A stretch of DNA of 64,000 bases from Oscillospiraceae bacterium (GTDB taxonomy: Bacteria > Bacillota > Clostridia > Oscillospirales > SIG627), in NCBI GenBank assembly GCA_015063605.1, contig SVTV01000011.1, forward strand, positions 1-64,000. Reading direction: 5' to 3'. A program made the translations under genes and the position numbers. Position 1 is the first letter of the stretch. Each line of letters begins with the position of its first letter. This document shows positions 1 through 64,000 of this stretch, piece by piece. Below the pieces are notes generated by a model. It made no database searches. It was given only the letters and a program-made list of their open reading frames with translations, and was not told the origin of the DNA.

Positions 1-87
1 GCAGAATATGAAAAGGATTGCATCCATCCTCTGGAAGAGGAGTTTGCTTCTTTTTTCTGCCCTACTTGTTTTTCCTTTTATTTGTTC

Positions 88-113
88 AAAACCCGCCTTT
101 TTGAGGCGGGTTT
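88..113. terminator. GC-rich hairpin AAACCCGCC-N7-GGCGGGTTT flanked by T/A runs; likely bidirectional intrinsic terminator
   Basis: Perfect 9-bp inverted repeat with 7-nt loop, T-rich flank; seen directly in sequence. Confidence 0.55.
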
Positions 114-150
114 GTCAGTAGTCTGAGTATCTCACTATCGTGAGATGCTC

Positions 151-412
151 AAAAAGTTTGCACTTGTCCGTCAAAAAGGACGACGGACAGTTTGCAAAAG
201 CAAACACGTGCAAACTTTGCACAAGTGCGTAAACCACGCCAAAAAGTTTGCACTTGTCCGCCAAAAAGGACGGCAGACAGTTTGCAAAAGCAAACACGCG
301 CAAACTTCGCATAAGTGCGCAAGCCACGCCAAAAAGTTTGCACTTGTCCGCCAAAAAGGACGGCAGACAGTTTGCAAAAGCAAACACGTGCAAACTTCGC
401 ATAAGTGCGGGT
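151..412. repeat. Tandem direct repeat, 90-bp unit x about 2.9 copies, immediately upstream of GH95 start codon
   Basis: Units at 151-240, 241-330, 331-about 412 nearly identical (AAAAAGTTTGCACTTGTCCG...GCAAAAGCAAACACGTGCAAAC...); internal short inverted repeats (TTTGC-N4-GCAAA, GTGCAAACTTTGCAC). Confidence 0.9.
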
Positions 413-446
413 TACGGTAAAAAATACGAAAGGAACGGTTAAAAAT

Positions 447-2795
447 ATGTCGGATAAGCTTTGGTACGATAAGTATTATGAGGATTGGATGAAGGCTCTG
501 CCATTGGGAAACGGACGTGTGGGAGCCATGGTATACGGAAGCCCCCACAGGGAGCGGATAGAGATGAATGAGGAATCTCTTTGGAGCGGAAAGCCTCTGG
601 AGGAGACGAATCATGCATCTCCCGAAGCATTGAAGGAGCTTCGCACTCTTCTTTTTGCGGAAAAGTATGAAGAGGCGGCACAGCTTTGCAAGGATACATT
701 TCTTGCTTCGCCCTCGAGAGTCCGCTTTTATGAAAGCTTCGGAGAGCTTTTCGTGGATATGGAGGATAAGAGCGGATATTCCGCATACAGAAAGGAGCTT
801 GATCTGAGAGACGGTATCGTCCGGGTAAGCTATGAAAAAAGCGGGATCGTATATGAAAGCGAGGCTTTGGTCAGCGACAAATACGATATATTCGCATACA
901 GGATAAAAACAGGCGGCGAGCCTTTTTCATGCTGTGTTTCTTATGTGAGGGGACAGGATGCATCCGTTTCGTCATTGGATGAAAACACACTTCTCTTAAA
1001 CGGCAGAGTCGTTTTCAAGAGCCATCCCGAAAGGGGAGATGGCGGAGAGGGTATGAGCTTCGGCGCTCTTATCAAAATAAAGTCCGACGGCGAGGTCGCC
1101 TCCGATAAGCTTTCCGTTTCCGTGAAGGACGGTACATACGTTGAGATATACACATCCTTTGCCACAAATTACGATGCGGAAAATTATTCCATAGACGAGA
1201 ATAAAAAATACAAGGAAAAGCTTTTTTCGGATATTTCCAAAGCCTTGGAAACGGGATTTGACGGAATAAGAGACGATCACATAACGGAGCACGCAAGGGT
1301 ATATGACAGAACGAGCCTTACGATAGAGGGCACGGACAGGAGCGGTATCCCCACCGATGAAAGACTGCGGCTTGCAAGAGAGGGAGAAACGGATAACGAT
1401 CTTTACACCCTTTATTTCAATTTCTGCCGCTATCTTCTTACGGAAAGCTCGGGCAAAAGAGCAGTCCTTCCCGCAAATCTTCAGGGCATCTGGTGCAGCG
1501 GATTTACGCCTCCCTGGGGAAGCGACTACCACACGAATATAAATCTGCAGATGAATTACTGGCCTGCGGACACGGTGAATATGTCCGAGACCGTCAAGCC
1601 CTTTGTTCACTTTATGAAGATGATAAGCCGTGCCGGGGTAAAGACATCAAGGGAGCTTTTCGGAACGGAGGGTTGGGTAGTGAACCACACCACCGATGTT
1701 TTCGGCAGAACGGGAGTTCATGATTCCGTCCAATGCGGATTTTTCCCCATGGCAGGACCCTGGCTGTGTCTTAACCTTTGGGAACATTACGAATTTACAA
1801 GGGATGAAAAGCTTCTCGAAGAAATATATCCCATTATGAAGGGTGCTTGCGAATTTGTTCTGGGATTTCTTACGGAAAGCGATGACGGATACCTTGTGAC
1901 AAGCCCATCCAATTCCCCGGAAAACAAGTTTTTCTATATAGATGAAAGCGGAAATAAAAAGGCGAGTATGTTTACATACGGAGCTACCGTTGATTTTGAG
2001 ATAATATACGCCCTTTTCACCCGCACCGTTTTTGCCTGCGGTAAGCTCGGCACGGATAAGGAGCTTGCGGAAAGGCTGGAAGAAACGCTGAAAAGACTTC
2101 CTCCGCTACGTATAAGCGAAAGATACGGTACGATCTGCGAATGGATACACGATTACGAGGAGACAGAGCCCTCCCACCGCCACATATCCCATTTGTTTGC
2201 ACTTTTCCCTTCGGATCAGATAAATGAAAACAGCGGTGCTCTTTATGAGGCTGCCAAAAAGACTATCGCAAGGCGTCTCGAACACGGAGGCGGTGCCACG
2301 GGATGGTCGAGAGCCTGGATAATCAATTTCTATGCAAGATTGAAGGACGGCAAAAGAGCTCTTGAGAATCTCGATCTGCTTCTTGCACGATCCACGGCGG
2401 ACAACCTTTTCGACATTCATCCTCCCTTCCAGATAGACGGAAATTTCGGAGGACTGTCGGGAATTGCGGAAATGCTTTTGCAGAGCCATGAGGGAAAGCC
2501 CGGAGAGAGGATAGTGTCTCTCCTTCCCGCACTTCCCGAAAAGTGGAAAAACGGTCATGTCAAGGGCTTGCGTACAAGAGGCGGCTATGAAGCAGATATC
2601 CGATGGGAAAACGGAAGTCCCGTTTATCTTGCGGTGAAGGCTGAAGGGGGAGGCGTATTCAGGCTTAAGCTTACGGATAAGATGAAGAGTATTGAGTGCA
2701 GCCGTGAATATAAGATCGACGGCGGCATATTGGAAATACCTCTCGGCGCAGGAGAGGAATGCGGGCTCCGTTTTGAAAAAACAAAAGAAATATGA
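447..2795 (+). CDS. Glycoside hydrolase family 95 alpha-L-fucosidase (alpha-1,2-fucosidase-like)
   Basis: N-terminal GH95 signature KLWYDKYYEDWMKALPLGNGRVGAMVYG...EESLWSG, length about 780 aa; start moved to ATG 447 (MSDKLWY) behind AAAGGAACGG SD. Confidence 0.85.
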   Translation: MSDKLWYDKYYEDWMKALPLGNGRVGAMVYGSPHRERIEMNEESLWSGKPLEETNHASPEALKELRTLLFAEKYEEAAQLCKDTFLASPSRVRFYESFGELFVDMEDKSGYSAYRKELDLRDGIVRVSYEKSGIVYESEALVSDKYDIFAYRIKTGGEPFSCCVSYVRGQDASVSSLDENTLLLNGRVVFKSHPERGDGGEGMSFGALIKIKSDGEVASDKLSVSVKDGTYVEIYTSFATNYDAENYSIDENKKYKEKLFSDISKALETGFDGIRDDHITEHARVYDRTSLTIEGTDRSGIPTDERLRLAREGETDNDLYTLYFNFCRYLLTESSGKRAVLPANLQGIWCSGFTPPWGSDYHTNINLQMNYWPADTVNMSETVKPFVHFMKMISRAGVKTSRELFGTEGWVVNHTTDVFGRTGVHDSVQCGFFPMAGPWLCLNLWEHYEFTRDEKLLEEIYPIMKGACEFVLGFLTESDDGYLVTSPSNSPENKFFYIDESGNKKASMFTYGATVDFEIIYALFTRTVFACGKLGTDKELAERLEETLKRLPPLRISERYGTICEWIHDYEETEPSHRHISHLFALFPSDQINENSGALYEAAKKTIARRLEHGGGATGWSRAWIINFYARLKDGKRALENLDLLLARSTADNLFDIHPPFQIDGNFGGLSGIAEMLLQSHEGKPGERIVSLLPALPEKWKNGHVKGLRTRGGYEADIRWENGSPVYLAVKAEGGGVFRLKLTDKMKSIECSREYKIDGGILEIPLGAGEECGLRFEKTKEI

Positions 2796-2835
2796 ATATT
2801 TTTTCATAAAAAATTAATTTTTATGCATTTTGCTA

Positions 2836-2864
2836 TTGCAAAAAATCGAAAAATATTGTATACT
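2836..2864 (+). promoter_or_regulatory. Sigma70-like promoter TTGCAA-17-TATACT for TAXI-TRAP operon
   Basis: ttgcaaaaaatcgaaaaatattgtatact, about 45 bp upstream of SBP gene. Confidence 0.45.
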
Positions 2865-2917
2865 ATTATCCACGTATTTAAGTATTTTAAAATACACTGA
2901 AAGGAATGGTTATAACC

Positions 2918-3868
2918 ATGAAGAAAATTTTAATTTCTGTATTGCTCATTGCGGCAATGGTACTTTCCCTTGTTTCCTGCGGCGCAGGTATGACAATGGG
3001 TACAGGCGGAACATCCGGTACATATTACGCTTACGGCGGAATACTCGGCAACCAGATCAAGGCTTCTGCGGGAATCACGGTTAACGTAGTTTCCACAGAC
3101 GGATCCAAGGCTAACATCCTCGGAATCGATGCAGGCAATTATCAGCTCGGTACAGTTCAGTCCGACGTTATGGCTTATGCATGGAACGGCACAAACACAT
3201 TCGCTGAAGACGGCGCAGTTAAGTCCTTCAGAGTAATCGGCGGCCTCTATGCTGAAGCTGTTCAGCTCGTTACAATGGATTCCTCCATCAAGTCCGTTAA
3301 AGACCTTAAGGGCAAGAGCGTTTCCATCGGTGCTGCAGGCTCCGGTGTTTACTTCAACGCTATAGATATTCTCGCTGCTGCAGGTCTTAAGGAAACAGAC
3401 ATCAAGGCTCAGTATCAGTCCTTCGCTGACTCTGCCGATGCTCTCAAGGATGGCAAGATCGACGCTGCTTTCATCGTTGCAGGCGCTCCCACACCCGCTA
3501 TCCAGGAACTCTGCCAGACAACAGACGCTCGCCTCGTTCCCATCGACGGCGATATCGCTGAAGCTCTTATGTCTTCCTCCGAGTACTACACAGTATACGA
3601 GGTTCCCGCTGAAACATACAAGGGTCAGACAGAAGCTGTTAAGACAGTTACAGTTAAGGCTACTCTTATAGTAAGCGCTAACTCCTCCGAAGAAGACGTT
3701 TACAACGTAACAAAGGCTATATTCGATAATGTTGATGCTATCGCAGCTGCTCACGGTAAGGGCGCAGAGCTCTCCCTCGAGAACGCTACAAGCGGTATGA
3801 CAGCTCCTTTCCACAAGGGCGCTGCTAAGTATTTCGCAGAAAAAGGCATCACTGTTACAGCCGAATAA
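2918..3868 (+). CDS. TAXI-family TRAP transporter solute-binding lipoprotein
   Basis: Lipoprotein signal MKKILISVLLIAAMVLSLVSCGAG; TAXI motifs GTGGTSGTYYAYGGILGN; alternative start 2906. Confidence 0.8.
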   Translation: MKKILISVLLIAAMVLSLVSCGAGMTMGTGGTSGTYYAYGGILGNQIKASAGITVNVVSTDGSKANILGIDAGNYQLGTVQSDVMAYAWNGTNTFAEDGAVKSFRVIGGLYAEAVQLVTMDSSIKSVKDLKGKSVSIGAAGSGVYFNAIDILAAAGLKETDIKAQYQSFADSADALKDGKIDAAFIVAGAPTPAIQELCQTTDARLVPIDGDIAEALMSSSEYYTVYEVPAETYKGQTEAVKTVTVKATLIVSANSSEEDVYNVTKAIFDNVDAIAAAHGKGAELSLENATSGMTAPFHKGAAKYFAEKGITVTAE

Positions 3869-3907
3869 TCTTTTATCAGATTTTAAGTTAATAAAAATAA
3901 TCGCTGA

Positions 3908-3944
3908 GATTGGCTGTGGCTTGATCCCCGCAGCCAATCTTCTT
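3908..3944 (+). other. Intercistronic stem-loop between SBP and permease genes
   Basis: gattggctgtgg...ccgcagccaatc inverted repeat (one mismatch), no T-run; typical stability/partial-termination element between SBP and membrane subunit. Confidence 0.4.
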
Positions 3945-3978
3945 GCGCAAATGCGCATAAAGTCCGAAAGGAGGATCT

Positions 3979-5937
3979 ATGGCATTTTTTAAGAAAAAGG
4001 ATACGCCCGAGGTGCAGGAACCCATGGACCTCGATGAGGTCATGAAAAAATTCGACCGTGAGTCGAATGTCCGTATATGGGAAGGCGTTCCCAAGATCGT
4101 TGTAACATGCATTTTGGCTGTATTTTCCGTATTGTGCATATACGTAACGCTGTGGGCGACATGGCTCGATGAGCTCCGACTCACAACATTTATGGCATTT
4201 ATCGTTTTTAACGGTTATATGATATTTCCCGCGAAAAAAGGTGTGCAGAAGGTAAACTACATACCCTGGTATGATATCGTTCTTATGGCGGCGGGAACTT
4301 GTTCTTTCTTGTATTTCGCAATCAACGCATCCACAATAGTGGCGCGATTCAATATAAATACTCTTGAGGTTATTATAGGTATAATAGGTGTTGCATGCCT
4401 TGCGGAGCTTTGCCGCAGAAGCGTCGGTTTTCCCATACTTATAGTGGCGGGTGTCCTTCTTGTCTATGCAATGATATGGGGCTCCACTAATCCCAGTATC
4501 GTTGCACGTATAACGGAAATGGTAAGAGTTCTCTTCTATTCAAAGGAAGGTATCCTTTCCACTCCCGTAAATGTATGCTCAAAGTATATCGTAATGTTCA
4601 TAATATTCGGTGCATTCCTTGAACGTACCGGTATTGCCGACTTCTTCATAGAAATAGCAAATGCTCTCGTAGGACGTTTTTCCGGCGGTCCCGCAAAGGT
4701 TGCCGTTGTTGCGTCCGCTCTTGAGGGAATGGTATCCGGCTCCTCCGTTGCAAATACGGTCGGTTCCGGCGCAGTCACCATACCGCTCATGAAGCGTACG
4801 GGCTATAAGCCCGAATTTGCCGCCGCTGCGGAAGCTTCCGCATCCACGGGCGGTCAGATCATGCCTCCCATTATGGGTGCTGCGGCGTTCCTTATGGCGG
4901 AGACCATAGGTATGCCTTATTCATCTATAGTTGTAAAGGCTATACTTCCCGCCGTTCTTTACTTTGCGGGCGTATTTATCACAGTTCACCTTGAAGCCAA
5001 AAAAGAAGGTCTGAAGGGCATGAGCAAGGATCAGCTTCCCAGATTGAAGTCCCTTATCAAGCAGACATATCTCCTTCTTCCTCTTGTTCTTCTTATTTAC
5101 CTTGTCGGTACAAGCACATACTCCATAGCTTACGCTGCCGCTATCGCAATAGTTATAGCGATCGTTGTAAGTATGTTCAAAAAAGAGACACGCATGACTC
5201 CCGCCAGACTTTTAGATGCTCTTGCGGCAGGTGCACGGGGAATGATATCCGTTGCGGTCGCCTGCGGTATAGCAGGTATCATAGCAGGTATCATCGGTGT
5301 TACGGGTCTTGCTTATATGCTCTTTAACGGTATAGTTACACTTGCGGGTAATCAGACGATAATCGCTCTCTTCCTTACAATGCTTTGCTGTATCGTTCTC
5401 GGAATGGGAGTTCCCACAACGGCAAATTACTGCATCATGGCGGCTACATGTGCTCCCATACTTGTTCAGATGGGCGTTCCGCTGGTTGCGGCTCACTTCT
5501 TCGTATTCTACTTCGGTATAGTTGCCGACCTTACTCCTCCCGTTGCTCTTGCGGCATATGCGGGCGCGGCAATCGCTCAGGCAAACCCCATGAAGACGGC
5601 TCTGACATCAACGAAGCTTGCCATAGGTGCGTTTATCGTGCCTTACGTTTTCGCATTGAATCCCGTTATGCTTCTTGAGGGTGATCCCGGATTTATTGAG
5701 GTAGCTTTGATAATTGTTACTTCTCTTGTCGGTATATTCGGCGTTTCTGCGGCTCTTGAGGGTTATGTATTCGGACGTATGAACTGGATGCAGAGAATAT
5801 TGTCCGGTGCGGGCGGTCTTCTCCTTATCATCCCCGGTCTCGTTACCGACCTTGCGGGAATAGCGCTTGTTGCTGTAGTTATAGTATGGCAGATCATTGC
5901 AAGAAAGGCTTCCGAAGGAGCAGAAGCAAAGGCGTAA
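3979..5937 (+). CDS. TRAP transporter fused permease (DctQ-DctM fusion, TAXI-associated type)
   Basis: 652 aa polytopic membrane protein immediately downstream of TAXI SBP; length and architecture typical of TAXI-TRAP permeases. Confidence 0.8.
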   Translation: MAFFKKKDTPEVQEPMDLDEVMKKFDRESNVRIWEGVPKIVVTCILAVFSVLCIYVTLWATWLDELRLTTFMAFIVFNGYMIFPAKKGVQKVNYIPWYDIVLMAAGTCSFLYFAINASTIVARFNINTLEVIIGIIGVACLAELCRRSVGFPILIVAGVLLVYAMIWGSTNPSIVARITEMVRVLFYSKEGILSTPVNVCSKYIVMFIIFGAFLERTGIADFFIEIANALVGRFSGGPAKVAVVASALEGMVSGSSVANTVGSGAVTIPLMKRTGYKPEFAAAAEASASTGGQIMPPIMGAAAFLMAETIGMPYSSIVVKAILPAVLYFAGVFITVHLEAKKEGLKGMSKDQLPRLKSLIKQTYLLLPLVLLIYLVGTSTYSIAYAAAIAIVIAIVVSMFKKETRMTPARLLDALAAGARGMISVAVACGIAGIIAGIIGVTGLAYMLFNGIVTLAGNQTIIALFLTMLCCIVLGMGVPTTANYCIMAATCAPILVQMGVPLVAAHFFVFYFGIVADLTPPVALAAYAGAAIAQANPMKTALTSTKLAIGAFIVPYVFALNPVMLLEGDPGFIEVALIIVTSLVGIFGVSAALEGYVFGRMNWMQRILSGAGGLLLIIPGLVTDLAGIALVAVVIVWQIIARKASEGAEAKA

Positions 5938-5954
5938 AATACAAATAAATTAAG

Positions 5955-5998
5955 ACTTGTCTTTTTGCTTTGATGCATGAGACAAGTCTTGTTTTTTT
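5955..5998 (+). terminator. Intrinsic terminator after TRAP permease
   Basis: AGACTTGTCT-N17-AGACAAGTCT followed by TGTTTTTTTC. Confidence 0.7.
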
Positions 5999-6035
5999 CT
6001 TTCAAAAAATGAATAAAAAAGTTTTGTTTTTTGTC

Positions 6036-6064
6036 TTGACTGAAACCGCGGGATGTGGTAATAT
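6036..6064 (+). promoter_or_regulatory. Sigma70-like promoter TTGACT-17-TAATAT
   Basis: ttgactgaaaccgcgggatgtggtaatat upstream of 6118 CDS. Confidence 0.45.
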
Positions 6065-6117
6065 ACTCTTTAACAAATGTTTTGTGATCTTTTGATCGTA
6101 CGGAAAGGGAAAAGCAA

Positions 6118-7071
6118 ATGTTAAACAATATATTCGAACAGGTTAAATACGGCTGTCAGCCCATAAAAAAGCGTCTGAAAAAATGCGGAACCGTTAAAAA
6201 AGGCATCGTAGAAGCCACACCCGTGGTATGGAAGGGAAGGCTTCTGCGTTTTGAATGGATGCGCTCCGCCGCATGGGGAATAGGAAACGAAATGAGAAAG
6301 GACGGCTATTATCATTTTGTGGATATGGAAAACGAACAGGAGGCGGGCGTTCCCTTCGCATATGCTCATTCCTTCGGCTGTGCGTATGAGGAAAACGGCA
6401 TCATGTATGTTCACGGTGTCAACGGAAGCAACGGCGGCACGAACATTATCGATGTTTGTATTTCAAGAGACCTTGTGAATTGGGATATAAAGACCGCCAT
6501 AGTCCTTCCCGAAAATTTACAGATATACAACACCTCCGTGTGCCGCGGCGACGGAAGGTATATAATGGCGATCGAAGTTGCGGGCCCCAAGGAAATGATA
6601 GGTGTACCGTTTACTGTCATATTTGCCGAATCGAATGATCTTCTGAGCTGGAAGCTTCTCCCGATGGATGAGCATATTTATCTTAAGGAAAAGTATACGG
6701 CTTGTCCGTCGATACGGTTTTATGACGGATATTATTACATGGTATATCTTGAAGCATTGCCATTTTACAGATACACACCCTATATTGTCAGATCGAAGGA
6801 TCTAAAGGATTTTGAAGCGGCTATCGTGAACCCCTTCATGATGTTTGACGATGAGGACAAGAGGATAGCCCGAGTCAATTCCCTGGATGCTCCCACTGCT
6901 CAGGCGATGATGAGAGCGGTGAACTGCAACGACAGTGACGTGGATTTCTGTGACTTCAACGGCAAGACCGTTATCCTTTACAGTTGGGGAAATCAGCGGG
7001 GAACGGAATTTCTTGCGAGGGCGGAATATGACGGCACGTTGCAGGAGCTCCTCGAATCATATTTTGAATAA
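6118..7071 (+). CDS. Beta-propeller glycoside-hydrolase-like protein (GH43/GH117/GH130-like fold; family not resolved)
   Basis: 317 aa, no signal peptide, repeated W/Y-rich blade-like segments; sits between transporter and dehydratase genes in GH-rich locus. Confidence 0.3.
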   Translation: MLNNIFEQVKYGCQPIKKRLKKCGTVKKGIVEATPVVWKGRLLRFEWMRSAAWGIGNEMRKDGYYHFVDMENEQEAGVPFAYAHSFGCAYEENGIMYVHGVNGSNGGTNIIDVCISRDLVNWDIKTAIVLPENLQIYNTSVCRGDGRYIMAIEVAGPKEMIGVPFTVIFAESNDLLSWKLLPMDEHIYLKEKYTACPSIRFYDGYYYMVYLEALPFYRYTPYIVRSKDLKDFEAAIVNPFMMFDDEDKRIARVNSLDAPTAQAMMRAVNCNDSDVDFCDFNGKTVILYSWGNQRGTEFLARAEYDGTLQELLESYFE

Positions 7072-7085
7072 TAGAGAATAGTAAA

Positions 7086-7883
7086 ATGAAACCAACATTT
7101 TTGAATCAGAACAGTCCCCTTATTACGGGAATGATATTGAAGGATACACCGGATGAAATACGCTTTGCCGTAAAGAATTCAATATATGACGGTGCGGATT
7201 GCCTCGGAATACAGCTTGAATTTCTGAAAAGAGAATACAGGACGGAGGATAATTTCAGAAGGATCTTCGCCGCCTGCTCCGGTCATCCCATATACATCAC
7301 AAATTACAGAGGCAGAGAAAATACGGGGCTTACGGATGAAGAGATATCCGAGGAGCTTCTTACCGCATTGAGGTGCGGTGCTACGCTTGCCGATGTTCCG
7401 GGAAGCTTTTTCGATGATGAAAGCGGAATGGGAATAGGTCTTGAGCTTTCACGGAAAAAAGATGCGGCGGAAAAACAGATAAGGCTTATCGAAAGGATAC
7501 ACGAAATGGGCAAGGAAGCATTGATGTCCTCCCATGTTCTGAAATTCGCATCTGCTGAGACCGTACTCGAGATTGCATTCGAGCAGCAAAGACGGGGTGC
7601 GGATGTGGTGAAGATAGTAACCGCCGCAAATTCAGACGAAGAGCAGATAGAAAATCTCAGAATAACGAATCTTTTGAAAAAGGAATTGAAGGTGCCGTTT
7701 TTGTTCCTGTCGGGAGGTACTCATTCCAAGATACACAGAATGATTGGTCCCCAGCTGGGTTGTGTCACTTATCTTGCGGTAAGAGAGCATGACGAACGTG
7801 CCGTATCCACACAGCCTACTATAAGAGCGGCAAAGGCGGTAAGAGATAATCTCGATTATTTACCCGATATTATATTGGAATAA
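7086..7883 (+). CDS. Type I 3-dehydroquinate dehydratase-like enzyme (AroD family paralog)
   Basis: AroD-like motifs: SSHVL (catalytic His region), VKIVTAANSDEE (Schiff-base Lys region), SGGTHSKIHRMIGPQLGCVTYLA (MG..G..SRi..G.S.T.A pattern). Confidence 0.5.
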   Translation: MKPTFLNQNSPLITGMILKDTPDEIRFAVKNSIYDGADCLGIQLEFLKREYRTEDNFRRIFAACSGHPIYITNYRGRENTGLTDEEISEELLTALRCGATLADVPGSFFDDESGMGIGLELSRKKDAAEKQIRLIERIHEMGKEALMSSHVLKFASAETVLEIAFEQQRRGADVVKIVTAANSDEEQIENLRITNLLKKELKVPFLFLSGGTHSKIHRMIGPQLGCVTYLAVREHDERAVSTQPTIRAAKAVRDNLDYLPDIILE

Positions 7884-7948
7884 AAAATCGATCCGCCGTA
7901 TCACGGCGGTGCCGTATAAAGTAAATTAATAGAGGTGAAGTCGAAAAA

Positions 7949-8947
7949 ATGAAAAAAGTAAAGGTAGCACAAATTGGCACGAGCAGCTACAGTCATGGCT
8001 CAGCTATATGGAAAAGTATAATAAAGCAGAAAGATGTTTTTGAGGTGGCAGGCTATGCTCTCCCCGAAAACGAGCGTGAAAAATTCTCACAGCAGATGGT
8101 CATATTTGAGGGGTATCCCGAGTTGACCGTTGAGGAGATTATAAACGATCCCGAGATTGAGGGCGTTATAGTGGAGACAGAGGAGATATATCTTACAAAG
8201 TATGCACTTATGGTTGCGGAAGCGGGTAAGCATCTTCACATGGAAAAGCCGGGAAGCGATGATATTGAAGGCTTTGAAAGACTTGTGGATATATTGAAGA
8301 GCAAGGGTCTCGTTTTTTCCACGGGATATATGTACAGATTCAATCCCACGGTAATGGAAGCTATGGAAAAGGTGAAGAACGGAGATCTCGGTAAAATATA
8401 CTCTGTGGAGGCTCACATGAGTATCCTTCACGACAATGCGCTCAGAGAATGGCTCAAGGTGTTCAATGGCGGCATGATGTTTTTCCTCGGATGCCATCTG
8501 ATAGACCTTATCTACCGTATCCAGGGCGAGCCCGACGAGGTCATTCCTCTGAATTGCTCAACGGGATGCGGGGATATCCATGTGGAGGATTATGGTATGG
8601 CAGTATACAAATATCCTAACGGTGTTTCCTTTGCGAAGACATGCGATATAGAATACGGTGGATTTTTACGCAGACAGCTCGTCATCTGCGGAGAAAAGGG
8701 CACTATTGAAATAAAGCCCCTTGAAATGGTGGCATCGGGCGGTCAGCTTACCTTCTCCAACGAATGTTACCACAGGAATATACATCAGCCGTGGGAAAGC
8801 AAGCAAAGCGGACTGTATGACCGATACGACGATATGATGAAAAACTTTGCAGAGCTTGTAAGGGGTAAGGAAAATCCTTATTCCTACGATTATGAGCTGG
8901 GACTTTATAAGCTTATCTTACGTTCCTGCGGAAAGGATATAAAATGA
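7949..8947 (+). CDS. Gfo/Idh/MocA family NAD(P)-dependent oxidoreductase
   Basis: N-terminal Rossmann MKKVKVAQIGTSSYSHG; family-typical EKP motif (HLHMEKPGS); 332 aa. Confidence 0.7.
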   Translation: MKKVKVAQIGTSSYSHGSAIWKSIIKQKDVFEVAGYALPENEREKFSQQMVIFEGYPELTVEEIINDPEIEGVIVETEEIYLTKYALMVAEAGKHLHMEKPGSDDIEGFERLVDILKSKGLVFSTGYMYRFNPTVMEAMEKVKNGDLGKIYSVEAHMSILHDNALREWLKVFNGGMMFFLGCHLIDLIYRIQGEPDEVIPLNCSTGCGDIHVEDYGMAVYKYPNGVSFAKTCDIEYGGFLRRQLVICGEKGTIEIKPLEMVASGGQLTFSNECYHRNIHQPWESKQSGLYDRYDDMMKNFAELVRGKENPYSYDYELGLYKLILRSCGKDIK

Positions 8948-9960
8948 AAACAAAGCAGATAGTTTTTACAAAGCCGTACACGGCAGAGCTTCTTGACCGT
9001 GAATGCCTTCCCCCGAAAGCGGATGAGGTAACCGTACAGCTTGAATATTCCGCGATCAGCGCAGGCACGGAGAAAGCAAATTATACGGGAATGAGAAACG
9101 GAGTAGATCAATCGGAGGACGCAGAGCCTGTATTTCCGAGAACCACTGGCTACAGTGCCGCAGGAACGGTCATAGATGTTGGAAGCGGTATTACCGATAT
9201 ATCCGTAGGCGACAGAGTAGCCGTTTATTGGGGAAACCATAAAAAGCATATCACGGTGACACGTAATAAGGTCATAAAGCTTCCCGAGAGAGTATCCTCT
9301 ATGGAAGGTTCCATGGCGCTTATCTCCACGTTCCCTCTCGGTGCCATAAGAAAAGCCCACCTTGAGATGGGCGAATCCGCATTGGTGATGGGACTTGGTA
9401 TTCTCGGGATTTTTGCGGTGCAGGAGCTTCGTGCGGCGGGAGCTTATCCCGTAATTGCCGCAGATCCCATAAAGGAGCGCCGTGAGCTTGCTTTGAAAAT
9501 GGGAGCGGACGCTGTATTCGATCCCACTGAGGGAGACTTTGCAGGAAATGTGAAGAGGCTTACGGACGGCGGTGTGGATGTCTGCATCGAGGTCACGGGA
9601 TTGGGCATCGGTCTTATTCAGGCGCTTGACTGCATGAAGGAAATGGGAAGAATATCTCTTCTCGGATGCACGAGAAGCTCAAAATTCGAAATAGACTACT
9701 ACAGCAAGGTGCATGGAAAGGGTATACAGCTTCTGGGAGCACATACGAGGGCGCGTCCGAAATTCGAATCATCTTACGGCTTATGGACGGATGCAGATGA
9801 TATGAAGACAGTTCTCGGACTTATTGAAGGAAAGAGACTCAATTTCAAGGATATGATCGGTGAGATACATTCTCCCGCAGATGCTTCCGCAGTGTATGAC
9901 AGACTTGTAAACGATAAAAAATTCCCCGTTGGAGTTTTGTTCGATTGGAGCAGAATATAA
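8944..9960 (+). CDS. Zinc-binding medium-chain dehydrogenase/reductase (sorbitol/threonine dehydrogenase-like)
   Basis: 338 aa MDR architecture; ATGA start overlap with upstream gene (translational coupling). Confidence 0.6.
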   Translation: MKTKQIVFTKPYTAELLDRECLPPKADEVTVQLEYSAISAGTEKANYTGMRNGVDQSEDAEPVFPRTTGYSAAGTVIDVGSGITDISVGDRVAVYWGNHKKHITVTRNKVIKLPERVSSMEGSMALISTFPLGAIRKAHLEMGESALVMGLGILGIFAVQELRAAGAYPVIAADPIKERRELALKMGADAVFDPTEGDFAGNVKRLTDGGVDVCIEVTGLGIGLIQALDCMKEMGRISLLGCTRSSKFEIDYYSKVHGKGIQLLGAHTRARPKFESSYGLWTDADDMKTVLGLIEGKRLNFKDMIGEIHSPADASAVYDRLVNDKKFPVGVLFDWSRI

Positions 9961-10877
9961 TGAAAAAAGCTTTACTTATAGCAGGAGGCGGAACTCTCGG
10001 TACTTACACAGCAGAGGAGCTTCTGCGTCTCGGACACAGCGTTGATATCATTTGCCTTGAGGATAAGGTATCCGATAATAAAGATCTGAGATACTATAAG
10101 GCGAATGCCACGCTGGAATTCCTTCGTGAGCTTTTCAAGGAGAACCGCTATGACGGTATAGTCAATTTTATCCATTACAAGAATCATCTCGACTATATTC
10201 CCTATCATGAATTGCTGACGGAAAACACGGATCATCTTATCTTTCTGTCCTCATACCGTGTTTATGCGGATCTTGAACATCCCGTCAGGGAAACATCCCC
10301 GCAGCTTATAGACGTTATAAAGGACGATCCCGAGTTTTTCGAAAAGGAGGATTACGCCCTGTCAAAGTCCAAGGCTGAAAGATTCCTGCGTGACAATCCG
10401 TATCCGAAAAAATGGACTATAGTCCGTCCCGTTATCTCCTTCTCGGACAGAAGACTTGATATAAATATGGTCTCCCGTCATGAAGTGATCGAAGCGGTGA
10501 AGGAGGGAAGAAAGGTCAGACTTCCCATCGAAGCAAAGCATCTTACGGCAGGTCTTGATTGGGCGGGAAACTCGGGTAAGATAATAGCCAACCTTCTCTT
10601 CAAGAAGGAATGTATAGGAGAAGCCTATACGGTATCCTCAGCTCAGAATCTCACAACGGCGGAGATCGCGGATATTTATACCGAGGTGCTGGGTGTGGAA
10701 TTCGAATGGGTTCCCGCAGACTTTAAAAGCGACAATTTCAATTGGCGCTACGACAGAATATATGACAGAACCATAGATAATTCAAAGGTGCTCGCGGCTG
10801 CGGGGCTTGAACCCTCGGATTTCAAGAGCATCAAGGAAGGCTTGATAACGGAGCTTAAAAAGCTCGGTGCTATCTGA
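9960..10877 (+). CDS. NAD(P)-binding Rossmann-fold protein (NmrA/atypical SDR epimerase-like)
   Basis: MKKALLIAGGGTLGTYTAEELLRLGHSV glycine-rich dinucleotide-binding motif; TAATG overlap with upstream gene. Confidence 0.55.
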   Translation: MKKALLIAGGGTLGTYTAEELLRLGHSVDIICLEDKVSDNKDLRYYKANATLEFLRELFKENRYDGIVNFIHYKNHLDYIPYHELLTENTDHLIFLSSYRVYADLEHPVRETSPQLIDVIKDDPEFFEKEDYALSKSKAERFLRDNPYPKKWTIVRPVISFSDRRLDINMVSRHEVIEAVKEGRKVRLPIEAKHLTAGLDWAGNSGKIIANLLFKKECIGEAYTVSSAQNLTTAEIADIYTEVLGVEFEWVPADFKSDNFNWRYDRIYDRTIDNSKVLAAAGLEPSDFKSIKEGLITELKKLGAI

Positions 10878-10897
10878 CAGAAAGGAACGATCGCAAA

Positions 10898-11872
10898 ATG
10901 AAAGCAGTACTTATAAACGATGACAAGTCATTAAGATGGGACAATGTTCCCGATCCCGTGACAGGATCCGAGGACGTACTTATAAAGGTGGAATATGCGG
11001 CTCTTAACCGTGCCGATCTTCTTCAGAGACAGGGAGATTATCCTCCCCCTCCCGGTTGCCCCGAATGGATGGGACTTGAGGTCTCGGGCGAGATAGTCGA
11101 AATGGGAGATAAGGCAAAGGAGGAGTCGGGCTACAAGATAGGTGATAAGGTCTGCGCACTTCTCGGAGGCGGCGGTTATGCGGAATACGTTTGTGTAAAG
11201 CATGATATGTGTATGCCCGTGCCGAAAAACTGCACTATGGCTGAGGCGGCGTGCATCCCCGAGGCTTTTGCCACGGCTTATCTTAAGCTTTTTGTTGAGG
11301 GGAAAGCAAAGGCGGGAGATACTCTTCTCGTTCATGCGGGAGCAAGCGGACTTTCCAGCGTCGTCATTCCCATGGCAAAGCAGTTCGGACTCAGAGTAAT
11401 TACCACAGTAAGAAGAGATCCCGAGGCGGTATCACATCTCGGAGCGGACATAGTTATAGACACAAGAAAGGACAGCCTTGCCGAATTGCTTAAGAAAGAG
11501 GAGGAAGAGGGAAGAGCGGTGGATATCGCCATCGACTGCCTCGGCGGTAAAGCCTTAGGTGAATGTCTTCCCTACGTTAAGTACGGATGCCGCTGGATAG
11601 TTATTGCGGCGCTGGCAGGCTCGGAAACCACGATCGACCTTAAGAATATTTATAAAAAGAATATAAGGATAATAGGAAGCACACTCCGTTCCCGTGCTCC
11701 CGAAATGAAGGCGCAGATATTGAAGAGCATAGTTTCCGAAATATATCCCAAGGTGGAAAGCGGACTTATCAAGCCTACGCTTTATAAGGTGTTTCCCATA
11801 ACGGAAGCGGAAAAGGCTCACGATGTGCTTTTGCACAGCGAGAACAACGGCAAGGTCGTTCTGAAGGTGTGA
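10898..11872 (+). CDS. Quinone oxidoreductase / zinc-free MDR family NADPH oxidoreductase
   Basis: 324 aa, Qor/PIG3-like layout ...VHAGASGLSS... nucleotide-binding region. Confidence 0.6.
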   Translation: MKAVLINDDKSLRWDNVPDPVTGSEDVLIKVEYAALNRADLLQRQGDYPPPPGCPEWMGLEVSGEIVEMGDKAKEESGYKIGDKVCALLGGGGYAEYVCVKHDMCMPVPKNCTMAEAACIPEAFATAYLKLFVEGKAKAGDTLLVHAGASGLSSVVIPMAKQFGLRVITTVRRDPEAVSHLGADIVIDTRKDSLAELLKKEEEEGRAVDIAIDCLGGKALGECLPYVKYGCRWIVIAALAGSETTIDLKNIYKKNIRIIGSTLRSRAPEMKAQILKSIVSEIYPKVESGLIKPTLYKVFPITEAEKAHDVLLHSENNGKVVLKV

Positions 11873-11930
11873 CAGTCTGAAACAGCGTCGATCGTTTGAT
11901 CGTTACGGTGCTTGAAGTATAAAGAAAGGT

Positions 11931-14765
11931 GTGGTTATAATTATGGCTGACAGAAGTGTTTCTTTGAGCGGAGCATGGAAAATAATAAAAGATACCGAAA
12001 ATAACGGAAAAGAAATCGGATGGCAGTACGGTATCCCCGATACGGAGGTCTTTGATGCATTTGTCCCCGCATCTCTTGCTCCGGAACAATGGATAATGAA
12101 TCTTTCCTATTCGAATGTGTTTCCGGGATATCATGGCTTTGTATGGTATTATAAGACTCTTGATACTCTGCCGAGGGTCGGCGAGGGAGAAAGATGTCTT
12201 CTTGAATTCGATCATGCGGGTCATCTTTGCAGGATATATGTGAACGGCATATTTATCGGTGAACACAGAGGTCATGAAAAGAGATTTTATTTCGATATAA
12301 CGGATGCGCTCAAGGGTGATGGAAGCGACCTTCTGGCGGTAAATTGCTTTGAGCCGCGGGCTACGGGCAGACCGATAGAGGGAATAATGCTGTCCGACCT
12401 TCCCAATGCCTGCTGGGCGAATACCCAAGGCTTTATGGCAGGAGCAGAAAACTCCTTCTGTCTTGAATGTGTGGGCGGCATTCTCGGTGAAGTAAGATTG
12501 CGCTCTGCAGGTGATATCACCATTGAGGATGTTTATATACGCCCCGATCACAAAAGCGGAGACGTAAAAGTGAAGCTTGAGGTCATAAACGCTTCCTCAG
12601 ATACAAGGCTTGAAAATGTCGGATTTGTGATATCGGATCAAAAAAGGGGTATCCCCGTAACGGAGCTTTCGAAGGTGGTAAAGATCCCTTCGGGAAGCTC
12701 CGAGGTTACTCTCGAATGTAACGTGCCGTGCCATAAGCTGTGGTCTGTGAGCGATCCATACCTATACGTTGCGAATATATCCCTCGGAAGCGGTGAAAAA
12801 TGCACTCTGCGTTTCGGATTCAAGGATTTCAGGGTGAAAAACGGTTATTTCTTTCTTAATGACAAGCGGATCTTCCTTAAGGGCGCTCACTCTCTCGTTT
12901 CCGCAGAGGCTTGTATTACAATGAAAGCGCTGGGCTTCAATGCCATACGCACCATTTCCCGTTCATTTACCGAGGAAGCTCTGAACGTATGCGACGAGAT
13001 AGGCATGCTCGTTATAGATGCCGCTCTGACGGGATGGGGTATGTTCATGCACGATAATACCCGCTCGCAGATCGAGGAGTATAATGAAAATACGATCCGT
13101 GCCCACCGCAACCATCCATGTATTGCCGCTTACGGTATCTTCAATGAGCTGGGCGGTAAACGTGATGTGTTTGAGTGCGGTGTTGAAGCGTTGCCGAAGC
13201 TTCGTGTACTTGCTCCCGATACGGTCTTTTTCCTTCACAGCGGCAGGTGGGACAGAGATATAACGCTCGGAAGCGTATCGAATCCCGGTTCGGACAGATG
13301 GGATACGTATTTCGGAGCGGAGGGCTGTCCCGATCATCCCGACAGAGAACTTCCGATGCACTTTGACGGATATCAAGATCCCGCAATGGGAGATATCCAT
13401 ATTTATATGCACGTTCCCGTAACGGGCAGAGTCAAAAATTATCTGCGGAATATCGGTCGTGACACTAATCCCGTGTTCGTCAGCGAATCGGGAATAGCAT
13501 CGCAGAACGATCCCATGCGTGATCTTCTCATTCACAGCGGCTTAAAGCTGTCTGAAGCCGTAACGGTGGAGACCGTCCGTTCAACATTGGAGGAAGCGGA
13601 AGCTTTTCTCGACTTTTACGGTCTTCGTTCCGTTTATCCCTTGATACATGATCTGAGCCGTGATACCGATAAGCTGAACGGAGCTCAAAGGTCGATGCTT
13701 TATGATATATACCGTTCAAATCCCAAGATAAACGGCTTCAGCTTTACGAGCTTCGGAATAAGTAATGAGGGCACAAATGAAAATAATTGGCTTGTGAAGG
13801 AATCCCTTGCGTATGCCTTGCAGAACGGTCATGCCCCCTTGCGTTGGGCGCTTTTCTCCGAAGAACGCACGGTATATGCCGATAAGCCCTTTACCGTGGA
13901 GGCGGTCTTGTGCAATGAGGATGTGCTTGATCCGGGTACATATAAAGCATTGGCTTATATAAAGGGAAAGAACGGCGTAGTGTGGGAAAAGAGCTTTGAT
14001 GCCGTATATCCCGAAAAAGGCTTCGGCTCAATGATGCCGCTTGCGGCACGCGTATTGAAGGAAAATGTTTCTCTTCCCGCAGGTGAGTATGTATTTACCG
14101 TAAGACTCCTTGAGGGAGGAATGGCTTGCGGCGGTGAGCTTTCCGTAACGGTGGCAAAGGCGGATGATTTCAAGGGAGACATTTACGTATGGGGAATATC
14201 GGATAAGATGCGCTCGTTTATTGAAGCCAAAGGAATATCGGTTCACGATCTGTCGGAGATCCAAAATGAAGACAGTGTATGTACGGTATTGGTGGGATGT
14301 CCCGAAAACGGAGAATACATTTCACTTCTCCGCACCATTGCGGAAAAAGGTGCATCTGTCATTTTCACCGACTTTCATTATTTACTTAAAGAAAAAGAGC
14401 TTCTTTGTAGTATAGCCGGTGAAGGTACCGCTATTGCGGATGCAATGGGAACTATATATCATTACGATCATATCGCTGCCTGCCCCGATGTGTTTGACGG
14501 AATCCAGAATATAGGCGTATTGGACTTCGACAGATACGGCGAGGTGTATCCGCAGCAGGTGATAAAGCCTTATAAAAAGCCCGATAAGACTCTTTGTGCG
14601 GGAATTCGCATAGAAACGACATTTTGCTATACGGGACTTTCTCTCGGAGAATATTCTGCGGGAAAGGGACGCTTTGTGGTAAACACCTTCAGAATTGAGG
14701 AGACCTTGGGACAGCATCCCTTCGCCGACAAGCTTCTGATGAATCTGATCAAAAAGTATAATTAA
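11931..14765 (+). CDS. Glycoside hydrolase family 2-like protein (beta-galactosidase/mannosidase/glucuronidase superfamily)
   Basis: N-terminal GH2 sugar-binding domain pattern (DHAGHLCRIYVNGIFIGEHRGHEKRFYFDITDAL), central TIM barrel with NE motif (GIFNELGG); 944 aa. Confidence 0.55.
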   Translation: MVIIMADRSVSLSGAWKIIKDTENNGKEIGWQYGIPDTEVFDAFVPASLAPEQWIMNLSYSNVFPGYHGFVWYYKTLDTLPRVGEGERCLLEFDHAGHLCRIYVNGIFIGEHRGHEKRFYFDITDALKGDGSDLLAVNCFEPRATGRPIEGIMLSDLPNACWANTQGFMAGAENSFCLECVGGILGEVRLRSAGDITIEDVYIRPDHKSGDVKVKLEVINASSDTRLENVGFVISDQKRGIPVTELSKVVKIPSGSSEVTLECNVPCHKLWSVSDPYLYVANISLGSGEKCTLRFGFKDFRVKNGYFFLNDKRIFLKGAHSLVSAEACITMKALGFNAIRTISRSFTEEALNVCDEIGMLVIDAALTGWGMFMHDNTRSQIEEYNENTIRAHRNHPCIAAYGIFNELGGKRDVFECGVEALPKLRVLAPDTVFFLHSGRWDRDITLGSVSNPGSDRWDTYFGAEGCPDHPDRELPMHFDGYQDPAMGDIHIYMHVPVTGRVKNYLRNIGRDTNPVFVSESGIASQNDPMRDLLIHSGLKLSEAVTVETVRSTLEEAEAFLDFYGLRSVYPLIHDLSRDTDKLNGAQRSMLYDIYRSNPKINGFSFTSFGISNEGTNENNWLVKESLAYALQNGHAPLRWALFSEERTVYADKPFTVEAVLCNEDVLDPGTYKALAYIKGKNGVVWEKSFDAVYPEKGFGSMMPLAARVLKENVSLPAGEYVFTVRLLEGGMACGGELSVTVAKADDFKGDIYVWGISDKMRSFIEAKGISVHDLSEIQNEDSVCTVLVGCPENGEYISLLRTIAEKGASVIFTDFHYLLKEKELLCSIAGEGTAIADAMGTIYHYDHIAACPDVFDGIQNIGVLDFDRYGEVYPQQVIKPYKKPDKTLCAGIRIETTFCYTGLSLGEYSAGKGRFVVNTFRIEETLGQHPFADKLLMNLIKKYN

Positions 14766-14796
14766 GGATCGGTTTCGGATAATGAATAATGACGGC

Positions 14797-14838
14797 GGTG
14801 CCCGCGTAAGACATGGGTACCGCTTCTTTTTTATCAGG
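14797..14838 (+). terminator. Intrinsic terminator after GH2 gene
   Basis: GCGGTGCCC-N-GGGTACCGC hairpin followed by TTCTTTTTTA. Confidence 0.65.
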
Positions 14839-14997
14839 ATCAAACGTCAATGTGAGCCGAAAACGATTATTCGTTGTAAAAAATGTAATCTGCTTACATT
14901 ATTCATTGCAAAAAGTGTGATTTGATTGCAAAATACGTTGTAATTTTTGTATTTTTATGATATACTATAATTACATAATTATTACGGAGGTGCGTAT

Positions 14998-16296
14998 ATG
15001 TATCGGATCGCCATTGAAAGGCTGTTTAAATGGAAGGAAAGCAAATACCGAAAGCCGATGATCATTGAAGGCGCCCGTCAGGTCGGTAAGACATGGCTGA
15101 TGAAGGAATTCGGCAGACAGGCGTACGAGAAGACCGTATATATCAATTTTGACTCCAATTCAAGGATGGCGGAGCTTTTCTCTTCGGATCTTGATACGGA
15201 GCGTCTGATAATGGGTCTGGAGCTGTATTCGGGACAAAGGATCGATCCGGGTAAGACCTTGCTGATATTCGATGAGGTCCAGGAGGTTCCGAGAGCGCTG
15301 TCTTCCCTTAAATACTTTTATGAAAATGCTCCGCAGTATCATATTGTGTGCGCAGGCTCATTGCTCGGGATAGCCTTGCATCAAGGTACGTCCTTTCCCG
15401 TAGGAAAGGTTGATTTTCTGAAGCTGTATCCGCTCTCCTTCAAGGAATATCTGATGGCAACGGAAAAAGAACGGTTCGCGGAATTGATAGATACGAATGA
15501 TTTCCAAATGATCACAAGCTTCAGGCAAACATATATCGATTCCCTGAAGATGTATTATTTCGTGGGCGGAATGCCCGAAGCGGTACAAAGCTTTGCGGAA
15601 AATAAAGATCTTAATGAGGTACGTGAGATACAAAAGCGGATACTCGCGGCGTATGAGCAGGATTTTTCAAAGCACGCTCCCAATGAGATCGTACCGAGGA
15701 TACGTATGCTGTGGAACAGTATACCGTCCCAGCTTGCCAAAGAAAACAAGAAGTTCATCTACGGTATTGTCCGTGAGGGCGCAAGGGCGAAGGAATACGA
15801 AAGTGCGATAATGTGGCTCAGCGACTGCGGTCTTGTCCACAAGGTCAGCCGTGTCAATGCTCCGGGTATCCCTTTGCGGGCGTATGAGGACTTGAAGGCA
15901 TTTAAGCTGTTTGCGTTGGATATAGGACTTCTCGGATGCATGGCGGGGCTGCGTAGGACGGCATTGCTTGACGGCAACGATCTTTTCGTTGAGTTCAAGG
16001 GTGCTCTTACCGAACAGTATGTATGCCAGCAGCTGAAGACCGTTGAGGGAGTGGATATTTATTACTACACCAATGACAGGGGCTCCTGCGAGGTCGATTT
16101 TGTTGTTGATACGGGCGAGCGGATAGTCCCTGTAGAAGTGAAGGCAGAGGTGAATCTCAAGGCAAAAAGCCTTAAGACATACATGGAGAAATTCTCTCCC
16201 GAAATCTCGGTACGCACATCCATGGCGGATTACAAAGTAAGCGACGGTCTTGTCGACCTTCCGTTGTATGCGGTCTGCCGCATCACCATGATATGA
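14998..16296 (+). CDS. AAA+ ATPase with DUF4143 domain (AAA_14 family ATP-binding protein)
   Basis: Walker A GARQVGKTWL near N-terminus, 432 aa, architecture typical of DUF4143 ATPases. Confidence 0.7.
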   Translation: MYRIAIERLFKWKESKYRKPMIIEGARQVGKTWLMKEFGRQAYEKTVYINFDSNSRMAELFSSDLDTERLIMGLELYSGQRIDPGKTLLIFDEVQEVPRALSSLKYFYENAPQYHIVCAGSLLGIALHQGTSFPVGKVDFLKLYPLSFKEYLMATEKERFAELIDTNDFQMITSFRQTYIDSLKMYYFVGGMPEAVQSFAENKDLNEVREIQKRILAAYEQDFSKHAPNEIVPRIRMLWNSIPSQLAKENKKFIYGIVREGARAKEYESAIMWLSDCGLVHKVSRVNAPGIPLRAYEDLKAFKLFALDIGLLGCMAGLRRTALLDGNDLFVEFKGALTEQYVCQQLKTVEGVDIYYYTNDRGSCEVDFVVDTGERIVPVEVKAEVNLKAKSLKTYMEKFSPEISVRTSMADYKVSDGLVDLPLYAVCRITMI

Positions 16297-16355
16297 AAAA
16301 GCGTGAAATGAGCTTGAAAAAGACAACTTTTTACAAAAAATTATAAAAATACCTC

Positions 16356-16384
16356 TTGACAATCACGTGACAGTGTGTTATAAT
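16356..16384 (+). promoter_or_regulatory. Consensus sigma70 promoter TTGACA-17-TATAAT
   Basis: ttgacaatcacgtgacagtgtgttataat; followed by about 110-nt leader with hairpins (aatgtcagc...gctgac). Confidence 0.6.
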
Positions 16385-16493
16385 CATAATGTCAGCGAAA
16401 GAAAATATGCTGACTGCATAATTGAAGCGAGAGCTTCGTGAATGTTGAAAGGAATGACACTTTTGTAAATATATAAAGTAAGGAAAACGGAGC

Positions 16494-17069
16494 ATGAATA
16501 TAATAAAAGGAGATCCGATGATCCCGGGTACCGTCTTTTCAAAGGAAAAGATGGGAAATGTCACGGGGATGGAGTTTTTGAATAAAATATTCTTTATATC
16601 CGACGGTATAATGTTTAATCAGGTAAAGCAGATAACGGGTCTTGATGTATCCACCATACAGAATTGGGTAAGGCGCGGATGGGTGCCCAACCCTGTGAAC
16701 AAGAGATACAGCAAGGACACCGTGGCACGTATACTTATAATCATTATGCTGAAAAAGACCATGAGTCTTGAAAGAATAGATGCACTTTTAAAATACATCA
16801 ACGGAACTATAGGTGATGTGACCGACGATATAATCCCCGAATCGAAGCTTTATGATTATATATGTCGTATAATCGATAAGCTTACTGCGGAGAGCAGTGA
16901 GTCGGGTATGGACGGTCTTGTGAAGACTATTGAGGAATGTGTTTCGGATTATGAGGAAAAATATGCGGGAGCAAGAAGAAGGCTCGAGAAGGCTCTCGAG
17001 ATAATCGTGGTATCTTATTATGCGGTGCTGCTTGCAGAGTATGCCGAAAGGTGCTTTGATGAAAGATAG
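16494..17069 (+). CDS. MerR-type HTH domain protein (DUF1836-like), function unknown
   Basis: VKQITGLDVSTIQNWVRRGWVPNP fits the MerR-family HTH pattern; first gene of NfeD/flotillin operon. Confidence 0.4.
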   Translation: MNIIKGDPMIPGTVFSKEKMGNVTGMEFLNKIFFISDGIMFNQVKQITGLDVSTIQNWVRRGWVPNPVNKRYSKDTVARILIIIMLKKTMSLERIDALLKYINGTIGDVTDDIIPESKLYDYICRIIDKLTAESSESGMDGLVKTIEECVSDYEEKYAGARRRLEKALEIIVVSYYAVLLAEYAERCFDER

Positions 17070-17106
17070 AGTATCATATATATTTTAAAGAAAGGAAGCT
17101 TGTGTT

Positions 17107-17715
17107 ATGTTTGAATGGTTTGAGGCTTTAAGCAGTATTGCGAAGATATATGCATTCATAGCCATCCCGTCTACGGTCATTCTGGTGATACAGACGGTAC
17201 TGGTGCTTTTCGGAATAGGAGATGCCGAAGCCGATGTGGAGATCGATGCGGACGGCGATCTCGGAGATGTAAGCGCCGACGTTAACGGCGACGGCGGTCT
17301 TACCTTATTCAGCGTCCGCGGGATAATGGCGTTTCTCTGCGTGGGCGGTTGGAGCGGTCTCGTCTTCGAAAAATTGGGACTTCATCTGATAGTTGTTATA
17401 GCCTTGTCCCTTATCTGCGGAAGCGCCGCACTTGTGGGAATAGCTTTTCTTGTGAGAGCTTTATTGAAGCTTCAGGATAACGGCAATACCGATATTTCCA
17501 ACGCCATAGGAAAGATAGGCGAGGTGTACATACCCATTCCCGGAGAAGGAAAGGGAAAAGGAAAAATAACGCTCGTTTTGCAGGAAAAGTTTTCCGAGGT
17601 GTATGCCATAACCCAAGAATCGGAGACTATAAAAACGGGTGAATCGGTCCGTGTGGTGTCCACAAACGGTCTCGATCTTGTTGTAGTGGAAAGGCTCAAG
17701 GGCTTTTCGAAGTAA
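17107..17715 (+). CDS. NfeD-family membrane protein (YuaF-like flotillin partner)
   Basis: N-terminal TM helices plus C-terminal OB-like soluble domain; immediately upstream of flotillin gene, as in the Bacillus yuaF-floT arrangement. Confidence 0.65.
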   Translation: MFEWFEALSSIAKIYAFIAIPSTVILVIQTVLVLFGIGDAEADVEIDADGDLGDVSADVNGDGGLTLFSVRGIMAFLCVGGWSGLVFEKLGLHLIVVIALSLICGSAALVGIAFLVRALLKLQDNGNTDISNAIGKIGEVYIPIPGEGKGKGKITLVLQEKFSEVYAITQESETIKTGESVRVVSTNGLDLVVVERLKGFSK

Positions 17716-17812
17716 TTCAGATTTTTATGCGTTAAGAACGCATTGAAATACCGATATGATCGGATAATATTTTTGTGATTTTAAAAGTAAAATCGGAAAG
17801 GCAAGGTTAAAA

Positions 17813-19210
17813 ATGGAATTGATAATTCTTTTCACCGTGATTGCGGTTCTTCTCTTTACGACGGTAATAGTTTTACTGTCAAGGTACAAAAAGTGTCCTT
17901 CTGACAAGATCATGGTAATTTACGGTAAGGTTGGCACAAACAGCGACGGAACCCAAAGAAGCGCCCGATGCATCCACGGCGGTGCGGCGTTTATATGGCC
18001 CGTGTTCCAGTCGTATCAGTATCTCGATCTTACACCCATATCCATCAGCGTAGATCTTAAGAACGCACTTTCCCGTCAGAATATCCGTATAGATGTTCCT
18101 TCACGTTTTACCGTTGGTATATCCACTGAAAGCGGTATAATGCAGAATGCTGCGGAAAGACTTTTGGGTCTCAAGATGGAAGAGGTACAGAGACTTGCCG
18201 AGGATATTATATTCGGTCAGCTCCGTCTTATCATCGCCACAATGGATATCGAAGAGATAAACACGGACAGAGATAAGTTCCTTGAAGCGGTCTCCGGAAA
18301 TGTTGAAACAGAGCTTAAGAAGATCGGTCTGCGCCTTATCAACGTTAACGTAACGGATATCGATGACGAATCCGGATATATCGTTGCTCTCGGTAAGGAA
18401 GCGGCTTCCAAGGCAATAAATGATGCGAAGGTATCCGTGGCACAGGCTGACAGAGCAGGCTCCATCGGTGCGGCAGAAGCTGAAAGAGACCAGAGAATAA
18501 ACGTATCCCGTTCAAACTCCGAGGCTATCGAGGGTGAAAACCAGGCTAAGGCGAAAATTGCGGAATCCGATGCTATCCGCCGTGAAAAGGAAGCGGAAGC
18601 CTTGAAGAGAGCTACAGCGGCTGAAAATATTCAGGCGGCAAAGGCTCAACAGGAATCCTATGCGGCTCAGCAGGAAGCGGAGCAGGCTCGTGCACTTCTT
18701 GAAAAGGCACGTCTTGAAGCCGATATCATCGTTAAGACGGAAATAGAAAAGAAACGCCTTGAGCTTCAGGCGGAAGCTGAAGCAGAACAGATACGCCGCA
18801 GAGCACGCGGTGAAGCCGATGCTATCAGAATGCGCCGTGAGGCGGAAGCTGTCGGTATGTATGAGATACTTTCAAAGCAGGCGGAAGGTTTTGCCAAGAT
18901 CGTGGATTCCGCAGACGGAAACTCCAATGCGGCTATCAAGCTTATGCTTGCCGATAAGATGGAAAAGCTCATATCCCTCCAGACAGAGGCTATAAAGAAT
19001 ATCAAGATAGACAAGGTCACCGTTTGGGACTCCGGTACGGCAGGAAAGGACGGAAAGAATTCCACAGCGGATTTCATTTCCGGAATAATGAAGTCTCTGC
19101 CTCCCATAAACGATATGCTCGATCTTGCGGGAATGCAGCTTCCCGAATATCTTGCACAGCCTAAAGGCGAAAGTGAAAATGCACCCTCTGAGGAAAACAA
19201 GGCTGAATAA
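17813..19210 (+). CDS. floT: Flotillin-like SPFH/band-7 protein (FloT/YuaG-type)
   Basis: N-terminal TM plus RYKKCPSDKIMVIYGKV SPFH start; long Ala/Glu-rich coiled-coil flotillin domain (AEAERDQRIN...EAEQARALLEKARLEAD). Confidence 0.8.
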   Translation: MELIILFTVIAVLLFTTVIVLLSRYKKCPSDKIMVIYGKVGTNSDGTQRSARCIHGGAAFIWPVFQSYQYLDLTPISISVDLKNALSRQNIRIDVPSRFTVGISTESGIMQNAAERLLGLKMEEVQRLAEDIIFGQLRLIIATMDIEEINTDRDKFLEAVSGNVETELKKIGLRLINVNVTDIDDESGYIVALGKEAASKAINDAKVSVAQADRAGSIGAAEAERDQRINVSRSNSEAIEGENQAKAKIAESDAIRREKEAEALKRATAAENIQAAKAQQESYAAQQEAEQARALLEKARLEADIIVKTEIEKKRLELQAEAEAEQIRRRARGEADAIRMRREAEAVGMYEILSKQAEGFAKIVDSADGNSNAAIKLMLADKMEKLISLQTEAIKNIKIDKVTVWDSGTAGKDGKNSTADFISGIMKSLPPINDMLDLAGMQLPEYLAQPKGESENAPSEENKAE

Positions 19211-19273
19211 TAAGAATTTATAAATCGATCCGTGATCCCCGCACAATATTGACCAATAAAATAAAGGTTTGTA

Positions 19274-19903
19274 TTGTACGGGGATCTTTTAAATGAAAAA
19301 GGTGTTATCATGAAAAATCAGAATTTCAGAATGTGGATAAATAATCTGTTGAAAGCGTTTCTTTCATTATTTATATGCGGTTTTGTGGGACAGCTTGCAT
19401 ATACCGTTTTCTTGAATACGAAGAACACAATGGCACCAAAGGAAGCGGAACCCGCTACGTCGATAGTAAGCTTTATAATATTTTTGATAGCTGTGTTCGT
19501 CATATATAAAATACAGGTTTTCGGAAGCCTTACGAATAAAGGCATTGATGAAAGAGAAATTCTTGAAAAAGCCTTTAGGGAAAATAATTACGAGATAGAC
19601 TATAATGCATATTTCAAAGATCAGGTGAAAAAGCGTCTTTGGAGTTATTACCTTGCGGCGGCGCTGGTTCAGATACCGCTGATTATAAATTATGCTCTTG
19701 TGAATGCTGTGAATATGACTCTTTACGAAGCGCCGATAGCTTTTTATAAGTTCTTCATGCCTTCACTTTTCGCATATCAGATGTGCGGAGACCTTTGGTT
19801 CTTGGGGGCATTAATATTTGTTTTGCTCTTCAGCGTTGTTTTCACAGCTCTTGTATACATAGAGCAAAAAAAGTGGCTTGTAAAACCGAGTTATCTGGAG
19901 TGA
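19274..19903 (+). CDS. Polytopic membrane protein, unknown function
   Basis: About 4 predicted TM helices; first gene of AT-rich island; probable start at 19311 (MKNQNF). Confidence 0.45.
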   Translation: MYGDLLNEKGVIMKNQNFRMWINNLLKAFLSLFICGFVGQLAYTVFLNTKNTMAPKEAEPATSIVSFIIFLIAVFVIYKIQVFGSLTNKGIDEREILEKAFRENNYEIDYNAYFKDQVKKRLWSYYLAAALVQIPLIINYALVNAVNMTLYEAPIAFYKFFMPSLFAYQMCGDLWFLGALIFVLLFSVVFTALVYIEQKKWLVKPSYLE

Positions 19904-20104
19904 ACCGGAAGAGATTCTTATTGTCCATATTGCAAAAAAAATTACGTGGTGTTCTTATAAAGATAATGAGTGAACAGAAAACTGTGGGTTTACATTATTG
20001 TGTTTTCTGTGGAATTTGAATTTTTAGAAAATTTAAAGAAGCGTATTTAAAATTTGTTGAGGAAAATAAAAAGCTGACAAGGGAATATACAGGGTAAGCA
20101 TCAG

Positions 20105-20701
20105 ATGAAAATAGAAGAAGTATTGATATTGCCGTCAATAGTATTGCTTATCATAGCATTGGCGCTTTATTACAGAGCATCATACACGCGCATATTTATA
20201 AAAAGATTAACTATGCGCAAGAAAATTAAAAAGCTCTGTAAAAAGAAAGGGTATAAATTACATCCTGCCCGTACTTTATGGTGGTTGGGAAGAAACAGCG
20301 GTACACGACCCGATTTTTATATAGCAACTAAGGAATATATAGTATCTGTTAAGCTTTTTGCATCGAAAACACGGCACGGTATTTTGATATTTGAACAAAA
20401 CGGAAGTTTTTACTTAAGAAAGTATATCGGTATCAGAATGTTGGGTAATTCATTTATTACACCGTATAAATCTATGCCGGGGAAATTACATAAGATATTT
20501 TTTAATTACGGTTTTAAGGATGAATGGTATACAAAAACTCCTATTAAGATAATGCTTTTGAATCCTACCCCTATGGAAGTAAGGGTTACGGGGGAAAACG
20601 GAAAAGAAAATGTTGTATCATCTTCACAGCAGTTATTCGGTGCATATATTTACTCACTCACGGGATTTTTATCCCGATTGGAAGCTATTGATGAAATCTG
20701 A
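20105..20701 (+). CDS. N-terminally membrane-anchored protein, possible PD-(D/E)xK / NERD-like nuclease fold (weak)
   Basis: Single N-terminal TM (ILPSIVLLIIALALYY) then soluble domain with ...RPDFYIATKEYIVSVKLF... D/E/K arrangement; very AT-rich coding sequence. Confidence 0.3.
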   Translation: MKIEEVLILPSIVLLIIALALYYRASYTRIFIKRLTMRKKIKKLCKKKGYKLHPARTLWWLGRNSGTRPDFYIATKEYIVSVKLFASKTRHGILIFEQNGSFYLRKYIGIRMLGNSFITPYKSMPGKLHKIFFNYGFKDEWYTKTPIKIMLLNPTPMEVRVTGENGKENVVSSSQQLFGAYIYSLTGFLSRLEAIDEI

Positions 20702-20746
20702 AAGCAACTTTTCGGCATGTAATGACCGAAAGAAAAGTACATTGAT

Positions 20747-22195
20747 ATGGAAAATCTCCACTTTTTAAATTACAATGAGACAGGTGCAAACAGTTCGGAA
20801 ATAATAGAGGATTGCTTTGCCGACGGAATGTTCAATGAAAATTTTTATAAAATTCTTTTATCCTCTGCGGGAAAAAGAGAGATCCTTAAACGTCAAAGTG
20901 TTTTCAGAGAAGCGGAAAACGAAGAATGCCTTTTGAAGCTTAGAAATGTTTATGAAGGAAGCATCGGAGTAAAGACAGCGTTAAAATGGGTTGAGCGGGC
21001 AAAAGGGGATTTGGAAAAGCAATGTATGCATCTGAAATTTTTGGATAGCTTTCTCAAGTCCGCTCGGACGCTTGCCGAGTTTTCCCAAAGCTCATGCGAG
21101 CCACTAAGAGAGATAGGCACTTTCTGGGATAATGAACTTAAAAAATATCCGCAGCTTTCAGATGATGTGAAGCGTATATCGGAAGGAATGAAAGAGTTTT
21201 TGACGGTCAATTTGGTGGAAAATGATGAACTTTGGATAACTCCCGATTACGGCAGTGTGTTTTATGTGGATATATTGAAGGATTGTGCCGATGCTCTCGG
21301 AGTTGAATGTCAATTACCTTTCGGAAAAGGAAGCATCAGAAGCCCATATTCTGATTTCCTTTCTCTCTTCGGCGGAAAAAGCGAGGCTGTCAGAGAGACT
21401 TTGGATAAATACACTTTTCTTTTGAAGGACAGCTCCGCAGAGCTTTTGGTGTCTTACGGAAGTGAGATAGATTTTTACCTGACATTTATTGATTTTAAAG
21501 AAAACAAAGGAAGCGCTCTGCCACTTTGCTATCCCGAAATATCTCACGAAAAGAAATTTTATGCAAAGGATGCTGCAGATATATCCCTTGTAGTTCAGAA
21601 CATACCGAAAATTGTGACTAACGATATATATATCGATGAAAGCGAACCGTTTTTCTTCATAGTAGGTGCCAACGGCGGAGGAAAGACATCCTATATTCGT
21701 GCTGTGGGAATAAATCTTCTTTTGTTTTTGGCGGGTTGTCCCATATTCGCAAGAGAAGCGCAAATATATCCGTTTGATAATGTGTTTACGCATTTTCCGA
21801 GAAACGAAAAGGAAGAAACCAAGGGCAGACTCAACGAGGAAACAGTCCGCATACAAAACTTATATGACGGCATGGGAAGAAATTCCGTCATTCTTCTTAA
21901 CGAGACTTTCTCTTCCGTGAGCGAGGAAAACGGTACGGAGCTTTCGTTGGATGCGGCGGAGAAAATACGTAATTCCGGCTGTTTCGGACTTTTTGTAACC
22001 CACTACAGAGATGTATGCTTCTCGGAATATCCCTATTTATCGGCGGAAATACAGAAAGGGAATGATAATAACGGCAGAACATTCAAAATAGTCAGAGAAA
22101 ATCGTGATCCGGAAGCGTATATCAATGATATATTGAGAAGATATCGTCTTGATGAAGAATCCTTGAATGTGAGAATTGCGGCGGAGGTAGAGTAA
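20747..22195 (+). CDS. MutS-core ATPase paralog 1 (MutS domains III-V only; no mismatch-binding, connector or Smr domains)
   Basis: MutS domain V Walker A FFFIVGANGGGKTSYIRAVGINLLLFLAGCPIFA (cf. MutS ITGPNMGGKSTYMRQ...AQIGSFVPA); MutS Walker B/signature region LLNETFSSVSEENGTELSLDAAEKIRNSGCFGLFVTHY. Confidence 0.7.
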   Translation: MENLHFLNYNETGANSSEIIEDCFADGMFNENFYKILLSSAGKREILKRQSVFREAENEECLLKLRNVYEGSIGVKTALKWVERAKGDLEKQCMHLKFLDSFLKSARTLAEFSQSSCEPLREIGTFWDNELKKYPQLSDDVKRISEGMKEFLTVNLVENDELWITPDYGSVFYVDILKDCADALGVECQLPFGKGSIRSPYSDFLSLFGGKSEAVRETLDKYTFLLKDSSAELLVSYGSEIDFYLTFIDFKENKGSALPLCYPEISHEKKFYAKDAADISLVVQNIPKIVTNDIYIDESEPFFFIVGANGGGKTSYIRAVGINLLLFLAGCPIFAREAQIYPFDNVFTHFPRNEKEETKGRLNEETVRIQNLYDGMGRNSVILLNETFSSVSEENGTELSLDAAEKIRNSGCFGLFVTHYRDVCFSEYPYLSAEIQKGNDNNGRTFKIVRENRDPEAYINDILRRYRLDEESLNVRIAAEVE

Positions 22196-23646
22196 TGGAA
22201 TTGAGCTTGATGAATCTTGCGGGAAACGAAGCGCCGAAATCTTGTATGACATTGTGTGATGCAACGAAAAGCGATATTTTGTTTTACAGATTTTTTGAAG
22301 CGCTGTCATGTGTCAACGGCAGAAAAGTAAGCGAACGTGAAGTGTTTTCCGATGCTTTGCGTAAATTGATGACACATCCTCTTTGTACAAAAGAAGAGAT
22401 AGTATACAGACAGGATGTTATTTGCGACTTTATTTCCGACAGAGCACTTTGGGACGGGTTTTATTCCTGCTTTTACCATTTGAATGAATGCAGAGAAGAG
22501 CTCAATGTAAAACTGAAAGAAAATATGGGAGCTTACAGAAACGCTTCAAATGCTATATTCAATGCATGCGGATATCTCAGAAGTGTAAGCTTTATATTGA
22601 AAAGAATACTTCTTATCATGAAAAGGCTTAAAAACGTTCTGGATAGCGGAAATTACAGGAGTGAAGGCTTGAAGCGTTTGCACGAATACGTTATTCCTTT
22701 TGATGACGGGAATGAAAAGCTCAAAGAACTTATTTCTGTTTGCGGAAGATTTGAAATGTTTACTTCCGAAGAAGAACGTGACCTACGCTTGGAGTTTGAC
22801 GATCAGGGATGCATACAAAAATTCGGACTTATAAACGAAAAATACGTAAAATTTACCGATCCCCGTTTGAAAGAGAAGAAGAGCTTTTTCAGGAAAAACA
22901 GCATCGGTGAAGTGTATCCTTCTGTGCGGGTTTCTCTTAACGAAGAAAAAGGCTGTGATGTAAAAGCAGTATCGGATATTTCCGATATGATGCAGGATAT
23001 ATCAAGAAGCATATTTGAATCCGTGGGAACTGTTTGCGACGAGAGAGATGTTTTTAAAGCAGTGCTGTTTTTGTATGATCTTCTTTCGGGTAAAAATATT
23101 CCCCTTTGCTTCCCGGAAGTCAACGAAGGCGAGTGTATATTGTACGAAAATCTTTACGACCCTTTTTTATCTCTTGACGGCGGTATAGAAGTGAAGCCGA
23201 GAACTTTTGCTTTTTCACGCAAAAAGGGGCTTATAGTTTGCGGAGATAACGGAAGCGGAAAGACATTTTTGCTCCGTTCTCTCGGAATGGCTCAGGTCAT
23301 GGCACAAAGCGGATTGTTTGTTACGGCGGAAAATGCCTGTATTAACCTGACAGAATGTGTGAAGACCATCTTTGCCGGCAAAGAAAACGAGAGAGTTAAA
23401 ACGGCAAATAAAGGCAGATTCGAACAGGAAGTCAAGCTCCTTTCCGATGCCGCAAGTGAGGATTCTCCGAGATCGCTTTTGCTTATAAATGAGATATTCC
23501 AATCTACGGATTATAAATTGGCTTCGAAAGCGATGGTTCCTATTTTGGGATTTTTGGCAAAAAAGGGGAACTGCTGTGCTATGGCTACACACCTTGATGA
23601 ACTGAAAATAAATTCCGCTTTTGATAATATAGAATTAAGGAGTTGA
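22195..23646 (+). CDS. MutS-core ATPase paralog 2 (domains III-V only)
   Basis: LIVCGDNGSGKTFLLRSLGMAQVMAQSGLFVTA Walker A; LLINEIFQSTDYKLASKAMVPILGFLAKKGNCCAMATHLDEL; lever-like region EEIVYRQDVICDFISD; TAATG start overlap with paralog 1. Confidence 0.7.
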   Translation: MELSLMNLAGNEAPKSCMTLCDATKSDILFYRFFEALSCVNGRKVSEREVFSDALRKLMTHPLCTKEEIVYRQDVICDFISDRALWDGFYSCFYHLNECREELNVKLKENMGAYRNASNAIFNACGYLRSVSFILKRILLIMKRLKNVLDSGNYRSEGLKRLHEYVIPFDDGNEKLKELISVCGRFEMFTSEEERDLRLEFDDQGCIQKFGLINEKYVKFTDPRLKEKKSFFRKNSIGEVYPSVRVSLNEEKGCDVKAVSDISDMMQDISRSIFESVGTVCDERDVFKAVLFLYDLLSGKNIPLCFPEVNEGECILYENLYDPFLSLDGGIEVKPRTFAFSRKKGLIVCGDNGSGKTFLLRSLGMAQVMAQSGLFVTAENACINLTECVKTIFAGKENERVKTANKGRFEQEVKLLSDAASEDSPRSLLLINEIFQSTDYKLASKAMVPILGFLAKKGNCCAMATHLDELKINSAFDNIELRS

Positions 23647-23652
23647 ATTATT

Positions 23653-24273
23653 ATGTCGAAAATACCAAATGATTTAAAACGTTTTTCTGTCAAGTGTGTA
23701 TTGAAAAGAGTAATTCCGTGCATTCTCGGAGAAATAGTATTGGGGATAATACTTTTTCTTTGGGGCGACAGAATATTTATGACGGATATTACTGAATTTA
23801 AGATAAGCTGTTATATCGTTGTTATGTGCATTCCTTTCGTGCTGACCGGTGTTCCGTTCAAACTTTTTGACCGAACCTTTTTCGGTAAGGTAAATAAAGT
23901 CAAGGTTGAAAGCGAACTGACTTCAACGGGAGTAAGTGCAGTCGAAATGAGAGGCTCGAAGGTTACCTTTTATGCAATACTTCAAATTACAGATGAGAAT
24001 GGAAATATATTCGACCGTAAGGTGAAGCTTGATAATTTGGATTCTGAGAGAAACAAAGATATTTTCGGAAAAAAATTAAGCGGAAATGGTGTAGACGTCA
24101 GCTTCAAAGCCGGGGACAGAGTGTTTCACTTGTTTGGAACAAACAATTTAGTTGTTTTACCCGAAGCGTCGGATACTACTGTTAAATGTGCGGTTTGCGG
24201 TCGTATCAATCCCGTGGAAAATAACGAATGCAGTAAATGCGGGCATACTTTGGTTAAAGAATTGCCGTTGTGA
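23653..24273 (+). CDS. Two-TM membrane protein with C-terminal CxxC-x12-CxxC zinc ribbon
   Basis: TM helices IPCILGEIVLGIILFLWG and YIVVMCIPFVLTGVPF; C-terminal KCAVCGRINPVENNECSKCGHTL; 7 bp downstream of MutS paralog 2. Confidence 0.55.
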   Translation: MSKIPNDLKRFSVKCVLKRVIPCILGEIVLGIILFLWGDRIFMTDITEFKISCYIVVMCIPFVLTGVPFKLFDRTFFGKVNKVKVESELTSTGVSAVEMRGSKVTFYAILQITDENGNIFDRKVKLDNLDSERNKDIFGKKLSGNGVDVSFKAGDRVFHLFGTNNLVVLPEASDTTVKCAVCGRINPVENNECSKCGHTLVKELPL

Positions 24274-24297
24274 CATATAAATCAATACTATCAATGT

Positions 24298-24420
24298 GAT
24301 TTTGTCGAAGGTTTCGATGAAAAAACGTCGAAGGTTTCGATAAAATTGTGTCAAAAACGTCGAAGGGTTCGACAAAATTGCGTCGAAAGCTTCGATAAAA
24401 TTGTGTCGAAGGTTTCGATA
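24298..24420. repeat. Array of five palindromic sites GTCGAAGGTTTCGA(T/C) (TCGAA-N3-TTCGA) with A-rich spacers, period about 23 bp
   Basis: Copies begin at about 24301, 24324, 24356, 24379, 24402; candidate operator array for a dimeric DNA-binding protein. Confidence 0.8.
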
Positions 24421-24489
24421 TTTCCCGGAATGCTTTGAATCGGTTAAATTTATTTACAACCCCGTTACAAAAAGTTTACAATTTTTCTG

Positions 24490-24518
24490 TTGACAAAAAC
24501 AAGTCCGTATGATACTAT
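24490..24518 (+). promoter_or_regulatory. Sigma70-like promoter TTGACA-17-TACTAT
   Basis: ttgacaaaaacaagtccgtatgatactat upstream of structured leader. Confidence 0.55.
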
Positions 24519-24567
24519 ATAGATGTAAGCTCAAATGCACTTTTGAGTTTTGGATCGGCATCATTTA

Positions 24568-24652
24568 CGAGATATTATCGCGCAAAGAGGTCAGGGTATA
24601 AGCAGAGAGAAAGTATCTCGTTTATGCAGTGTCTCTTTGCGCATTTTTGTAT
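24568..24652 (+). promoter_or_regulatory. Structured 5-prime leader with intrinsic-terminator-like hairpin immediately upstream of RBS (candidate riboswitch/attenuator)
   Basis: ATCGCGCAAAGAG (24577-24589) pairs with CTCTTTGCGCAT (24633-24644) followed by TTTTTGTATT; RBS GAAAGGGG lies downstream of the T-run; additional pairing CGAGATA / TATCTCG. Confidence 0.45.
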
Positions 24653-24669
24653 TATGAAAGGGGATTATT

Positions 24670-25401
24670 ATGAAAGATGACCTTAAACAGTTTTTAAAGA
24701 ATTTTTTGAAAAAGCTTCTTATATTCCTTGCCGTTGCAGGCGGCATAGTGCTTTTCTTTGTGATCTTTTATGCCATATTCCCAAGCGACGGAGGAAAAGG
24801 TGGCTGGGGATTTAAAAAGCCATCGGGGGGAGAAGCAATTTTAGCCAAGCCCGTTATATACCTCTATCCCGAAGAAACCACAGACGTAAAGGTTGAGCTT
24901 GATATAAGCGGAGAGCTTTACTGTACATATCCGAAGTATGAAGACGGTTGGGAAGTAACGGCGTACCCCGACGGTACTCTTGAAGATAAGAAGGACGGGA
25001 ATGAGTATTCATATCTCTTCTGGGATGCATACAGCGATATCGACTTCGATCTTTCCCGTGGATTTGTTGTAAAGGGAGAAGATACGGCGGAGTTTTTACG
25101 TGATACTTTAAGTAAAATGGGACTTTTGCCGAAGGAATACAATGAATTTATAGTATATTGGCTTCCCTTAATGGAGAAAAACGATTATAATTTTATTACG
25201 TTCCAGAAAGAAGCGTATACGGATAATGCAAAGCTTGATATAACGCCCGCACCCGACAGTATTCTTCGTGTTTACATGGTTTATACTGCCGTTGATGAAG
25301 ATGACGTTAAGAAATACGAGGGAATTGAAGCTCCCAAAATAAAAGGCTTTGAGCGTAAAGGCTTTACGGTAGTTGAATGGGGCGGTTCCGAAATTAAGTA
25401 A
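24670..25401 (+). CDS. N-terminally membrane-anchored extracytoplasmic protein, unknown function
   Basis: Single TM LLIFLAVAGGIVLFFVIFYAIF then Gly-rich linker and soluble domain. Confidence 0.5.
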   Translation: MKDDLKQFLKNFLKKLLIFLAVAGGIVLFFVIFYAIFPSDGGKGGWGFKKPSGGEAILAKPVIYLYPEETTDVKVELDISGELYCTYPKYEDGWEVTAYPDGTLEDKKDGNEYSYLFWDAYSDIDFDLSRGFVVKGEDTAEFLRDTLSKMGLLPKEYNEFIVYWLPLMEKNDYNFITFQKEAYTDNAKLDITPAPDSILRVYMVYTAVDEDDVKKYEGIEAPKIKGFERKGFTVVEWGGSEIK

Positions 25402-25424
25402 TACTGTTTGCAAGGAAGGATCAT

Positions 25425-26921
25425 ATGTATAAGGTGCGGTCATCGTCGGAAGCCGAAACGCTTTTTGAAAAAAGAAAAAACGATATATTGAATGCGGCGG
25501 ATGAAATAAGCTTTTCGGGGGACTCATATTATGTGTCTGCGGAGGGAAGCGACGACAATGACGGAATGTCGCCCTCGTCACCGTGGAAGACACTTTCCAA
25601 GGTGTCGGAATCAAAGCTTTCAAGGGGTGATGCGGTACGCTTTCGCCGCGGAGATGTGTTCCGCGGATATGTTCGTACTTGCCCCGGTGTCACATATTGT
25701 GCCTACGGAGAGGGCGAAAAGCCGAAGCTTTACGGCTGGGATAAAGATCTGTCGGGTAAGGGAATGTGGACTCTTTACGATAAGGAGAACATGATATGGA
25801 AGCTTAATGACGCTATCCTCGATTGCGGAACTCTCGTGTTCGATCACGGAGCATTGCACAGCAGAAAGCTCATACCGTCATATATAAACGGAAAGTATGT
25901 TTGCAGAGATGATGAAAGCAAGGATTTTCACATGGAAAATGAAATGACGGAGGACCTTGATATTTTCTGCCGTTACACGGAAAGAATGACGGAATCTCCG
26001 TCAAAGGGCGAAAGCTTTCCCGTTCCCGTCATAGATGAAAAAAGCTTCGGTGAGCTTTACCTGAGATGCGATAAAGGCGATCCTTCCGAGGTCTTTTCTT
26101 CCATAGAAGCATTGCCGAAGAGGAACATGATATATGTGGGCGGTAATGAAAACGTGACTGTTGATAATCTTTGTCTGAAGTATATCGGCGCTCATGCCAT
26201 AGGTGCGGGCGGTGTATCTGTTAAGGGGCTTACGGTAAGAAACTGCGAGATAGGCTGGATAGGAGGCTCCGTTCAGCATTATCTCGGAACAGACCCCAAT
26301 TATCCCCAAGGCGGCAGAGGTACTGTGACAAGGTACGGAAACGGCGTTGAGATATACGGCGGGTGCGACGGTTACACGGTGGAGAATTGTTATATATATC
26401 AATGCTATGATGCCGCAATAACTCATCAGGTGACTACCGACAAAACAAGATTTGAAATGAAGAATATACGCTATCGCGGTAATATTGTGGAGAATTGCGT
26501 TTATTCCGTTGAATATTTTCTCGAGAAGCTTAATGGCGAAAGGGATAGCTTTATCGGTGATTGCGTTATTGAGGAAAATATTCTTCGTCTTTGCGGTTAC
26601 GGTTGGGGACAGCAGCGCCACAACAAAGAGACCCCTGCCCATATAAAGGGCTGGGATTACGAGAATACCGCCGAAGGATCTGTTATCCGCAATAATATTT
26701 TTGACCGCTCCGCTTACCGTATGGTGCATATTACCGCAAAAAGCGCGGAAAGTCTTCCCGATATATATGATAACGTATATATTCAGACCGATGGCATGAG
26801 TCTCGGACGTTTCGGTTCTCATGATATCGGTGCTTGGGAGTTTGCTTTCGATCGTGACGGAATAAAACGCTTTTCAAAGCTTACGGGCGAAACGGAAGGA
26901 AATTTTATTATAAGGGTATAG
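25425..26921 (+). CDS. Right-handed parallel beta-helix repeat protein (pectate-lyase-fold; polysaccharide lyase/hydrolase-like)
   Basis: Repeats such as VRNCEIGWIGGS, GNGVEIYGGCDGYTVENCYIYQCYDAAITHQ, NCVYSVEYF typical of PbH1 beta-helix; no obvious signal peptide. Confidence 0.5.
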   Translation: MYKVRSSSEAETLFEKRKNDILNAADEISFSGDSYYVSAEGSDDNDGMSPSSPWKTLSKVSESKLSRGDAVRFRRGDVFRGYVRTCPGVTYCAYGEGEKPKLYGWDKDLSGKGMWTLYDKENMIWKLNDAILDCGTLVFDHGALHSRKLIPSYINGKYVCRDDESKDFHMENEMTEDLDIFCRYTERMTESPSKGESFPVPVIDEKSFGELYLRCDKGDPSEVFSSIEALPKRNMIYVGGNENVTVDNLCLKYIGAHAIGAGGVSVKGLTVRNCEIGWIGGSVQHYLGTDPNYPQGGRGTVTRYGNGVEIYGGCDGYTVENCYIYQCYDAAITHQVTTDKTRFEMKNIRYRGNIVENCVYSVEYFLEKLNGERDSFIGDCVIEENILRLCGYGWGQQRHNKETPAHIKGWDYENTAEGSVIRNNIFDRSAYRMVHITAKSAESLPDIYDNVYIQTDGMSLGRFGSHDIGAWEFAFDRDGIKRFSKLTGETEGNFIIRV

Positions 26922-26929
26922 GATCAATT

Positions 26930-27817
26930 ATGAAACACATAAAAAAAGCTTTTGGAATAATATCTCTTTTGTTGACCGCATTAATGGTATTTTTATCCTG
27001 CGCTCCTGCAGGTGCGCCCCTTTCGGGTACATCCGATATAGGGATAAGCTTAAACAATACGGCAACGGGAGAAAAACCGAGCCAAGCAGAGCCGATAGCT
27101 CCCGGAGAGGGCTGGCAGGTCACAGCCGAGACCTCTTTCAAGGTCAGTCTTATGAATAAAAGCGGAGAGGGAACAGGTATCGCAAGAGTAGCGGCTATAA
27201 CCTCTTCCGAGGGTGAGCATTCTATATATATTGATATTCTCGATGAAGATGGAAAGGTGCTTCACAGCTTAATGCAAAGGGGCAGAGGATTTGTGTTCGC
27301 TTTGGGAGAAGAACCCTCGGCGATCGCCGTTCTTACAACAAATGTTTTGAAGGATAAGAGACTTGCTTCTCAGATCATGTATTATTCTTTCGGAGATTCT
27401 GTGGTAAACAGAATAGCATCCGACGGAAGAATGGGTGTTTCCGATGAAAAAGCCGAGCCTGCGGGGATAGCTGTGCGGAGGATCAAAAACGGAAGCCGTC
27501 AAGGCGGCGGATGGGTATCTCTCGGAAATGCCAACGTTGCCGACAAGGCGGGAGTGGCGTTTTCTCAAAACAATTATGCTCATTATACTTCTCAGCTTCA
27601 GGAGCTGCTTTATAATGAAAGTAAAAACGGCAGTACGTATTTTTATACCTTACTTGATTCCTATACGGAAAAGGATACCGTTAAGGTATACACTCCCCAT
27701 GATAAGGTCATAGCTCTTGAACCCGGAAAGGATCATATTTCCGATCCTATGGAAAAGCACCTTTTTGATGATGAAATAGACGGAATTTACGAAAAATACC
27801 TTAACGGATGGTTCTGA
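26930..27817 (+). CDS. Lipoprotein, unknown function
   Basis: Signal peptide with lipobox LLTALMVFLSCAPAG. Confidence 0.5.
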   Translation: MKHIKKAFGIISLLLTALMVFLSCAPAGAPLSGTSDIGISLNNTATGEKPSQAEPIAPGEGWQVTAETSFKVSLMNKSGEGTGIARVAAITSSEGEHSIYIDILDEDGKVLHSLMQRGRGFVFALGEEPSAIAVLTTNVLKDKRLASQIMYYSFGDSVVNRIASDGRMGVSDEKAEPAGIAVRRIKNGSRQGGGWVSLGNANVADKAGVAFSQNNYAHYTSQLQELLYNESKNGSTYFYTLLDSYTEKDTVKVYTPHDKVIALEPGKDHISDPMEKHLFDDEIDGIYEKYLNGWF

Positions 27818-27873
27818 AAGGCGAATAAATGCGAAAGCGGCTCGGAAAAATCGAGCCGCTTTTTTTGGGTGCG

Positions 27874-29235
27874 TTATATTGATATCGTTCCGTCCGAAAG
27901 GTCTTTTGCCGCAAAGGATACAAAGTAAAACGGTATTGTAAGAAGCTTCTGCTCGTTATCGTAACCGTAATTGTTTTTGGAGATCTTTATGGCAAATTCA
28001 AATTTGTTGTGATTGGAGAACTTTTCAAGAGAATTTAAAGTGCCTCTGCCCTTTTTGACATCTATCGGATAAAGCTTGTTATCCGATTCTATGATAAATT
28101 CAAGCTCTGCCGAGGATTTTCCGCGCCAATAAAACAACTTCAGGTCTTTGGCTACCAGCTCATTGGCAACAAAATTTTCGAAAAAGATGCCTGACAGAGT
28201 GTTTTCTCTGCTGCTTGATATGAAGGATGATGCATTGATACCGCTCTGATATGAGAACATGCCGATGTCTCCGAGAAAAAGACGGAAATTACTTTCATTA
28301 TCAGCCATAAGAGGCATCGAAACATGCTCTTTGAGCTGAAATGACTGATTCACAATGTGCGCTAATGTGAGCCACTGAACAGAGGTGGCAAAATCTCTTG
28401 TCCTGCTGTTTTCCTCGATCAGCCCGGGAGAAAAATTCTTCGATTCTTTGTTGAGCTCTTTGAAAATATTCTCGAATAAGGTGCGAGAGCGCAATACCGA
28501 TTCTCTGCTCGCTTGATACAGCTCCATATCCGAAAGGTAATTATCATATAAAGACTTCAATATCTCTCTTGCTTCGAAAAGATCGCCATCGCTTATATAA
28601 GCGTCTACCGCTTCGGGCATTCCGCCTACAAGCAAGTATCTGTATACTTGCTCCATTGCCAGCTCATGGATATTTGCATCCGGAGGTGTTTTTGTATCGT
28701 ACGCTTTTTTTACGGCGTCATAAAGAGGCGTGTTGGAGTTCAGTAAGAATTCGTCAAAGGTCAACGGATACACGGTTATCTGATTTATTTTTCCTACGGG
28801 AAAAAGAAACTTACCGGTCTCCTCGGAGCCCTTTTTTCGTGTCTCCCTTTGGAGCTTGATCCTTACCATAGAACCTGTTGCGATGACGGGGATATCTCTG
28901 AGATCCTGACAAAAGTATTTCAGAGATGATATTATATTCGGACACTCCTGGATCTCATCGAAGATCAAAAGAACGCTTTCGTCTATTCTTCTTCCTTTTG
29001 AAAGAGAAATATATTCTACGATCTTCTCGGCATTTGCGGTCTCGGAGCAAAATTCCCGTATATCGTCTTCCTTCTTCAGATCGATATAGATATAGCTGTT
29101 CTTGTAATACCTTTCGGCAAATATTTTTTGAACAAGGTAAGTCTTTCCGACCTGTCTTGCTCCCCACACGATCAGAGGCTTTTTTCTTTTATTATTATTC
29201 CAGGCTATTAATGATTGCAAAGCAATTCGTTCCAT
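27874..29235 (-). CDS. AAA+ ATPase with DUF4143 domain (second, diverged copy)
   Basis: Walker A WGARQVGKTYLVQ; 453 aa; same architecture as 14998-16296 but low sequence identity. Confidence 0.7.
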   Translation of the reverse strand: MERIALQSLIAWNNNKRKKPLIVWGARQVGKTYLVQKIFAERYYKNSYIYIDLKKEDDIREFCSETANAEKIVEYISLSKGRRIDESVLLIFDEIQECPNIISSLKYFCQDLRDIPVIATGSMVRIKLQRETRKKGSEETGKFLFPVGKINQITVYPLTFDEFLLNSNTPLYDAVKKAYDTKTPPDANIHELAMEQVYRYLLVGGMPEAVDAYISDGDLFEAREILKSLYDNYLSDMELYQASRESVLRSRTLFENIFKELNKESKNFSPGLIEENSRTRDFATSVQWLTLAHIVNQSFQLKEHVSMPLMADNESNFRLFLGDIGMFSYQSGINASSFISSSRENTLSGIFFENFVANELVAKDLKLFYWRGKSSAELEFIIESDNKLYPIDVKKGRGTLNSLEKFSNHNKFEFAIKISKNNYGYDNEQKLLTIPFYFVSFAAKDLSDGTISI

Positions 29236-29285
29236 ACAATAACCGTTCCTTTCTGTGCGTTTTTTGCCTTTACGATATATTATAA

Positions 29286-29420
29286 CATGACTTTCACATT
29301 TTTACAAGTTTTTTCGAAGCTTGTTTTCACATTTTTCGATGTTTTTTAAGATACGATCTTCACGTTTTTAGACACTTTTGAAGCCATGACTTTCACGTTT
29401 TGCTGTGTAAGGCGAGAAAA
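29286..29420. repeat. Four copies of (T)TTCAC(A/G)TTTTT at exact 33-bp periodicity (starts about 29292, 29325, 29359, 29391) upstream of DUF4143 ATPase gene
   Basis: Direct inspection; outer units also share CATGACTTTCAC. Confidence 0.75.
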
Positions 29421-29431
29421 GGTGTGGAATA

Positions 29432-31114
29432 TCAAGCTTTTTCGGAAAATTGATTCTGCGTGTTCTTCGGGAATCTGACCGTTATTTTTGTGCCCTTGCC
29501 CACGGTGCTGTCAAGGCTTATCTTCGCATCGTGAAGCCGTGCGGCACGCTTGACTATAGACAAGCCGAGACCTGTGCCTCCCACCTGCTTTGAGTGGCTC
29601 TTATCTATTCTGTAAAAGCGTTCGAATATCCTTTCCTTGTATTCCGCAGGGATACCTATGCCCGTATCGGTCACGGTGAGGATCACGGTGTCTCCCGCAT
29701 TTCTCGTTTCGATACGCACACTTCCGTCGGGAACATTATATTTGATCGCATTTTCGCAGAGGTTATATATAATACACTCTATAAGATATGGAATTCCGTT
29801 TATAATGCAGGTTTCGCCTCCGAGAAAGAGAGTGATACCGAAGTGTTCTGCTTGGACCCTGAGGGAAGAGATTACGCCTGCCGAGATCTCGTGAATATCG
29901 GTTTCCGTTCTGTTTTTCTCTGCCGCACCCTCGTCAAGCATTGAAAGCTTGATTATATCGTTGACGAGGCTTATCATCCTCTTTGCCTCGGAATAGATCT
30001 GCCTTGAAAATTCGGGAACGTCTTCAGCTTTGACAAGACCGTTGGAAAGAAGCTCCGCGCATCCCGATATCGAATGGAGAGGCGTTTTTAATTCATGAGA
30101 AACATTGGCTGTGAATTCCCGTCTCATTTTTTCGGAGTTTACCTTTTCGGTTATATCAAAAACGATGATGACCGCACCGATATTTTCTCTGTCGGAAATG
30201 ACGGGACTTGCATTGAATTGGTATATGCGGTCGTTTTTCTCAATGAGTGTTTCCGAGTGAGCACCCGTCTTCGTTTTAGACAAAATATCGGAAAGATCGG
30301 CTTCGGTAACTGCTGCGGTAAGCTCAAGTCCTGTGCAGTATTTGCCCGTATTGAGTATTTCGGCGGCGGCACGGTTTATGCTTACGATACGATCCTTTTC
30401 ATTTGTTATGATAAGCCCCTCGGTCATTTTATCCGTTGCGGCGTTGAATTCATCACGTCTGCGTCTCAATTCCTCCGATTGTCCCGCCAGCTGATTCTGC
30501 TGGCTTTGTATTCTCTGCATCAACGGAAGAAGTTCCTTATATTCCACATTTGCCATGGGACGGTTAAGGTCAATCTCATTAAGAGGCTTGACAAGCTTTT
30601 TTGCAACGCCCGAAGCAAGAACGGCTGACAATATAAGCGCCGCTGCAATAACTACGGTAATGGGCTGAGCCATACTTAATATTATTGTAAGAAGTGTGAG
30701 CTGTGAATCGGCAAGACGGATAACGGAGCCGTCGGGAAGCTTTTTTGCGGAATATATCATATCCTGCATTATTTCTTCGGAAAATCGAGAGGATTCTCCG
30801 TATCCGTTTTCGATCGCTTCGCGTATTTCTTCCGCTTCAAGGGGGTCTGTGTTTTCCGCTGTTTTCCGGGAATCGAACAGTATAGTTCCGTCCCTGCTTA
30901 TCCATGTTATTCTGTTGTCGTTTGTTGAGAGTCCGTCGAAGTATGCCATACCCTCATTAGCTACCGCCTGGCTTGCAAGAAGAGTCTGGGTTTTGAGCTG
31001 ATCCTTCTGCATTTTAAAGAGATAATCGTAAAGTATTCCTATGGTTATGGCGATAGAGGCAAGGAGAACAGTGACGGCGACGAGCAGTATCGATCTGAAG
31101 ATCTTGTTTGTCAT
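29432..31114 (-). CDS. Sensor histidine kinase, PhoR-like (TM - PAS - HisKA - HATPase)
   Basis: H-box VSHELKTPLHSI, N/G boxes (NLCENAIKYN, DTGIGIP, GGTGLGLSIVK); start set to ATG 31114 (MTNKIF) giving 4-bp overlap with upstream RR. Confidence 0.8.
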   Translation of the reverse strand: MTNKIFRSILLVAVTVLLASIAITIGILYDYLFKMQKDQLKTQTLLASQAVANEGMAYFDGLSTNDNRITWISRDGTILFDSRKTAENTDPLEAEEIREAIENGYGESSRFSEEIMQDMIYSAKKLPDGSVIRLADSQLTLLTIILSMAQPITVVIAAALILSAVLASGVAKKLVKPLNEIDLNRPMANVEYKELLPLMQRIQSQQNQLAGQSEELRRRRDEFNAATDKMTEGLIITNEKDRIVSINRAAAEILNTGKYCTGLELTAAVTEADLSDILSKTKTGAHSETLIEKNDRIYQFNASPVISDRENIGAVIIVFDITEKVNSEKMRREFTANVSHELKTPLHSISGCAELLSNGLVKAEDVPEFSRQIYSEAKRMISLVNDIIKLSMLDEGAAEKNRTETDIHEISAGVISSLRVQAEHFGITLFLGGETCIINGIPYLIECIIYNLCENAIKYNVPDGSVRIETRNAGDTVILTVTDTGIGIPAEYKERIFERFYRIDKSHSKQVGGTGLGLSIVKRAARLHDAKISLDSTVGKGTKITVRFPKNTQNQFSEKA

Positions 31115-31118
31115 ATTG

Positions 31119-31808
31119 TTACCCTTTATGTTTTTTATCGGGAGCGACAAGCTTGTATCCCACACCTCGGACAGTTTCGATATGATCCTTGGCGCTTCCC
31201 AGCTTATCACGAAGCGTTCCTATATGTACATCGACAGTTCTCGTTTCCCCCGAGAAATCCGTTCCCCATACGAAGGAAAGAAGCTGATCTCGTGTAAATA
31301 CTCGCTGAGGATTGGAAGCCAGAATACGAAGCAGCTCGAATTCTTTCAAGGTAAGCTGTAACGCTTCGCCGCATACGCTTGCGGTGTGCTTTTCGGTGTC
31401 TATGAATATATTTCCTGCGTTTACCGTATTGTCTTTTTTCTTTGTTCCCGTTCTTCTTAAGACAGCCTTGACACGGGAGACCATTTCCATCATTCCGAAG
31501 GGCTTAGCGAGATAATCGTCTGCACCTGCATCAAGTCCCGTTACCTTGTCGTATTCCGTGGATCTTGCGGTTGCCATTATAATGGGTACATCGGCGGTCT
31601 TGGGATCTGAGCGGAGGCGCTTCAGAATAGATGTTCCGTCTTCGCCGGGAAGCATTATGTCAAGTAGTATAAGCTCGGGTATTTCCGACAAAAGAGCAGC
31701 GGAAAGCTCTTTTCCGTCATTCAGTCCCCTGGCTTCAAATCCCGATGCCTTCAGGGTGTATATCATCATGTTTCGTATTCCGCTGTCGTCTTCAACACAG
31801 TAGATCAT
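31119..31808 (-). CDS. OmpR/PhoB-family response regulator
   Basis: Receiver domain with phospho-acceptor D (ILLDIMLPGEDG) and winged-helix C-terminus (TVDVHIGTLRDKL). Confidence 0.85.
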   Translation of the reverse strand: MIYCVEDDSGIRNMMIYTLKASGFEARGLNDGKELSAALLSEIPELILLDIMLPGEDGTSILKRLRSDPKTADVPIIMATARSTEYDKVTGLDAGADDYLAKPFGMMEMVSRVKAVLRRTGTKKKDNTVNAGNIFIDTEKHTASVCGEALQLTLKEFELLRILASNPQRVFTRDQLLSFVWGTDFSGETRTVDVHIGTLRDKLGSAKDHIETVRGVGYKLVAPDKKHKG

Positions 31809-31974
31809 TTGTTTCTCCTATGTATTGTATTTATTCGTAAACGGTTTTTATGTGCCTATGCCGGCACCGTACCCCAATATTATACACCATATTTTTATTA
31901 ATGTCACCGATTTTTAAGAAAAAGCAGAGAAATTTGTTCTCTGCTTTTAGAATTGTGTTTATAAAGCGATGCGG

Positions 31975-33720
31975 TCAGTTAAGAGAATACTTTCTCGCAT
32001 AGCTTTCGTATTTTGTTTTGAAATCGGAGCTTGTGTTTCTGACCTCACGGAGATACTCGTGAAGGTCGAGCTTTTTGTGCGCCATATCAAGTATGCATCC
32101 CGCTATGTTGGAGCAATGATCTGCCGTGCGCTCGAAGTCCGCAAGAAGATCGGACCATACAAAGCCTGCTTCAATGGTGCAGTAGCCCTTCTGCATACGC
32201 AGAATATGGTTAGCTCTGAGATTTTCCTTGAGACCGTCTATTACCTGCTCAAGAGGCTCTACTAAAGTTGCCGATTCAAGGTCGTCATGAAGAAAGGCGT
32301 TGAGGGAGAGGCTGAGGATCTCATCAACAGCCGCTGAGATAACGGATATCTCTCTGAGTGCCTGCTCTGTAAAGTTCAGCTTCTTTTCCTTCATTTCCTC
32401 TACAGCCTCAAGAATGTTGACTCCGTGGTCTGATATTCTTTCGAAGTCGCCTATCATTCTGAGAAGCATTGCGGCTTCGGAACTGTTTTCTTCGCTCAAT
32501 TGCTGTGTGCTGAGATGAACAAGGTATGTTCCGAGAAGGTCCTCATATTTATCGGATCTTTCTTCGCCATCGCGGATCTTTGCTGCAAGCTCGGGATTGT
32601 AGGAGCCTATTGCTTTGAGGCTTTCCTTCAAGGTTTCAACGGAAAGCTTTGCCATTTCCAATGTGGTGTGGCGGCTCTGCTCAAGAGCGATGGCGGGAGT
32701 CGCGAAAAGTCTTTCGTCAAGCTCAACGACCTTTTCGGGAGCTTTTCCTTCGGGAACAAGAACGAAAGCAAGCTTTTCAAGAAGCGATGTCATGGGGAGA
32801 AGAAGTGCCGTGCAAGCTATATTGAAAAGAGAATGAGCAACGGCGATACCGGCATGATCTGCCGCCTGTGAGAAGAGAAGAGGAGAGAATACCGCATCGA
32901 TGATACAGAATGCGGAAAGCCATACGATAGTACCTATAACGTTAAAGGAAAGATGGACAAGCGCCGCACGCTTTGCGTTTTTGTTAGTTCCGAAGGAGGA
33001 GAGGAGCGCTGTTATACATGTACCGATATTTTGTCCCATTATGATGGGAACAGCGGCGCCGTAGGAGATCTGACCCGTTACGGTGAGAGCCTGAAGAATA
33101 CCGACGGAGGCGGAGCTTGATTGAATGACTGCCGTAAGAACAGCACCTGCAAGCATTCCGAGAATGGGATTTTCAAATGCCACGAAGAGCTCTCTGAATG
33201 CGGGAATGTCCTTGAGCCCCGAAACGGATGCGGACATCGTGTCCATTCCGTACATCAATGTAGCAAAGCCCAGAAGGATCGTTCCGGTGTCTTTCTTTGT
33301 ACTGCTCTTTGTGAACATCAAAAACGCCGTTCCGATGAGAGCCAATACGGGGGTAAAGGATGTGGGCTTAAGAAGGGAAAGGATTATATTGTCGCTTTCG
33401 ATTCCGCCCAAGGAAAGTATCCATGCGGTGACCGTCGTACCGACGTTTGCACCCATGATAACGTTTATCGACTGTCCCAGCGACATGATACCGGAGTTTA
33501 CAAATCCGACTACCATGACGGTGGTGGCAGATGAGCTTTGTATTATTGCCGTAACGCCGAGACCCATAAGGAAGCCCGCCATTTTCTTCGTCGTAAGCTT
33601 ACTTAATATGGTTCGCAGTCCGTTTCCTGCGCGTCTTTCCAACGCCTGACCCATCAGTGTCATTCCGAACAGGAAAAGACAAAGACCGCCTATAAGGTTT
33701 AAAATGTCAAAAATATCCAT
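31975..33720 (-). CDS. Na+/phosphate cotransporter family protein with C-terminal PhoU-like repeats
   Basis: MDIFDILNLIGGLCLFLFGMTLMGQALE is a typical NptA/YjbB N-terminus; C-terminal PhoU-like helical repeats; start chosen at ATG 33720 behind AAGAAAGG SD (ORF track begins at TTG 33765). Confidence 0.75.
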   Translation of the reverse strand: MDIFDILNLIGGLCLFLFGMTLMGQALERRAGNGLRTILSKLTTKKMAGFLMGLGVTAIIQSSSATTVMVVGFVNSGIMSLGQSINVIMGANVGTTVTAWILSLGGIESDNIILSLLKPTSFTPVLALIGTAFLMFTKSSTKKDTGTILLGFATLMYGMDTMSASVSGLKDIPAFRELFVAFENPILGMLAGAVLTAVIQSSSASVGILQALTVTGQISYGAAVPIIMGQNIGTCITALLSSFGTNKNAKRAALVHLSFNVIGTIVWLSAFCIIDAVFSPLLFSQAADHAGIAVAHSLFNIACTALLLPMTSLLEKLAFVLVPEGKAPEKVVELDERLFATPAIALEQSRHTTLEMAKLSVETLKESLKAIGSYNPELAAKIRDGEERSDKYEDLLGTYLVHLSTQQLSEENSSEAAMLLRMIGDFERISDHGVNILEAVEEMKEKKLNFTEQALREISVISAAVDEILSLSLNAFLHDDLESATLVEPLEQVIDGLKENLRANHILRMQKGYCTIEAGFVWSDLLADFERTADHCSNIAGCILDMAHKKLDLHEYLREVRNTSSDFKTKYESYARKYSLN

Positions 33721-33818
33721 AAAATGCCTTTCTTTTTGCGTATATCCCATACGCATTACTTTCAAAATCTTATTCTACAGCTATATGATACAATAAATAC
33801 ATCAAGAAAAATGCGGTG

Positions 33819-33862
33819 GTTTTGTAAAGTTTTTGTAAAGTTTTGAATTTGATTGTAATGGA
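33819..33862 (-). promoter_or_regulatory. Pho-box-like direct repeats (TTTACA-N5-TTTACA plus flanking TTACAA/TTCAAA at about 11-bp spacing) upstream of Na/Pi cotransporter
   Basis: On minus strand: ccaTTACAAtcaaaTTCAAAacTTTACAaaaacTTTACAaaacc; resembles Gram-positive PhoP-box TT(A/T/C)ACA direct repeats with 11-bp periodicity. Confidence 0.45.
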
Positions 33863-33917
33863 TAAATTTATATTTAACGGCAAAAAGTGTTGAAATATGA
33901 GGAGATAAAACAAAAGG

Positions 33918-34110
33918 GGGGCGTCGCATTAAGCGACGCCCCCGCTAAAACAGCGGACGAAAATAGGGGACGGGAAGCCGCTATTTTCGGAAACTTGAAC
34001 GTTTTTGGCGTGCTTTAGTACGAATTTTTACGTAATTTCGGTGCCAAAACGATGAATTTTATTCATCGAGTTCAATTTCAGGGCTTGGCTCACGTTAGTG
34101 AGACAGCCCC
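33918..34110. repeat. 193-bp structured repeat element, copy A (candidate small RNA or MITE)
   Basis: About 97 percent identical to 52171-52363; starts with hairpin GGGGCGTCGC-ATTAA-GCGACGCCCC, contains CGCTAAAACAGCG and GAAAATAG...CTATTTTC hairpins, ends with GGGCTTGGCTCAC-GTT-AGTGAGACAGCCCC followed by TTTGTTTTC. Confidence 0.8.
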
Positions 34111-34117
34111 TTTGTTT

Positions 34118-34432
34118 TCATTGCCTTTTATTTTCTTTTATTTTTAATACAGCGAAAATGCATACGGATACAAATAATACCACGCCGTACAAAACAGATG
34201 CTCCGAGGCTGAAGAATACCTCACCGAAGTAGGTAAGTCCCGGCATAAAGCCGTATCCCGGAAGGCTGTCAAAGTATCTCATCAGCAAAAACGATACGAC
34301 AAGCGGTAGGAGCTCGGATAAAAGCAAGCTTATCCAAAGCTTTGCCGTATTTTTGCGGATGCATGAGATGAGCAGTAATATCTGTAAAACAAATATCGCA
34401 ATGTATGCTATGAGAAGCAATGTCTGCATCAT
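34118..34432 (-). CDS. Small three-TM membrane protein, unknown function
   Basis: 104 aa, hydrophobic segments; no homology recognised. Confidence 0.35.
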   Translation of the reverse strand: MMQTLLLIAYIAIFVLQILLLISCIRKNTAKLWISLLLSELLPLVVSFLLMRYFDSLPGYGFMPGLTYFGEVFFSLGASVLYGVVLFVSVCIFAVLKIKENKRQ

Positions 34433-34441
34433 GGCAAAGGA

Positions 34442-35542
34442 TTATTTCTTCGACAGCTCGAATTCTCTGTCTGCCTGAGCGCAGAGGCGCTTGATAAGCT
34501 CTATCTCCTTGGGATCGTAAGGATGGTGGTTGGGTCTGTAAAGATCGTGGAACCATTTTGTAAAGTCTATATCGTAGTGAGGATCCTTTTCATATGCCTG
34601 CCATGAACCGTTCCAAGGCTCATATGTCTGATAAAGTCCCGCAACGAAGCCCCAGTTGAAGCATCCGATCTTTTCGCAGTAGAAGAGAGGGAATATTTCC
34701 TGGACTGTATTGTGGAGACATCTTCCCAGCCACTCTGTGTTGACTATAGGTCTGCCGTAGGATTTAAGGCGTCTTATGAAAAGAGCCGTTGTCTCAAGGT
34801 TTGAGTATGTGTGGAAGGAAACGATATCGGAATTGTCGATAGCGAACTGCTCGACCTCGGTGTATGCTCTGTTGTTTTCGTTGAGCAAATGCCATACACA
34901 GCAGGTAAGGGGCTGAATGGGATCTATTTCACGGGCGATCTCGAAGAATTTCTTCAGGTGAGGCTTTGTTACCTCTGCACGCTTAGAAGCGCCGACCTCG
35001 TTGTACATATCCCACATGATTATTCTGTCGTCGTTTCTGTACTTCGTCATTATCTCACGTACCATTTCATAATGGCGCTCAGCAACACCGGGCTCGTCCA
35101 TGATATGGTATCCCATGCCTACGAACTGGGAGTGCTGAGACATCTTTCTTCCGCCGTGATATCCCCAATCGTAATGCTGTACGCCAAGCTTGAGAGGTCT
35201 CCACGCTTCGTTCTTGGGAGGCATGCAGTCGTTTCCGAAAACTACCATGGCTCTGATTCCGTGCTTGTACATGGTGTCGAGATATCTGTCGAAGCGCTCC
35301 ATGAAGCCGTCATGCTCCTGATCCCAAACGATAAACTCAAGTATTATTCTCATGGCGTTGAAGCCCGTCTTTGCGGCAAGCTCCAATTCCTCGTCGGCTG
35401 TCTTGAGTCTCTCCTCAAAGCCAAGCTCCTGCCACTGGTCTATTCTGTTGGCGCAGTCGCTTCCCATGAAGTTACAGCCTCTTATCCATGTGTGGTTGTT
35501 ATACCATTCCCACGCTTTTTCTTTACTCCAAACTCCGTTCAT
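34442..35542 (-). CDS. Clan GH-A (beta/alpha)8 glycoside hydrolase (GH5/GH113-like), intracellular
   Basis: GFNAMRI and WDMYNEV (NE acid/base) motifs typical of GH-A TIM-barrel glycosidases; no signal peptide. Confidence 0.45.
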   Translation of the reverse strand: MNGVWSKEKAWEWYNNHTWIRGCNFMGSDCANRIDQWQELGFEERLKTADEELELAAKTGFNAMRIILEFIVWDQEHDGFMERFDRYLDTMYKHGIRAMVVFGNDCMPPKNEAWRPLKLGVQHYDWGYHGGRKMSQHSQFVGMGYHIMDEPGVAERHYEMVREIMTKYRNDDRIIMWDMYNEVGASKRAEVTKPHLKKFFEIAREIDPIQPLTCCVWHLLNENNRAYTEVEQFAIDNSDIVSFHTYSNLETTALFIRRLKSYGRPIVNTEWLGRCLHNTVQEIFPLFYCEKIGCFNWGFVAGLYQTYEPWNGSWQAYEKDPHYDIDFTKWFHDLYRPNHHPYDPKEIELIKRLCAQADREFELSKK

Positions 35543-35643
35543 ACTGATTTTCCTTTCAATAAGTTATATTTTTATTTGTTTTTGAAATTGATCTTACACA
35601 ATTCAAGCCTCTCCCTCCGGGAGGCGGAGAGGGCCAAATTACC

Positions 35644-38600
35644 TTATAATATTTCAAGCATTCCGAAAAATGCAAAGGGTGTTCCGTAGGGGTCGATCTC
35701 TCTGAGAGCCGATGCGGCTTTTTCCGATTCCTCACGGTTTCCGAGACCCTTGTATGCAAGGGCCTTCAAAAGAAGAGCGTCGATAGTGTTTCTCTTTACG
35801 ATATCAAGCTCAAAGGGAAGGGGAGAAGCCATTCCCACGCCGAAATATCCGTGAAGGTCGGCATTTTCAAGTTTTGCTTCGCCTGCTTTAAGCATAGCGT
35901 TGAGCATTTCCTTCGCCTTTTCCTCTTCTCCGAGGCGGATAAGCGCCAATGCGGCAAAGTATGTGATCTCCGTGATATGGGTGGGCTGATTTGCGGCAGC
36001 GTTGAATTTTTCCTTTGCTGTTTTGATGTCGCCCAGGGATTCGTAAAGAAGACCCGCAAAATAATTTATATTGGCTTCTTGTGCGCTGTAATGACGTCCT
36101 TCACCGTAATTAGCAGGGAAGATGAATGCATTATCAAAATAGTATTTTGCTTTTTCGATGTTTCCTTTTTTAATCTCTTCCTCTGCGAGAAGTGTGTAGA
36201 GCCAGCCGTGATGCTTTGTAAGCTTACCTTCGCCGCCTTCATATATATTGAAGCGCTTGCTTAAAAGCAATTCCTTCGCCTTTTCCAACTCTCCCACCTG
36301 AGTGTAGAGGATGCCCAATTCAAGGAAGCAGTCGTCACGTCTCTTGCAAAGCTCGAAATTCTTTTCAAGAAGCGCAATTCTTTCCTCGGGAGAAGCTCCC
36401 GTATTCTTGTAAATCTGCAAAAGCTCGTAAAGTATACGTGCGTTATCGGGTGCGTATACAAGCGCCTTTTCAAGAAGCGCTCTTGCTTCTTCCTTTTTGT
36501 TTGAATGGTTGAAGTATGAGCCCGCAAGGTTTCTCATGGCGAATGCATGGCAGGGATCCTTTGCGAGAGTCTTTTCCCATGATCTTTCCGCATCGTGATA
36601 ATTTCTTCTGTCGTAGTAGAGACAGCCCAAAAGGTACTGAGCGTCGCCGTCATCTATATCGAGAGTCTTTATATCCGTAAGTCTGTTGGGGAAGCAGCGT
36701 ACAAGAGTTGCCTTTTCGTATTCGCCCGTAAGTCTCTTCAGGGTGAAGGCTGTAAGAGCGTTTTTGTTTGTGCACATCGTAAGGCATTTTACCGCTTCGT
36801 CGATGAATCCCGCATTTTCGAAATCGATCGATGCATCGAGACAGTTTTCGGGGCGTTCAAGCGTGTAGCCGTCAATTGGAGTACCGTTAAGGAAATTGAG
36901 AGCGAAGGAAGCGAATGTATCGGTGGGTACTTCCTTGAGCACGCCTTCGATTCCGCTTATGTCCTTTTCAATGTACGCCTTGAGAGTTCTTGCACCGTAG
37001 TGGCGGCCGTTTGTGATAAGACACTCGGTAAGCTCCTCGAGAGCCTTTTCCTTTTCACCGTTCTTCATATCGATGAGAGCCATTTCGTAAAGAGCGGGGG
37101 AGCGGTAAGCGTACTGCCATGAAGCATCGGAGAATAGCTTGTATGCCTTATCCGTTTCGCCCTTGAGCTTCTTCACAAGACCGAGCGTGTAAAGAGCCTC
37201 CGTGTTTTCGGGATTGTCGTTTCTCATCTTTATGCGGTCAACCGCTTTTGTAAGATAAGCTTCCGCTTTGTCGAATTCGCCCTTTTCCATCGAAAAGCGT
37301 CCCATTTCAAGGTTGCATCTGTAATCCTCGGGATCACGTCTGAGAGCTTCTGCAAAGTACGCATCTGCCTCATATGTGTGGTGCTTGTACTGTGTAAGGT
37401 GCTTGCCGTGTATGTAAAGCTCCTCGAGAGAATCTATTTCGGAGGGACGGGGAGGTATGGGTCTTGCCTTGGGAGGCGTTTTTTCGCCCTTCTTTGAAGG
37501 TGTGTAGGAAATGAGCTCCTTGCCGCTTTCGTCGGTGAGGGAAAGGGTGAATTCATATTCCTTTGCACCCTCGATCATATCGGCAGTAAGGGATATTATG
37601 CTTTCGGGCGAAGCAGTACCCTTCTTGCTTTCAATGAGCATGCCGTTTCTGTAAAGAGAAAGAACGGCATTCTCACGAACGGATGTTGCCATTGCGGCGC
37701 AATTTATCTTGCCTTCTGTGATCTCGAAGGACAAAGCACCGTTCCGGGATGCATTTGCAGGTGCTCCGATATCTCTTATGGGGAACCACAGGTGGGTGAA
37801 CTTTCTTGTTTCACCGGGAGCAATATACGTAAAGTCGGGCTGATTGTCGGTATAGCTGCCCGTCATAAGCTCAATGTATCTGTCGCCGTTATCGGTAAGG
37901 TTTGCACACCATGTGTGACCGAATACTCCGTCGCCCCATGTCCACATCTTCTTACCGGGGGACATTCTGTGGTCGCATACCGTTACCGTTCCCGCATTTG
38001 CGCTGAAATCGTATCCGCCGAGAAAATCCATATCGCTCTGTCCCTTGGATACCATTACGGAGGTGGGAAGCTTTACGTTGCTGTACCATGTTACATCTGT
38101 TCCTTCGCCGTAGTCAAAGGGGCGGGCTGTTTTGTATATGCCCTTCATGACGGGGAAGGATATAACGGCACGTCTGTCGTGGTCGTTGCCCCATTCGATA
38201 TCCGGAGGGAAGCAAGCCTTATATTTTCCGTGAACTCTTACCGCAAGGTTGTTCCACCACATAAAGGGAAGAGGCTTGTCTGTTCTGTTGTATACGGTGA
38301 CCTCGCCTTCGAGAACGGAGGAGCCGGGACGGACTGTTATCGCTATCTGTCCTCTGAGTCTGTTGAAAAGATCGGTCTCACTCATTATGCATGTTTTTGA
38401 GCCGTCGCTGTTTTCTCTTACTGTGCAATCCGAGGGCATATATGTTGTGGGACGGTGGTGTTGAGGAAAGTTGAACTCAACTCCGCCGGATACCCAGGGA
38501 CCTGCCAAACCTACCATAGCAGGCTTTATGACCGTGTTGCCGTAAATGAATTCGTATCCGTTGTGAAGGTCGGTGGCTTTATGTATCTTTCCGCCTATTT

Positions 38601-38820
38601 CGGGAAGGAGCACTGCCTCGATATGCTCATTTTTAAGGATAACGGCGTCATATTCTTTATCCTTGGGCTCGTTTGTCAATCTGTCGGTATAAGGTATGGG
38701 ATATACTCTGCCTTCCGCACCCTGGTAGGGACGCTTCTCGAAAAACATGGGAAGCTCCTCCGAGGGGTAAGGCTCATATGTCGGTATATTTAGTTTTATT
38801 CGCTTTATCTCTGCAGACAT
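35644..38820 (-). CDS. Large DUF5107-domain protein with C-terminal TPR repeats
   Basis: 1058 aa; N-terminal about 450 aa matches my recollection of DUF5107 proteins; C-terminal half is serial TPR-like helical repeats (AEALRRDPEDYRCNLEMGRFSMEKGEFDKAEAYLTKA...). Confidence 0.45.
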   Translation of the reverse strand: MSAEIKRIKLNIPTYEPYPSEELPMFFEKRPYQGAEGRVYPIPYTDRLTNEPKDKEYDAVILKNEHIEAVLLPEIGGKIHKATDLHNGYEFIYGNTVIKPAMVGLAGPWVSGGVEFNFPQHHRPTTYMPSDCTVRENSDGSKTCIMSETDLFNRLRGQIAITVRPGSSVLEGEVTVYNRTDKPLPFMWWNNLAVRVHGKYKACFPPDIEWGNDHDRRAVISFPVMKGIYKTARPFDYGEGTDVTWYSNVKLPTSVMVSKGQSDMDFLGGYDFSANAGTVTVCDHRMSPGKKMWTWGDGVFGHTWCANLTDNGDRYIELMTGSYTDNQPDFTYIAPGETRKFTHLWFPIRDIGAPANASRNGALSFEITEGKINCAAMATSVRENAVLSLYRNGMLIESKKGTASPESIISLTADMIEGAKEYEFTLSLTDESGKELISYTPSKKGEKTPPKARPIPPRPSEIDSLEELYIHGKHLTQYKHHTYEADAYFAEALRRDPEDYRCNLEMGRFSMEKGEFDKAEAYLTKAVDRIKMRNDNPENTEALYTLGLVKKLKGETDKAYKLFSDASWQYAYRSPALYEMALIDMKNGEKEKALEELTECLITNGRHYGARTLKAYIEKDISGIEGVLKEVPTDTFASFALNFLNGTPIDGYTLERPENCLDASIDFENAGFIDEAVKCLTMCTNKNALTAFTLKRLTGEYEKATLVRCFPNRLTDIKTLDIDDGDAQYLLGCLYYDRRNYHDAERSWEKTLAKDPCHAFAMRNLAGSYFNHSNKKEEARALLEKALVYAPDNARILYELLQIYKNTGASPEERIALLEKNFELCKRRDDCFLELGILYTQVGELEKAKELLLSKRFNIYEGGEGKLTKHHGWLYTLLAEEEIKKGNIEKAKYYFDNAFIFPANYGEGRHYSAQEANINYFAGLLYESLGDIKTAKEKFNAAANQPTHITEITYFAALALIRLGEEEKAKEMLNAMLKAGEAKLENADLHGYFGVGMASPLPFELDIVKRNTIDALLLKALAYKGLGNREESEKAASALREIDPYGTPFAFFGMLEIL

Positions 38821-38996
38821 TTTTACAGATCCTTTCGATTTTTCTTCTATTGCTTATTGTATTTTACTGTACAATAAGTATACAATACTTATTCTTTTCC
38901 GTCAATACAAAAAGCTCTCGGAAAACAAGACGAAATTTGTGCTTGACTTACAGAGAGCCGTGATGTATAATATATAAGTTAGTGTCGAATATAAAC

Positions 38997-40112
38997 TTAC
39001 TTGTTTGACAGATACTTTCCCACAAGAGCGAGAAGCTCTTTTTTTGTTTGGCATTCCGAAAGCTCAAGCATACGCTTCAGGCGGTATTTCAATGTGTTTT
39101 CCGCTATGTACAATCGGCTTGCCGCATCGGAGTAGGAAATGTCCTCAAGCAATGCACGCAGTATCTCGATATCTATGGGAAGGCAATGGGAAATCACCTT
39201 TTCCGCACGGAATATTTCCCTGATCTGTCCGTCCTCGTAAAAGCCGTTTTTGAAATCCTTGCCCGTCTCCTCTTTTTTCTCCTTTTCGGGAAGAGGGAGA
39301 GGGACTTTTTTGTTTTCGTCGGCAGGAAGGCTTGCCTTGATCTTCAGATGTACGGATGTTATTTCCGGATCCTTCATAAGCATATTGCATATTTTTACCG
39401 AGGAAGTGCCCATGCTGAAGAAATCCAGGGAAGCGGTCGTTATCACATTCCTCATCATATGAGAAATATGTGTCTGACCGACAGCGCATATCTCGATACC
39501 GCCGGGAACGGAAACTCCTCTTTCCGTCAGGTATTCGTAAAGCCTCAGAGCGATTATATCGTTTGCGCAGATAACGCCGTCAAGCTCATCGGAAGCGGTA
39601 AAAAAGTCTTCACATACCTTTTCCGTGTCGCCGTAATTGAAAAACACATTTACGGAATTCTCCTTGCCCGCACAGGAAAGAAATGCACGGAGCTTGTCCT
39701 TATCGTTTACGGAATTGGGATGAGCGCCGAAAAAACCGATCCGTTTCTTACCTCGGGAGTACATATCCGTCATCATATCGGAAAACGCCTTTTCATAATC
39801 CGCGGAAACGGTGCTTACCGAGGCTGACGGAATATCGTCTATGGGTGCTGTCATCATTATGCAGTGGATACCGTATCCGCTGACAGCCTGTACGGCTCTT
39901 GTCATCCAATCTACAAGAGAGCCCACAAGAATGAGAACGGGACGTTCCTCCAGGGAAAGAAGCTTCATATCCTCATGGGAAAAGGGATCGGCGTATTTTA
40001 CCGATTTCTTTGCTTTCGATGCTTCCTTTTGTATTCCGTTAAGACAATCGGTGCACCAATGGGTGCCGACGAAATCAGGCTCTGCGGCAATTGTATAGAA
40101 AAGGTCCTTCAT
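38997..40112 (-). CDS. Transcriptional regulator with sugar-binding (LacI/PBP-like) N-domain and PucR-type C-terminal HTH
   Basis: C-terminal LYIAENTLKYRLKRMLELS matches the PucR C-terminal HTH pattern (L.iHrNTLrYRLkki); start set at MKDLFY (40112). Confidence 0.5.
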   Translation of the reverse strand: MKDLFYTIAAEPDFVGTHWCTDCLNGIQKEASKAKKSVKYADPFSHEDMKLLSLEERPVLILVGSLVDWMTRAVQAVSGYGIHCIMMTAPIDDIPSASVSTVSADYEKAFSDMMTDMYSRGKKRIGFFGAHPNSVNDKDKLRAFLSCAGKENSVNVFFNYGDTEKVCEDFFTASDELDGVICANDIIALRLYEYLTERGVSVPGGIEICAVGQTHISHMMRNVITTASLDFFSMGTSSVKICNMLMKDPEITSVHLKIKASLPADENKKVPLPLPEKEKKEETGKDFKNGFYEDGQIREIFRAEKVISHCLPIDIEILRALLEDISYSDAASRLYIAENTLKYRLKRMLELSECQTKKELLALVGKYLSNK

Positions 40113-40164
40113 GACACTGTTCTTTCGGTTATCTTTTGATCTGCTTCTTACAGTTTGTCGAAAA

Positions 40165-40848
40165 TTACTCCGCAGGTTGGGATGTGTTACCGGATTTGAA
40201 GGATTCGATAACGCTCTTCTTTGCGTTGATAAGATGCTCCTCCGCCGATTTGCGTGCGGCAAAGCCGTCCTTTGCCTTTATCGCTTCATATATCTTTCTG
40301 TGCTCTTCCACAGATGCCAGAAGACGTGCAGGGGAATGGATGGAAAGCTCTCTTGCACGGGAGGCGTAGGTGTGGAAATCCACCAGAAGATGCTGAAGCA
40401 TACGGCTCTTGCATGCGGTGTATATGACATTGTGGAATTTGGCGTCGTATTGCCATACCTGCAGAAAATCGTTCTTCTTGGCGAAAAATTCCTGAAGCTC
40501 CACGATCTCACCGAGCTGATCCAGCTCTTCCTTCGTTATATGCACTATTGCCCATTCGGCGGCAACGCTTTCCGCAAATATGCGGATGGTGTACATGTCA
40601 TCTATATCGGCTTCGGATATACCTATGACTACAGCTCCCTTGTTGGGTACGGAGCGCACGAGTCCGTCGTGCTCCAATTGGCGTATCGCTTCTCTTACGG
40701 GAGTGCGGCTGACACCCAATTCGGTGGATATCTTTACCTCCGTAAGGCTTTCTCCCGGCTTTAAGTGGCCTGCCAGAATATCATCACGTATTTCGTTGTA
40801 TACCAATGTAAAAAGTGAACTTGTGTTGCTGTTTCCTATATATTTCAT
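40165..40848 (-). CDS. GntR-family transcriptional regulator (FadR/FCD subfamily)
   Basis: N-terminal wHTH ESLTEVKISTELGVSRTPVREAIRQLEHDGLV; helical FCD C-domain. Confidence 0.8.
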   Translation of the reverse strand: MKYIGNSNTSSLFTLVYNEIRDDILAGHLKPGESLTEVKISTELGVSRTPVREAIRQLEHDGLVRSVPNKGAVVIGISEADIDDMYTIRIFAESVAAEWAIVHITKEELDQLGEIVELQEFFAKKNDFLQVWQYDAKFHNVIYTACKSRMLQHLLVDFHTYASRARELSIHSPARLLASVEEHRKIYEAIKAKDGFAARKSAEEHLINAKKSVIESFKSGNTSQPAE

Positions 40849-40992
40849 CTTTAAGACCATTCCTTTTCTGTAAGGCGGGATGACTTTTTATATCATTACT
40901 CCGTGCCTCATATAATTATACACAAAATAAACGGGAAAGTCAATCGAGGTTTGTTATAACGTAAAAAAAATTGCAAATTTTTTTGAAAAACA

Positions 40993-41024
40993 TGTCACAA
41001 AATGCCTTCCTGAATTGTATATAT
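40993..41024 (+). promoter_or_regulatory. Candidate ECF-sigma-type promoter, copy 1: TGTCACAAA-N11-AATTGTATATAT
   Basis: tgtcacaaaatgccttcctgaattgtatatat, about 120 bp upstream of the sigma factor gene; same motif with identical 20-bp spacing recurs at 42440. Confidence 0.5.
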
Positions 41025-41144
41025 ATACAGAAGCGGAAAACTATTTTCGATAAATGCAATATTCACAGTATCTACATTGATTTTCTAATGTTATTGCGTT
41101 ATAATTTAACCGAGACCTTTAATACTTGTCAAACCGAGGGAACG

Positions 41145-41720
41145 ATGTTACTGTTTTTATTGCTTTTGGAAGAATCGGAAAGAAAGCCCGTGGAGTTTCT
41201 TTACAACAAATACTGCAGATATATGTATCAGACAGCATACAACATTTTGGGTAATAATATTGCTGCGGAGGATGCGGTGCATAACGCTTTTGTCGCCATA
41301 ATTAATAATTTGGACGGAATAAAATACGGACTTGAAAAGGAGCTTGAAGATCCGGATTCCGACTATCTTTTGGGATACGTTTGCCGTGCCGCTAAAAATT
41401 GCGCTTTGAATATTAAAGCGAAAAAAGACAAGATATCCCGCCGTGAAACATCGTATCCGGAGGATGATACTCTCCTCGGCGATATTGAAATGTGCGATAA
41501 AATAATAGCCGATGAAAGCGTTATGCGTATAAAAAATTGCATAAAAAAGCTTCCCGAAATATACAGGGACATTTTCGTTATGCACTTTATCGGAGAAATG
41601 TCCTATAAAGAAATAGGAAAATTGCTTTCACTTCCCCAAGCAACAATAAGAAAACGCATCGAGCGCGGCAAAGTAAAGCTTGCGGAAGAATTGAAAAAGG
41701 AAGGGTTTGATATAAAATGA
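41145..41720 (+). CDS. ECF-subfamily RNA polymerase sigma-70 factor
   Basis: Region 2 (AEDAVHNAFVAIINN) and region 4 HTH (MSYKEIGKLLSLPQATIRKRIERGKVKL); start at ATG 41145 behind GAGGGA SD. Confidence 0.8.
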   Translation: MLLFLLLLEESERKPVEFLYNKYCRYMYQTAYNILGNNIAAEDAVHNAFVAIINNLDGIKYGLEKELEDPDSDYLLGYVCRAAKNCALNIKAKKDKISRRETSYPEDDTLLGDIEMCDKIIADESVMRIKNCIKKLPEIYRDIFVMHFIGEMSYKEIGKLLSLPQATIRKRIERGKVKLAEELKKEGFDIK

Positions 41721-42403
41721 ACAAAGCTGATGAAAAAATAGCCTTAGCTTTGGCGCAGGTGGATGCGGAAGAGTTTAAAAATATGGATATGACCGCCGCC
41801 GATAATTGGGTACCGTCGGAAAAGTTTGAAAAGAAGATAGGAAAGCTTCTGAAACATCGGAAAGAACCGTTTATTAAAATTGCGGGTAACGCAAGAAAAC
41901 GCTTTGCGGCTGTAGCATGTGCGTTTCTTGTTTTTTTCGGTGCCGCCATGAGCGTGGAGGCGTCGAGGGAGTTTATAGTGGGATTTGTTGTTGATATATA
42001 TGAAAATATATCTAAGTTTGCATTCGAAAATCCGGAAGGAGCAAATGCTCCCAAAGAAATAGAAATAAGATACTATCCGGAATATATTCCGGACGAATAT
42101 GAATTGAGAGAAACGAAAGAGTCAAGATTTCGCAATGAAATTGTATTTTATAACAAGAAAGATCAAGCTTTGATATATACACAATATTTGATTGATTCAA
42201 TTTCGATCTCGCTTGATACAGAGGATGTTAACATAAATGAAATAAAAATCGGTGATTATTCCGGGTATTACTATATAAGTAAAGAATTAATAAATATTAT
42301 ATGGAAAACTGATGAGTATGTTTTCTATATCAGCGGCGATGAAAATATAACTTTAGATGCGCTTATTGAGATGGCTGAAAGCTTAAAGGCGGAAGAAAAA
42401 TAA
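41717..42403 (+). CDS. Membrane-anchored anti-sigma-factor-like protein (DUF4367-type)
   Basis: ATGA overlap with sigma gene; single TM (FAAVACAFLVFFGAAMSV) followed by extracytoplasmic domain; classic Clostridial ECF partner layout. Confidence 0.55.
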   Translation: MNKADEKIALALAQVDAEEFKNMDMTAADNWVPSEKFEKKIGKLLKHRKEPFIKIAGNARKRFAAVACAFLVFFGAAMSVEASREFIVGFVVDIYENISKFAFENPEGANAPKEIEIRYYPEYIPDEYELRETKESRFRNEIVFYNKKDQALIYTQYLIDSISISLDTEDVNINEIKIGDYSGYYYISKELINIIWKTDEYVFYISGDENITLDALIEMAESLKAEEK

Positions 42404-42439
42404 TTTTTTTCAAAAAAATTGAAATTTTTTCTAAAAATA

Positions 42440-42471
42440 TGTCACAAACTGTTTTTCGTAATTGTATATAT
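42440..42471 (+). promoter_or_regulatory. Candidate ECF-sigma-type promoter, copy 2
   Basis: tgtcacaaactgtttttcgtaattgtatatat, about 90 bp upstream of secreted-protein gene 42562. Confidence 0.5.
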
Positions 42472-42561
42472 GGTTAGAGGGACAAAAAATGCTTTTGAAT
42501 TGTTTTTTCAATGAACAAGTATATATGTTTCCTCTAATACATAGCAAAGGAGGAAAACGTT

Positions 42562-43008
42562 ATGCGCACAAGAAAAAGAATTCTGTTTCTGGCTATGGCA
42601 GTTTTTATGATTGCAAACTGCTTTTTGCCGTTTACGGTAAATGCGGCACTTCCGGAAGATAATCTTGTATCGCCTTTGGCAAACAATGTTCGTAATGTCT
42701 CATCATCATTTGATATAATGAACGGAGTTGCTGAAATCGAAGCATCTTACATAGGTTATCAAGGAACAACAACGGGAGCTACTATTACGGTCAAGTTACA
42801 GAAAAAGTTTTTGTTCTGGTGGAATGACGTTGACAACGGTCAACCCGATGACACTTGGACAGCAAACTTAACGGGATGGAAAAATTCTGTCTCATACTCT
42901 CTCGCGTTGAGCAATACGGGAGATTACCGCGCAGTGTTTACGTACACTATCCGCGGTACGGGTGGAGCGGACGATGAAATATCGGATACTCTTGAGTATA
43001 CTTATTAA
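42562..43008 (+). CDS. Small secreted protein, unknown function
   Basis: Signal peptide MRTRKRILFLAMAVFMIANCFLPFTVNA. Confidence 0.5.
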   Translation: MRTRKRILFLAMAVFMIANCFLPFTVNAALPEDNLVSPLANNVRNVSSSFDIMNGVAEIEASYIGYQGTTTGATITVKLQKKFLFWWNDVDNGQPDDTWTANLTGWKNSVSYSLALSNTGDYRAVFTYTIRGTGGADDEISDTLEYTY

Positions 43009-43110
43009 AAGTCCGAAAAATGAATTTTTTGGATGAAGGCTTGAGCATTGCGCTCAAAAACAGCAGTTTTTGCATTTGCAAAAAAAACAAAAAGAAAGGA
43101 CAAACAAAAC

Positions 43111-43575
43111 ATGAAAAAATCAGTAAGATTTATTGCAATCGCACTTGCGTTTTGCACGGTTTTCAGTATAGTGGCATTTGCTATACAGGTAGATGGGGTA
43201 CACAGTTATGGTGTATTTGTGAACAATGGTACTTCGGTAGATTGCCACGGATATTTGTATTCTAACATTATCCATTTCCCCGAAGACGATGAAATGGTTG
43301 AAGTTTGGGCTTCTACAGAGGTTTCCCAAAGAACGGCTAATATGGGGACAATATCGGTGAGCTGCACTTTCCACACGGTTGGTGGTGCTGTTATTGATAC
43401 ACATAATGCCTCAACAACCCAAAACCGTATAGCGAGTACTCTTAATGATCCTGTAGTAGGTCCGCTTCTTGCATTGGCGGAAGCTGTACACAAAGTGGAA
43501 TATATTAATGACGCTGATGTTTCTTTGATTTGGAGCGGGGAAACTTCAAAGCAACTTAGAGATTACTTAGTATAA
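43111..43575 (+). CDS. Small secreted protein, unknown function
   Basis: Signal peptide MKKSVRFIAIALAFCTVFSIVAFA; start moved to ATG 43111. Confidence 0.5.
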   Translation: MKKSVRFIAIALAFCTVFSIVAFAIQVDGVHSYGVFVNNGTSVDCHGYLYSNIIHFPEDDEMVEVWASTEVSQRTANMGTISVSCTFHTVGGAVIDTHNASTTQNRIASTLNDPVVGPLLALAEAVHKVEYINDADVSLIWSGETSKQLRDYLV

Positions 43576-43684
43576 TGTATTGACCTTATTAAGTAACTAA
43601 AGGTATAATACACTTTGGACTTGCCGACAAGTTAGTCGGCAAGTCCTTGGTTGTAACAATTATAGAAAGGGGAGTGAATTACCC

Positions 43685-44962
43685 ATGAAAAGAACATTTT
43701 TGATTTGTATTTCTATGATGTTTATATTCTCATGCTTTTCTTGCACGAGGCAGGAGCTGCCGTATATTTCGGAAGAAGCACCAAAAACACTAGATACCGA
43801 TGTTGTACAAGTATATTCATACGATCCGACAGATGACGGACTTGAAAACGTAAGATTTCCTGAGGTGTATATTACCAATGCAGGATTGTATTACAGTGAC
43901 GGTGAGTTGTATTTCAGATCAAGCGATATGTATTATAAATATAATAAAGAAACAGGAGATTTTTTGCCTTTTTGTAAGGATCCCGTATGCGATCATAGAA
44001 CGCTTGAGTGTCCATTTTATGGTAATACATTTTCGTGCTTTTACATTCATGACGAAAATATTATTTATTTGCAAGACACTCCCGATTTGGAGCACATTTC
44101 CGGATCCAATACGCTTAACATATATGATGTTGAAAAAGACAAAAGAAGAATACTGCATTACTATGACTCTGACTCAAATATGATGAGCTCGAATATGACC
44201 TTCTATAAGGATGAATTGTTATTTACCGATATAGTAAAAGATGAAAAAACAGAAGAATATATATATTCGCTGTGCGCAGTAAACTTAAAAACGGGTAAAA
44301 AACGTATTTTGTTGAGTGAAGCGTGGATGATAGCAGCACTAATGTCAGATGATGGCGGCGTTTACTATACGGACTTAAAGGAACAAAAAAATATATATGC
44401 CAAAAATAATGATCTAAAAGATACGGAAGAACTTCCGTTTTACAATACAAGATTCTTTTTTGTTGGTGATAAAGTTATCTACGTAGATAATAATGGATAC
44501 TTAACTTCTTCTGATAGGTACGGAAATAACAAAAAGAGTTTGGGGATATCCGATATAGACAGTTTCTTTGTAACGGATAAATATATATATTACAGGCACA
44601 ACGGTACCACAAATATAGGAAAAACAATTGAACAGACGGGAAGAGGAGAAAAAATAGAACAAACTATGGAGTTGAATGTCAATTCCATATACAGATGTAA
44701 TCACGACGGAAGCAATATTGAAGAAGTGATAAAGTTCTATGACGGCGAACCTCTTGAAGCGGGGGAAAGTGTGTACTATTCTCAAAGAATGTTTATACTT
44801 TCCGGTTATTATTATACTAAGTATGATCGTCTTATAATGGGTGAAGACGGATATCTTGTGTCTGACACCGGCGATAAAAAGTTCAATAATTATCTCCGTA
44901 TAAACATTGAAACCGGCGAAAAGTATATTATAAAGGTTCCGAATATTTACGTTAACCATTAA
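43685..44962 (+). CDS. Paralogous Cys-motif lipoprotein family member 1 (possibly beta-propeller, DUF5050-like)
   Basis: Lipobox FSCFSC; conserved CKDPVCDHRTLECPF, YSLCAVNLKTGKKR, YRCNHDGSNIEEVIKFYDGEPLEAG, NYLRINIETGEKYIIKVPNIYVNH. Confidence 0.7.
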   Translation: MKRTFLICISMMFIFSCFSCTRQELPYISEEAPKTLDTDVVQVYSYDPTDDGLENVRFPEVYITNAGLYYSDGELYFRSSDMYYKYNKETGDFLPFCKDPVCDHRTLECPFYGNTFSCFYIHDENIIYLQDTPDLEHISGSNTLNIYDVEKDKRRILHYYDSDSNMMSSNMTFYKDELLFTDIVKDEKTEEYIYSLCAVNLKTGKKRILLSEAWMIAALMSDDGGVYYTDLKEQKNIYAKNNDLKDTEELPFYNTRFFFVGDKVIYVDNNGYLTSSDRYGNNKKSLGISDIDSFFVTDKYIYYRHNGTTNIGKTIEQTGRGEKIEQTMELNVNSIYRCNHDGSNIEEVIKFYDGEPLEAGESVYYSQRMFILSGYYYTKYDRLIMGEDGYLVSDTGDKKFNNYLRINIETGEKYIIKVPNIYVNH

Positions 44963-45224
44963 AAGTAAGGCTTGCCGATTTGCGGCAAGCCTTTGAAAAA
45001 ATCGGCTTTGGATTATCAAGAAAAGTGAAACAAAAGTAGTTTTCGATTTGTTATATACATATAAGTGAATTGAATTATAAAATAATCAAAAAACGGCAAG
45101 GTTTACAAATTGTTCATTGACTGTATTTGCGATATATAGTATAATGATACTATGGTATAATAACACATCCGGTATTTGTGCGTCGGTAAAACCATTCAAT
45201 ACTATCGGAGCGAAAGGAGTTACT

Positions 45225-46487
45225 ATGAAAAGAACAATATTAATAGTTATCAGCGCAATATTTGTCTTATCCTGCTTTTCCTGCACTAGGCAGGAATTAC
45301 CGTATCTTTCAGAAGAGATGACGAAAAATGACGGTTTTTCACAAGTATATTCATACACCCCGACCGATGACGGACTTGAAAACGTAATTTTCAGCGGCGT
45401 GTATATGGCATCGAACGATTTATACTACAATGATGGTAATATGTATTTGTGTTCGGCAGATATGTACTACAAAATTGACCTTGAAACGGGAAGACTTACA
45501 ACATTGTGTAAAGACCCGGTGTGCAATCATAAAACATGGGAGTGTCCTTTGCACGGGCAAACCTCGTATTTTTACGTTTTCGGAAAAGATTTTATTTCCA
45601 GACAGTACACATTGATCGGAGGAGAGCGTTTGTTAACGCTTAATCACTTTGATATCGAAAAATCAGTAAGAAAAGTGCTGCATAACTTTAATATGAATTC
45701 AAGTAAACTGATCGAGAACAGGACACTTTACAATGATGAATTATTATTCGTAGATGTTATAAAGGATGAAAAAACAGAAGAGTACATATATTCACTCTGT
45801 GCCGTAAATATAAGAACCGGAAAAAAACGTGTAATGGTACGTGATGCATGGAGAATAACACCTTTAATGGCTGACGAGGGCGGTGTGTACTACTCCGACT
45901 TGAAGGAACAATATTATTTTTATGCAAGAAACAACGATCTTGACGACAGAGAGATACTTCCTTTCTATGCAGTGGCGTTTTATTTAGTGGGGGATAAGAT
46001 AATTTACGAAGACAAAGATGGCTGCCTGATATATTCTGACAGAGACGGAAAAAACAAGATTAATTTGAATATAAAGGGTGTAGACGATTTCTTTGTAACC
46101 GATAACTACGTATATTACCGATATGAGGGAAAAACAAATATTGGAAAAATGCTAACACGAACAGGTCCGGGAAAAACAGAAGAAGTAACGATAGAATTGA
46201 ATATGAATTCCATATACAGATGCAGTCACGACGGAAGCAATGTTGAAGAAGTGATAAGGTTCCATGACGGCGAACCTCTTGAAGCAGGGGAGACCGTGTA
46301 CTATTCTCAAAATATGTTTATACTTTCCGGTTATTACTATACCGGGCTTTTAAGTTATACAATGGGTGAAGACGGATATCTTACAGGAGACCGAGGCGAT
46401 GACAAATGTCGCAATTATCTCCGTATAAACATTGAAACCGGCGAAAAGTATATTATAAAAGTACCGAATATTTACGTTAACCATTAA
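45225..46487 (+). CDS. Paralogous Cys-motif lipoprotein family member 2
   Basis: MKRTILIVISAIFVLSCFSCTRQELPY; CKDPVCNHKTWECPL; same C-terminal motifs; start at ATG 45225 behind AAAGGAG. Confidence 0.7.
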   Translation: MKRTILIVISAIFVLSCFSCTRQELPYLSEEMTKNDGFSQVYSYTPTDDGLENVIFSGVYMASNDLYYNDGNMYLCSADMYYKIDLETGRLTTLCKDPVCNHKTWECPLHGQTSYFYVFGKDFISRQYTLIGGERLLTLNHFDIEKSVRKVLHNFNMNSSKLIENRTLYNDELLFVDVIKDEKTEEYIYSLCAVNIRTGKKRVMVRDAWRITPLMADEGGVYYSDLKEQYYFYARNNDLDDREILPFYAVAFYLVGDKIIYEDKDGCLIYSDRDGKNKINLNIKGVDDFFVTDNYVYYRYEGKTNIGKMLTRTGPGKTEEVTIELNMNSIYRCSHDGSNVEEVIRFHDGEPLEAGETVYYSQNMFILSGYYYTGLLSYTMGEDGYLTGDRGDDKCRNYLRINIETGEKYIIKVPNIYVNH

Positions 46488-46687
46488 AAGTAAGGCTTGC
46501 CGATTTGCGGCAAGCCTTTGAATGAACATTTAAACAATCAAAAAGAACAGAAAAACGGCAAAGTTTACAAATTGTTCATTGATTTTCTTTGCATAATGTT
46601 GTAAAATGATAATGAGATGTTAAAGCACATCCAAATTTTGCACATCGGCAAAAATATCAGAAGCCATTGAAGCGAAAGGAGACCCCC

Positions 46688-47956
46688 ATGAAAAAAATAT
46701 TTTTAATTCTTGTTAGTGTAATACTTGTGTTTTCTTGCGTTTCATGCAAGAGAGAAGAATTGCCGTATTTAACGGAACCTGTAAAAATAGGTGATAATTT
46801 TTCCGAGGTATATACATACGCACCAAATGATGATTCATTAATGAATGTTACATTTCCGGAGTCATTCATACACAATTTAGGATTAGCGTACTACGAAGAT
46901 GAATTGTATCTTGAGTCTCATGACATGGTATACAAAATCAATCTTGAAACCGGAAAACTTACGACCTTGTGTAAAGATCCTATATGCAATCATAGAACAA
47001 AAGAATGTCCTTTTTTTGATTTGTATTCTTATTTTTACATTTTTGATAATAATGTGATTTATTATAGAGATAACACTGTAGTTGAAAAAAATAATATTAC
47101 CAGCAATCTCACAATCGCTTTCTATGATATTAAGAAAAGTAAGTTTTACACACTTTACGAATTTAGCTCCAAACAAAATACTTTCTCGTACAATATGACG
47201 TTATATAATGATGAACTGATGTTTACTGATATAATCCGTGACGAAAAAACAAACGAAAGGACCCATACTTTGTATGCTTTGAACGTAAAAACACGTAAAA
47301 AGAGAGTATTATACAAAGGAGTTCCGCGATACTCCGCTATAACTGCCGATGAAAACGGAGTTTATTATTCTGACAGAGTGAGCGGAAAACATTTGTATGC
47401 CAAAGATAACGATTTGAAAAAAGCTGTAGAGCTTCCTTATAGTTTAGGGTTCACGATAAACGGAAAGATTATTCACAAGACAGACCACACAACTCTTTCT
47501 TCTACACTTGCTTCATATGATTTGAAAACAAATGAATCCAAAGACCTTGGATTAGGTGAAGTAGAGACGTACTTTGTGACAGACAAATACATATATTTCA
47601 GACCGACAGGGGAAATTGATATAGGAAAATTGAAAACCCAGAGCGGGCCGGATCGTGTTTACATAGATCCTTTGATAGATAACTTTAATTCCATTTACAG
47701 ATGTAATCATGATGGAAGTAATGTTGAAGAAGTGATAAAGTTCTATGACGGGGATGTTCAGACGGGAGAGAGTGTGTACTATATTTCGGGAATATTCGTT
47801 TTGGACGGATACTTATATTCGCCTTACTTTAAGTACACCAAACAGGAGGACGGATATTTCACTAATAAGGATGAAGACCCGGATAATGACAAGTACCTCA
47901 GAATAAATATCGAAACAGGAGAAAGATATATAATAAAAACGCCGAGAATGTTTTAA
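46688..47956 (+). CDS. Paralogous Cys-motif lipoprotein family member 3 (most diverged)
   Basis: MKKIFLILVSVILVFSCVSCKREELPY; CKDPICNHRTKECPF; YRCNHDGSNVEEVIKFYDG; ends ...LRINIETGERYIIKTPRMF. Confidence 0.7.
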   Translation: MKKIFLILVSVILVFSCVSCKREELPYLTEPVKIGDNFSEVYTYAPNDDSLMNVTFPESFIHNLGLAYYEDELYLESHDMVYKINLETGKLTTLCKDPICNHRTKECPFFDLYSYFYIFDNNVIYYRDNTVVEKNNITSNLTIAFYDIKKSKFYTLYEFSSKQNTFSYNMTLYNDELMFTDIIRDEKTNERTHTLYALNVKTRKKRVLYKGVPRYSAITADENGVYYSDRVSGKHLYAKDNDLKKAVELPYSLGFTINGKIIHKTDHTTLSSTLASYDLKTNESKDLGLGEVETYFVTDKYIYFRPTGEIDIGKLKTQSGPDRVYIDPLIDNFNSIYRCNHDGSNVEEVIKFYDGDVQTGESVYYISGIFVLDGYLYSPYFKYTKQEDGYFTNKDEDPDNDKYLRINIETGERYIIKTPRMF

Positions 47957-48069
47957 TATGCGATTTTGAAAAAATCGGCTTTGGATTTTCAAGAAAAGTG
48001 AAACATAACACATCCGGTATTTGTGCGTCGGTAAAACTATTCAATACTATCGGAGCGAAAGGAGTTACT

Positions 48070-49341
48070 ATGAAAAGAGCATTATTAATACTCATCAGCG
48101 CAATATTTGTCTTATCCTGCTTTTCTTGCACAAGGCAAGAGCTGCCGTATCTTTCGGAAGAAGCACCAAAAACACTAAATACCGATGTTGTACAAGTATA
48201 TTCATACGATCCGACAGATGACGGACTTGAAAACGTAAGATTTCCTGAGGTGTATATTACCAATGCAGGATTGTATTACAGTGACGGTGAGTTGTATTTC
48301 AAATCAAGCGATATGTATTATAAATATAATATAGAAAGGGGAAATATGTCACCTTTTTGTAAGGATCCTATATGCAATCACAAAACATCGGAGTGTCCTT
48401 TTTACGGTTATATATTTGACGGTTTTTACATTTACGAAGGTAACATTATTTATACACAAAGAGTTCCGATTGGTGAAGATCGTTCCGAAACTCTAAACAT
48501 ATATGATGTAGAGAAAGACGAAAGAAGAATATTGCATCATTTTGATATGAAATCAAGCAGAAGAACTACCAATATGACTTTTTATAACGGAGAATTGTTA
48601 TTTACCGATATAGTAAAAGATGAAAAAACGGAAGAATATATATATTCGCTGTGCGCAGTAAACTTAAAAACGGGTAAAAAACGTATTTTATTAAGTGAGG
48701 GATGGCAGATGTCTGCGCTTATGTCAGATGAAAACGGTGTGTATTACGGAGATGTAAAAAATAAGAAGCTGATATATGCGAGAAATAATGATTTTAATGA
48801 CACAGAAGAGCTTCCGTTTTACAATACACAATTTTATTTTGTCGGGGATAAAGTTATCTACGTAGATAATAATGGATACTTAACTTCTTCTGATAGGTAC
48901 GGAAATAACAAAAAGAATTTGGGGATATCCGATATAGACAGTTTCTTTGTAACGGATAAATATATATATTACAGGCACAACGGTACCACAAATATAGGAA
49001 AAACAATTGAACAGACGGGACGAGGAGAAAAAATAGAACAAACTATGGAGTTGAATGTCAATTCCATATACAGATGCAGCCACGACGGAAGCAATATTGA
49101 AGAAGTGATAAAGTTCTATGACGGTGAACCTCTTGAAGCGGGGGAAAGTGTGTACTATTCTCAAAGTATGTTTATACTTTCCGGATATTATTATACTAAG
49201 TATGATCGTCTTATAATGGGCGAAGACGGATATCTTGTGTCTGACACCGGCGATAAAAAGTTCAATAATTATCTCCGTATAAACATTGAAACCGGCGAAA
49301 AGTATATTATAAAAGTGCCGAATATATACGTAAATCATTGA
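48070..49341 (+). CDS. Paralogous Cys-motif lipoprotein family member 4 (near-identical to member 1 at both ends)
   Basis: MKRALLILISAIFVLSCFSCTRQELPY; about 500 bp at the 3-prime end and about 270 bp at the 5-prime end are about 97 percent identical to member 1 at DNA level. Confidence 0.7.
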   Translation: MKRALLILISAIFVLSCFSCTRQELPYLSEEAPKTLNTDVVQVYSYDPTDDGLENVRFPEVYITNAGLYYSDGELYFKSSDMYYKYNIERGNMSPFCKDPICNHKTSECPFYGYIFDGFYIYEGNIIYTQRVPIGEDRSETLNIYDVEKDERRILHHFDMKSSRRTTNMTFYNGELLFTDIVKDEKTEEYIYSLCAVNLKTGKKRILLSEGWQMSALMSDENGVYYGDVKNKKLIYARNNDFNDTEELPFYNTQFYFVGDKVIYVDNNGYLTSSDRYGNNKKNLGISDIDSFFVTDKYIYYRHNGTTNIGKTIEQTGRGEKIEQTMELNVNSIYRCSHDGSNIEEVIKFYDGEPLEAGESVYYSQSMFILSGYYYTKYDRLIMGEDGYLVSDTGDKKFNNYLRINIETGEKYIIKVPNIYVNH

Positions 49342-49466
49342 TTTTGAATAATGACCGTTGTGACACTATAAAACAAACCGGCAGCACTACCGTTTTTGGT
49401 ATTGCTGCCGATCTGCTTGTTTTCAGGAGTGATTATTTATATTGAGAAATTACCGTGATAAGATCA

Positions 49467-50906
49467 TCAGCCGTTGAGACCGAGAATGTTTTCCGTGTCG
49501 CTTGCCTTTATCATGGCGATAAGCTCATTTGTGCTCATTACCGTCTGGCGGTCGTTTTTGTATTCAGCATCGACGAGAGCCTTGACCTTCAGAACGAGAT
49601 CGGATTTCTTGTCAAGCTCCTTTTCCTCGGGAAGGTTGAAGTGAGCGTTTATCCAATAGGCGATACCGGCAGTACCGGAATTTCCGGAAATGGCGACCTC
49701 GGGACGGCGGTTGAGTATCTTTTTTGTGTCGAAGATATTGTATATCTCCTCGTCCTTGAGAAGTCCGTCCGCATGGATGCCCGCCTTTGTAAGGTTGAAG
49801 TTACTGCCTACAAAGGGAGTCATGGGAGGAATGTCGTAGCCTATTTCGTTTCTGTAATAATCCGCGATCTCCGTAATAACGGAGGTATCCATTCCGTCTG
49901 TGGTTCCGCGGATGGATGCATATTCGAATACCATTGCCTCAAGAGGCACGTTGCCCGTTCTTTCGCCTATTCCGAGAAGGGAGCAGTTTACGGCGCCCGC
50001 ACCGTAAAGCCATGCGTATGTGGCGTTTGTAACGCCCTTGTAGAAATCGTTGTGACCGTGCCACTCTATCATTTCGGAGGGAACGGAGGAATAATGCTTC
50101 AAGCCGTAGATTATGCCGGGAACGCTTCGGGGAAGGGAAGCACCGGGATAGGGTACGCCGTAGCCCATGGTATCGCAGGCACGGATCTTTATGGGAATAC
50201 CCGATTCACGTGAAAGATCCATGAGGGCGTTTGCAAAGGGAACAACGAAGCCGTAGTAATCGGCACGTGTTATATCTTCAAAGTGGCATCTGGGACGCAG
50301 TCCCGCTTCCAATGCATCGTGAACAACGAAGAGATAATGAGTCAGCGCCTGCTGACGTGTCATTCCCAGCTTTTTGAATATATGATAGTCGGAGCAGCTT
50401 ACGAGAATACCCGTTTCCTTTATTCCGATGTCTCTTACCAATTTAAAATCGTTTTTGTTTGCTCTTATCCATGTGGTTATCTCGGGAAATTCGTAACCCA
50501 ATTCCATGCACTTTTCGAGAGCCGCCCTGTCCTTTTCGCTGTAAACGAAAAATTCCGTCTGTCTTATTATACCGTTAGGACCACTGAGGCGGTGGAGCAT
50601 CTTGTATATATCCACTATTTGCTCGGGAGAATAGGGCTTCAATGACTGCTGACCGTCACGGAACGTGGTATCCGTAATAAATATGTTGTCGGGAGTTTCC
50701 ATCGGAACATGTCTGAAATTGAAGGGAACCTTCGGAACCTCGCTGTAAGGATATACATCTCTGTACAATTCCGGTATCTGTACATCCTGTAATCTGTATT
50801 TATAAGTATCCTGTTCAAGTACGTTCGACTTCTTTGATAATTCTATCATGGGGCATGTCCTTTCTTTAAAAAAATGATACATGCGTTCATGTATCATTGT
50901 ATACAA
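49467..50906 (-). CDS. DRE-TIM metallolyase family synthase (2-isopropylmalate / homocitrate / Re-citrate synthase-like)
   Basis: FITDTTFRDGQQS (cf. LeuA DTTLRDGEQ) and HGHND metal-binding motif (EWHGHNDF). Confidence 0.6.
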   Translation of the reverse strand: MYTMIHERMYHFFKERTCPMIELSKKSNVLEQDTYKYRLQDVQIPELYRDVYPYSEVPKVPFNFRHVPMETPDNIFITDTTFRDGQQSLKPYSPEQIVDIYKMLHRLSGPNGIIRQTEFFVYSEKDRAALEKCMELGYEFPEITTWIRANKNDFKLVRDIGIKETGILVSCSDYHIFKKLGMTRQQALTHYLFVVHDALEAGLRPRCHFEDITRADYYGFVVPFANALMDLSRESGIPIKIRACDTMGYGVPYPGASLPRSVPGIIYGLKHYSSVPSEMIEWHGHNDFYKGVTNATYAWLYGAGAVNCSLLGIGERTGNVPLEAMVFEYASIRGTTDGMDTSVITEIADYYRNEIGYDIPPMTPFVGSNFNLTKAGIHADGLLKDEEIYNIFDTKKILNRRPEVAISGNSGTAGIAYWINAHFNLPEEKELDKKSDLVLKVKALVDAEYKNDRQTVMSTNELIAMIKASDTENILGLNG

Positions 50907-51145
50907 TTCGATGCTCTATATTATACACGAAAAAAAATATTTTTCAATAGTATAAACATAAAAAATTGTGTGAATTTTAAAAGTTTTACAAAAATATTTT
51001 GTGCGCTTTGCTTATGTGGAGAAAAGAGAGTGAAAAAACCATTGACAAATCCTTCCCGTTGTGATATCATGTATCTGTTATCACTGACGTGAAGTATATG
51101 AAAGGGCTCCGCATACAAAAATGTGCGGAGAAAAGGATAAATTAT

Positions 51146-52138
51146 ATGATAAATATAGCTTTTGTGGGATTCCGTCACGGACATATCAACGCTTTCTATA
51201 AGATGGCGCAGGAAAACCCCGATGTTAATATCGTTGCCGCTTGTGAAGAGAATGCTGAAGCCCGTGCAGCTGCTGAAGCCGCTCTCGGTGTAAAGTTTAC
51301 ACATGACACATATGAAGCAATGCTTGCCGAAAAGGATATCGACGTTGTTGCTATCGGTGATTACTTCGGTATAAGAGGCTCCAGAGCCATTGAAGCATTG
51401 AAGGCAGGCAAGAACGTATATTCCGATAAGCCTCTCTGCACATCTCTCGATGAATTGGCTGCTATCGAAAAGCTTTCCACAGAAAAGGGACTCAAGGTCG
51501 GCTGTATGCTGGACGTAAGATATGCTCCCTGGGTTGCTACAGCGAAGGCATTCCTCGATTCCGGTAAGCTCGGTAAGATAAATAATGTAAGCTTCGGCGG
51601 ACAGCATCCTCTTCTTTGGGGAAGCCGAGCAGGCTGGTATTTTGAAGAAGGCAAGCATGGCGGAACGATAAACGACATAGCTATCCACGGTATCGATATT
51701 ATAGAATACCTTACAGGCCTCACAATGAAGCGCGTTGTATCCGCTCGCTGCTGGAATGCATACGCTAAGGAGGTTCCCTTCTTCGAGGATTGCGGACAGT
51801 TTATGATCGAAATGTCAAACGGATGCGGACTTATGGCTGACGTTTCCTACGCCGCTCCCGACAGCTGCGGATACGGTCTCCACCTCTACTGGAGATTCAA
51901 CATCTGGGGTGAAAACGGTGTTATGGAAATTACACATACAGACAATGCCGTTAAGGTTGCTATGAACGGTTCTGCGGGATTCGAGCTTCTCGAGCAGGCT
52001 CCCGTTACAACAGACGATTGCCTTAAGGTATTCCTCAGAGAGCTTGCAGGCGAAAAGACACCTATCGATACAGCTTCTACAATAGCTGTTTCCAGAGAAA
52101 ATCTTCTCATTCAGGCTGCTGCCGATGCCGCTAAATAA
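51146..52138 (+). CDS. Gfo/Idh/MocA-family oxidoreductase
   Basis: MINIAFVGFRHGHINAF...; LKAGKNVYSDKPLCTS (EKP-type motif region); start moved to ATG 51146. Confidence 0.65.
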   Translation: MINIAFVGFRHGHINAFYKMAQENPDVNIVAACEENAEARAAAEAALGVKFTHDTYEAMLAEKDIDVVAIGDYFGIRGSRAIEALKAGKNVYSDKPLCTSLDELAAIEKLSTEKGLKVGCMLDVRYAPWVATAKAFLDSGKLGKINNVSFGGQHPLLWGSRAGWYFEEGKHGGTINDIAIHGIDIIEYLTGLTMKRVVSARCWNAYAKEVPFFEDCGQFMIEMSNGCGLMADVSYAAPDSCGYGLHLYWRFNIWGENGVMEITHTDNAVKVAMNGSAGFELLEQAPVTTDDCLKVFLRELAGEKTPIDTASTIAVSRENLLIQAAADAAK

Positions 52139-52170
52139 TTAAACGGAATAATTTGATATTTTTCGGGGTG

Positions 52171-52363
52171 GGGGCGTCGCAATAAGCGACGCCCCCGCTA
52201 AAACAGCGGACGAAAATAGGGGACGGGAACCCGCTATTTTCGGAAACTTGAACGTTTTTGGCGTGTTTTAGTACGAATTTTTACGTAGTTTCGGTGCCAA
52301 AACGATGAATTTTATTCATCGAGTTCAATTTCAGGGCTTGGCTCACGTTAGTGAGACAGCCCC
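52171..52363. repeat. 193-bp structured repeat element, copy B
   Basis: Near-identical to 33918-34110 (about 6 substitutions). Confidence 0.8.
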
Positions 52364-52532
52364 ATCTCTTGTTTTGTTTGTCTTGTTAAAAGGATTGAAC
52401 CTTCTTTTTGAAAAATTCGGCGTTTTTAAGCTTTTGTGTTGCAAAATAAGGCAAATCATGATGTTGAGTTACGGACTTTGTATTTTTTTAAAATAAATTG
52501 TAAATAAATTAAGAAAAATTATTAAAAAAGTA

Positions 52533-52561
52533 TTGACACAAGAGAAAACATATTGTATAAT
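52533..52561 (+). promoter_or_regulatory. Consensus sigma70 promoter TTGACA-17-TATAAT
   Basis: ttgacacaagagaaaacatattgtataat upstream of zinc-ribbon gene. Confidence 0.6.
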
Positions 52562-52612
52562 GTTTTTGACACAAAGTAAGAAATTTTTGTGCAAATCAGA
52601 AAGAGGTATCTA

Positions 52613-52909
52613 ATGTATACAGACAAGACCATCGTCTGCAAGGATTGCGGACAAGAATTCACCTTCACTGCGGGAGAGCAGGAATTTTATGCCGAGAGAG
52701 GCTACAACGAACCGCAGAGATGTAAGTCCTGCAGAATGGCAAAGAAAAACAATATGCAGCAGAACAATGAAGAGGGCGCAGAAAAGACACGCCATCCCGC
52801 TGTTTGCGCAGAGTGTGGAAAGGATTGCGAGGTTCCCTTTATACCCCGTGGCGATAAGCCCGTTTATTGCTCCGATTGCTTCAGAAAGATCAAAGAGAAC
52901 AAAGAATAA
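52613..52909 (+). CDS. Double zinc-ribbon protein (two CxxC-x17/18-CxxC units; zf-trcl-like)
   Basis: CKDCGQEF...RCKSCR and CAECGKDCE...YCSDCF; start at ATG 52613 behind AGAAAGAGG SD. Confidence 0.6.
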   Translation: MYTDKTIVCKDCGQEFTFTAGEQEFYAERGYNEPQRCKSCRMAKKNNMQQNNEEGAEKTRHPAVCAECGKDCEVPFIPRGDKPVYCSDCFRKIKENKE

Positions 52910-53062
52910 TAAACAAGTTTATAATTGCCGTTATGCAAGGCTGTCTTTTGATTAAGGCAGTCTTGTTCGTTTTTTTGCGTTATTATTGCAATCAAAGAAA
53001 AAATGGTGTATAATAATGTAAAAATTACGGCTCGGTGTTTGTGAAAATAAAGGCAGGTCAAT

Positions 53063-54049
53063 ATGGAATCGTTTGTTTTTGCTTTGAATGCAGTTCTTCC
53101 CATAATTCTGATGATAGTTATGGGATATATTTTGAAGAAGAAGGGGTATATGAACCTGACGTTTGCCAAGGCGGCAAACAAGCTGGTGTTTCACTTCTTT
53201 CTTCCCACCATGCTCTTTCTCAATGTTTACAATATAGATAATGTGGGCGGAATAGACTTGGGGTACGTTGTATATGTAACGGTTGCTCTCCTTATAATAT
53301 TCGTGCTGTCCATTCCCGTTGTCAGGATGCTGACGAAGAAAAGCGAGCGCAGAGGCGCTCTTCTTCAGGCGGGCTTCAGATCGAATTACGCTCTAATCGG
53401 AATTCCGTTGGCAAAATCGCTTTTCGGTGACGAGGGTGTTGCAGTGGCTACACTTCTCTCCATCGTGGTGATCCCTCTTCTCAATGCCCTTGCGGTGGTA
53501 AGCCTTTCCATGTTCAGCGACGGAGGAGAAAAGGTAAGCGTAAAAAAAATATTGACAGGCGTCGTAAAAAATCCCCTTATACAAAGCGTTACGCTGGGAC
53601 TTGTCGTTCTCGGCATACGTGCACTGTTCGTCAATTTCGGTATAGAGTTCAGACTATCGGATATAACGCCTCTTTTTAAGGTGCTTACATACCTTTCCAA
53701 TCTTGCAACACCTCTTGCACTTCTCGTTCTCGGTGCGCAGTTTGAGTTTTCCGCAGTTGCCGAGCTTAAAAGGGAGATACTTTTCGGTACCCTGATGCGT
53801 ACCGTGATAGTACCCGTTCTCGGTATCGGTACGGCGTACGTTTTCTTCGGTGACATTTTCGGCGGTGCTCATTTTGCATCCTTCGTTGCGGTATTTGCAA
53901 CACCCGTATCTGTTTCAAGTGTTCCCATGGCTCAGGAAATGGGTGCTGATTCCACCTTGGCAGGTCAGCTCGTCATATGGACTACCATGTGTGCGGCTTT
54001 GTCCGTATTCATTACTTCATTCTTACTTAAAGCGGGAGGTATATTCTGA
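53063..54049 (+). CDS. AEC-family transporter (auxin efflux carrier / malate permease-like)
   Basis: MESFVFALNAVLPIILMIVMGYILKKKGYM is a typical AEC N-terminus; about 10 TM. Confidence 0.7.
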   Translation: MESFVFALNAVLPIILMIVMGYILKKKGYMNLTFAKAANKLVFHFFLPTMLFLNVYNIDNVGGIDLGYVVYVTVALLIIFVLSIPVVRMLTKKSERRGALLQAGFRSNYALIGIPLAKSLFGDEGVAVATLLSIVVIPLLNALAVVSLSMFSDGGEKVSVKKILTGVVKNPLIQSVTLGLVVLGIRALFVNFGIEFRLSDITPLFKVLTYLSNLATPLALLVLGAQFEFSAVAELKREILFGTLMRTVIVPVLGIGTAYVFFGDIFGGAHFASFVAVFATPVSVSSVPMAQEMGADSTLAGQLVIWTTMCAALSVFITSFLLKAGGIF

Positions 54050-54885
54050 TGACATCCGACAAGCTTTGCTCACCCTTCAAAGGGCTTTATGAAACGCTTT
54101 CCGAGGATAAAACGCTTCTTTATCTTGAACGCATAGGCGTGAAGGATGCGGATGTGTCGGAAAAGAGCTTAGGGCTTTTAATGAAATGCCATCTTGAAAG
54201 CGTTCCCTTTGAGAATTTCGATGTGTTCCATGCTCATTCGGAGCCTTCACTTGATATTAACGATCTTTTTGAGAAGATAGTAATAAAGCGCCGCGGCGGT
54301 TATTGCTTTGAATTGAACGGTCTTTTCTGCGCTCTGCTTGATTCCTTGGGATTTAAAGCGGAGAGCCGTACCGCAAGGATACCATACGGAAAGAATTTTC
54401 CTGCTCCGAAGGCACACCGCATAATAATTGCCGATACGGGAGAAAGAAAATATTTCTGCGATATCGGCTTCGGCGGTCCCGTTCCCTATTCTCCCATTCC
54501 CTTGGAATTCGGTAAGACATTTGTCTGCGATGCAGGCAGAAGCTACCGCTTCGAGGAAAGAGAGGACGGTATCCTTCTTGAAACGGAAAAGGACGGAGAA
54601 TATGTTCCTCTTCTTTTCTTTTCATCAAAGGCGTCCGATCCCGTTGATTTTTTACCGCTGAACGCATTTTGCTCAAGGTCTTGCCATGAGCCTTTTCTGA
54701 AAAAGCAGATGATGTGGCGGCTTACAAGGGAAGGAATAAAGTATTCTCTTAACGGCGGTCTTTTGAAGATCACGGGCGGTGAAAGGGATGAGGAATACAT
54801 CCTTGACACCGAGGATGCTCTCAGAGAAGCCTTGGATAAGTATTTCGGCGTAAAATATGACGGAAGCCTTCGGGCTTGGTTATAA
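54049..54885 (+). CDS. Arylamine N-acetyltransferase (NAT family)
   Basis: Conserved active-site motif RGGYCFELN (catalytic Cys) plus downstream His/Asp region; start ATG overlaps stop of AEC gene (TGATG). Confidence 0.8.
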   Translation: MTSDKLCSPFKGLYETLSEDKTLLYLERIGVKDADVSEKSLGLLMKCHLESVPFENFDVFHAHSEPSLDINDLFEKIVIKRRGGYCFELNGLFCALLDSLGFKAESRTARIPYGKNFPAPKAHRIIIADTGERKYFCDIGFGGPVPYSPIPLEFGKTFVCDAGRSYRFEEREDGILLETEKDGEYVPLLFFSSKASDPVDFLPLNAFCSRSCHEPFLKKQMMWRLTREGIKYSLNGGLLKITGGERDEEYILDTEDALREALDKYFGVKYDGSLRAWL

Positions 54886-54927
54886 ATAATTCGGTAAATT
54901 GTATTTTCCCAATAAAGGAGATTTGTT

Positions 54928-56748
54928 ATGAAAATGAGAATGTTATCCGCAAGAAAACGCTTTATTAAAGTGCTATCGGCAATCACAGCACTTTTGTTCA
55001 TCCTTTGCGGATGTGCATCAGCTCCCGTTGTCACAACATCGGAGGTGACTGCGGAGAATTTCTCGGCAACCGCCGAGACGGCAGAGGAGAACGACGGTAT
55101 CATACGTTTTATCAAGGATGGTGCTCCCGCCGTAAGGCTCGTCGCTTCGGGTACGGGCGGAGGCATCAACGATACCTCAAGAGAGCTTGTTGTAAGATTG
55201 GGTAAATATCTCAATGAGAAAACAGGCCTTGATTTCGATAAATACCGCGATACAAGAAAGCTTACGGAAGAAGAGGAGAAAATGGCGGAGATAGTTATCG
55301 GTATCACGAACCGCGAGGAGAGCATTGAGGCTTACGAAGCTATCGGATACGATGATTGCTCCATTACCGTTTCGGGAAACAAGATCCTTTTGTCAGCCTA
55401 TACGGACGATAATCTCTTAAAGGTATACAACGCTTTTATAACCCGCATATCGAAAGCGGAAAAAGAGCACGGAGAGTATTGCTTCAGTGAGGAGCAGACT
55501 GTTGTAAGCACTCCGAAGAATGCATCGGGAGAGCTTCCCAAATATACAAGCGGTAAGTATGCGGGCATTTACGATGCGGGTGGAAAAACGGAGCTTCTGC
55601 TTGTGAAAGCCACGGATAAGGATGAGTTTATGGAATATCTTGAGCTTCTTGAAAAAAGCGGCTTCGAAAAATATTCCGTGCGTGAGGTCAACGGAAATGT
55701 TTTTTCCATATACAACAGTGAAAAATATACGGTCAATGCGGGCTTTTACGATTATGAGGATTCCGCAAGGATACTTATAGAGCCTCTTGCACCGCTTACC
55801 GGTCTTGAAGAAGATGATAAGGATCATAAAAAGATCTGCGAGCCCATGATAACCATGCTTGGCCTTGATACCGAGGACGGCAGTAATGCCAACGGACTTT
55901 CCGTTCTGATACGTCTTGAAGACGGAAGATTCATAATTTTCGACGGCGGTCATAACAGCTCCACCAATTCTATAAATCTCCTTGAGGAAATGAAGAGGCA
56001 GTCGGCTGATTATGTTTCCTCCGAAGACAAGATAACGGTTGCCGCATGGGTGGTCACCCATGTTCACGGAGACCATTCGGGAATGATGACACATAATATG
56101 GGAAGATTTTCAGGCATCAATATAGAAAAGGTGCTTATGAATACCATATCCCGTGAGGCTCTCGATGCGGCTAAGGCATCAAATGAATATAAAGACAATT
56201 TTGATGCGGGCGAAGGAACGGGCGATACATCCCTTATGAATACCCTTGATAAAGCGGGTATAGAGTACCGCAGAGTACATACGGGGCAAGTGTTCTTTAT
56301 GGGCGGTGCGAAGATGGAGATACTGTATACTCTCGACAGCTTCACCCCGAAACTTCTCAATGCCTTCAATACTACATCTCTTGTAGTGGGGCTTGAAATT
56401 GCGGGACAGAAGATAATCATAACGGGAGACGCTACAGGCGATGCCATGCAGATATGCGCCAATATGTACGGCGACTATCTCAAGTGCGATATAGCATCGG
56501 TAGCACATCACGGCTATACCACCTGGGGCAACAATCAGGGAATGATAAATGCATATAATCTTATGCGCCCTGCGGTAGTTCTCTGGTGTCAGGGAAGCAA
56601 GGCGTATCCCTCCTATAAGGATAAGGTGTATAATAAGCCCCTTTTCGAATCGGAGGAATACCGCGAGGTATTCGTAGCGGGCTTCAGAGGTGAATTCCAC
56701 CGTCTTAGCCTGCCTTATACCCCGAATGAGCAGAAAGCGGCGGCGTAA
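54928..56748 (+). CDS. Lipoprotein with C-terminal MBL-fold metallo-hydrolase domain
   Basis: Lipobox LFILCGCASA; HxHxDH motif VVTHVHGDHSG; additional His further C-terminal (VAHHGY). Confidence 0.6.
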   Translation: MKMRMLSARKRFIKVLSAITALLFILCGCASAPVVTTSEVTAENFSATAETAEENDGIIRFIKDGAPAVRLVASGTGGGINDTSRELVVRLGKYLNEKTGLDFDKYRDTRKLTEEEEKMAEIVIGITNREESIEAYEAIGYDDCSITVSGNKILLSAYTDDNLLKVYNAFITRISKAEKEHGEYCFSEEQTVVSTPKNASGELPKYTSGKYAGIYDAGGKTELLLVKATDKDEFMEYLELLEKSGFEKYSVREVNGNVFSIYNSEKYTVNAGFYDYEDSARILIEPLAPLTGLEEDDKDHKKICEPMITMLGLDTEDGSNANGLSVLIRLEDGRFIIFDGGHNSSTNSINLLEEMKRQSADYVSSEDKITVAAWVVTHVHGDHSGMMTHNMGRFSGINIEKVLMNTISREALDAAKASNEYKDNFDAGEGTGDTSLMNTLDKAGIEYRRVHTGQVFFMGGAKMEILYTLDSFTPKLLNAFNTTSLVVGLEIAGQKIIITGDATGDAMQICANMYGDYLKCDIASVAHHGYTTWGNNQGMINAYNLMRPAVVLWCQGSKAYPSYKDKVYNKPLFESEEYREVFVAGFRGEFHRLSLPYTPNEQKAAA

Positions 56749-56894
56749 TATAAATTTCGATGAAATCATCTGCAAGGCGGTAAGACTGCGTATCCTCGAT
56801 CTGCCCCGCGGCATAACTCCCGGCGTTATCGACTTTACCGTATTCGGCAGAAGATATACAGAGGGAAAATAAAAGCAGGAAAGGAACAAATGAT

Positions 56895-57560
56895 ATGAAG
56901 ATAGTATTTTTCGGAGACAGTGTAACGGAGGGCTGCTTTGAATTGAGCTTCAGTGATACACAAGGCGGTATAGATATAATCAGGGATAAAAGATCGGTAT
57001 ATCATAATCTCCTGAAGGAAAGGATAGAAAAAGAGCATCCCGAATTGAATGTTGAGTTTATAAATGCGGGCATCAGCGGAAATTCCTCCGCAGACGGTGT
57101 TGCCCGTCTGGAGAAGGATGTAATATCCCATGGACCCGATATAGTCGTCGTATGCTTCGGATTGAACGATATTGCGGGAAGGTCTCTGCATGAATACGTA
57201 TCGAATATGGAGCAGATATTCCGCACTCTCAGAGACAAGGGAATACAGGTGATCCTTCTGACGCCAAACATGTTCAATACCTATGTGCACGGAGACGTGC
57301 TTCCGGGCTTTGAGGAATTGGCTTCCCGCCTTGCAAGAATTCAGAATGAGAACCGCCCCGATACCTACTATGAGGAAGCAAAGAAGAAAGCGTTGGAATT
57401 CGGCTGCATCATAGCGGATTGCTACAGCGCATGGAAGAAGCTTTATGAATACGGGATCGATGTTACGGAGCTTCTCAGCAACAGGCTTAATCATCCCACA
57501 AGAGCCATGCATAAGCTTTTTGCGGATATGCTCTATGACAAGATCGTTGACCTGTTATGA
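56895..57560 (+). CDS. SGNH/GDSL-family hydrolase (lipase/esterase/acylhydrolase)
   Basis: Block I FFGDSVTEG, block III GLNDIAG, block V near C-terminus; no signal peptide. Confidence 0.7.
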   Translation: MKIVFFGDSVTEGCFELSFSDTQGGIDIIRDKRSVYHNLLKERIEKEHPELNVEFINAGISGNSSADGVARLEKDVISHGPDIVVVCFGLNDIAGRSLHEYVSNMEQIFRTLRDKGIQVILLTPNMFNTYVHGDVLPGFEELASRLARIQNENRPDTYYEEAKKKALEFGCIIADCYSAWKKLYEYGIDVTELLSNRLNHPTRAMHKLFADMLYDKIVDLL

Positions 57561-57633
57561 ATACTTGTTCGGCGAAGCCGTGGTAAGGGAATTGACCGAT
57601 ATGCGCTGAGAAAACGCATACATATAAAGATAA

Positions 57634-57682
57634 TAAGGGCTTGCTTAAAATGCTTTTTACGGCATTCAAGGCAAGCCCTTGT
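57634..57682. terminator. Bidirectional intrinsic terminator between convergent SGNH and PBP-like genes
   Basis: GGGCTTGCTTAAAATGC-N8-GCATTCAAGGCAAGCCC followed by TTGTCGTTTATTTTTTC. Confidence 0.65.
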
Positions 57683-57685
57683 CGT

Positions 57686-59344
57686 TTATTTTTTCTTTTT
57701 TGATGTGCTTGATGAAGTCTTTCGTGACGAAGCTCCCGAGGATGGGCCCGCGTGCCTCTTAACTGAGGATGCAGACTTAACGGAAGAGGAGCTTGAGGAT
57801 GAAGAGGGACGTTTTTTCGGCTGTCTTCTTTTCTGAGCCTCAATTACACGCTGTGCCCGTTCATTTTGAGTCTCTCTGTAGGCGGTGCGTACTCTGCGTG
57901 CTGTTGCCTGAAATTTTTGGCTTCTTTCATGGCGCTTTGCTTTTCTCTCACGCTTTTCCTCTGCAGTCCTTTCGTCAAGGGAGCGGTAGTAATCCTTTAT
58001 CTCATCCTTCATGGAACGAACCTCGATGATAGTTCGTACCACCGATCTTATGACGATGAATAAAATGAAAACGGCGATCAGAGTAAGCAGTATTCCCACG
58101 GTAACGTAGATTACCGTCTGTACTTCCTTTTTATGAAGGAATTCATTGAGATCCTTCAATACATGAAGAAAAATGCTCTTTGATATATCGCTGTCGGCAA
58201 TAACATCAACGGAGGCGGTCAGAACGTCGTTGTAATAAATATCGAGAGTGCCGCATACCTGTCCCTTTCTTACGGGAGCGGTAAGATAGTCGGAGGTGAG
58301 CCTGAGATCCGTGGTTATTGCCGATGAATCGAAATCTGCGGAAACAAGTATCTCCGCAGAATCGGATGTCACTATGACAACGTGGTCGGAGTCGGCGCCC
58401 AATTCCACGGGAAGCTCGCACATTACGCTGTTATCATATATGACGGTCTCCTCATGAAAGTTGCTTTTGCCGTAGTTCAGAAGCTTTTTTACATCACGGA
58501 AATGCTCGTATGTGTTGCCCGTTACCGTTGCACCGGAAAGGATGACGATATTGGTAAGACCCATATATTCCATTGCGGAGGCAGCGCAGTAGCCCGATTG
58601 GGCGGTAAATCCCGCCGCCATGCCCTGGGCTCCGTCAACGTAATATCCCAATGCGGGGTTGGGATTTATTACGTAATTTCTGTTTGTAAGGGTGCGCTTC
58701 GCTTTTTTGTTTGTTGCGGGAATGGAATGGCTTATCTTCGATGACATACGCATGAAATCATCGTGCTTGTAAAGCTCACGGCAAATCTTAAGAAGATCCT
58801 CCATGGTGGTGTACATGAGAGAGGAATGGATGCCCGTTGTGTTATCAAAGTATGTGTTGGTGCATCCCAGCTCCGCCGCACGTGATGTCATTCTCTCGAT
58901 GAAAATGTCGATACTTCCGCACACCGTCTCCGCAAGGGCGTTTGCCGCATCGTTGGCACCGTGTATGACCATGGCATAAAGAAGAGATTCGTATGATATG
59001 ACTTCCCCCTCCGTGAGACCGATATTCGTTCCTCCCGAACGGGAAAGAACCATGTCGGAGATGACAACATCGGGAACGAGATGCTCTTTTTCATCCCAAT
59101 ATTCAAATGCAAGGAGAGCCGTCATAAGCTTTGTCAATGCGGCGGGATATATTTTTTCCGTGGAGTTTCTTTCGAAAAGAACCCTGTCGTGCTCCAAGTT
59201 GTAAAGTATTACAGATGTGGCATTGACCTGCGGCTCGGTATTTTCCGCCGATACCAAAGGAGAAAAACATATGCCGAAAATCAAGACGAGCGCCGTTAAG
59301 GAAACTGTAAAACGGTGCAGGCTGTCAAAGCGAGGAGTTTTCAA
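57686..59344 (-). CDS. D-Ala-D-Ala carboxypeptidase (S11/DacB-type PBP) homolog with substituted catalytic motifs, C-terminal TM and basic Ser/Lys-rich tail
   Basis: Signal peptide; PBP fold motifs present but read PAALTK (expected SxxK), GANDAA (expected S[GA]NDA), AAGFT (expected KTGFT); TM VIYVTVGILLTLIAVFILFIVI then RK-rich tail ending SSSSSSSSVKSASS...KKKK. Confidence 0.6.
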   Translation of the reverse strand: MKTPRFDSLHRFTVSLTALVLIFGICFSPLVSAENTEPQVNATSVILYNLEHDRVLFERNSTEKIYPAALTKLMTALLAFEYWDEKEHLVPDVVISDMVLSRSGGTNIGLTEGEVISYESLLYAMVIHGANDAANALAETVCGSIDIFIERMTSRAAELGCTNTYFDNTTGIHSSLMYTTMEDLLKICRELYKHDDFMRMSSKISHSIPATNKKAKRTLTNRNYVINPNPALGYYVDGAQGMAAGFTAQSGYCAASAMEYMGLTNIVILSGATVTGNTYEHFRDVKKLLNYGKSNFHEETVIYDNSVMCELPVELGADSDHVVIVTSDSAEILVSADFDSSAITTDLRLTSDYLTAPVRKGQVCGTLDIYYNDVLTASVDVIADSDISKSIFLHVLKDLNEFLHKKEVQTVIYVTVGILLTLIAVFILFIVIRSVVRTIIEVRSMKDEIKDYYRSLDERTAEEKRERKAKRHERSQKFQATARRVRTAYRETQNERAQRVIEAQKRRQPKKRPSSSSSSSSVKSASSVKRHAGPSSGASSRKTSSSTSKKKK

Positions 59345-60254
59345 AATAAGCTCTCGCCTCCTTTATATCCGATTCGATCTTGTCACGAAGCTCATCCACA
59401 GAGGAAAACTTCTGCTCGTCTCTGAGGCGCTTCACAAAAAGCACTCGTATCTCTTTTCCAACCAATTCACCGCTGAAATCGAGGATATGCGTTTCACAGT
59501 TGACGAGATCCTCCGATGAGACCGTGGGACGTGTTCCCACATTGGAAACACCGTTGTATACCTTTCCGTCAAAGGCTACCTTCACGGCATACACGCCCTT
59601 CTTTGGGATTATATGCTCGGGAGGGAAGTTCTGATTTATGGTGGGTGCACCTATGCACCGTCCCAATCTGTTTCCCGTTACAACGGGGAAGGTGATGAAA
59701 AAGTGTCTTCCCAAGAATGCTCTTGTCTGCTCCATGTCTCCCGATTCGATAAGATATCTTATGAATGTACTGCTTACGACCACTTCTCCGCAGATTATGG
59801 GAGGAATGACGGAGGTTGATATACCCTTTTCTTCAAGAAGCCTTGTGAGTATATCGGCATTTCCCAATCCTCCTGCGGCAAAGGTGAAATTGAATCCGCA
59901 TACAACGTGCTTTGCATTGAATTTCTTGATTAGTATCTCTTCAACGAAGCTTTCGGGGGAAAGATGACGTACCTTGTTGAAATCGGCATAGTATGCGCAG
60001 TCGATACCCATGGATTCAAGTATCTCGGTTTTTTCTTCAAGCGTTGTGATACTCTTTACCTTGACGGTGTCGTTCAATATATTTTCGGGATGTGTTTCGA
60101 AGCTCCATACGAGGCAGCGGCATCCCATTTGTTTTGAGTAAGCTTTTATAGAGTCAAATAATTTTGTATGACCGATGTGCGCTCCGTCAAAATTTCCGAT
60201 GGCTATTACCGTAGGATAATCGAGAGGGAGCATATTGTCTTTGATAAGGAGCAT
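59325..60254 (-). CDS. ribF: Bifunctional riboflavin kinase / FMN adenylyltransferase
   Basis: IAIGNFDGAHIGHTKLF nucleotidyltransferase motif; C-terminal riboflavin kinase domain (PTINQNFP...GVSNVGTRPT). Confidence 0.85.
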   Translation of the reverse strand: MLLIKDNMLPLDYPTVIAIGNFDGAHIGHTKLFDSIKAYSKQMGCRCLVWSFETHPENILNDTVKVKSITTLEEKTEILESMGIDCAYYADFNKVRHLSPESFVEEILIKKFNAKHVVCGFNFTFAAGGLGNADILTRLLEEKGISTSVIPPIICGEVVVSSTFIRYLIESGDMEQTRAFLGRHFFITFPVVTGNRLGRCIGAPTINQNFPPEHIIPKKGVYAVKVAFDGKVYNGVSNVGTRPTVSSEDLVNCETHILDFSGELVGKEIRVLFVKRLRDEQKFSSVDELRDKIESDIKEARAYFENSSL

Positions 60255-60315
60255 TTTTGTCTTCTTTCTTTATACTGTCAAGAGGGGTTTGAATGATTGA
60301 AATGATCTTAAGACG

Positions 60316-61293
60316 TTATTCGTCCTTGTCTTTCGCTTCGTCTTCGGCTTCGGAAGCTTCGCTTTCCTCTATTATGATATCGGAGGGAGCACTTTCATTA
60401 TCGGAATCATCGTTACCGCTTTCCGATATATCCGAGGGCATTTTCGGCTGTGAGAATATTTCCGCATAGCTTTCGGCGGAGGCTGTTTCCTGAGCCTTTG
60501 CTCTGAGGACGAAGAAGAGAATGACGGAGGCGATCACGGATATAACGCCCACAAGAGCGGATACACGTACATCGTTTCCGAAAAGCTCGATATAGAGGCT
60601 GTCCGTACGGAGCTGCTCGATAAGAGATCTGCCGAAGCCGTACCAGCCGAGATAGAAGCAGAATACCGTACCGTTGAATTTCTTTATCTTGGAAATTATA
60701 AAGTGGATAAGAAGGAATCCGAGGAGATTCCAAAGGGATTCGTAAAGAAACGTGGGGTGGACGTATATGGATTCTCCGCCTTCGGTGTATGCGATGCCCA
60801 TTCTCCAGGGAAGGTCGGTAAGACCGCCGTGGGCTTCCGCATTGGTGAAGTTGCCCCATCTGCCTATCATCTGACCGATCATAACACCGGGGGCGGCGCA
60901 ATCGAGGATGGTGAGAAGATCGAGCTTTTTGATCTTTACGAAGATGATGACCGTAATAAGTCCCGCTATGATACCGCCGTATATGGCAAGTCCGCCGTTC
61001 CATATGGCGATCATGTCCATAAAGGAATCAAAGGTATCCCATTCCATTATTACAAAATAAGCTCTTGCACCCACTATTCCTATGGGAATGGCAAAAAGCA
61101 TCATATCAAGGAAGGTGTCGGGGTTTATTCCGCTGTCCTTCGCTTTTTTTGTGGCGTAGGTAACACCGAGTATCATGCCCGTGCAGATTATAAGGGCGTA
61201 CCATACGATGTCTTTGCCGAATACCGTAAATGCTACTCTGTTAAGCTCAAAGGGCTCAATGCCGAGCCCGGGGAAAGATATCCAATGTGACAT
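60316..61293 (-). CDS. lgt: Prolipoprotein diacylglyceryl transferase with acidic C-terminal extension
   Basis: Lgt signature GQMIGRWGNFTNAEAHGG; polytopic; tail SDNESAPSDIIIEESEASEAEDEAKDKDE. Confidence 0.85.
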   Translation of the reverse strand: MSHWISFPGLGIEPFELNRVAFTVFGKDIVWYALIICTGMILGVTYATKKAKDSGINPDTFLDMMLFAIPIGIVGARAYFVIMEWDTFDSFMDMIAIWNGGLAIYGGIIAGLITVIIFVKIKKLDLLTILDCAAPGVMIGQMIGRWGNFTNAEAHGGLTDLPWRMGIAYTEGGESIYVHPTFLYESLWNLLGFLLIHFIISKIKKFNGTVFCFYLGWYGFGRSLIEQLRTDSLYIELFGNDVRVSALVGVISVIASVILFFVLRAKAQETASAESYAEIFSQPKMPSDISESGNDDSDNESAPSDIIIEESEASEAEDEAKDKDE

Positions 61294-61330
61294 TTTTCAG
61301 ATTTCCTTTAAGTTTATTTTTACCAAAAAT

Positions 61331-62242
61331 TCAGATGAGCACGGCTTTTGCAAAATATCCCTGCTCCTTCATGCATTTTTCTGCATTGCTTGCATCCGCT
61401 TCATTTTTGAAGATCCCGAATACCGCAGATCCCGAGCCTGTCATAACCGCATTGAGAGCGCCGAGAGACTTCAATTCCGATATTCCCCTTGATACCGAGG
61501 GGACGAGAGATTCCGTAACCTCGGACAGATCGTTTCGCAGGATATCCGCAATACGTAATACCGATCCCGATGAAAATATATCGGGGGAATTTTCTATGAT
61601 ATCAAGCTTTAAGCTTTTTGACGGATCATGCGATTTTTCGTACAGATCATCGAAAAGGGTGAAGATCTCCTTTGTGGATGCACTTCCGTTTCCTTTGGCT
61701 ATACACGCATTTACGAGAGGACGGTGGATCGGTATATCCGTCATTATATCTCCGATACCCTCACAGAGACAGCAATCGGAGGTGTGATTCACGAAAACGG
61801 GAACATCCGCACCCAAAGAGGCGGATTCCTTTATAAGTATATCCGTATTTTTGCCGTTATTGAAAAGCATATCGAGGGCAAGAAGTACGGCGGCGCAGTC
61901 GGAGCTTCCTCCGCCCATTCCCGCACCGTGGGGGATCCCCTTATGAAGCTCAATGCTTATGCCGTCAAAGCTTCCGGGAAAAAGGGAAAGATATTTCATT
62001 GCCGCCTTGTAGGCGAGATTCTTTTCATTGCAGGGAATGGAAGGAACATTGCAGGAGAGAAAAATGCCTTTTTCTTCCGTTTTATATACGTTTACCCTGT
62101 CGTATACGGGGACTTTTCTCATTATTGTTCTGAGAAGATGATATCCGTCGTTTCTTTTTCCCGTAACGTAAAGATCAATATTGATCTTTGCGGGTGTGTA
62201 TACGGACACTCCGTTATCTGTGATTTCTATTGTTGTTAGCAT
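61331..62242 (-). CDS. ispE: 4-diphosphocytidyl-2-C-methyl-D-erythritol kinase
   Basis: PAKINIDLYVTGKRNDGYHLL N-terminus and GHMP kinase motif PHGAGMGGGSSDCAA. Confidence 0.8.
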   Translation of the reverse strand: MLTTIEITDNGVSVYTPAKINIDLYVTGKRNDGYHLLRTIMRKVPVYDRVNVYKTEEKGIFLSCNVPSIPCNEKNLAYKAAMKYLSLFPGSFDGISIELHKGIPHGAGMGGGSSDCAAVLLALDMLFNNGKNTDILIKESASLGADVPVFVNHTSDCCLCEGIGDIMTDIPIHRPLVNACIAKGNGSASTKEIFTLFDDLYEKSHDPSKSLKLDIIENSPDIFSSGSVLRIADILRNDLSEVTESLVPSVSRGISELKSLGALNAVMTGSGSAVFGIFKNEADASNAEKCMKEQGYFAKAVLI

Positions 62243-62246
62243 ATTA

Positions 62247-62891
62247 TTACATGATGCGGAAATAGCTGAGCTTCTTTTCTATGTATCCGAAGAGAAGAGT
62301 GAGAAGTCCGCAGAATACAAGGTAGAATACGCCCGAATAGAAAAGGGGCCATATAAGACCTACGGAAACGAAGTTCTGTGCTTCTCTGATAAGCTCCGTT
62401 ACCGCTATAGTACGTGCAAGGGAGGTATCCTTGACGAGTGTGATTATTTCATTGCTCATTGGAGCAAGGATGCGCTTGATGATCTGAAGAAGGACGACGT
62501 TAAAGAAAATCTGAGTCTTGGTCATTCCAAGGACCTGACCCGCTTCATACTGTCCCTTTGATATGCTTTCTATACCGCCGCGGAAGATCTCCGAAAAATA
62601 AGCGGAATAATTTATTACAAAGGCAATAAGAACTGCCGTTATTCTCGATTGCATGGGATGGTTGAATACAAGACCGGGAACGTAGAATACAACTATGAGC
62701 TGAAGCATGAGAGGTGTTCCGCGGATGACCCATACGAAAGCTCTCGTGAGAAGCTTTATGGGCTTGAATTTTGTCATTGAGCCGAAGGATACGATAAGTC
62801 CCAAGGGGAGAGACATTACAAGGGTTAGAAGGAAGAGGAGACATGTTACTCCGAATCCCGAAAAAAGTTTTAATGTTACTTCTGCGAACAT
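62247..62891 (-). CDS. Polar amino acid ABC transporter permease (HisM/GlnP type)
   Basis: 214 aa, 5 TM, EAA-like loop region (EAGQVLGMTKTQIFFNVVLLQ). Confidence 0.75.
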   Translation of the reverse strand: MFAEVTLKLFSGFGVTCLLFLLTLVMSLPLGLIVSFGSMTKFKPIKLLTRAFVWVIRGTPLMLQLIVVFYVPGLVFNHPMQSRITAVLIAFVINYSAYFSEIFRGGIESISKGQYEAGQVLGMTKTQIFFNVVLLQIIKRILAPMSNEIITLVKDTSLARTIAVTELIREAQNFVSVGLIWPLFYSGVFYLVFCGLLTLLFGYIEKKLSYFRIM

Positions 62892-63139
62892 GAAAAAAGC
62901 TCCGTTTTATATGTACTGTGGTTGATATTGTTGGATGCGTTCACACGGATAAGACGATGTGTCCCCCGCGCCGCTCAAAATGGAAGCATTCCGGGCATAC
63001 GCGGGGGGAACTCTGCGATTTCTTTCGGTAAAAGATCGGGAGAACCCTTATATCATTTTACCATATTTTTATGAAAAAGTAAATACCCGTTGTGAAGGTA
63101 TATCGACTTTATCAAGGTGAAAAGACAAAGTCGGTGCGA

Positions 63140-63949
63140 TTATTTCTTAACGCCGGGAGCGAGCTGATCTGTAAGACCGTACTTTTCAGCGATCTCAGCC
63201 ATCTTGCCATTTTCTACTATTGCCTTAATAGCTTCGTTTACCTTGGCAACCGTGTCGGGGCAGTTCTTTCTGAAGCCGATAGCGTATTCTTCGGGAGGAA
63301 GCTCGATAGACTCGATCATTACGAGGCTTTCGTAGTCTGTGCCCGCACCGATCATAGCGCGAACCATTATGTAGTCGAGAACGCCGAATTCGACAGTTCC
63401 GGAGAGGATCTCTGTGAGAACGTCTGTCTGCTTGTCGCAGGGGATATATTCGTTGCTCTTTATAGCATCTGTTGTGAGGATAGCGGTTTCGCCTGCGGAC
63501 TTCTTCTCGGCGGCACACTTAGCACCTGCGAGGGAAGCGAGGTCTGTATACTTGGAAGCGTTGTCCTTCTTAACAACTACTACCTGCTTGTTTGCAACGT
63601 AGGAGGTGGAGAAAGCGAACTGTTCTTTTCTTTCGGCATCAACTGTAAAGCCGTTCCATACAGCGTCGATGTTCTTTGCGTTGAGTTCTGTTTCCTTGGT
63701 TTCCCAGTTGATCTCAACGAATTCGGGTGTGAGGCCGAGCTGTGCACATACAGCTTCTGCGAATTCTGTGTCAAATCCGACGAGCTTGCCGTCAGCATCC
63801 TTATAGTTCATGGGCTCGTAAAGTGTGTAGCCGATGATCATCTTGCCTTTTTCTGTGAGGTAATCCCAATCTCCGGGGTCGGAGCTGCAGGAGCAGAGGA
63901 GGGAAACGCACATAATAAGAGCCATAGCCAATGTTAAAATCTTCTTCAT
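63140..63949 (-). CDS. Amino acid ABC transporter substrate-binding lipoprotein (SBP family 3)
   Basis: Lipobox LLCSCSS; 269 aa PBP type II fold pattern. Confidence 0.7.
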   Translation of the reverse strand: MKKILTLAMALIMCVSLLCSCSSDPGDWDYLTEKGKMIIGYTLYEPMNYKDADGKLVGFDTEFAEAVCAQLGLTPEFVEINWETKETELNAKNIDAVWNGFTVDAERKEQFAFSTSYVANKQVVVVKKDNASKYTDLASLAGAKCAAEKKSAGETAILTTDAIKSNEYIPCDKQTDVLTEILSGTVEFGVLDYIMVRAMIGAGTDYESLVMIESIELPPEEYAIGFRKNCPDTVAKVNEAIKAIVENGKMAEIAEKYGLTDQLAPGVKK

Positions 63950-64000
63950 GATGTGTTCCTTTCGGTTTTATGCCTTTGCGGCTTTTTAGCGTAAGTATTT

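Follow-up and report, generated by a model that had tools for sequence, protein, structure and literature searches.

The prototype structure of the Pfam family PF16472 (DUF5050; newer name 'LRP1-like_beta_prop') is PDB 3s25, the EUBREC_1955 protein of Eubacterium rectale. Next to nothing has been published on DUF5050. TsgL, which belongs to the T7SSg secretion system (bioRxiv 10.1101/2024.01.30.577966), is another DUF5050 propeller. In Bacteroides, BtuG is a surface-exposed beta-propeller lipoprotein whose partner is a TonB-dependent transporter (PMC6143338). The YWTD propellers of LRP6, LRP4 and LDLR are eukaryotic, six-bladed and EGF-flanked. Immunity to lantibiotics is provided by a LanI lipoprotein together with a LanFEG ABC-2 transporter.

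Here, we describe four tandem lipoprotein genes, m1 to m4, within a 64-kb stretch of DNA (the window) from an uncultured gut Clostridia genome (Ruminococcaceae/Oscillospiraceae), and each of these systems resembles them in part. The profile match of the window proteins to 3s25 takes in the blade region only (profile positions 202-345), and no 3s25 alignment is reported for their roughly 70-residue N-terminal segment, which carries a loop of three cysteines and one histidine (the Cys3His loop). YWTD propellers have blades of like type (Foldseek E about 5e-8, profile about 5e-6) but share only 9-13% identity with the window proteins and have neither a lipid anchor nor the Cys3His loop. The likeness to BtuG is that of propellers in general, and BtuG comes from another phylum and lacks the loop. 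TsgL is a Bacillota DUF5050 propeller whose gene adjoins a membrane export machine. The partner of the present family, however, is an ABC-2 transporter, and the Pfam-scanned genes of the window and of the sampled loci included none of a T7SS, such as those for an EssC-like ATPase or WXG100 proteins. By analogy, the family may also be likened to LanI/LanFEG in combining a surface lipoprotein, an ABC-2 type transporter and envelope-stress-type regulation (an ECF sigma factor here). Unlike LanFEG, the permease is one chain of about 800 aa, a fused double ABC-2 protein. We found no sequence or fold relationship of the family to LanI and identified no bacteriocin genes nearby.

Organization of the lipoprotein array and its upstream genes

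The array consists of four intact, full-length and translatable open reading frames with good ribosome-binding sites, and all features described below lie on the + strand. They encode m1 (425 aa; 43685-44962), m2 (420 aa; 45225-46487), m3 (422 aa, the most diverged copy; 46688-47956) and m4 (423 aa, a three-way mosaic; 48070-49341), with the Cys3His loop coded at 43973-44014, 45507-45548, 46970-47011 and 48358-48399, respectively. Each protein begins with an MK(R/K) n-region and a hydrophobic stretch (hydropathy scan), followed by the lipobox (V/I)(L/F)SC-FSC. The signal peptides thus end in FSCFSC or FSCVSC, and each protein carries the motif CKDP[VI]C[DN]H[RK]TxECP, as the sequence-only reading had described for this tandem set. 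The lipobox cysteine is kept in 86/86 relatives; position -3 is L in 74% of them and position -1 is S in 71%. FSCFSC contains two cysteines, either of which is a candidate for lipidation. The four proteins are predicted signal peptidase II substrates and would be lipid-anchored. The longer conserved blocks quoted earlier for all four members are exact in m1, m2 and m4 but have diverged in m3, where they read THTLYALNVKTRKKR, ...DGD-VQTGE and ...ERYIIKTPRMF.

The block is AT-rich relative to its flanks, as had been noticed (GC 0.34-0.39 versus about 0.43-0.50), and begins at about 41.0 kb, upstream of the array. It therefore takes in the genes for the sigma factor, the anti-sigma factor and the small proteins as well. 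The sigma gene (41145-41720) encodes a 191-aa ECF-type sigma-70 family factor (Pfam Sigma70_r4_2 2.3e-15, Sigma70_r2 1.4e-4; NCBIfam TIGR02937 sigma70-ECF 73.8 bits, cutoff 42.9). Its stop codon is overlapped by the start of a gene (41717-42403) for a 228-aa anti-sigma-like membrane protein with a single transmembrane helix at residues 62-80 (hydropathy scan) and a C-terminal DUF4367 domain (Pfam 2.7e-17); homologues of this protein are encoded upstream of family arrays at loci L095 and L117. Two small secreted proteins with signal peptides follow, small protein 1 of 148 aa (42562-43008), which matches no family, and small protein 2 of 154 aa (43111-43575), which has homologues at the equivalent position in contig L002 (phmmer 1.1e-40) and in L117 (32% identity, 1.2e-16). 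A promoter/operator-like element with about 60 conserved nucleotides, containing ATGTCACAAA...AATTGTATATAT, precedes the sigma gene at 40955-41030, and a second, 82% identical to it, precedes small protein 1 at 42400-42475. An exact 10-mer of the element occurs at these two sites only in the 64 kb, and we infer that the element is an ECF-dependent promoter. The array is part of a larger module with an ECF sigma factor, a DUF4367 anti-sigma factor and two small secreted proteins.

Within the array, a sigma-70-like promoter (TTGACC-18-TATAAT; 43580-43609) lies ahead of m1, and a 12-bp hairpin (43617-43646; -25.5 kcal/mol, z -6.2) separates the two. Comparable promoters lie ahead of m2 (TTGACT-17-TATAAT, 11/12 matches; 45117-45145) and m3 (TTGATT-17-TAAAAT, 9/12 matches; 46579-46607), the latter in a duplicated segment, D6. 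Hairpins and promoter-proximal segments had been proposed to be shared among the intergenic regions, and this holds for part of the array. The hairpin AAGGCTTGCCG-ATTTG-CGGCAAGCCTT, which has an 11-bp stem and is stable (-19.5 kcal/mol, z about -5), is found identically after m1 (44967-44993) and m2 (46492-46518), but it was not found after m3 or m4; the hairpin after m4 (49379-49410), at the end of the AT-rich block, has another sequence. The short m3-m4 spacer (47957-48069) looks like what a deletion would leave of the m1-m2 spacer. It has neither hairpin nor promoter segment, which points to co-transcription of m4 with m3. We propose that m1, m2 and m3 would each be transcribed from their own sigma-70-like promoter and m4 by read-through from m3. 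The m1 and m2 hairpins have no U-tract on the + strand, which leaves the transcription units uncertain.

Fold, family membership and the Cys3His loop

The suggestion of a DUF5050-type beta-propeller was supported by both profile and fold matches. The proteins m1, m2 and m4 score 34.7, 37.4 and 34.3 bits, above the PF16472 gathering threshold of 27, which m3 does not reach; m3 by itself has no Pfam match, but it is 47-48% identical to m1 and its score with the family HMM is 323.7 bits. The predicted fold is a roughly seven-bladed propeller like that of 3s25. A full HMMER scan at E<=1e-3 gave 217 cluster representatives, nearly all of 400-450 aa with a lipobox. Only 23/60 family members reach the Pfam DUF5050 model at E<=0.01, and members are named 'hypothetical protein' in their sources. 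The four window proteins belong to an uncharacterised family of surface propeller lipoproteins.

The signature of this family is the loop Cys-x4-Cys-x-His-x4-Cys, or in fuller form C-x-D-P-[LVI]-C-x-H-x4-C-P. Its conservation is 99-100% across 86 relatives whose identity is only 20-30%. By position, 85/86 aligned members have C97, 86/86 C102, 85/86 H104 and 86/86 C109, and within the loop D99 is found in 95% and P100 in 94%. The sequence-only reading had named loss of the Cys/His motif in homologues as grounds for giving up its claim; the motif is instead the family's most conserved feature. Beyond the loop and the lipobox cysteine, the 86 members have no invariant cysteine, and two further cysteines of the window proteins, C197 and C338, are neither conserved nor covarying (Fisher p=0.26). 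The models place the loop N-terminally, ahead of the first well-predicted blade and off any predicted propeller centre, at about 70 pLDDT. We found no sequence relative in the PDB that spans the loop; the sole match to it, the TRIM29 B-box, is at chance level (E 0.82). Four invariant residues able to serve as metal ligands, all in a short loop, are a feature of a structural Zn(Cys3His) knuckle. Judged from conservation alone, the loop is probably a binding site for a structural metal, with Zn2+ the most likely ion.

Mosaicism among the four copies

Overall DNA identity is 86.7% for m1/m4, 69.8% for m1/m2, 70.7% for m2/m4 and 55-59% for m3 against the others. The near-identity reported for the 3' ends of m1 and m4 was reproduced (44462-44962 versus 48842-49341; 483/500, or 96.6%). 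The corresponding claim for about 270 bp at the 5' ends was overstated, as the first 270 nt of the coding sequences are 90% identical and the near-identical tract covers only about 190 nt (43760-43950; 187/191). Across its signal peptide, m4 resembles m2 (88-92%) and not m1. Taken along its length, m4 has an m2-like 5'UTR and signal peptide, m1-like codons 29-85, 186-215 and 263-end, and distinct sequence in the rest. The longest exact run shared by m1 and m4 is 123 nt, compared with a maximum of 92 in 10,000 permutations (p<=1e-4). Synonymous divergence between m1 and m4 jumps sharply from tract to tract, from about 0-0.3 to more than 1, as expected from the recent duplication and gene conversion that had been proposed: dS is low in three tracts (codons 29-85, 0.00; 186-215, 0.33; 263-431, 0.135) and high in the other three (codons 1-28, 1.04; 86-185, 1.18; 216-262, saturated). 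The mosaic is genuine. Gene conversion explains both this swing between near-identity and saturated dS and the presence in m4 of the 5'UTR and signal peptide of m2. The gene was amplified to four copies, and non-reciprocal exchange between them, in stretches of roughly 100-500 bp, later homogenised them in part.

Copy number differs among lineages, as had been anticipated. Contig L002 carries a single lipoprotein copy between the same flanking genes, namely the small-protein-2 homologue and an HMGL-like gene, and segments of this copy are 96-99% identical to window copies while the flanking genes are only 70-82% identical. Contig L008 has a junction from m3-like to m2-like sequence with the switch made within only about 40 identical nt. 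Contig L004 changes parent within at least 120 nt over which the two parents do not differ, and some apparent recombinant contigs, such as L004, may be assembly chimeras.

ABC-2 transporters beside family members

Of 120 metagenome loci picked out by a motif-based DNA scan, 85 carry a family member. Lipoproteins of the family number from one to about six paralogues per locus, with two or more copies in 26/85 loci, and a membrane protein of about 800 aa (ABC2_membrane_3, 5e-8; ABC2_membrane_4, 3e-5) is also present in 47/85. Where at least 1 kb is available on both sides, this fused double ABC-2 permease lies beside the family member in 21/23 loci; many of these loci probably come from related organisms, and the independent observations are therefore fewer than this count. 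The lipoprotein gene is followed by the permease gene in 4/4 genome loci (L012-L015). An ABC ATPase belongs to the same operon in about 25 loci, and about 25 family loci have ECF sigma genes. In L012, the order is sigma, anti-sigma-like gene, lipoprotein, permease and ATPase, with overlaps at the anti-sigma-like/lipoprotein and lipoprotein/permease junctions. In the complete module of L117, an anti-sigma gene (27% identity), a gene for a 135-aa secreted protein and that for the 154-aa homologue of small protein 2 precede four lipoproteins, and permease, lipoprotein and ATPase genes lie downstream. The front half of the window locus (anti-sigma, small proteins and array) is syntenic with this module.

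The window itself has no same-strand, adjacent ABC-2 permease of about 800 aa, and L002 likewise does not show the link. The permease HMM gave no match in the 64-kb window at E<=10, nor did the L015 ABC ATPase as a phmmer query at E<=1e-5. The four lipoproteins therefore use a transporter encoded elsewhere or work alone. The link to a transporter is one that we infer from guilt by association.

Alternative explanations

The mosaic segments in tandem surface lipoproteins could be taken to mark an antigenic- or phase-variation system, in which the proteins are switched or recombined by programme against phage, host immunity or competitors. The tight L008 junction fits such a system, as the population may hold recombinants, and so do the highly similar L002 segments amid much less similar flanking genes. 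However, dN/dS between m1 and m4 is 0.2-0.23, with about 0.2 for the divergent tracts, and gives no hint of positive selection; purifying selection acts on these tracts. All four copies are complete, three have their own promoter-like sites, and the arrays elsewhere are old, with paralogues only 25-62% identical. No inverted repeats around promoters and no simple-sequence tracts were found at the array, no recombinase or integrase among the few flanking genes scanned with Pfam, no tRNA gene, and no PADLOC-DB match at E<=0.01 for the lipoproteins, small proteins, anti-sigma factor or permease. These scans thus showed none of the marks of a programmed antigenic- or phase-variation locus, be they inverted repeats around a promoter, a site-specific recombinase, simple-sequence tracts or cassettes that are truncated or lack a promoter, and the earlier description of a rapidly diversifying family suited to antigenic variation is not upheld. 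We regard this explanation as very unlikely. An extracellular enzyme whose Cys3His residues form a catalytic metal centre is more improbable still. The near-invariance of the CCHC cluster, together with D99 and P100, would suit an active site, and the fold matches include the propeller domains of oligogalacturonate lyase and prolyl-oligopeptidase, but the motif sits in an N-terminal loop away from the predicted propeller centre and m1 to m4 show no sequence similarity to any enzyme family. A Zn site with four protein ligands is typically structural and not catalytic, and the loop offers four candidates.

Capture of a nutrient, cofactor or glycan by a BtuG-like protein, independent of any ABC-2 transporter, is unlikely, given that BtuG ranks 32 among the matches at 13% identity, that the family is linked to an exporter-type ABC-2 permease and not to a binding-protein-dependent importer, and that no cofactor or carbohydrate genes are linked. 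The lipoproteins might instead be signalling partners of the ECF sigma/anti-sigma pair that relay an envelope signal to the DUF4367 domain, as the number of family loci with ECF sigma genes, the overlap of the L012 lipoprotein gene with the end of the anti-sigma-like gene and the anti-sigma homologues upstream of the L095 and L117 arrays could indicate. Permease linkage (21/23) is nevertheless much more consistent than sigma linkage, the promoter-like element precedes the sigma gene and small protein 1 and not the lipoprotein genes, and a sensor accessory protein would not usually come as four to six paralogues. A role in sigma signalling thus appears distinctly unlikely.

Proposed function

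On balance, and with modest confidence, we favour a surface ligand-binding lipoprotein family, probably metal-stabilised, that partners an ABC-2 transporter and has here been recently amplified and gene-converted. The propeller would be a ligand- or partner-binding module tethered on the outer face of the membrane, and the Cys3His loop would hold a structural metal in these proteins, which lie outside the cytoplasm of an anaerobe. The window locus retains the regulatory and front half of the module, with its ECF sigma factor, DUF4367 anti-sigma factor, two small secreted proteins and array. Since the lipoproteins share an operon with the ABC-2 permease across the family, they are most likely exchangeable extracellular binding subunits, and the system that they serve would be one of envelope-associated ABC-2 transport, extraction or resistance.

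Results

The array genes encode propeller lipoproteins with an invariant Cys3His loop

The array consists of four genes on the + strand, m1 (43685-44962, 425 aa), m2 (45225-46487, 420 aa), m3 (46688-47956, 422 aa) and m4 (48070-49341, 423 aa), each of which is preceded by an AAAGGAG/GGGGAG ribosome-binding site. All four predicted proteins have an N-terminal signal peptide with FSCFSC or FSCVSC at its end, and all four carry the motif CKDP[VI]C[DN]H[RK]TxECP. Relative to m1, protein identity is 62% for m2, 48% for m3 and 85% for m4. At the DNA level, m1 and m4 are 86.7% identical, m2 is ~70% identical to either of these, and m3 is 55-59% identical to the others. Within 45117-46487, the NCBI annotation gives m2 as 447 aa (cluster P0004), beginning 27 codons before the ATG at 45225. 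The latter ATG has a ribosome-binding site and aligns with the starts of the paralogues, and the annotated N-terminus is probably mis-called.

The sequence-only reading had proposed DUF5050 as a family to search. We found that m1, m2 and m4, with m3 not among them, score above the Pfam gathering threshold for DUF5050 (PF16472, renamed 'LRP1-like_beta_prop' in newer Pfam releases); NCBIfam has no family for these lipoproteins or for the small secreted proteins encoded upstream of them. A word-indexed homologue search gave just 5-8 proteins, even with a 60-sequence alignment as the query, and a full HMMER search through 1.84 billion cluster representatives was needed; here 217 relatives passed E<=1e-3 and 81 of them E<=1e-10, almost all being 400-450 aa long and having a lipobox. 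The relatives come from metagenomes and metagenome-assembled genomes, assigned where named to Clostridia, Eubacteriales or Ruminococcaceae, and are annotated as 'hypothetical protein' or DUF5050. Propellers of the DUF5050 type are frequent in gut Firmicutes, and no function has been assigned to them. The literature on the domain is nearly empty, the sole functional mention being TsgL of a type VII secretion variant (bioRxiv 10.1101/2024.01.30.577966).

We measured conservation across 86 aligned members, whose identity to m1 is just 20-30%. The lipobox Cys is invariant, as are the loop residues C97 (85/86), C102 (86/86), H104 (85/86) and C109 (86/86), so that the Cys/His motif first noticed in the window copies is indeed kept in homologues; D99 (95%), P100 (94%) and P110 (88%) are also conserved. 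In the structural model, the loop forms a coil between strands 93-95 and 114-122. The match of the family profile to 3s25 is confined to the blade region (profile positions 202-345), and the Cys3His loop is therefore unmatched in the solved prototype. The four array genes encode lipoprotein precursors that combine a propeller fold with this invariant loop.

Since three Cys and one His are invariant in secreted proteins of strict anaerobes, the simplest reading of the loop is a structural Zn site, and we infer that it binds a structural metal. A catalytic metal centre is unlikely, given that the site has four protein ligands. Two other candidates were discarded: a C197-C338 disulfide, as neither Cys of the window proteins is conserved and the pair does not co-vary, and the B-box of TRIM29, the sole PDB match in a sequence search with the close-paralogue profile, which is at chance level (E 0.82).

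The array is a recombinational mosaic

We calculated synonymous divergence between m1 and m4 by the Nei-Gojobori method in codon tracts. Low values (0.00 in codons 29-85, 0.33 in codons 186-215 and 0.135 in codons 263-431) alternate with high ones (1.04 in codons 1-28, 1.18 in codons 86-185 and saturation in codons 216-262), and the longest exact run shared by the two genes is 123 nt, compared with a mean of 38 and a maximum of 92 in 10,000 permutations. This alternation is a hallmark of segmental exchange or gene conversion and, because it is seen at synonymous sites, which are largely blind to protein-level constraint, it indicates that the tracts differ in age. The mosaic origin suggested by the sequence-only reading is thus borne out, as is its near-identical 3' tract (483/500, 96.6%). 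The 5' tract of ~270 nt that it described is shorter than claimed, with 187/191 matches over 43760-43950 and just 90% identity across the first 270 nt of the coding sequence, because the signal-peptide and 5'UTR region of m4 resembles that of m2 (92% over 157 nt, repeat D8) and not that of m1.

The same reading had raised antigenic variation, and programmed antigenic or phase variation would offer another source of variable tracts in a surface-protein array. However, dN/dS is 0.20-0.23 in the divergent m1/m4 tracts, which are therefore old alleles under purifying selection and not hypervariable regions. Nor did we find the machinery for such a programme: the promoters are not bracketed by inverted repeats, simple-sequence tracts are absent, the window has no tRNA, and the few flanking genes scanned with Pfam include no recombinase. 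Programmed variation is therefore unlikely. The mosaic is recombinational, not selective, and the array is recently expanded and homogenised by gene conversion. Gene conversion within paralogue arrays is commonplace in bacteria.

Eleven metagenome contigs carry the window locus. In one from a more distant lineage (L002), whose flanking genes are 70-82% identical to those of the window, a single lipoprotein gene is flanked by a small protein 2 homologue and by the HMGL-like gene that closes the window array, so that lipoprotein copy number differs between lineages. This gene (L002:468-1751, Logan SRR27391364) is a patchwork: about 135-220 nt match m2 at 96-99% identity, about 90-135 nt match m1/m4 at 94-98%, and after the Cys loop its identity to each of the window copies is about 50%. 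The pattern reflects either real segment exchange between lineages or a chimera produced by short-k (k=31) assembly. A second contig, L004, matches first m4 and then m1, each at 100% identity. We discounted it as evidence of recombination, as its switch falls within a stretch of at least 120 nt identical in both genes, as expected for an assembly chimera, which it may be. A better candidate is L008:2340-2756 (ENA ERZ27248351), in which m3 and an m3-m4-type spacer are followed by m2-type coding sequence, with the switch across just ~40 identical nt, suggesting a real recombinant array variant from another sample.

Genes and signals around the array

The array lies in an AT-rich block (GC 0.34-0.39) which, at 41.0-49.4 kb, is wider than the array to which the sequence-only reading had assigned it. 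Upstream of m1, on the + strand, the block holds genes for an ECF-type sigma factor (41145-41720), for a single-pass membrane protein with a C-terminal DUF4367 (41717-42403) that overlaps the sigma gene and is taken to be its anti-sigma factor, and for small secreted proteins 1 (42562-43008) and 2 (43111-43575). No likeness was detected between the two small proteins, or between them and the 121-aa upstream protein of L017-type loci. By Pfam, the flanks are ordinary chromosomal genes: one encodes a GntR regulator, and the opposite flank holds genes for an HMGL-like enzyme and an oxidoreductase. A second AT-rich block of the window (19000-25000, GC 0.35-0.40) contains two tandem ~482-aa paralogues that match MutS domain V alone (20747-22195 and 22195-23646) and several ORFs with no family match.

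A conserved element of ~60 nt (AAATTG.AAATTTTTT..AAAAA.ATGTCACAAA.TG..TT....AATTGTATATAT) occurs upstream of both the sigma gene (40955-41030) and the small protein 1 gene (42400-42475). The two copies are 82% identical, and neither the element nor its exact 10-mer ATGTCACAAA is found at any other site in the 64 kb. The element is plausibly a sigma-dependent promoter or operator, and a candidate for autoregulation by the ECF sigma factor. An ECF-type promoter upstream of the lipoprotein genes was considered and rejected, the ATGTCACAAA element being absent there. We found sigma-70-like promoters at 43580 ahead of m1 (TTGACC-18-TATAAT, 11/12 matches), at 45117 (11/12) and at 46579 (9/12), and none ahead of m4. 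The shared intergenic hairpin noted earlier, AAGGCTTGCCG-ATTTG-CGGCAAGCCTT, is present and stable, and occurs solely after m1 and m2; the m3-m4 spacer has neither the hairpin nor the promoter segment.

The m1 promoter, the best sigma-70-like match ahead of this gene, is directly followed by a very stable 12-bp hairpin (-25.5 kcal/mol; promoter and hairpin together 43580-43646), which may stabilise the 5' end of the m1 mRNA or be the preceding gene's terminator overlapping the promoter. A common RNA structure in the 5'UTRs of m2, m3 and m4 was rejected on fold z-scores of 0 to -1.3, and their conservation therefore reflects duplication, not RNA structure. A sub-threshold Rfam match to GlmZ (25.9 bits against a gathering score of 60; 40.0-50.5 kb scanned) was treated as chance.

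The family is linked to a putative fused ABC-2 permease

With a 10-sequence family query we recovered four genome loci (L012-L015), the genome of the window not being among them. In all four, one family gene is directly followed by a gene for a polytopic membrane protein of ~800 aa, split into 449 and 360 aa in L013 and L014. The order in L012 is sigma factor, anti-sigma-like gene, lipoprotein, membrane protein and ABC ATPase, and the lipoprotein gene overlaps both the anti-sigma-like gene before it and the membrane-protein gene after it. The membrane protein consists of two duplicated halves, each with a single TM helix, a ~170-aa helical domain and about five further TM helices (L012:9095-11503, L015:7517-9934, alignment A7). 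Its Pfam matches are weak (ABC2_membrane_3, 5e-8, in 3/10 members; ABC2_membrane_4, 3e-5, in 2/10), and we found no relative of it by sequence in the PDB. It appears to represent an uncharacterised family of fused ABC-2 permeases.

For a sample unbiased by neighbouring genes, metagenome contigs were scanned for the back-translated Cys loop, which returned 120 loci. A family member was present in 85 of these and the membrane protein too in 47 of the 85, counts that exceed the number of independent lineages because several loci are interrelated (e.g. L041, L046, L053, L066, L113 and L137). Of the loci in which at least 1 kb flanks the lipoprotein block on either side, 21/23 have the membrane protein, mostly spaced 0-30 nt from the lipoprotein gene or separated from it by just an ABC ATPase gene. 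Two or more family copies occur in 26/85 loci, L055, L085, L117 and L132 having as many as five or six, and these array paralogues are mostly 25-62% identical; ECF sigma genes are found in about 25 loci. Linkage of the family to an ABC-2 transporter is thus tight, and an ECF sigma factor is often linked as well.

A complete version of the module is seen in L117 (1191-13315, minus strand), which encodes a DUF4367 anti-sigma factor, two small secreted proteins, four lipoproteins (one frameshifted), an 812-aa fused ABC-2 permease, a fifth lipoprotein and an ABC ATPase. From the anti-sigma gene to the lipoprotein array its gene order is that of the window; its anti-sigma factor is 27% identical to that of the window and a 154-aa protein is 32% identical to small protein 2, the other secreted protein having 135 aa. 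The 64 kb of the window hold no homologue detected by the permease HMM and none of the L015 ABC ATPase used as a query.

Discussion

The window array itself is another member of an existing, uncharacterised Pfam family. The Cys3His-loop signature and the conserved partnership with a fused ABC-2 permease, ATPase and ECF sigma factor appear undescribed: nothing on either was found in Pfam, NCBIfam, PADLOC or the searchable literature, and PADLOC returned no matches.

In the mechanism that we propose, the propeller would be tethered to the outer face of the membrane and would bind a ligand or the extracytoplasmic domains of the permease, and several paralogues would widen specificity. The m1/m4 variable tracts (residues about 86-185 and 216-262) span the blades after the Cys loop, and these blades are candidate specificity determinants. 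ECF sigma factors of Firmicutes mostly respond to envelope stress, and the module may handle an envelope-related substrate or stress. Lantibiotic immunity systems (LanFEG/LanI) pair ABC-2 transporters with an accessory lipoprotein; the likeness to the module is by analogy alone, and homology was not found. The window lipoproteins would act with a transporter encoded elsewhere, or autonomously. Possibly, the lipoprotein is instead a sensor accessory for the anti-sigma factor, but linkage to the permease is much stronger than linkage to the sigma factor.

Taken jointly, these features could mean that an undescribed ABC-2 system under ECF sigma control is widespread in uncultured gut Clostridia and uses the lipoproteins as interchangeable specificity subunits, with variable blades reshuffled as cassettes between paralogues and even lineages, a reading that we hold tentatively and consider rather improbable. 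If it were true, the system might, for example, intercept bacteriocins or antimicrobial peptides or extract envelope ligands, and real inter-lineage exchange would be the reason why L002 and the window share segments at 96-99% identity when their flanks are 70-82% identical.

The array is a clean natural case of a surface-protein family in which gene conversion has produced concerted evolution. The analysis defines a coherent DUF5050 subfamily of ~420-aa lipoproteins with an invariant C-x-D-P-[LVI]-C-x-H-x4-C-P loop and a strong, previously unreported neighbourhood rule, whereby its genes, often as paralogue arrays, adjoin that of a fused double ABC-2 permease, which may or may not be accompanied by an ABC ATPase and an ECF sigma factor. 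For a domain of unknown function this offers a testable hypothesis, namely that the lipoprotein serves an ABC-2 envelope system as an extracellular binding subunit stabilised by a metal, a function proposed from sequence and gene context. The finding is a solid lead on a domain of gut Clostridia, not a new class of system, and the window array, as a natural 'transporter-less' variant, could show whether the lipoproteins act alone.

Follow-up and report, generated by a model that had tools for sequence, protein, structure and literature searches.

A Conserved Homolog of S11 DD-Carboxypeptidases, Encoded Next to ribF and Lacking the Catalytic Residues, Is Probably a Non-Enzymatic Cell-Wall Protein

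Introduction

Low-molecular-weight penicillin-binding proteins (PBPs) are usually taken to be enzymes and β-lactam targets. A gene of an Oscillospiraceae bacterium (contig SVTV01000011.1) raises the question of what such a protein may still do once the residues needed for catalysis have been replaced. The gene lies in a stretch of 64,000 nucleotides, which was analyzed as a whole and is referred to as the window. A preliminary description, made from the sequence alone, had regarded the product as a DacB-type carboxypeptidase homolog with three substituted catalytic motifs, a membrane anchor, and a long basic tail. Here, we ask whether the motifs are indeed lost, whether the gene is maintained by selection, and which functions are compatible with the residues that persist.

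Results and Discussion

Gene and protein architecture

The gene is an open reading frame of 552 codons plus stop that starts with TTG. Its parts and flanking signals are as follows.

57686..59344, minus strand: whole coding sequence of the S11-derived pseudo-carboxypeptidase, 552 aa plus stop (ORF list, Pfam)
59357..59364, minus strand: Shine-Dalgarno sequence AAAGGAGG, located 12 nt before the TTG start and within the 3' end of ribF (sequence)
59246..59344, minus strand: signal peptide, residues 1-33, with a basic N-terminus, a hydrophobic core, and a cleavage-like site VSA/EN
58577..59242, minus strand: Peptidase_S11 (penicillin-binding) domain, residues 35-256 (Pfam PF00768, Foldseek, pLDDT ~98)
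58181..58450, minus strand: PBP5_C β-sandwich stalk domain, residues 299-388 (Pfam PF07943, model)
58034..58123, minus strand: single transmembrane helix, residues ~408-437, core VIYVTVGILLTLIAVFILFIVI (hydropathy, model)
57635..57680, minus strand: likely terminator, composed of a hairpin beyond the stop codon and a subsequent U-rich stretch (RNA fold)

Both domains exceed their Pfam cut-offs (PF00768: E 5e-35, 121 bits versus 27.6; PF07943: E 1e-6, 29.3 bits versus 21.2). The ectodomain retains the DD-carboxypeptidase fold: it is modeled by AlphaFold at pLDDT 94-99, including the β strands of the stalk (residues 296-383, pLDDT 95-98), and the best Foldseek matches in the PDB are DacA, PBP5, and PBP6 (E ~1e-30). 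Hydropathy reveals an N-terminal signal sequence, which peaks at residues 8-34 and is a helix (residues 4-26) in the model, and one transmembrane segment with Kyte-Doolittle values of up to 3.16 in 19-residue windows, which is part of a continuous model helix (residues 406-504). The VSA/EN cleavage site was placed by eye. The signal peptide and the S11 architecture noted earlier are thus borne out by both Pfam matches, hydropathy, and the Foldseek matches. The label "DacB-type" was too specific, because the best matches are generic S11 proteins of the PBP5/PBP6/PBP3 type and all NCBIfam equivalogs stay far below their cut-offs, with scores 6-8 times too low.

The TTG start codon and the Shine-Dalgarno sequence are kept in the three closest orthologs (loci L169, L170, and L171), and the presence of ribF upstream was confirmed separately for these three. 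The terminator hairpin folds at -24.1 kcal/mol (z = -4.5) and is placed between two convergent genes, the S11-like gene and one for an SGNH hydrolase; a terminator consensus scan around the operon missed this long-loop structure, which RNA folding revealed. A promoter consensus scan around the operon remained at the level of shuffled sequence (10 found versus 8.4 expected). Rfam and tRNA scans of the 64-kb window were empty, and no active S11 paralog is encoded within it.

Loss of the catalytic motifs

Active S11 enzymes carry the motifs SxxK, SxN, and KTG, and the following remnants were assigned to them.

59129..59146, minus strand: SxxK remnant P67-A-A69-L-T-K72, Ser replaced by Ala, Lys kept (alignments, model, sequence)
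58952..58960, minus strand: SxN remnant G129-A-N131, Ser replaced by Gly, Asn kept (alignments, sequence, clade statistics)
58610..58618, minus strand: KTG remnant A243-A244-G245 on strand β3, Lys and Thr replaced, Gly kept (alignments, model)

The motifs were paired by phmmer alignments to Pseudomonas aeruginosa PBP5 (4k91) and Escherichia coli PBP6 (3it9), in which PAS-LTK pairs with P67-A-A69-L-T-K72, S-G-N with G129-A-N131, and K-T-G with A243-A244-G245. In the AlphaFold model, A69 forms the N-terminus of helix 68-85, G129 and N131 are located between helices 118-128 and 131-142, and residues 243-245 lie on strand 239-247. According to alignments and model, PAALTK, GAN, and AAG occupy the canonical structural positions of SxxK, SxN, and KTG, respectively. 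A regular-expression scan of the ectodomain recovered neither a further SxN nor a further K[TS]G. Two further stretches were considered and rejected: S61-T-E-K64, the sole additional SxxK in the ectodomain, is not conserved in orthologs and is not at the position required of an SxxK motif in the model, and RSG at residue 102 is likewise off the required position. The structure-based check that the preliminary description had called for therefore turned up no intact SxxK, SxN, or KTG at any other ectodomain position that fits or is conserved, and the three substitutions that it had listed agree with the alignments to 4k91 and 3it9 and with the model. With the acylating Ser, the SxN Ser, and the Lys and Thr of KTG absent, an acyl-enzyme should be unable to form, and neither D-Ala-D-Ala cleavage nor covalent β-lactam binding would be expected.

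Such a pattern might in principle be an artefact, arising from an error in sequencing the Ser codon, or mark a dying gene, that is, a recently inactivated carboxypeptidase drifting to loss. The codon of Ala69 is GCA (59140-59138), as had been pointed out, and is only one substitution away from TCA. However, an identical protein is encoded on contigs of three separate JGI metagenomes, and the sequencing error that had been kept as a caveat is therefore excluded. A single error or a recent inactivation also does not fit the alteration of three motifs instead of one, nor the same motif changes in orthologs, where Ala occupies the position of the SxxK serine at identities of 34-77%. Strong purifying selection acts on the ectodomain, with dN/dS values of 0.071 and 0.060 versus the orthologs P0002 and P0003, respectively (76-77% identical), and intact orthologs were found down to 30% identity. 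Given the identity across three metagenomes and the dN/dS values, sequencing error and pseudogene were both ruled out, and the size of the clade described below leaves a negligible probability for this explanation as a whole.

A clade of S11 proteins without the KTG lysine

The protein belongs to a monophyletic clade in which no member has the KTG lysine and which counts at least 106 clusters at 50% identity. In a neighbor-joining tree, 106 of the 107 sequences without this Lys form one clade with no Lys-bearing member inside; 105 of 107 do so when the motif columns are removed, and the largest pure clade in 50 bootstrap replicates has 88-106 members. Its members come from many uncultured gut and rumen Clostridia, and public records label them just "D-alanyl-D-alanine carboxypeptidase". 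No clade member from a named, cultured organism was found by a profile search, made with the family alignment, of a set of 5.8 billion proteins, a search that mostly recovered relatives of the first sequence. Just three new members were added by a metagenome locus scan, because the peptide patterns used for it are found in active S11 proteins as well. No description of a KTG-less, ribF-linked S11 clade was found in the literature searched on inactive or degenerate DD-carboxypeptidases or PBPs.

The profile search also turned up other degenerate S11 lineages. At least four such lineages were met in all besides the ribF-linked clade, which suggests that degenerate S11 proteins are common in gut and rumen Clostridia.

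Within the clade (n = 106), the nucleophile position holds Ser in 64 members, Ala in 23, Pro and Gly in seven each, Thr in two, and Arg, Asn, and Tyr in one each, and it has undergone at least 23 changes of state. The position of the SxN Ser is occupied by Gly (66), Asn (20), Ser (16), Cys (3), or Thr (1), and that of the KTG Lys by Asn (66), Ser (14), Cys (8), Ile (7), Ala (4), Val (3), and others, with Lys in none of the 106. The tentative sequence of events is a first loss of the KTG Lys, a second one of the SxN Ser, and many later ones of the nucleophile. Further residues associated with the active site of active relatives are replaced as well (T71 by V, H170 by T, H177 by M), and S106 and G86, which active relatives conserve, are also lost. 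Taken together with the placement of the motifs and the dN/dS values of 0.06-0.07, the consistent absence of the KTG Lys and the recurrent loss of the nucleophile sustain the earlier reading of a pseudo-enzyme that keeps its scaffold.

A predicted non-covalent binding cleft

The residues that persist are as informative as those that are lost. Among the 42 clade members without the Ser, K72 is found in 40, N131 in 38, D132 in 41, R217 in 39, N223 in 42, and T247 in 40; in the whole clade, K72, the general-base Lys of SxxK, is 98% conserved. Retention of these six residues in more than 90% of the Ser-less members would be explained if the cleft still bound a ligand non-covalently. The reading that we favor, at a probability of roughly 0.6, is a non-catalytic cell-wall protein of type-I membrane topology that binds a ligand or a partner, with the cleft as the predicted non-covalent binding site. 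Its signal peptide would be cleaved and would direct the S11 domain and the PBP5_C stalk across the membrane to its outer face, where one transmembrane helix would anchor the protein, and the 115-residue extension, composed of a basic helix and a disordered Ser/Lys tail, would face the cytoplasm. The likeliest ligand of the cleft might be the terminus of a peptidoglycan stem peptide, in the nascent wall or in lipid II; the alternative would be a wall enzyme acting as partner. Stalk and anchor would keep the cleft close to the membrane, at the level of such substrates. In wall synthesis, the protein may thus serve as a reader, shield, or regulator instead of an enzyme. The peptidoglycan-binding, regulatory, or signaling role proposed in the preliminary description is plausible in this sense. 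In E. coli, the PBP5 variant S44G no longer localizes in a substrate-dependent manner (PMC2909392); removal of the nucleophile can therefore weaken, and not preserve, behavior driven by stem peptides, which counts against a reader function.

Alternatively, the protein might still be an enzyme whose remodeled cleft carries out a different reaction, for example that of an esterase or amidase. KTG-less proteins of the penicillin-recognizing fold can indeed be catalytic: FmtA of Staphylococcus aureus is a D-amino esterase although no KTG motif has been identified in it, and EstB of Burkholderia gladioli is an esterase with WGG in place of KTG (PMC4752606). The strong conservation of K72, N131, and T247 would agree with retained chemistry, as would the Ser-Lys pair kept in 64 of the 106 clade members (~60%) and the co-variation of Ser69 with Asn243 across the clade. 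However, neither FmtA nor EstB works without the SxxK serine (PMC4752606), whereas the protein studied here and its orthologs of 34-77% identity have Ala, and no alternative arrangement of Ser/Lys, SxN, or KTG exists in the ectodomain. The independent nucleophile changes, at least 23 in number, argue that the function shared by the clade does not need a nucleophile. A different enzymatic activity of this protein is therefore very unlikely. The Ser-Lys pair and the Ser69/Asn243 co-variation nevertheless indicate that the ancestral function of the clade may involve chemistry that the studied protein has since lost.

A further possibility is that the cleft is irrelevant and that the fold serves as a structural or partner-binding subunit, a scaffold that regulates another wall enzyme in the manner of degenerate LytM proteins. 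Non-catalytic paralogs that regulate wall hydrolases are well known (EnvC, NlpD, and SpoIIQ), the ectodomain is strongly constrained throughout, and family-specific positions outside the motifs are conserved (Y48, N49, A79, L137, A285, and A292). An irrelevant cleft predicts that its residues drift, yet K72, N131, D132, and T247 do not drift as Ser69 does, and no conserved gene for a wall enzyme accompanies the ribF/S11-like pair in the loci examined. This alternative appears doubtful, and a binding cleft remains the preferred reading.

Membrane anchor and cytoplasmic tail

The 115 residues that follow the transmembrane helix contain 22 Ser, 18 Arg, 16 Lys, and 7 Thr, have a pI of 11.2, and fall into two parts.

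57836..58033, minus strand: cytoplasmic charged helix, residues 438-503 (model pLDDT 59-87, composition, motif alignment)
57689..57835, minus strand: disordered, Ser/Lys-rich C-terminal tail, residues 504-552 (pLDDT 29-38, composition)

The helix has 19 Lys/Arg and 13 Asp/Glu in 66 residues and includes the motif ARRVRTAYRE, which is shared with orthologs as ARRVRxAYRE. The terminal part evolves fast (pN/pS 0.5-0.6) and retains its composition. Pfam detected no domain in the tail; Selenoprotein_S and Zip were rejected as sub-threshold, low-complexity matches, the only kind obtained. The anchor and the basic Ser/Lys tail had been taken as unusual and suggestive of signaling. Both are present, and the anchor proved to be ordinary: it occurs in 113 of 114 clade members and also in 51 of 56 active-type clostridial relatives. 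The long tail is found in only about 30 of the 114 clade members, and similar tails occur on some active-type paralogs. The long tail therefore characterizes a subclade and has no fixed connection with catalytic loss. In this long-tailed subclade, the basic helix with ARRVRxAYRE might be a docking site for a cytoplasmic partner.

Linkage to ribF and gene neighborhood

The gene directly upstream of the S11-like gene overlaps its start by 20 nt.

59325..60254, minus strand: ribF, FAD synthetase/riboflavin kinase (Pfam FAD_syn and Flavokinase)

In each of the 24 distinct orthologs examined, a ribF gene of the same orientation directly precedes the S11-like gene. More broadly, it is found upstream in 24 of 29 loci encoding S11 proteins without the KTG Lys (the five others comprise one contig that ends early and four loci of degenerate lineages outside this clade) versus none of 139 loci encoding Lys-bearing, active-type S11 proteins. 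No functional reason for this linkage is apparent. The operon in the window includes lgt, and the cell-wall gene context lends slight support to a role in the wall.

Genes of the PASTA-kinase/IreB pathway flank basal members of the clade. In seven short-tailed members, ireB (PF06135) lies just upstream of ribF, so that the order is ireB-ribF-S11-like, and genes for a PASTA kinase and a PP2C phosphatase are nearby in two of these seven loci (adjacent in L061 and L088). IreB/ReoM is a substrate of the PASTA kinase that controls the synthesis of peptidoglycan precursors (PMC7286690, PMC12077105). The S11-like protein might hence be a transmembrane adaptor or substrate of this stress pathway, whose ectodomain reports the status of the wall while its Ser-rich basic tail is phosphorylated or recruits other components of the pathway. 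The 22 Ser and 7 Thr of the tail, its conserved short motif, and the precedent of PbpP, a PBP that serves as a sensor (PMC8092216), would fit this model. On the other hand, the members adjoining ireB have tails of merely 3-30 aa, whereas neither ireB nor the kinase gene occurs near the long-tailed subclades, including the neighborhood of the studied gene, or anywhere in the 64-kb window. Moreover, the tail sequence is poorly conserved, and gene neighborhood alone shows no interaction; the ireB context may perhaps be just inherited gene order. An adaptor of this kind is quite unlikely. A broader proposal is that the whole clade consists of unrecognized, PBP-derived transmembrane "readers" of peptidoglycan status, in which the dead cleft would bind un-crosslinked stem peptides non-covalently and the helix of the long-tailed members would couple this signal to a cytoplasmic partner, maybe PASTA kinase/IreB. 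We consider this rather unlikely. The strong conservation, the constant adjacency to ribF, and the lost catalytic residues together make the studied protein probably a non-enzymatic cell-wall protein.

Significance and comparison with known systems

In gut and rumen Clostridia, a large and conserved branch of S11 proteins has abandoned catalysis, while cleft, stalk, and membrane anchor persist. The wall biology of Gram-positive bacteria probably includes this non-enzymatic, so far undescribed employment of the PBP5 scaffold. As annotation pipelines tag the entire clade as D-alanyl-D-alanine carboxypeptidases, the counts of these enzymes and of PBPs are inflated in the respective genomes. The repeated loss of the nucleophile, the absence of the KTG Lys, and the retention of K72, N131, and T247 (>90%) also offer a natural experiment that separates residues for binding from those for chemistry.

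MEROPS keeps a category for S11 proteins lacking catalytic residues, the "non-peptidase homologues" of the family, which is a bookkeeping class and not a described family. The active S11 DD-carboxypeptidases that were compared, namely E. coli PBP5/DacA and PBP6/DacC, P. aeruginosa PBP5, Bacillus subtilis DacA/DacB, and Streptococcus pneumoniae PBP3, share with the studied protein the penicillin-binding domain and PBP5_C stalk, secretion and a C-terminal anchor, and the Lys of SxxK, the Asn of SxN, and the Gly of KTG with the Thr that follows. In contrast to these enzymes, the nucleophilic Ser, the SxN Ser, and the Lys and Thr of KTG are replaced, a true transmembrane helix with a 115-aa cytoplasmic tail takes the place of an amphipathic helix, and the gene is fixed after ribF.

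FmtA and EstB demonstrate that loss of KTG alone does not equal loss of all catalysis, which is relevant to the Ser-retaining clade members. However, they belong to the R61/class-C (S12) branch, whereas the studied protein is an S11 protein by all matches and has Ala at the serine. SCO4439 of Streptomyces coelicolor combines a DD-carboxypeptidase domain, a transmembrane region, and a cytoplasmic domain (PMC4751497); it is an active enzyme with a recognizable regulator domain, whereas the protein studied here has neither a nucleophile nor a recognizable cytoplasmic domain. PbpP of Bacillus thuringiensis is described as a β-lactam sensor and not as a wall builder (PMC8092216), and it differs from the studied protein, which has no nucleophile and no recognizable cytoplasmic domain. 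The sensor-transducers BlaR1 and MecR1 possess an acylatable sensor and a cytoplasmic zinc-protease domain, both of which are missing here according to the alignments, Pfam, and the model. The degenerate LytM-domain proteins EnvC, NlpD, and SpoIIQ are non-catalytic regulators of wall hydrolases, with known partners and mechanisms. Their fold, that of the M23 metallopeptidases, is unrelated to S11. The likeness is one of concept: a conserved wall-enzyme fold that is devoid of its former catalytic residues and, in the S11-like clade presumably as in these regulators, works by binding.

Catalytic motifs of the S11-like protein

The protein lies on the reverse strand next to ribF, and the features concerned are:
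57686-59344, reverse strand: S11-like ORF, 552 residues, TTG start
59325-60254, reverse strand: ribF, whose final 20 nt overlap the start of the S11-like gene
59140-59138, reverse strand: codon GCA for Ala69, as read in the window sequence

Hydropathy predicts a signal sequence, and Pfam assigns Peptidase_S11 to residues 35-256 (E 5e-35) and PBP5_C to residues 299-388 (E 1e-6), in agreement with the signal peptide and S11 architecture of the preliminary description. Its label "DacB-type" is not specific: the NCBIfam models for DacA, DacC, DacD, PBP3 and others, whose cut-offs lie at 294-765 bits, all match the protein, but with scores of 50-111 bits. Judged by these profile scores, it is an S11 relative but the equivalog of no named enzyme. 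In phmmer alignments to the solved structures of P. aeruginosa PBP5 (4k91) and E. coli PBP6 (3it9), P67-A-A69-L-T-K72 pairs unambiguously with PAS-LTK, G129-A-N131 with S-G-N, and A243-A244-G245 with K-T-G. An AlphaFold2 model from 105 homologs (ectodomain pLDDT 94-99) places all three at the canonical sites: for SxxK, A69 at the N-terminal end of helix 68-85; for SxN, GAN between helices 118-128 and 131-142; and for KTG, AAG on strand 239-247. Foldseek searches of the PDB matched DacA, PBP5, and PBP6 at E ~1e-30. A motif scan of the entire protein revealed no further SxN or K[TS]G in the ectodomain, and the sole other SxxK there, S61-T-E-K64, was rejected as it lies in a pre-helix loop and is absent from the orthologs. 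The alignments and the model thus bear out the earlier claim that all three motifs are substituted, with GCA as the nucleophile codon and no intact motifs elsewhere.

In S11 enzymes and other PBPs, the nucleophile that becomes acylated is the serine of SxxK; proton transfer and carboxylate recognition depend on the serine of SxN and the lysine of KTG. Since the residues for acylation are absent, the protein, as far as its sequence can be read against this enzymology, can neither act as a DD-carboxypeptidase nor bind penicillin covalently. None of the three motifs of the S11 catalytic definition is present, and fold and domain order are those of S11; the protein is therefore classed among the non-peptidase homologs of S11 and not with the DacA, DacB, or DacF enzymes.

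A sequencing error at the serine codon, or a decaying gene, would be a rival explanation. Both are excluded by the identical 552-aa protein on contigs of three different JGI metagenomes, by intact orthologs (77, 76, 52, 42, and 34% identity) with the degenerate motifs in common, and by the low ectodomain dN/dS (0.071 and 0.060 against the two closest orthologs, Nei-Gojobori; dS 1.5-2.0, near saturation). The neighbouring ribF has a pN/pS of 0.07 against the same orthologs, and the Ser/Lys tail evolves much faster (pN/pS 0.5-0.6) with its composition retained. The pseudo-enzyme reading of the preliminary description is upheld by the missing acylation residues, by this constraint on the ectodomain, and by the sharing of the loss among a large clade.

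A clade of S11 homologs without the KTG lysine

A profile of six orthologs was searched against 1.84 billion cluster representatives, and the best 150 matches plus a few reference sequences gave a set of 161 proteins, 107 of them without the KTG lysine. In a neighbour-joining tree, 106 of the 107 fall into one clade containing no lysine-bearing sequence. With the three motif regions left out of the distances the figure is 105 of 107, and the largest pure clade holds 88-106 sequences across 50 bootstrap replicates. The clade consensus is PAS[TF][VA]K / GGANDAA / GMNAGST.

Residues at the three catalytic positions in the clade
KTG lysine position: N 66, S 14, C 8, I 7, A 4, V 3, others 4
SxN serine position: G 66, N 20, S 16, C 3, T 1
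Nucleophile position: S 64, A 23, P 7, G 7, T 2, R 1, N 1, Y 1

Ala thus stands at the nucleophile position in 23 members, and serine in 64. Parsimony requires at least 23 Ser/non-Ser changes at the nucleophile and at least 11 changes at the SxN serine, both rough numbers because the tree is approximate. The distribution points to a universal loss of the KTG lysine first, of the SxN serine next, and of the nucleophile last, in many independent events. Such repeated loss is the signature of a position dispensable for the common function of the clade.

Further residues of the active relatives are replaced in the clade (T71 by V, H170 by T, H177 by M), and S106 and G86, conserved among active relatives, are lost. 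K72, E114, N131, D132, D183, R217, N223, Y234, G241, G245, T247, and G251 are 91-100% conserved. Among the 42 members without the nucleophilic serine, K72 is kept in 40, N131 in 38, D132 in 41, R217 in 39, N223 in all 42, and T247 in 40. Because the cleft residues stay conserved in these members, we infer from the sequences that the cleft is still in use, for binding instead of acyl transfer. Asn243 co-varies with the nucleophile, being present in 52 of 64 Ser69-retaining members versus 14 of 42 Ser-less ones (raw counts, phylogeny ignored). Alternatively, the Ser-retaining relatives might perform residual non-canonical catalysis, for which FmtA and EstB are precedents (PMC4752606); for the window protein with its Ala69 this is very unlikely.

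All clade members met stem from MAGs or metagenomes (rumen, horse, goat, yak, and human gut) assigned to Oscillospiraceae, Eubacteriales, or 'Clostridia bacterium', and databases annotate them as plain D-alanyl-D-alanine carboxypeptidase. Full-text literature searches turned up no account of an S11 clade that lacks KTG and is linked to ribF.

Other degenerate S11 lineages were encountered outside the window. An abundant one outside the ribF-linked clade (P0096-P0120, P0320-P0333; 417-424 aa; PGATVK / ASANDVA / GGREGYT) has Ala for the nucleophilic Ser and REG for KTG, and comprises many clusters, one on 20 contigs. Others are P0293-P0301 (P0298 named Ruminococcus flavefaciens), P0290-P0292, P0113, and loci L142/L144, L020, and L143. 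Their motif sets include PGPLVN/TSSVEAC/GIKTANL (472 aa, both SxxK residues gone), PAALTK/PIGHDAA/GVKNGTT, TGTLAK/IGANDAA/GGIASYT, PAGLTK/ALDNRSC/GIIAGYT, and PGSFTK/SSANDAA/GSRTSAS. None of the four of these further lineages with loci is ribF-linked. Given several independent lineages, dead S11 paralogs seem to have emerged time and again among Oscillospiraceae and Ruminococcaceae.

Operon position and linkage to ribF

A Shine-Dalgarno sequence, AAAGGAGG, precedes the TTG start at a spacing of 12 nt, and both are kept in all three nearest orthologs. Just 3' of the stop codon, a stable hairpin (-24.1 kcal/mol, z = -4.5) with a U-rich stretch after it separates the gene from a convergent SGNH/GDSL hydrolase gene. 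Since ribF, lgt, ispE, an amino-acid ABC permease gene, and that of its binding protein precede it on the same strand and are set apart by short gaps, the S11-like gene probably is the final cistron of a co-transcribed housekeeping operon.

Among loci collected from genomes and metagenomes around S11 homologs and specific proteins, ribF is immediately upstream on the same strand in 24 of the 29 whose S11 gene lacks the KTG lysine, versus none of 139 intact-KTG loci, 120 of which extend 1 kb or more upstream of the gene. The other five lysine-less loci comprise one on a contig that carries just 52 nt ahead of the gene and four that belong to other, unrelated degenerate lineages; all 24 distinct orthologs examined are ribF-linked. 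The gap ranges from a short overlap to ~144 nt, in one case with a single opposite-strand gene inserted.

The remaining neighbourhood varies. The window subclade has the order SBP - permease - ispE - lgt - ribF - S11-like, and the sister long-tailed subclade has a small ORF and two cyclophilin genes ahead of ribF. A small ORF of ~111 aa, for which no Pfam match is recorded, lies beside ribF in locus L014 and in the cyclophilin-containing subclade. In seven short-tailed members (L014, L061, L087, L088, L089, L092, L100), ireB (PF06135) precedes ribF, and in two of these (L061, L088) genes for a PASTA kinase and a PP2C phosphatase adjoin. IreB/ReoM, the substrate of PASTA kinases, controls MurA and thereby the supply of peptidoglycan precursors (PMC7286690, PMC12077105). 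This arrangement, a matter of gene neighbourhood alone and absent from the window's subclade, hints at a wall-homeostasis context, and a connection to PASTA-kinase signalling is one alternative for the function of the clade.

Membrane anchor and cytoplasmic tail

A single TM segment at ~408-437 (hydropathy) is followed by 115 residues of pI 11.2 with 22 Ser, 18 Arg, and 16 Lys; the AlphaFold2 model shows a continuous helix at 406-504 and disorder at 503-552. The anchor and basic tail of the preliminary description are thus present. That they are unusual holds relative to E. coli PBP5 and B. subtilis DacA but not among clostridial relatives, where such an anchor is standard: 113 of 114 clade members and 51 of 56 active-type relatives carry a C-terminal TM helix. 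Most tails are simple stop-transfer sequences of 3-33 Arg/Lys residues. Tails of 89-207 residues occur in ~30 clade members, mainly the group of the window protein and its sister subclade. All are basic (net charge +13 to +37, K+R 24-38%), with a membrane-proximal charged helix and then a disordered region rich in P/Q/S/T/K/R.

Pfam detects no domain in the window protein's tail, which evolves fast outside its motifs. ARRVR(S/T)AYRE is conserved in the window group and aligns with R-x-R-R-V-R-G-A-L-R-E-G-F of the sister group, whose tails also share KAVAKVPEKYR and a C-terminal KWPD. Such conserved motifs suggest a binding partner. Long cytoplasmic tails are also found on ~9 active-type relatives, several ending in RDYFEEFF; the long tail therefore is a recurrent clostridial S11 accessory unlinked to the loss of catalysis. 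P0125, P0134, P0231, and P0252, active-type S11 proteins outside the window, have tails of 110-160 aa with a shared RDYFEEFF-like end that looks like a short linear motif for a cytoplasmic partner.

Other features of the window

Additional observations concern the following regions:
405-2795: GH95 glycoside hydrolase
11931-14765: GH2-like glycoside hydrolase
14998-16296, forward strand, and 27874-29235, reverse strand: two AAA_14 + DUF4143 ATPase genes
20747-23646, forward strand: two adjoining ORFs of ~480 aa each, GC 38-39%, MutS-like paralogs with domain V (ATPase) only and no mismatch-binding domains
43685-49341, forward strand: four tandem paralogous ORFs (425, 456, 429, and 447 aa), three with weak DUF5050 matches; GC ~35% versus ~45-47% elsewhere
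54928-56748, forward strand: 606-aa ORF with a lipoprotein-like signal (…LFILCGCAS…)

The tandem ORFs may represent an acquired or fast-evolving surface-protein array. The 606-aa ORF had no Pfam match at 1e-5, with a faint Lactamase_B match on record, and a homolog adjoins the S11-like gene in L169, one of the closest-ortholog loci. Scans for tRNA genes and Rfam families found none across the 64-kb window.

Proposed role and comparison with known systems

The gene encodes an exported, membrane-anchored PBP5-like ectodomain under strong constraint and in a fixed operon position. As pseudo-enzymes are common in most enzyme families, the existence of one in S11 is unsurprising. Of interest are how large and coherent the clade is, the stepwise, repeated losses beside a cleft that stays conserved, the constant linkage to ribF, and the conserved short motifs within the long basic tail.

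The conserved cleft remnant would bind a ligand non-covalently, and the PBP5_C stalk would hold the domain at the height of the D-Ala-D-Ala termini on lipid II and nascent glycan strands. On account of cleft and stalk height, we favour a stem-peptide reader or shield, which would modulate trimming or cross-linking or mark sites of new synthesis; in the long-tailed subclade, the cytoplasmic helix would serve as a docking site. The main evidence against a reader or shield is that substrate-dependent localisation is lost in E. coli PBP5(S44G) (PMC2909392). Alternatively, the protein may be a scaffold for a partner enzyme.

EnvC, NlpD, and SpoIIQ are degenerate LytM regulators; the likeness to the window protein is conceptual, as fold and architecture are not shared. 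PbpP, a PBP used as a sensor (PMC8092216), is likewise conceptually similar, but the nucleophile is not common to both proteins.
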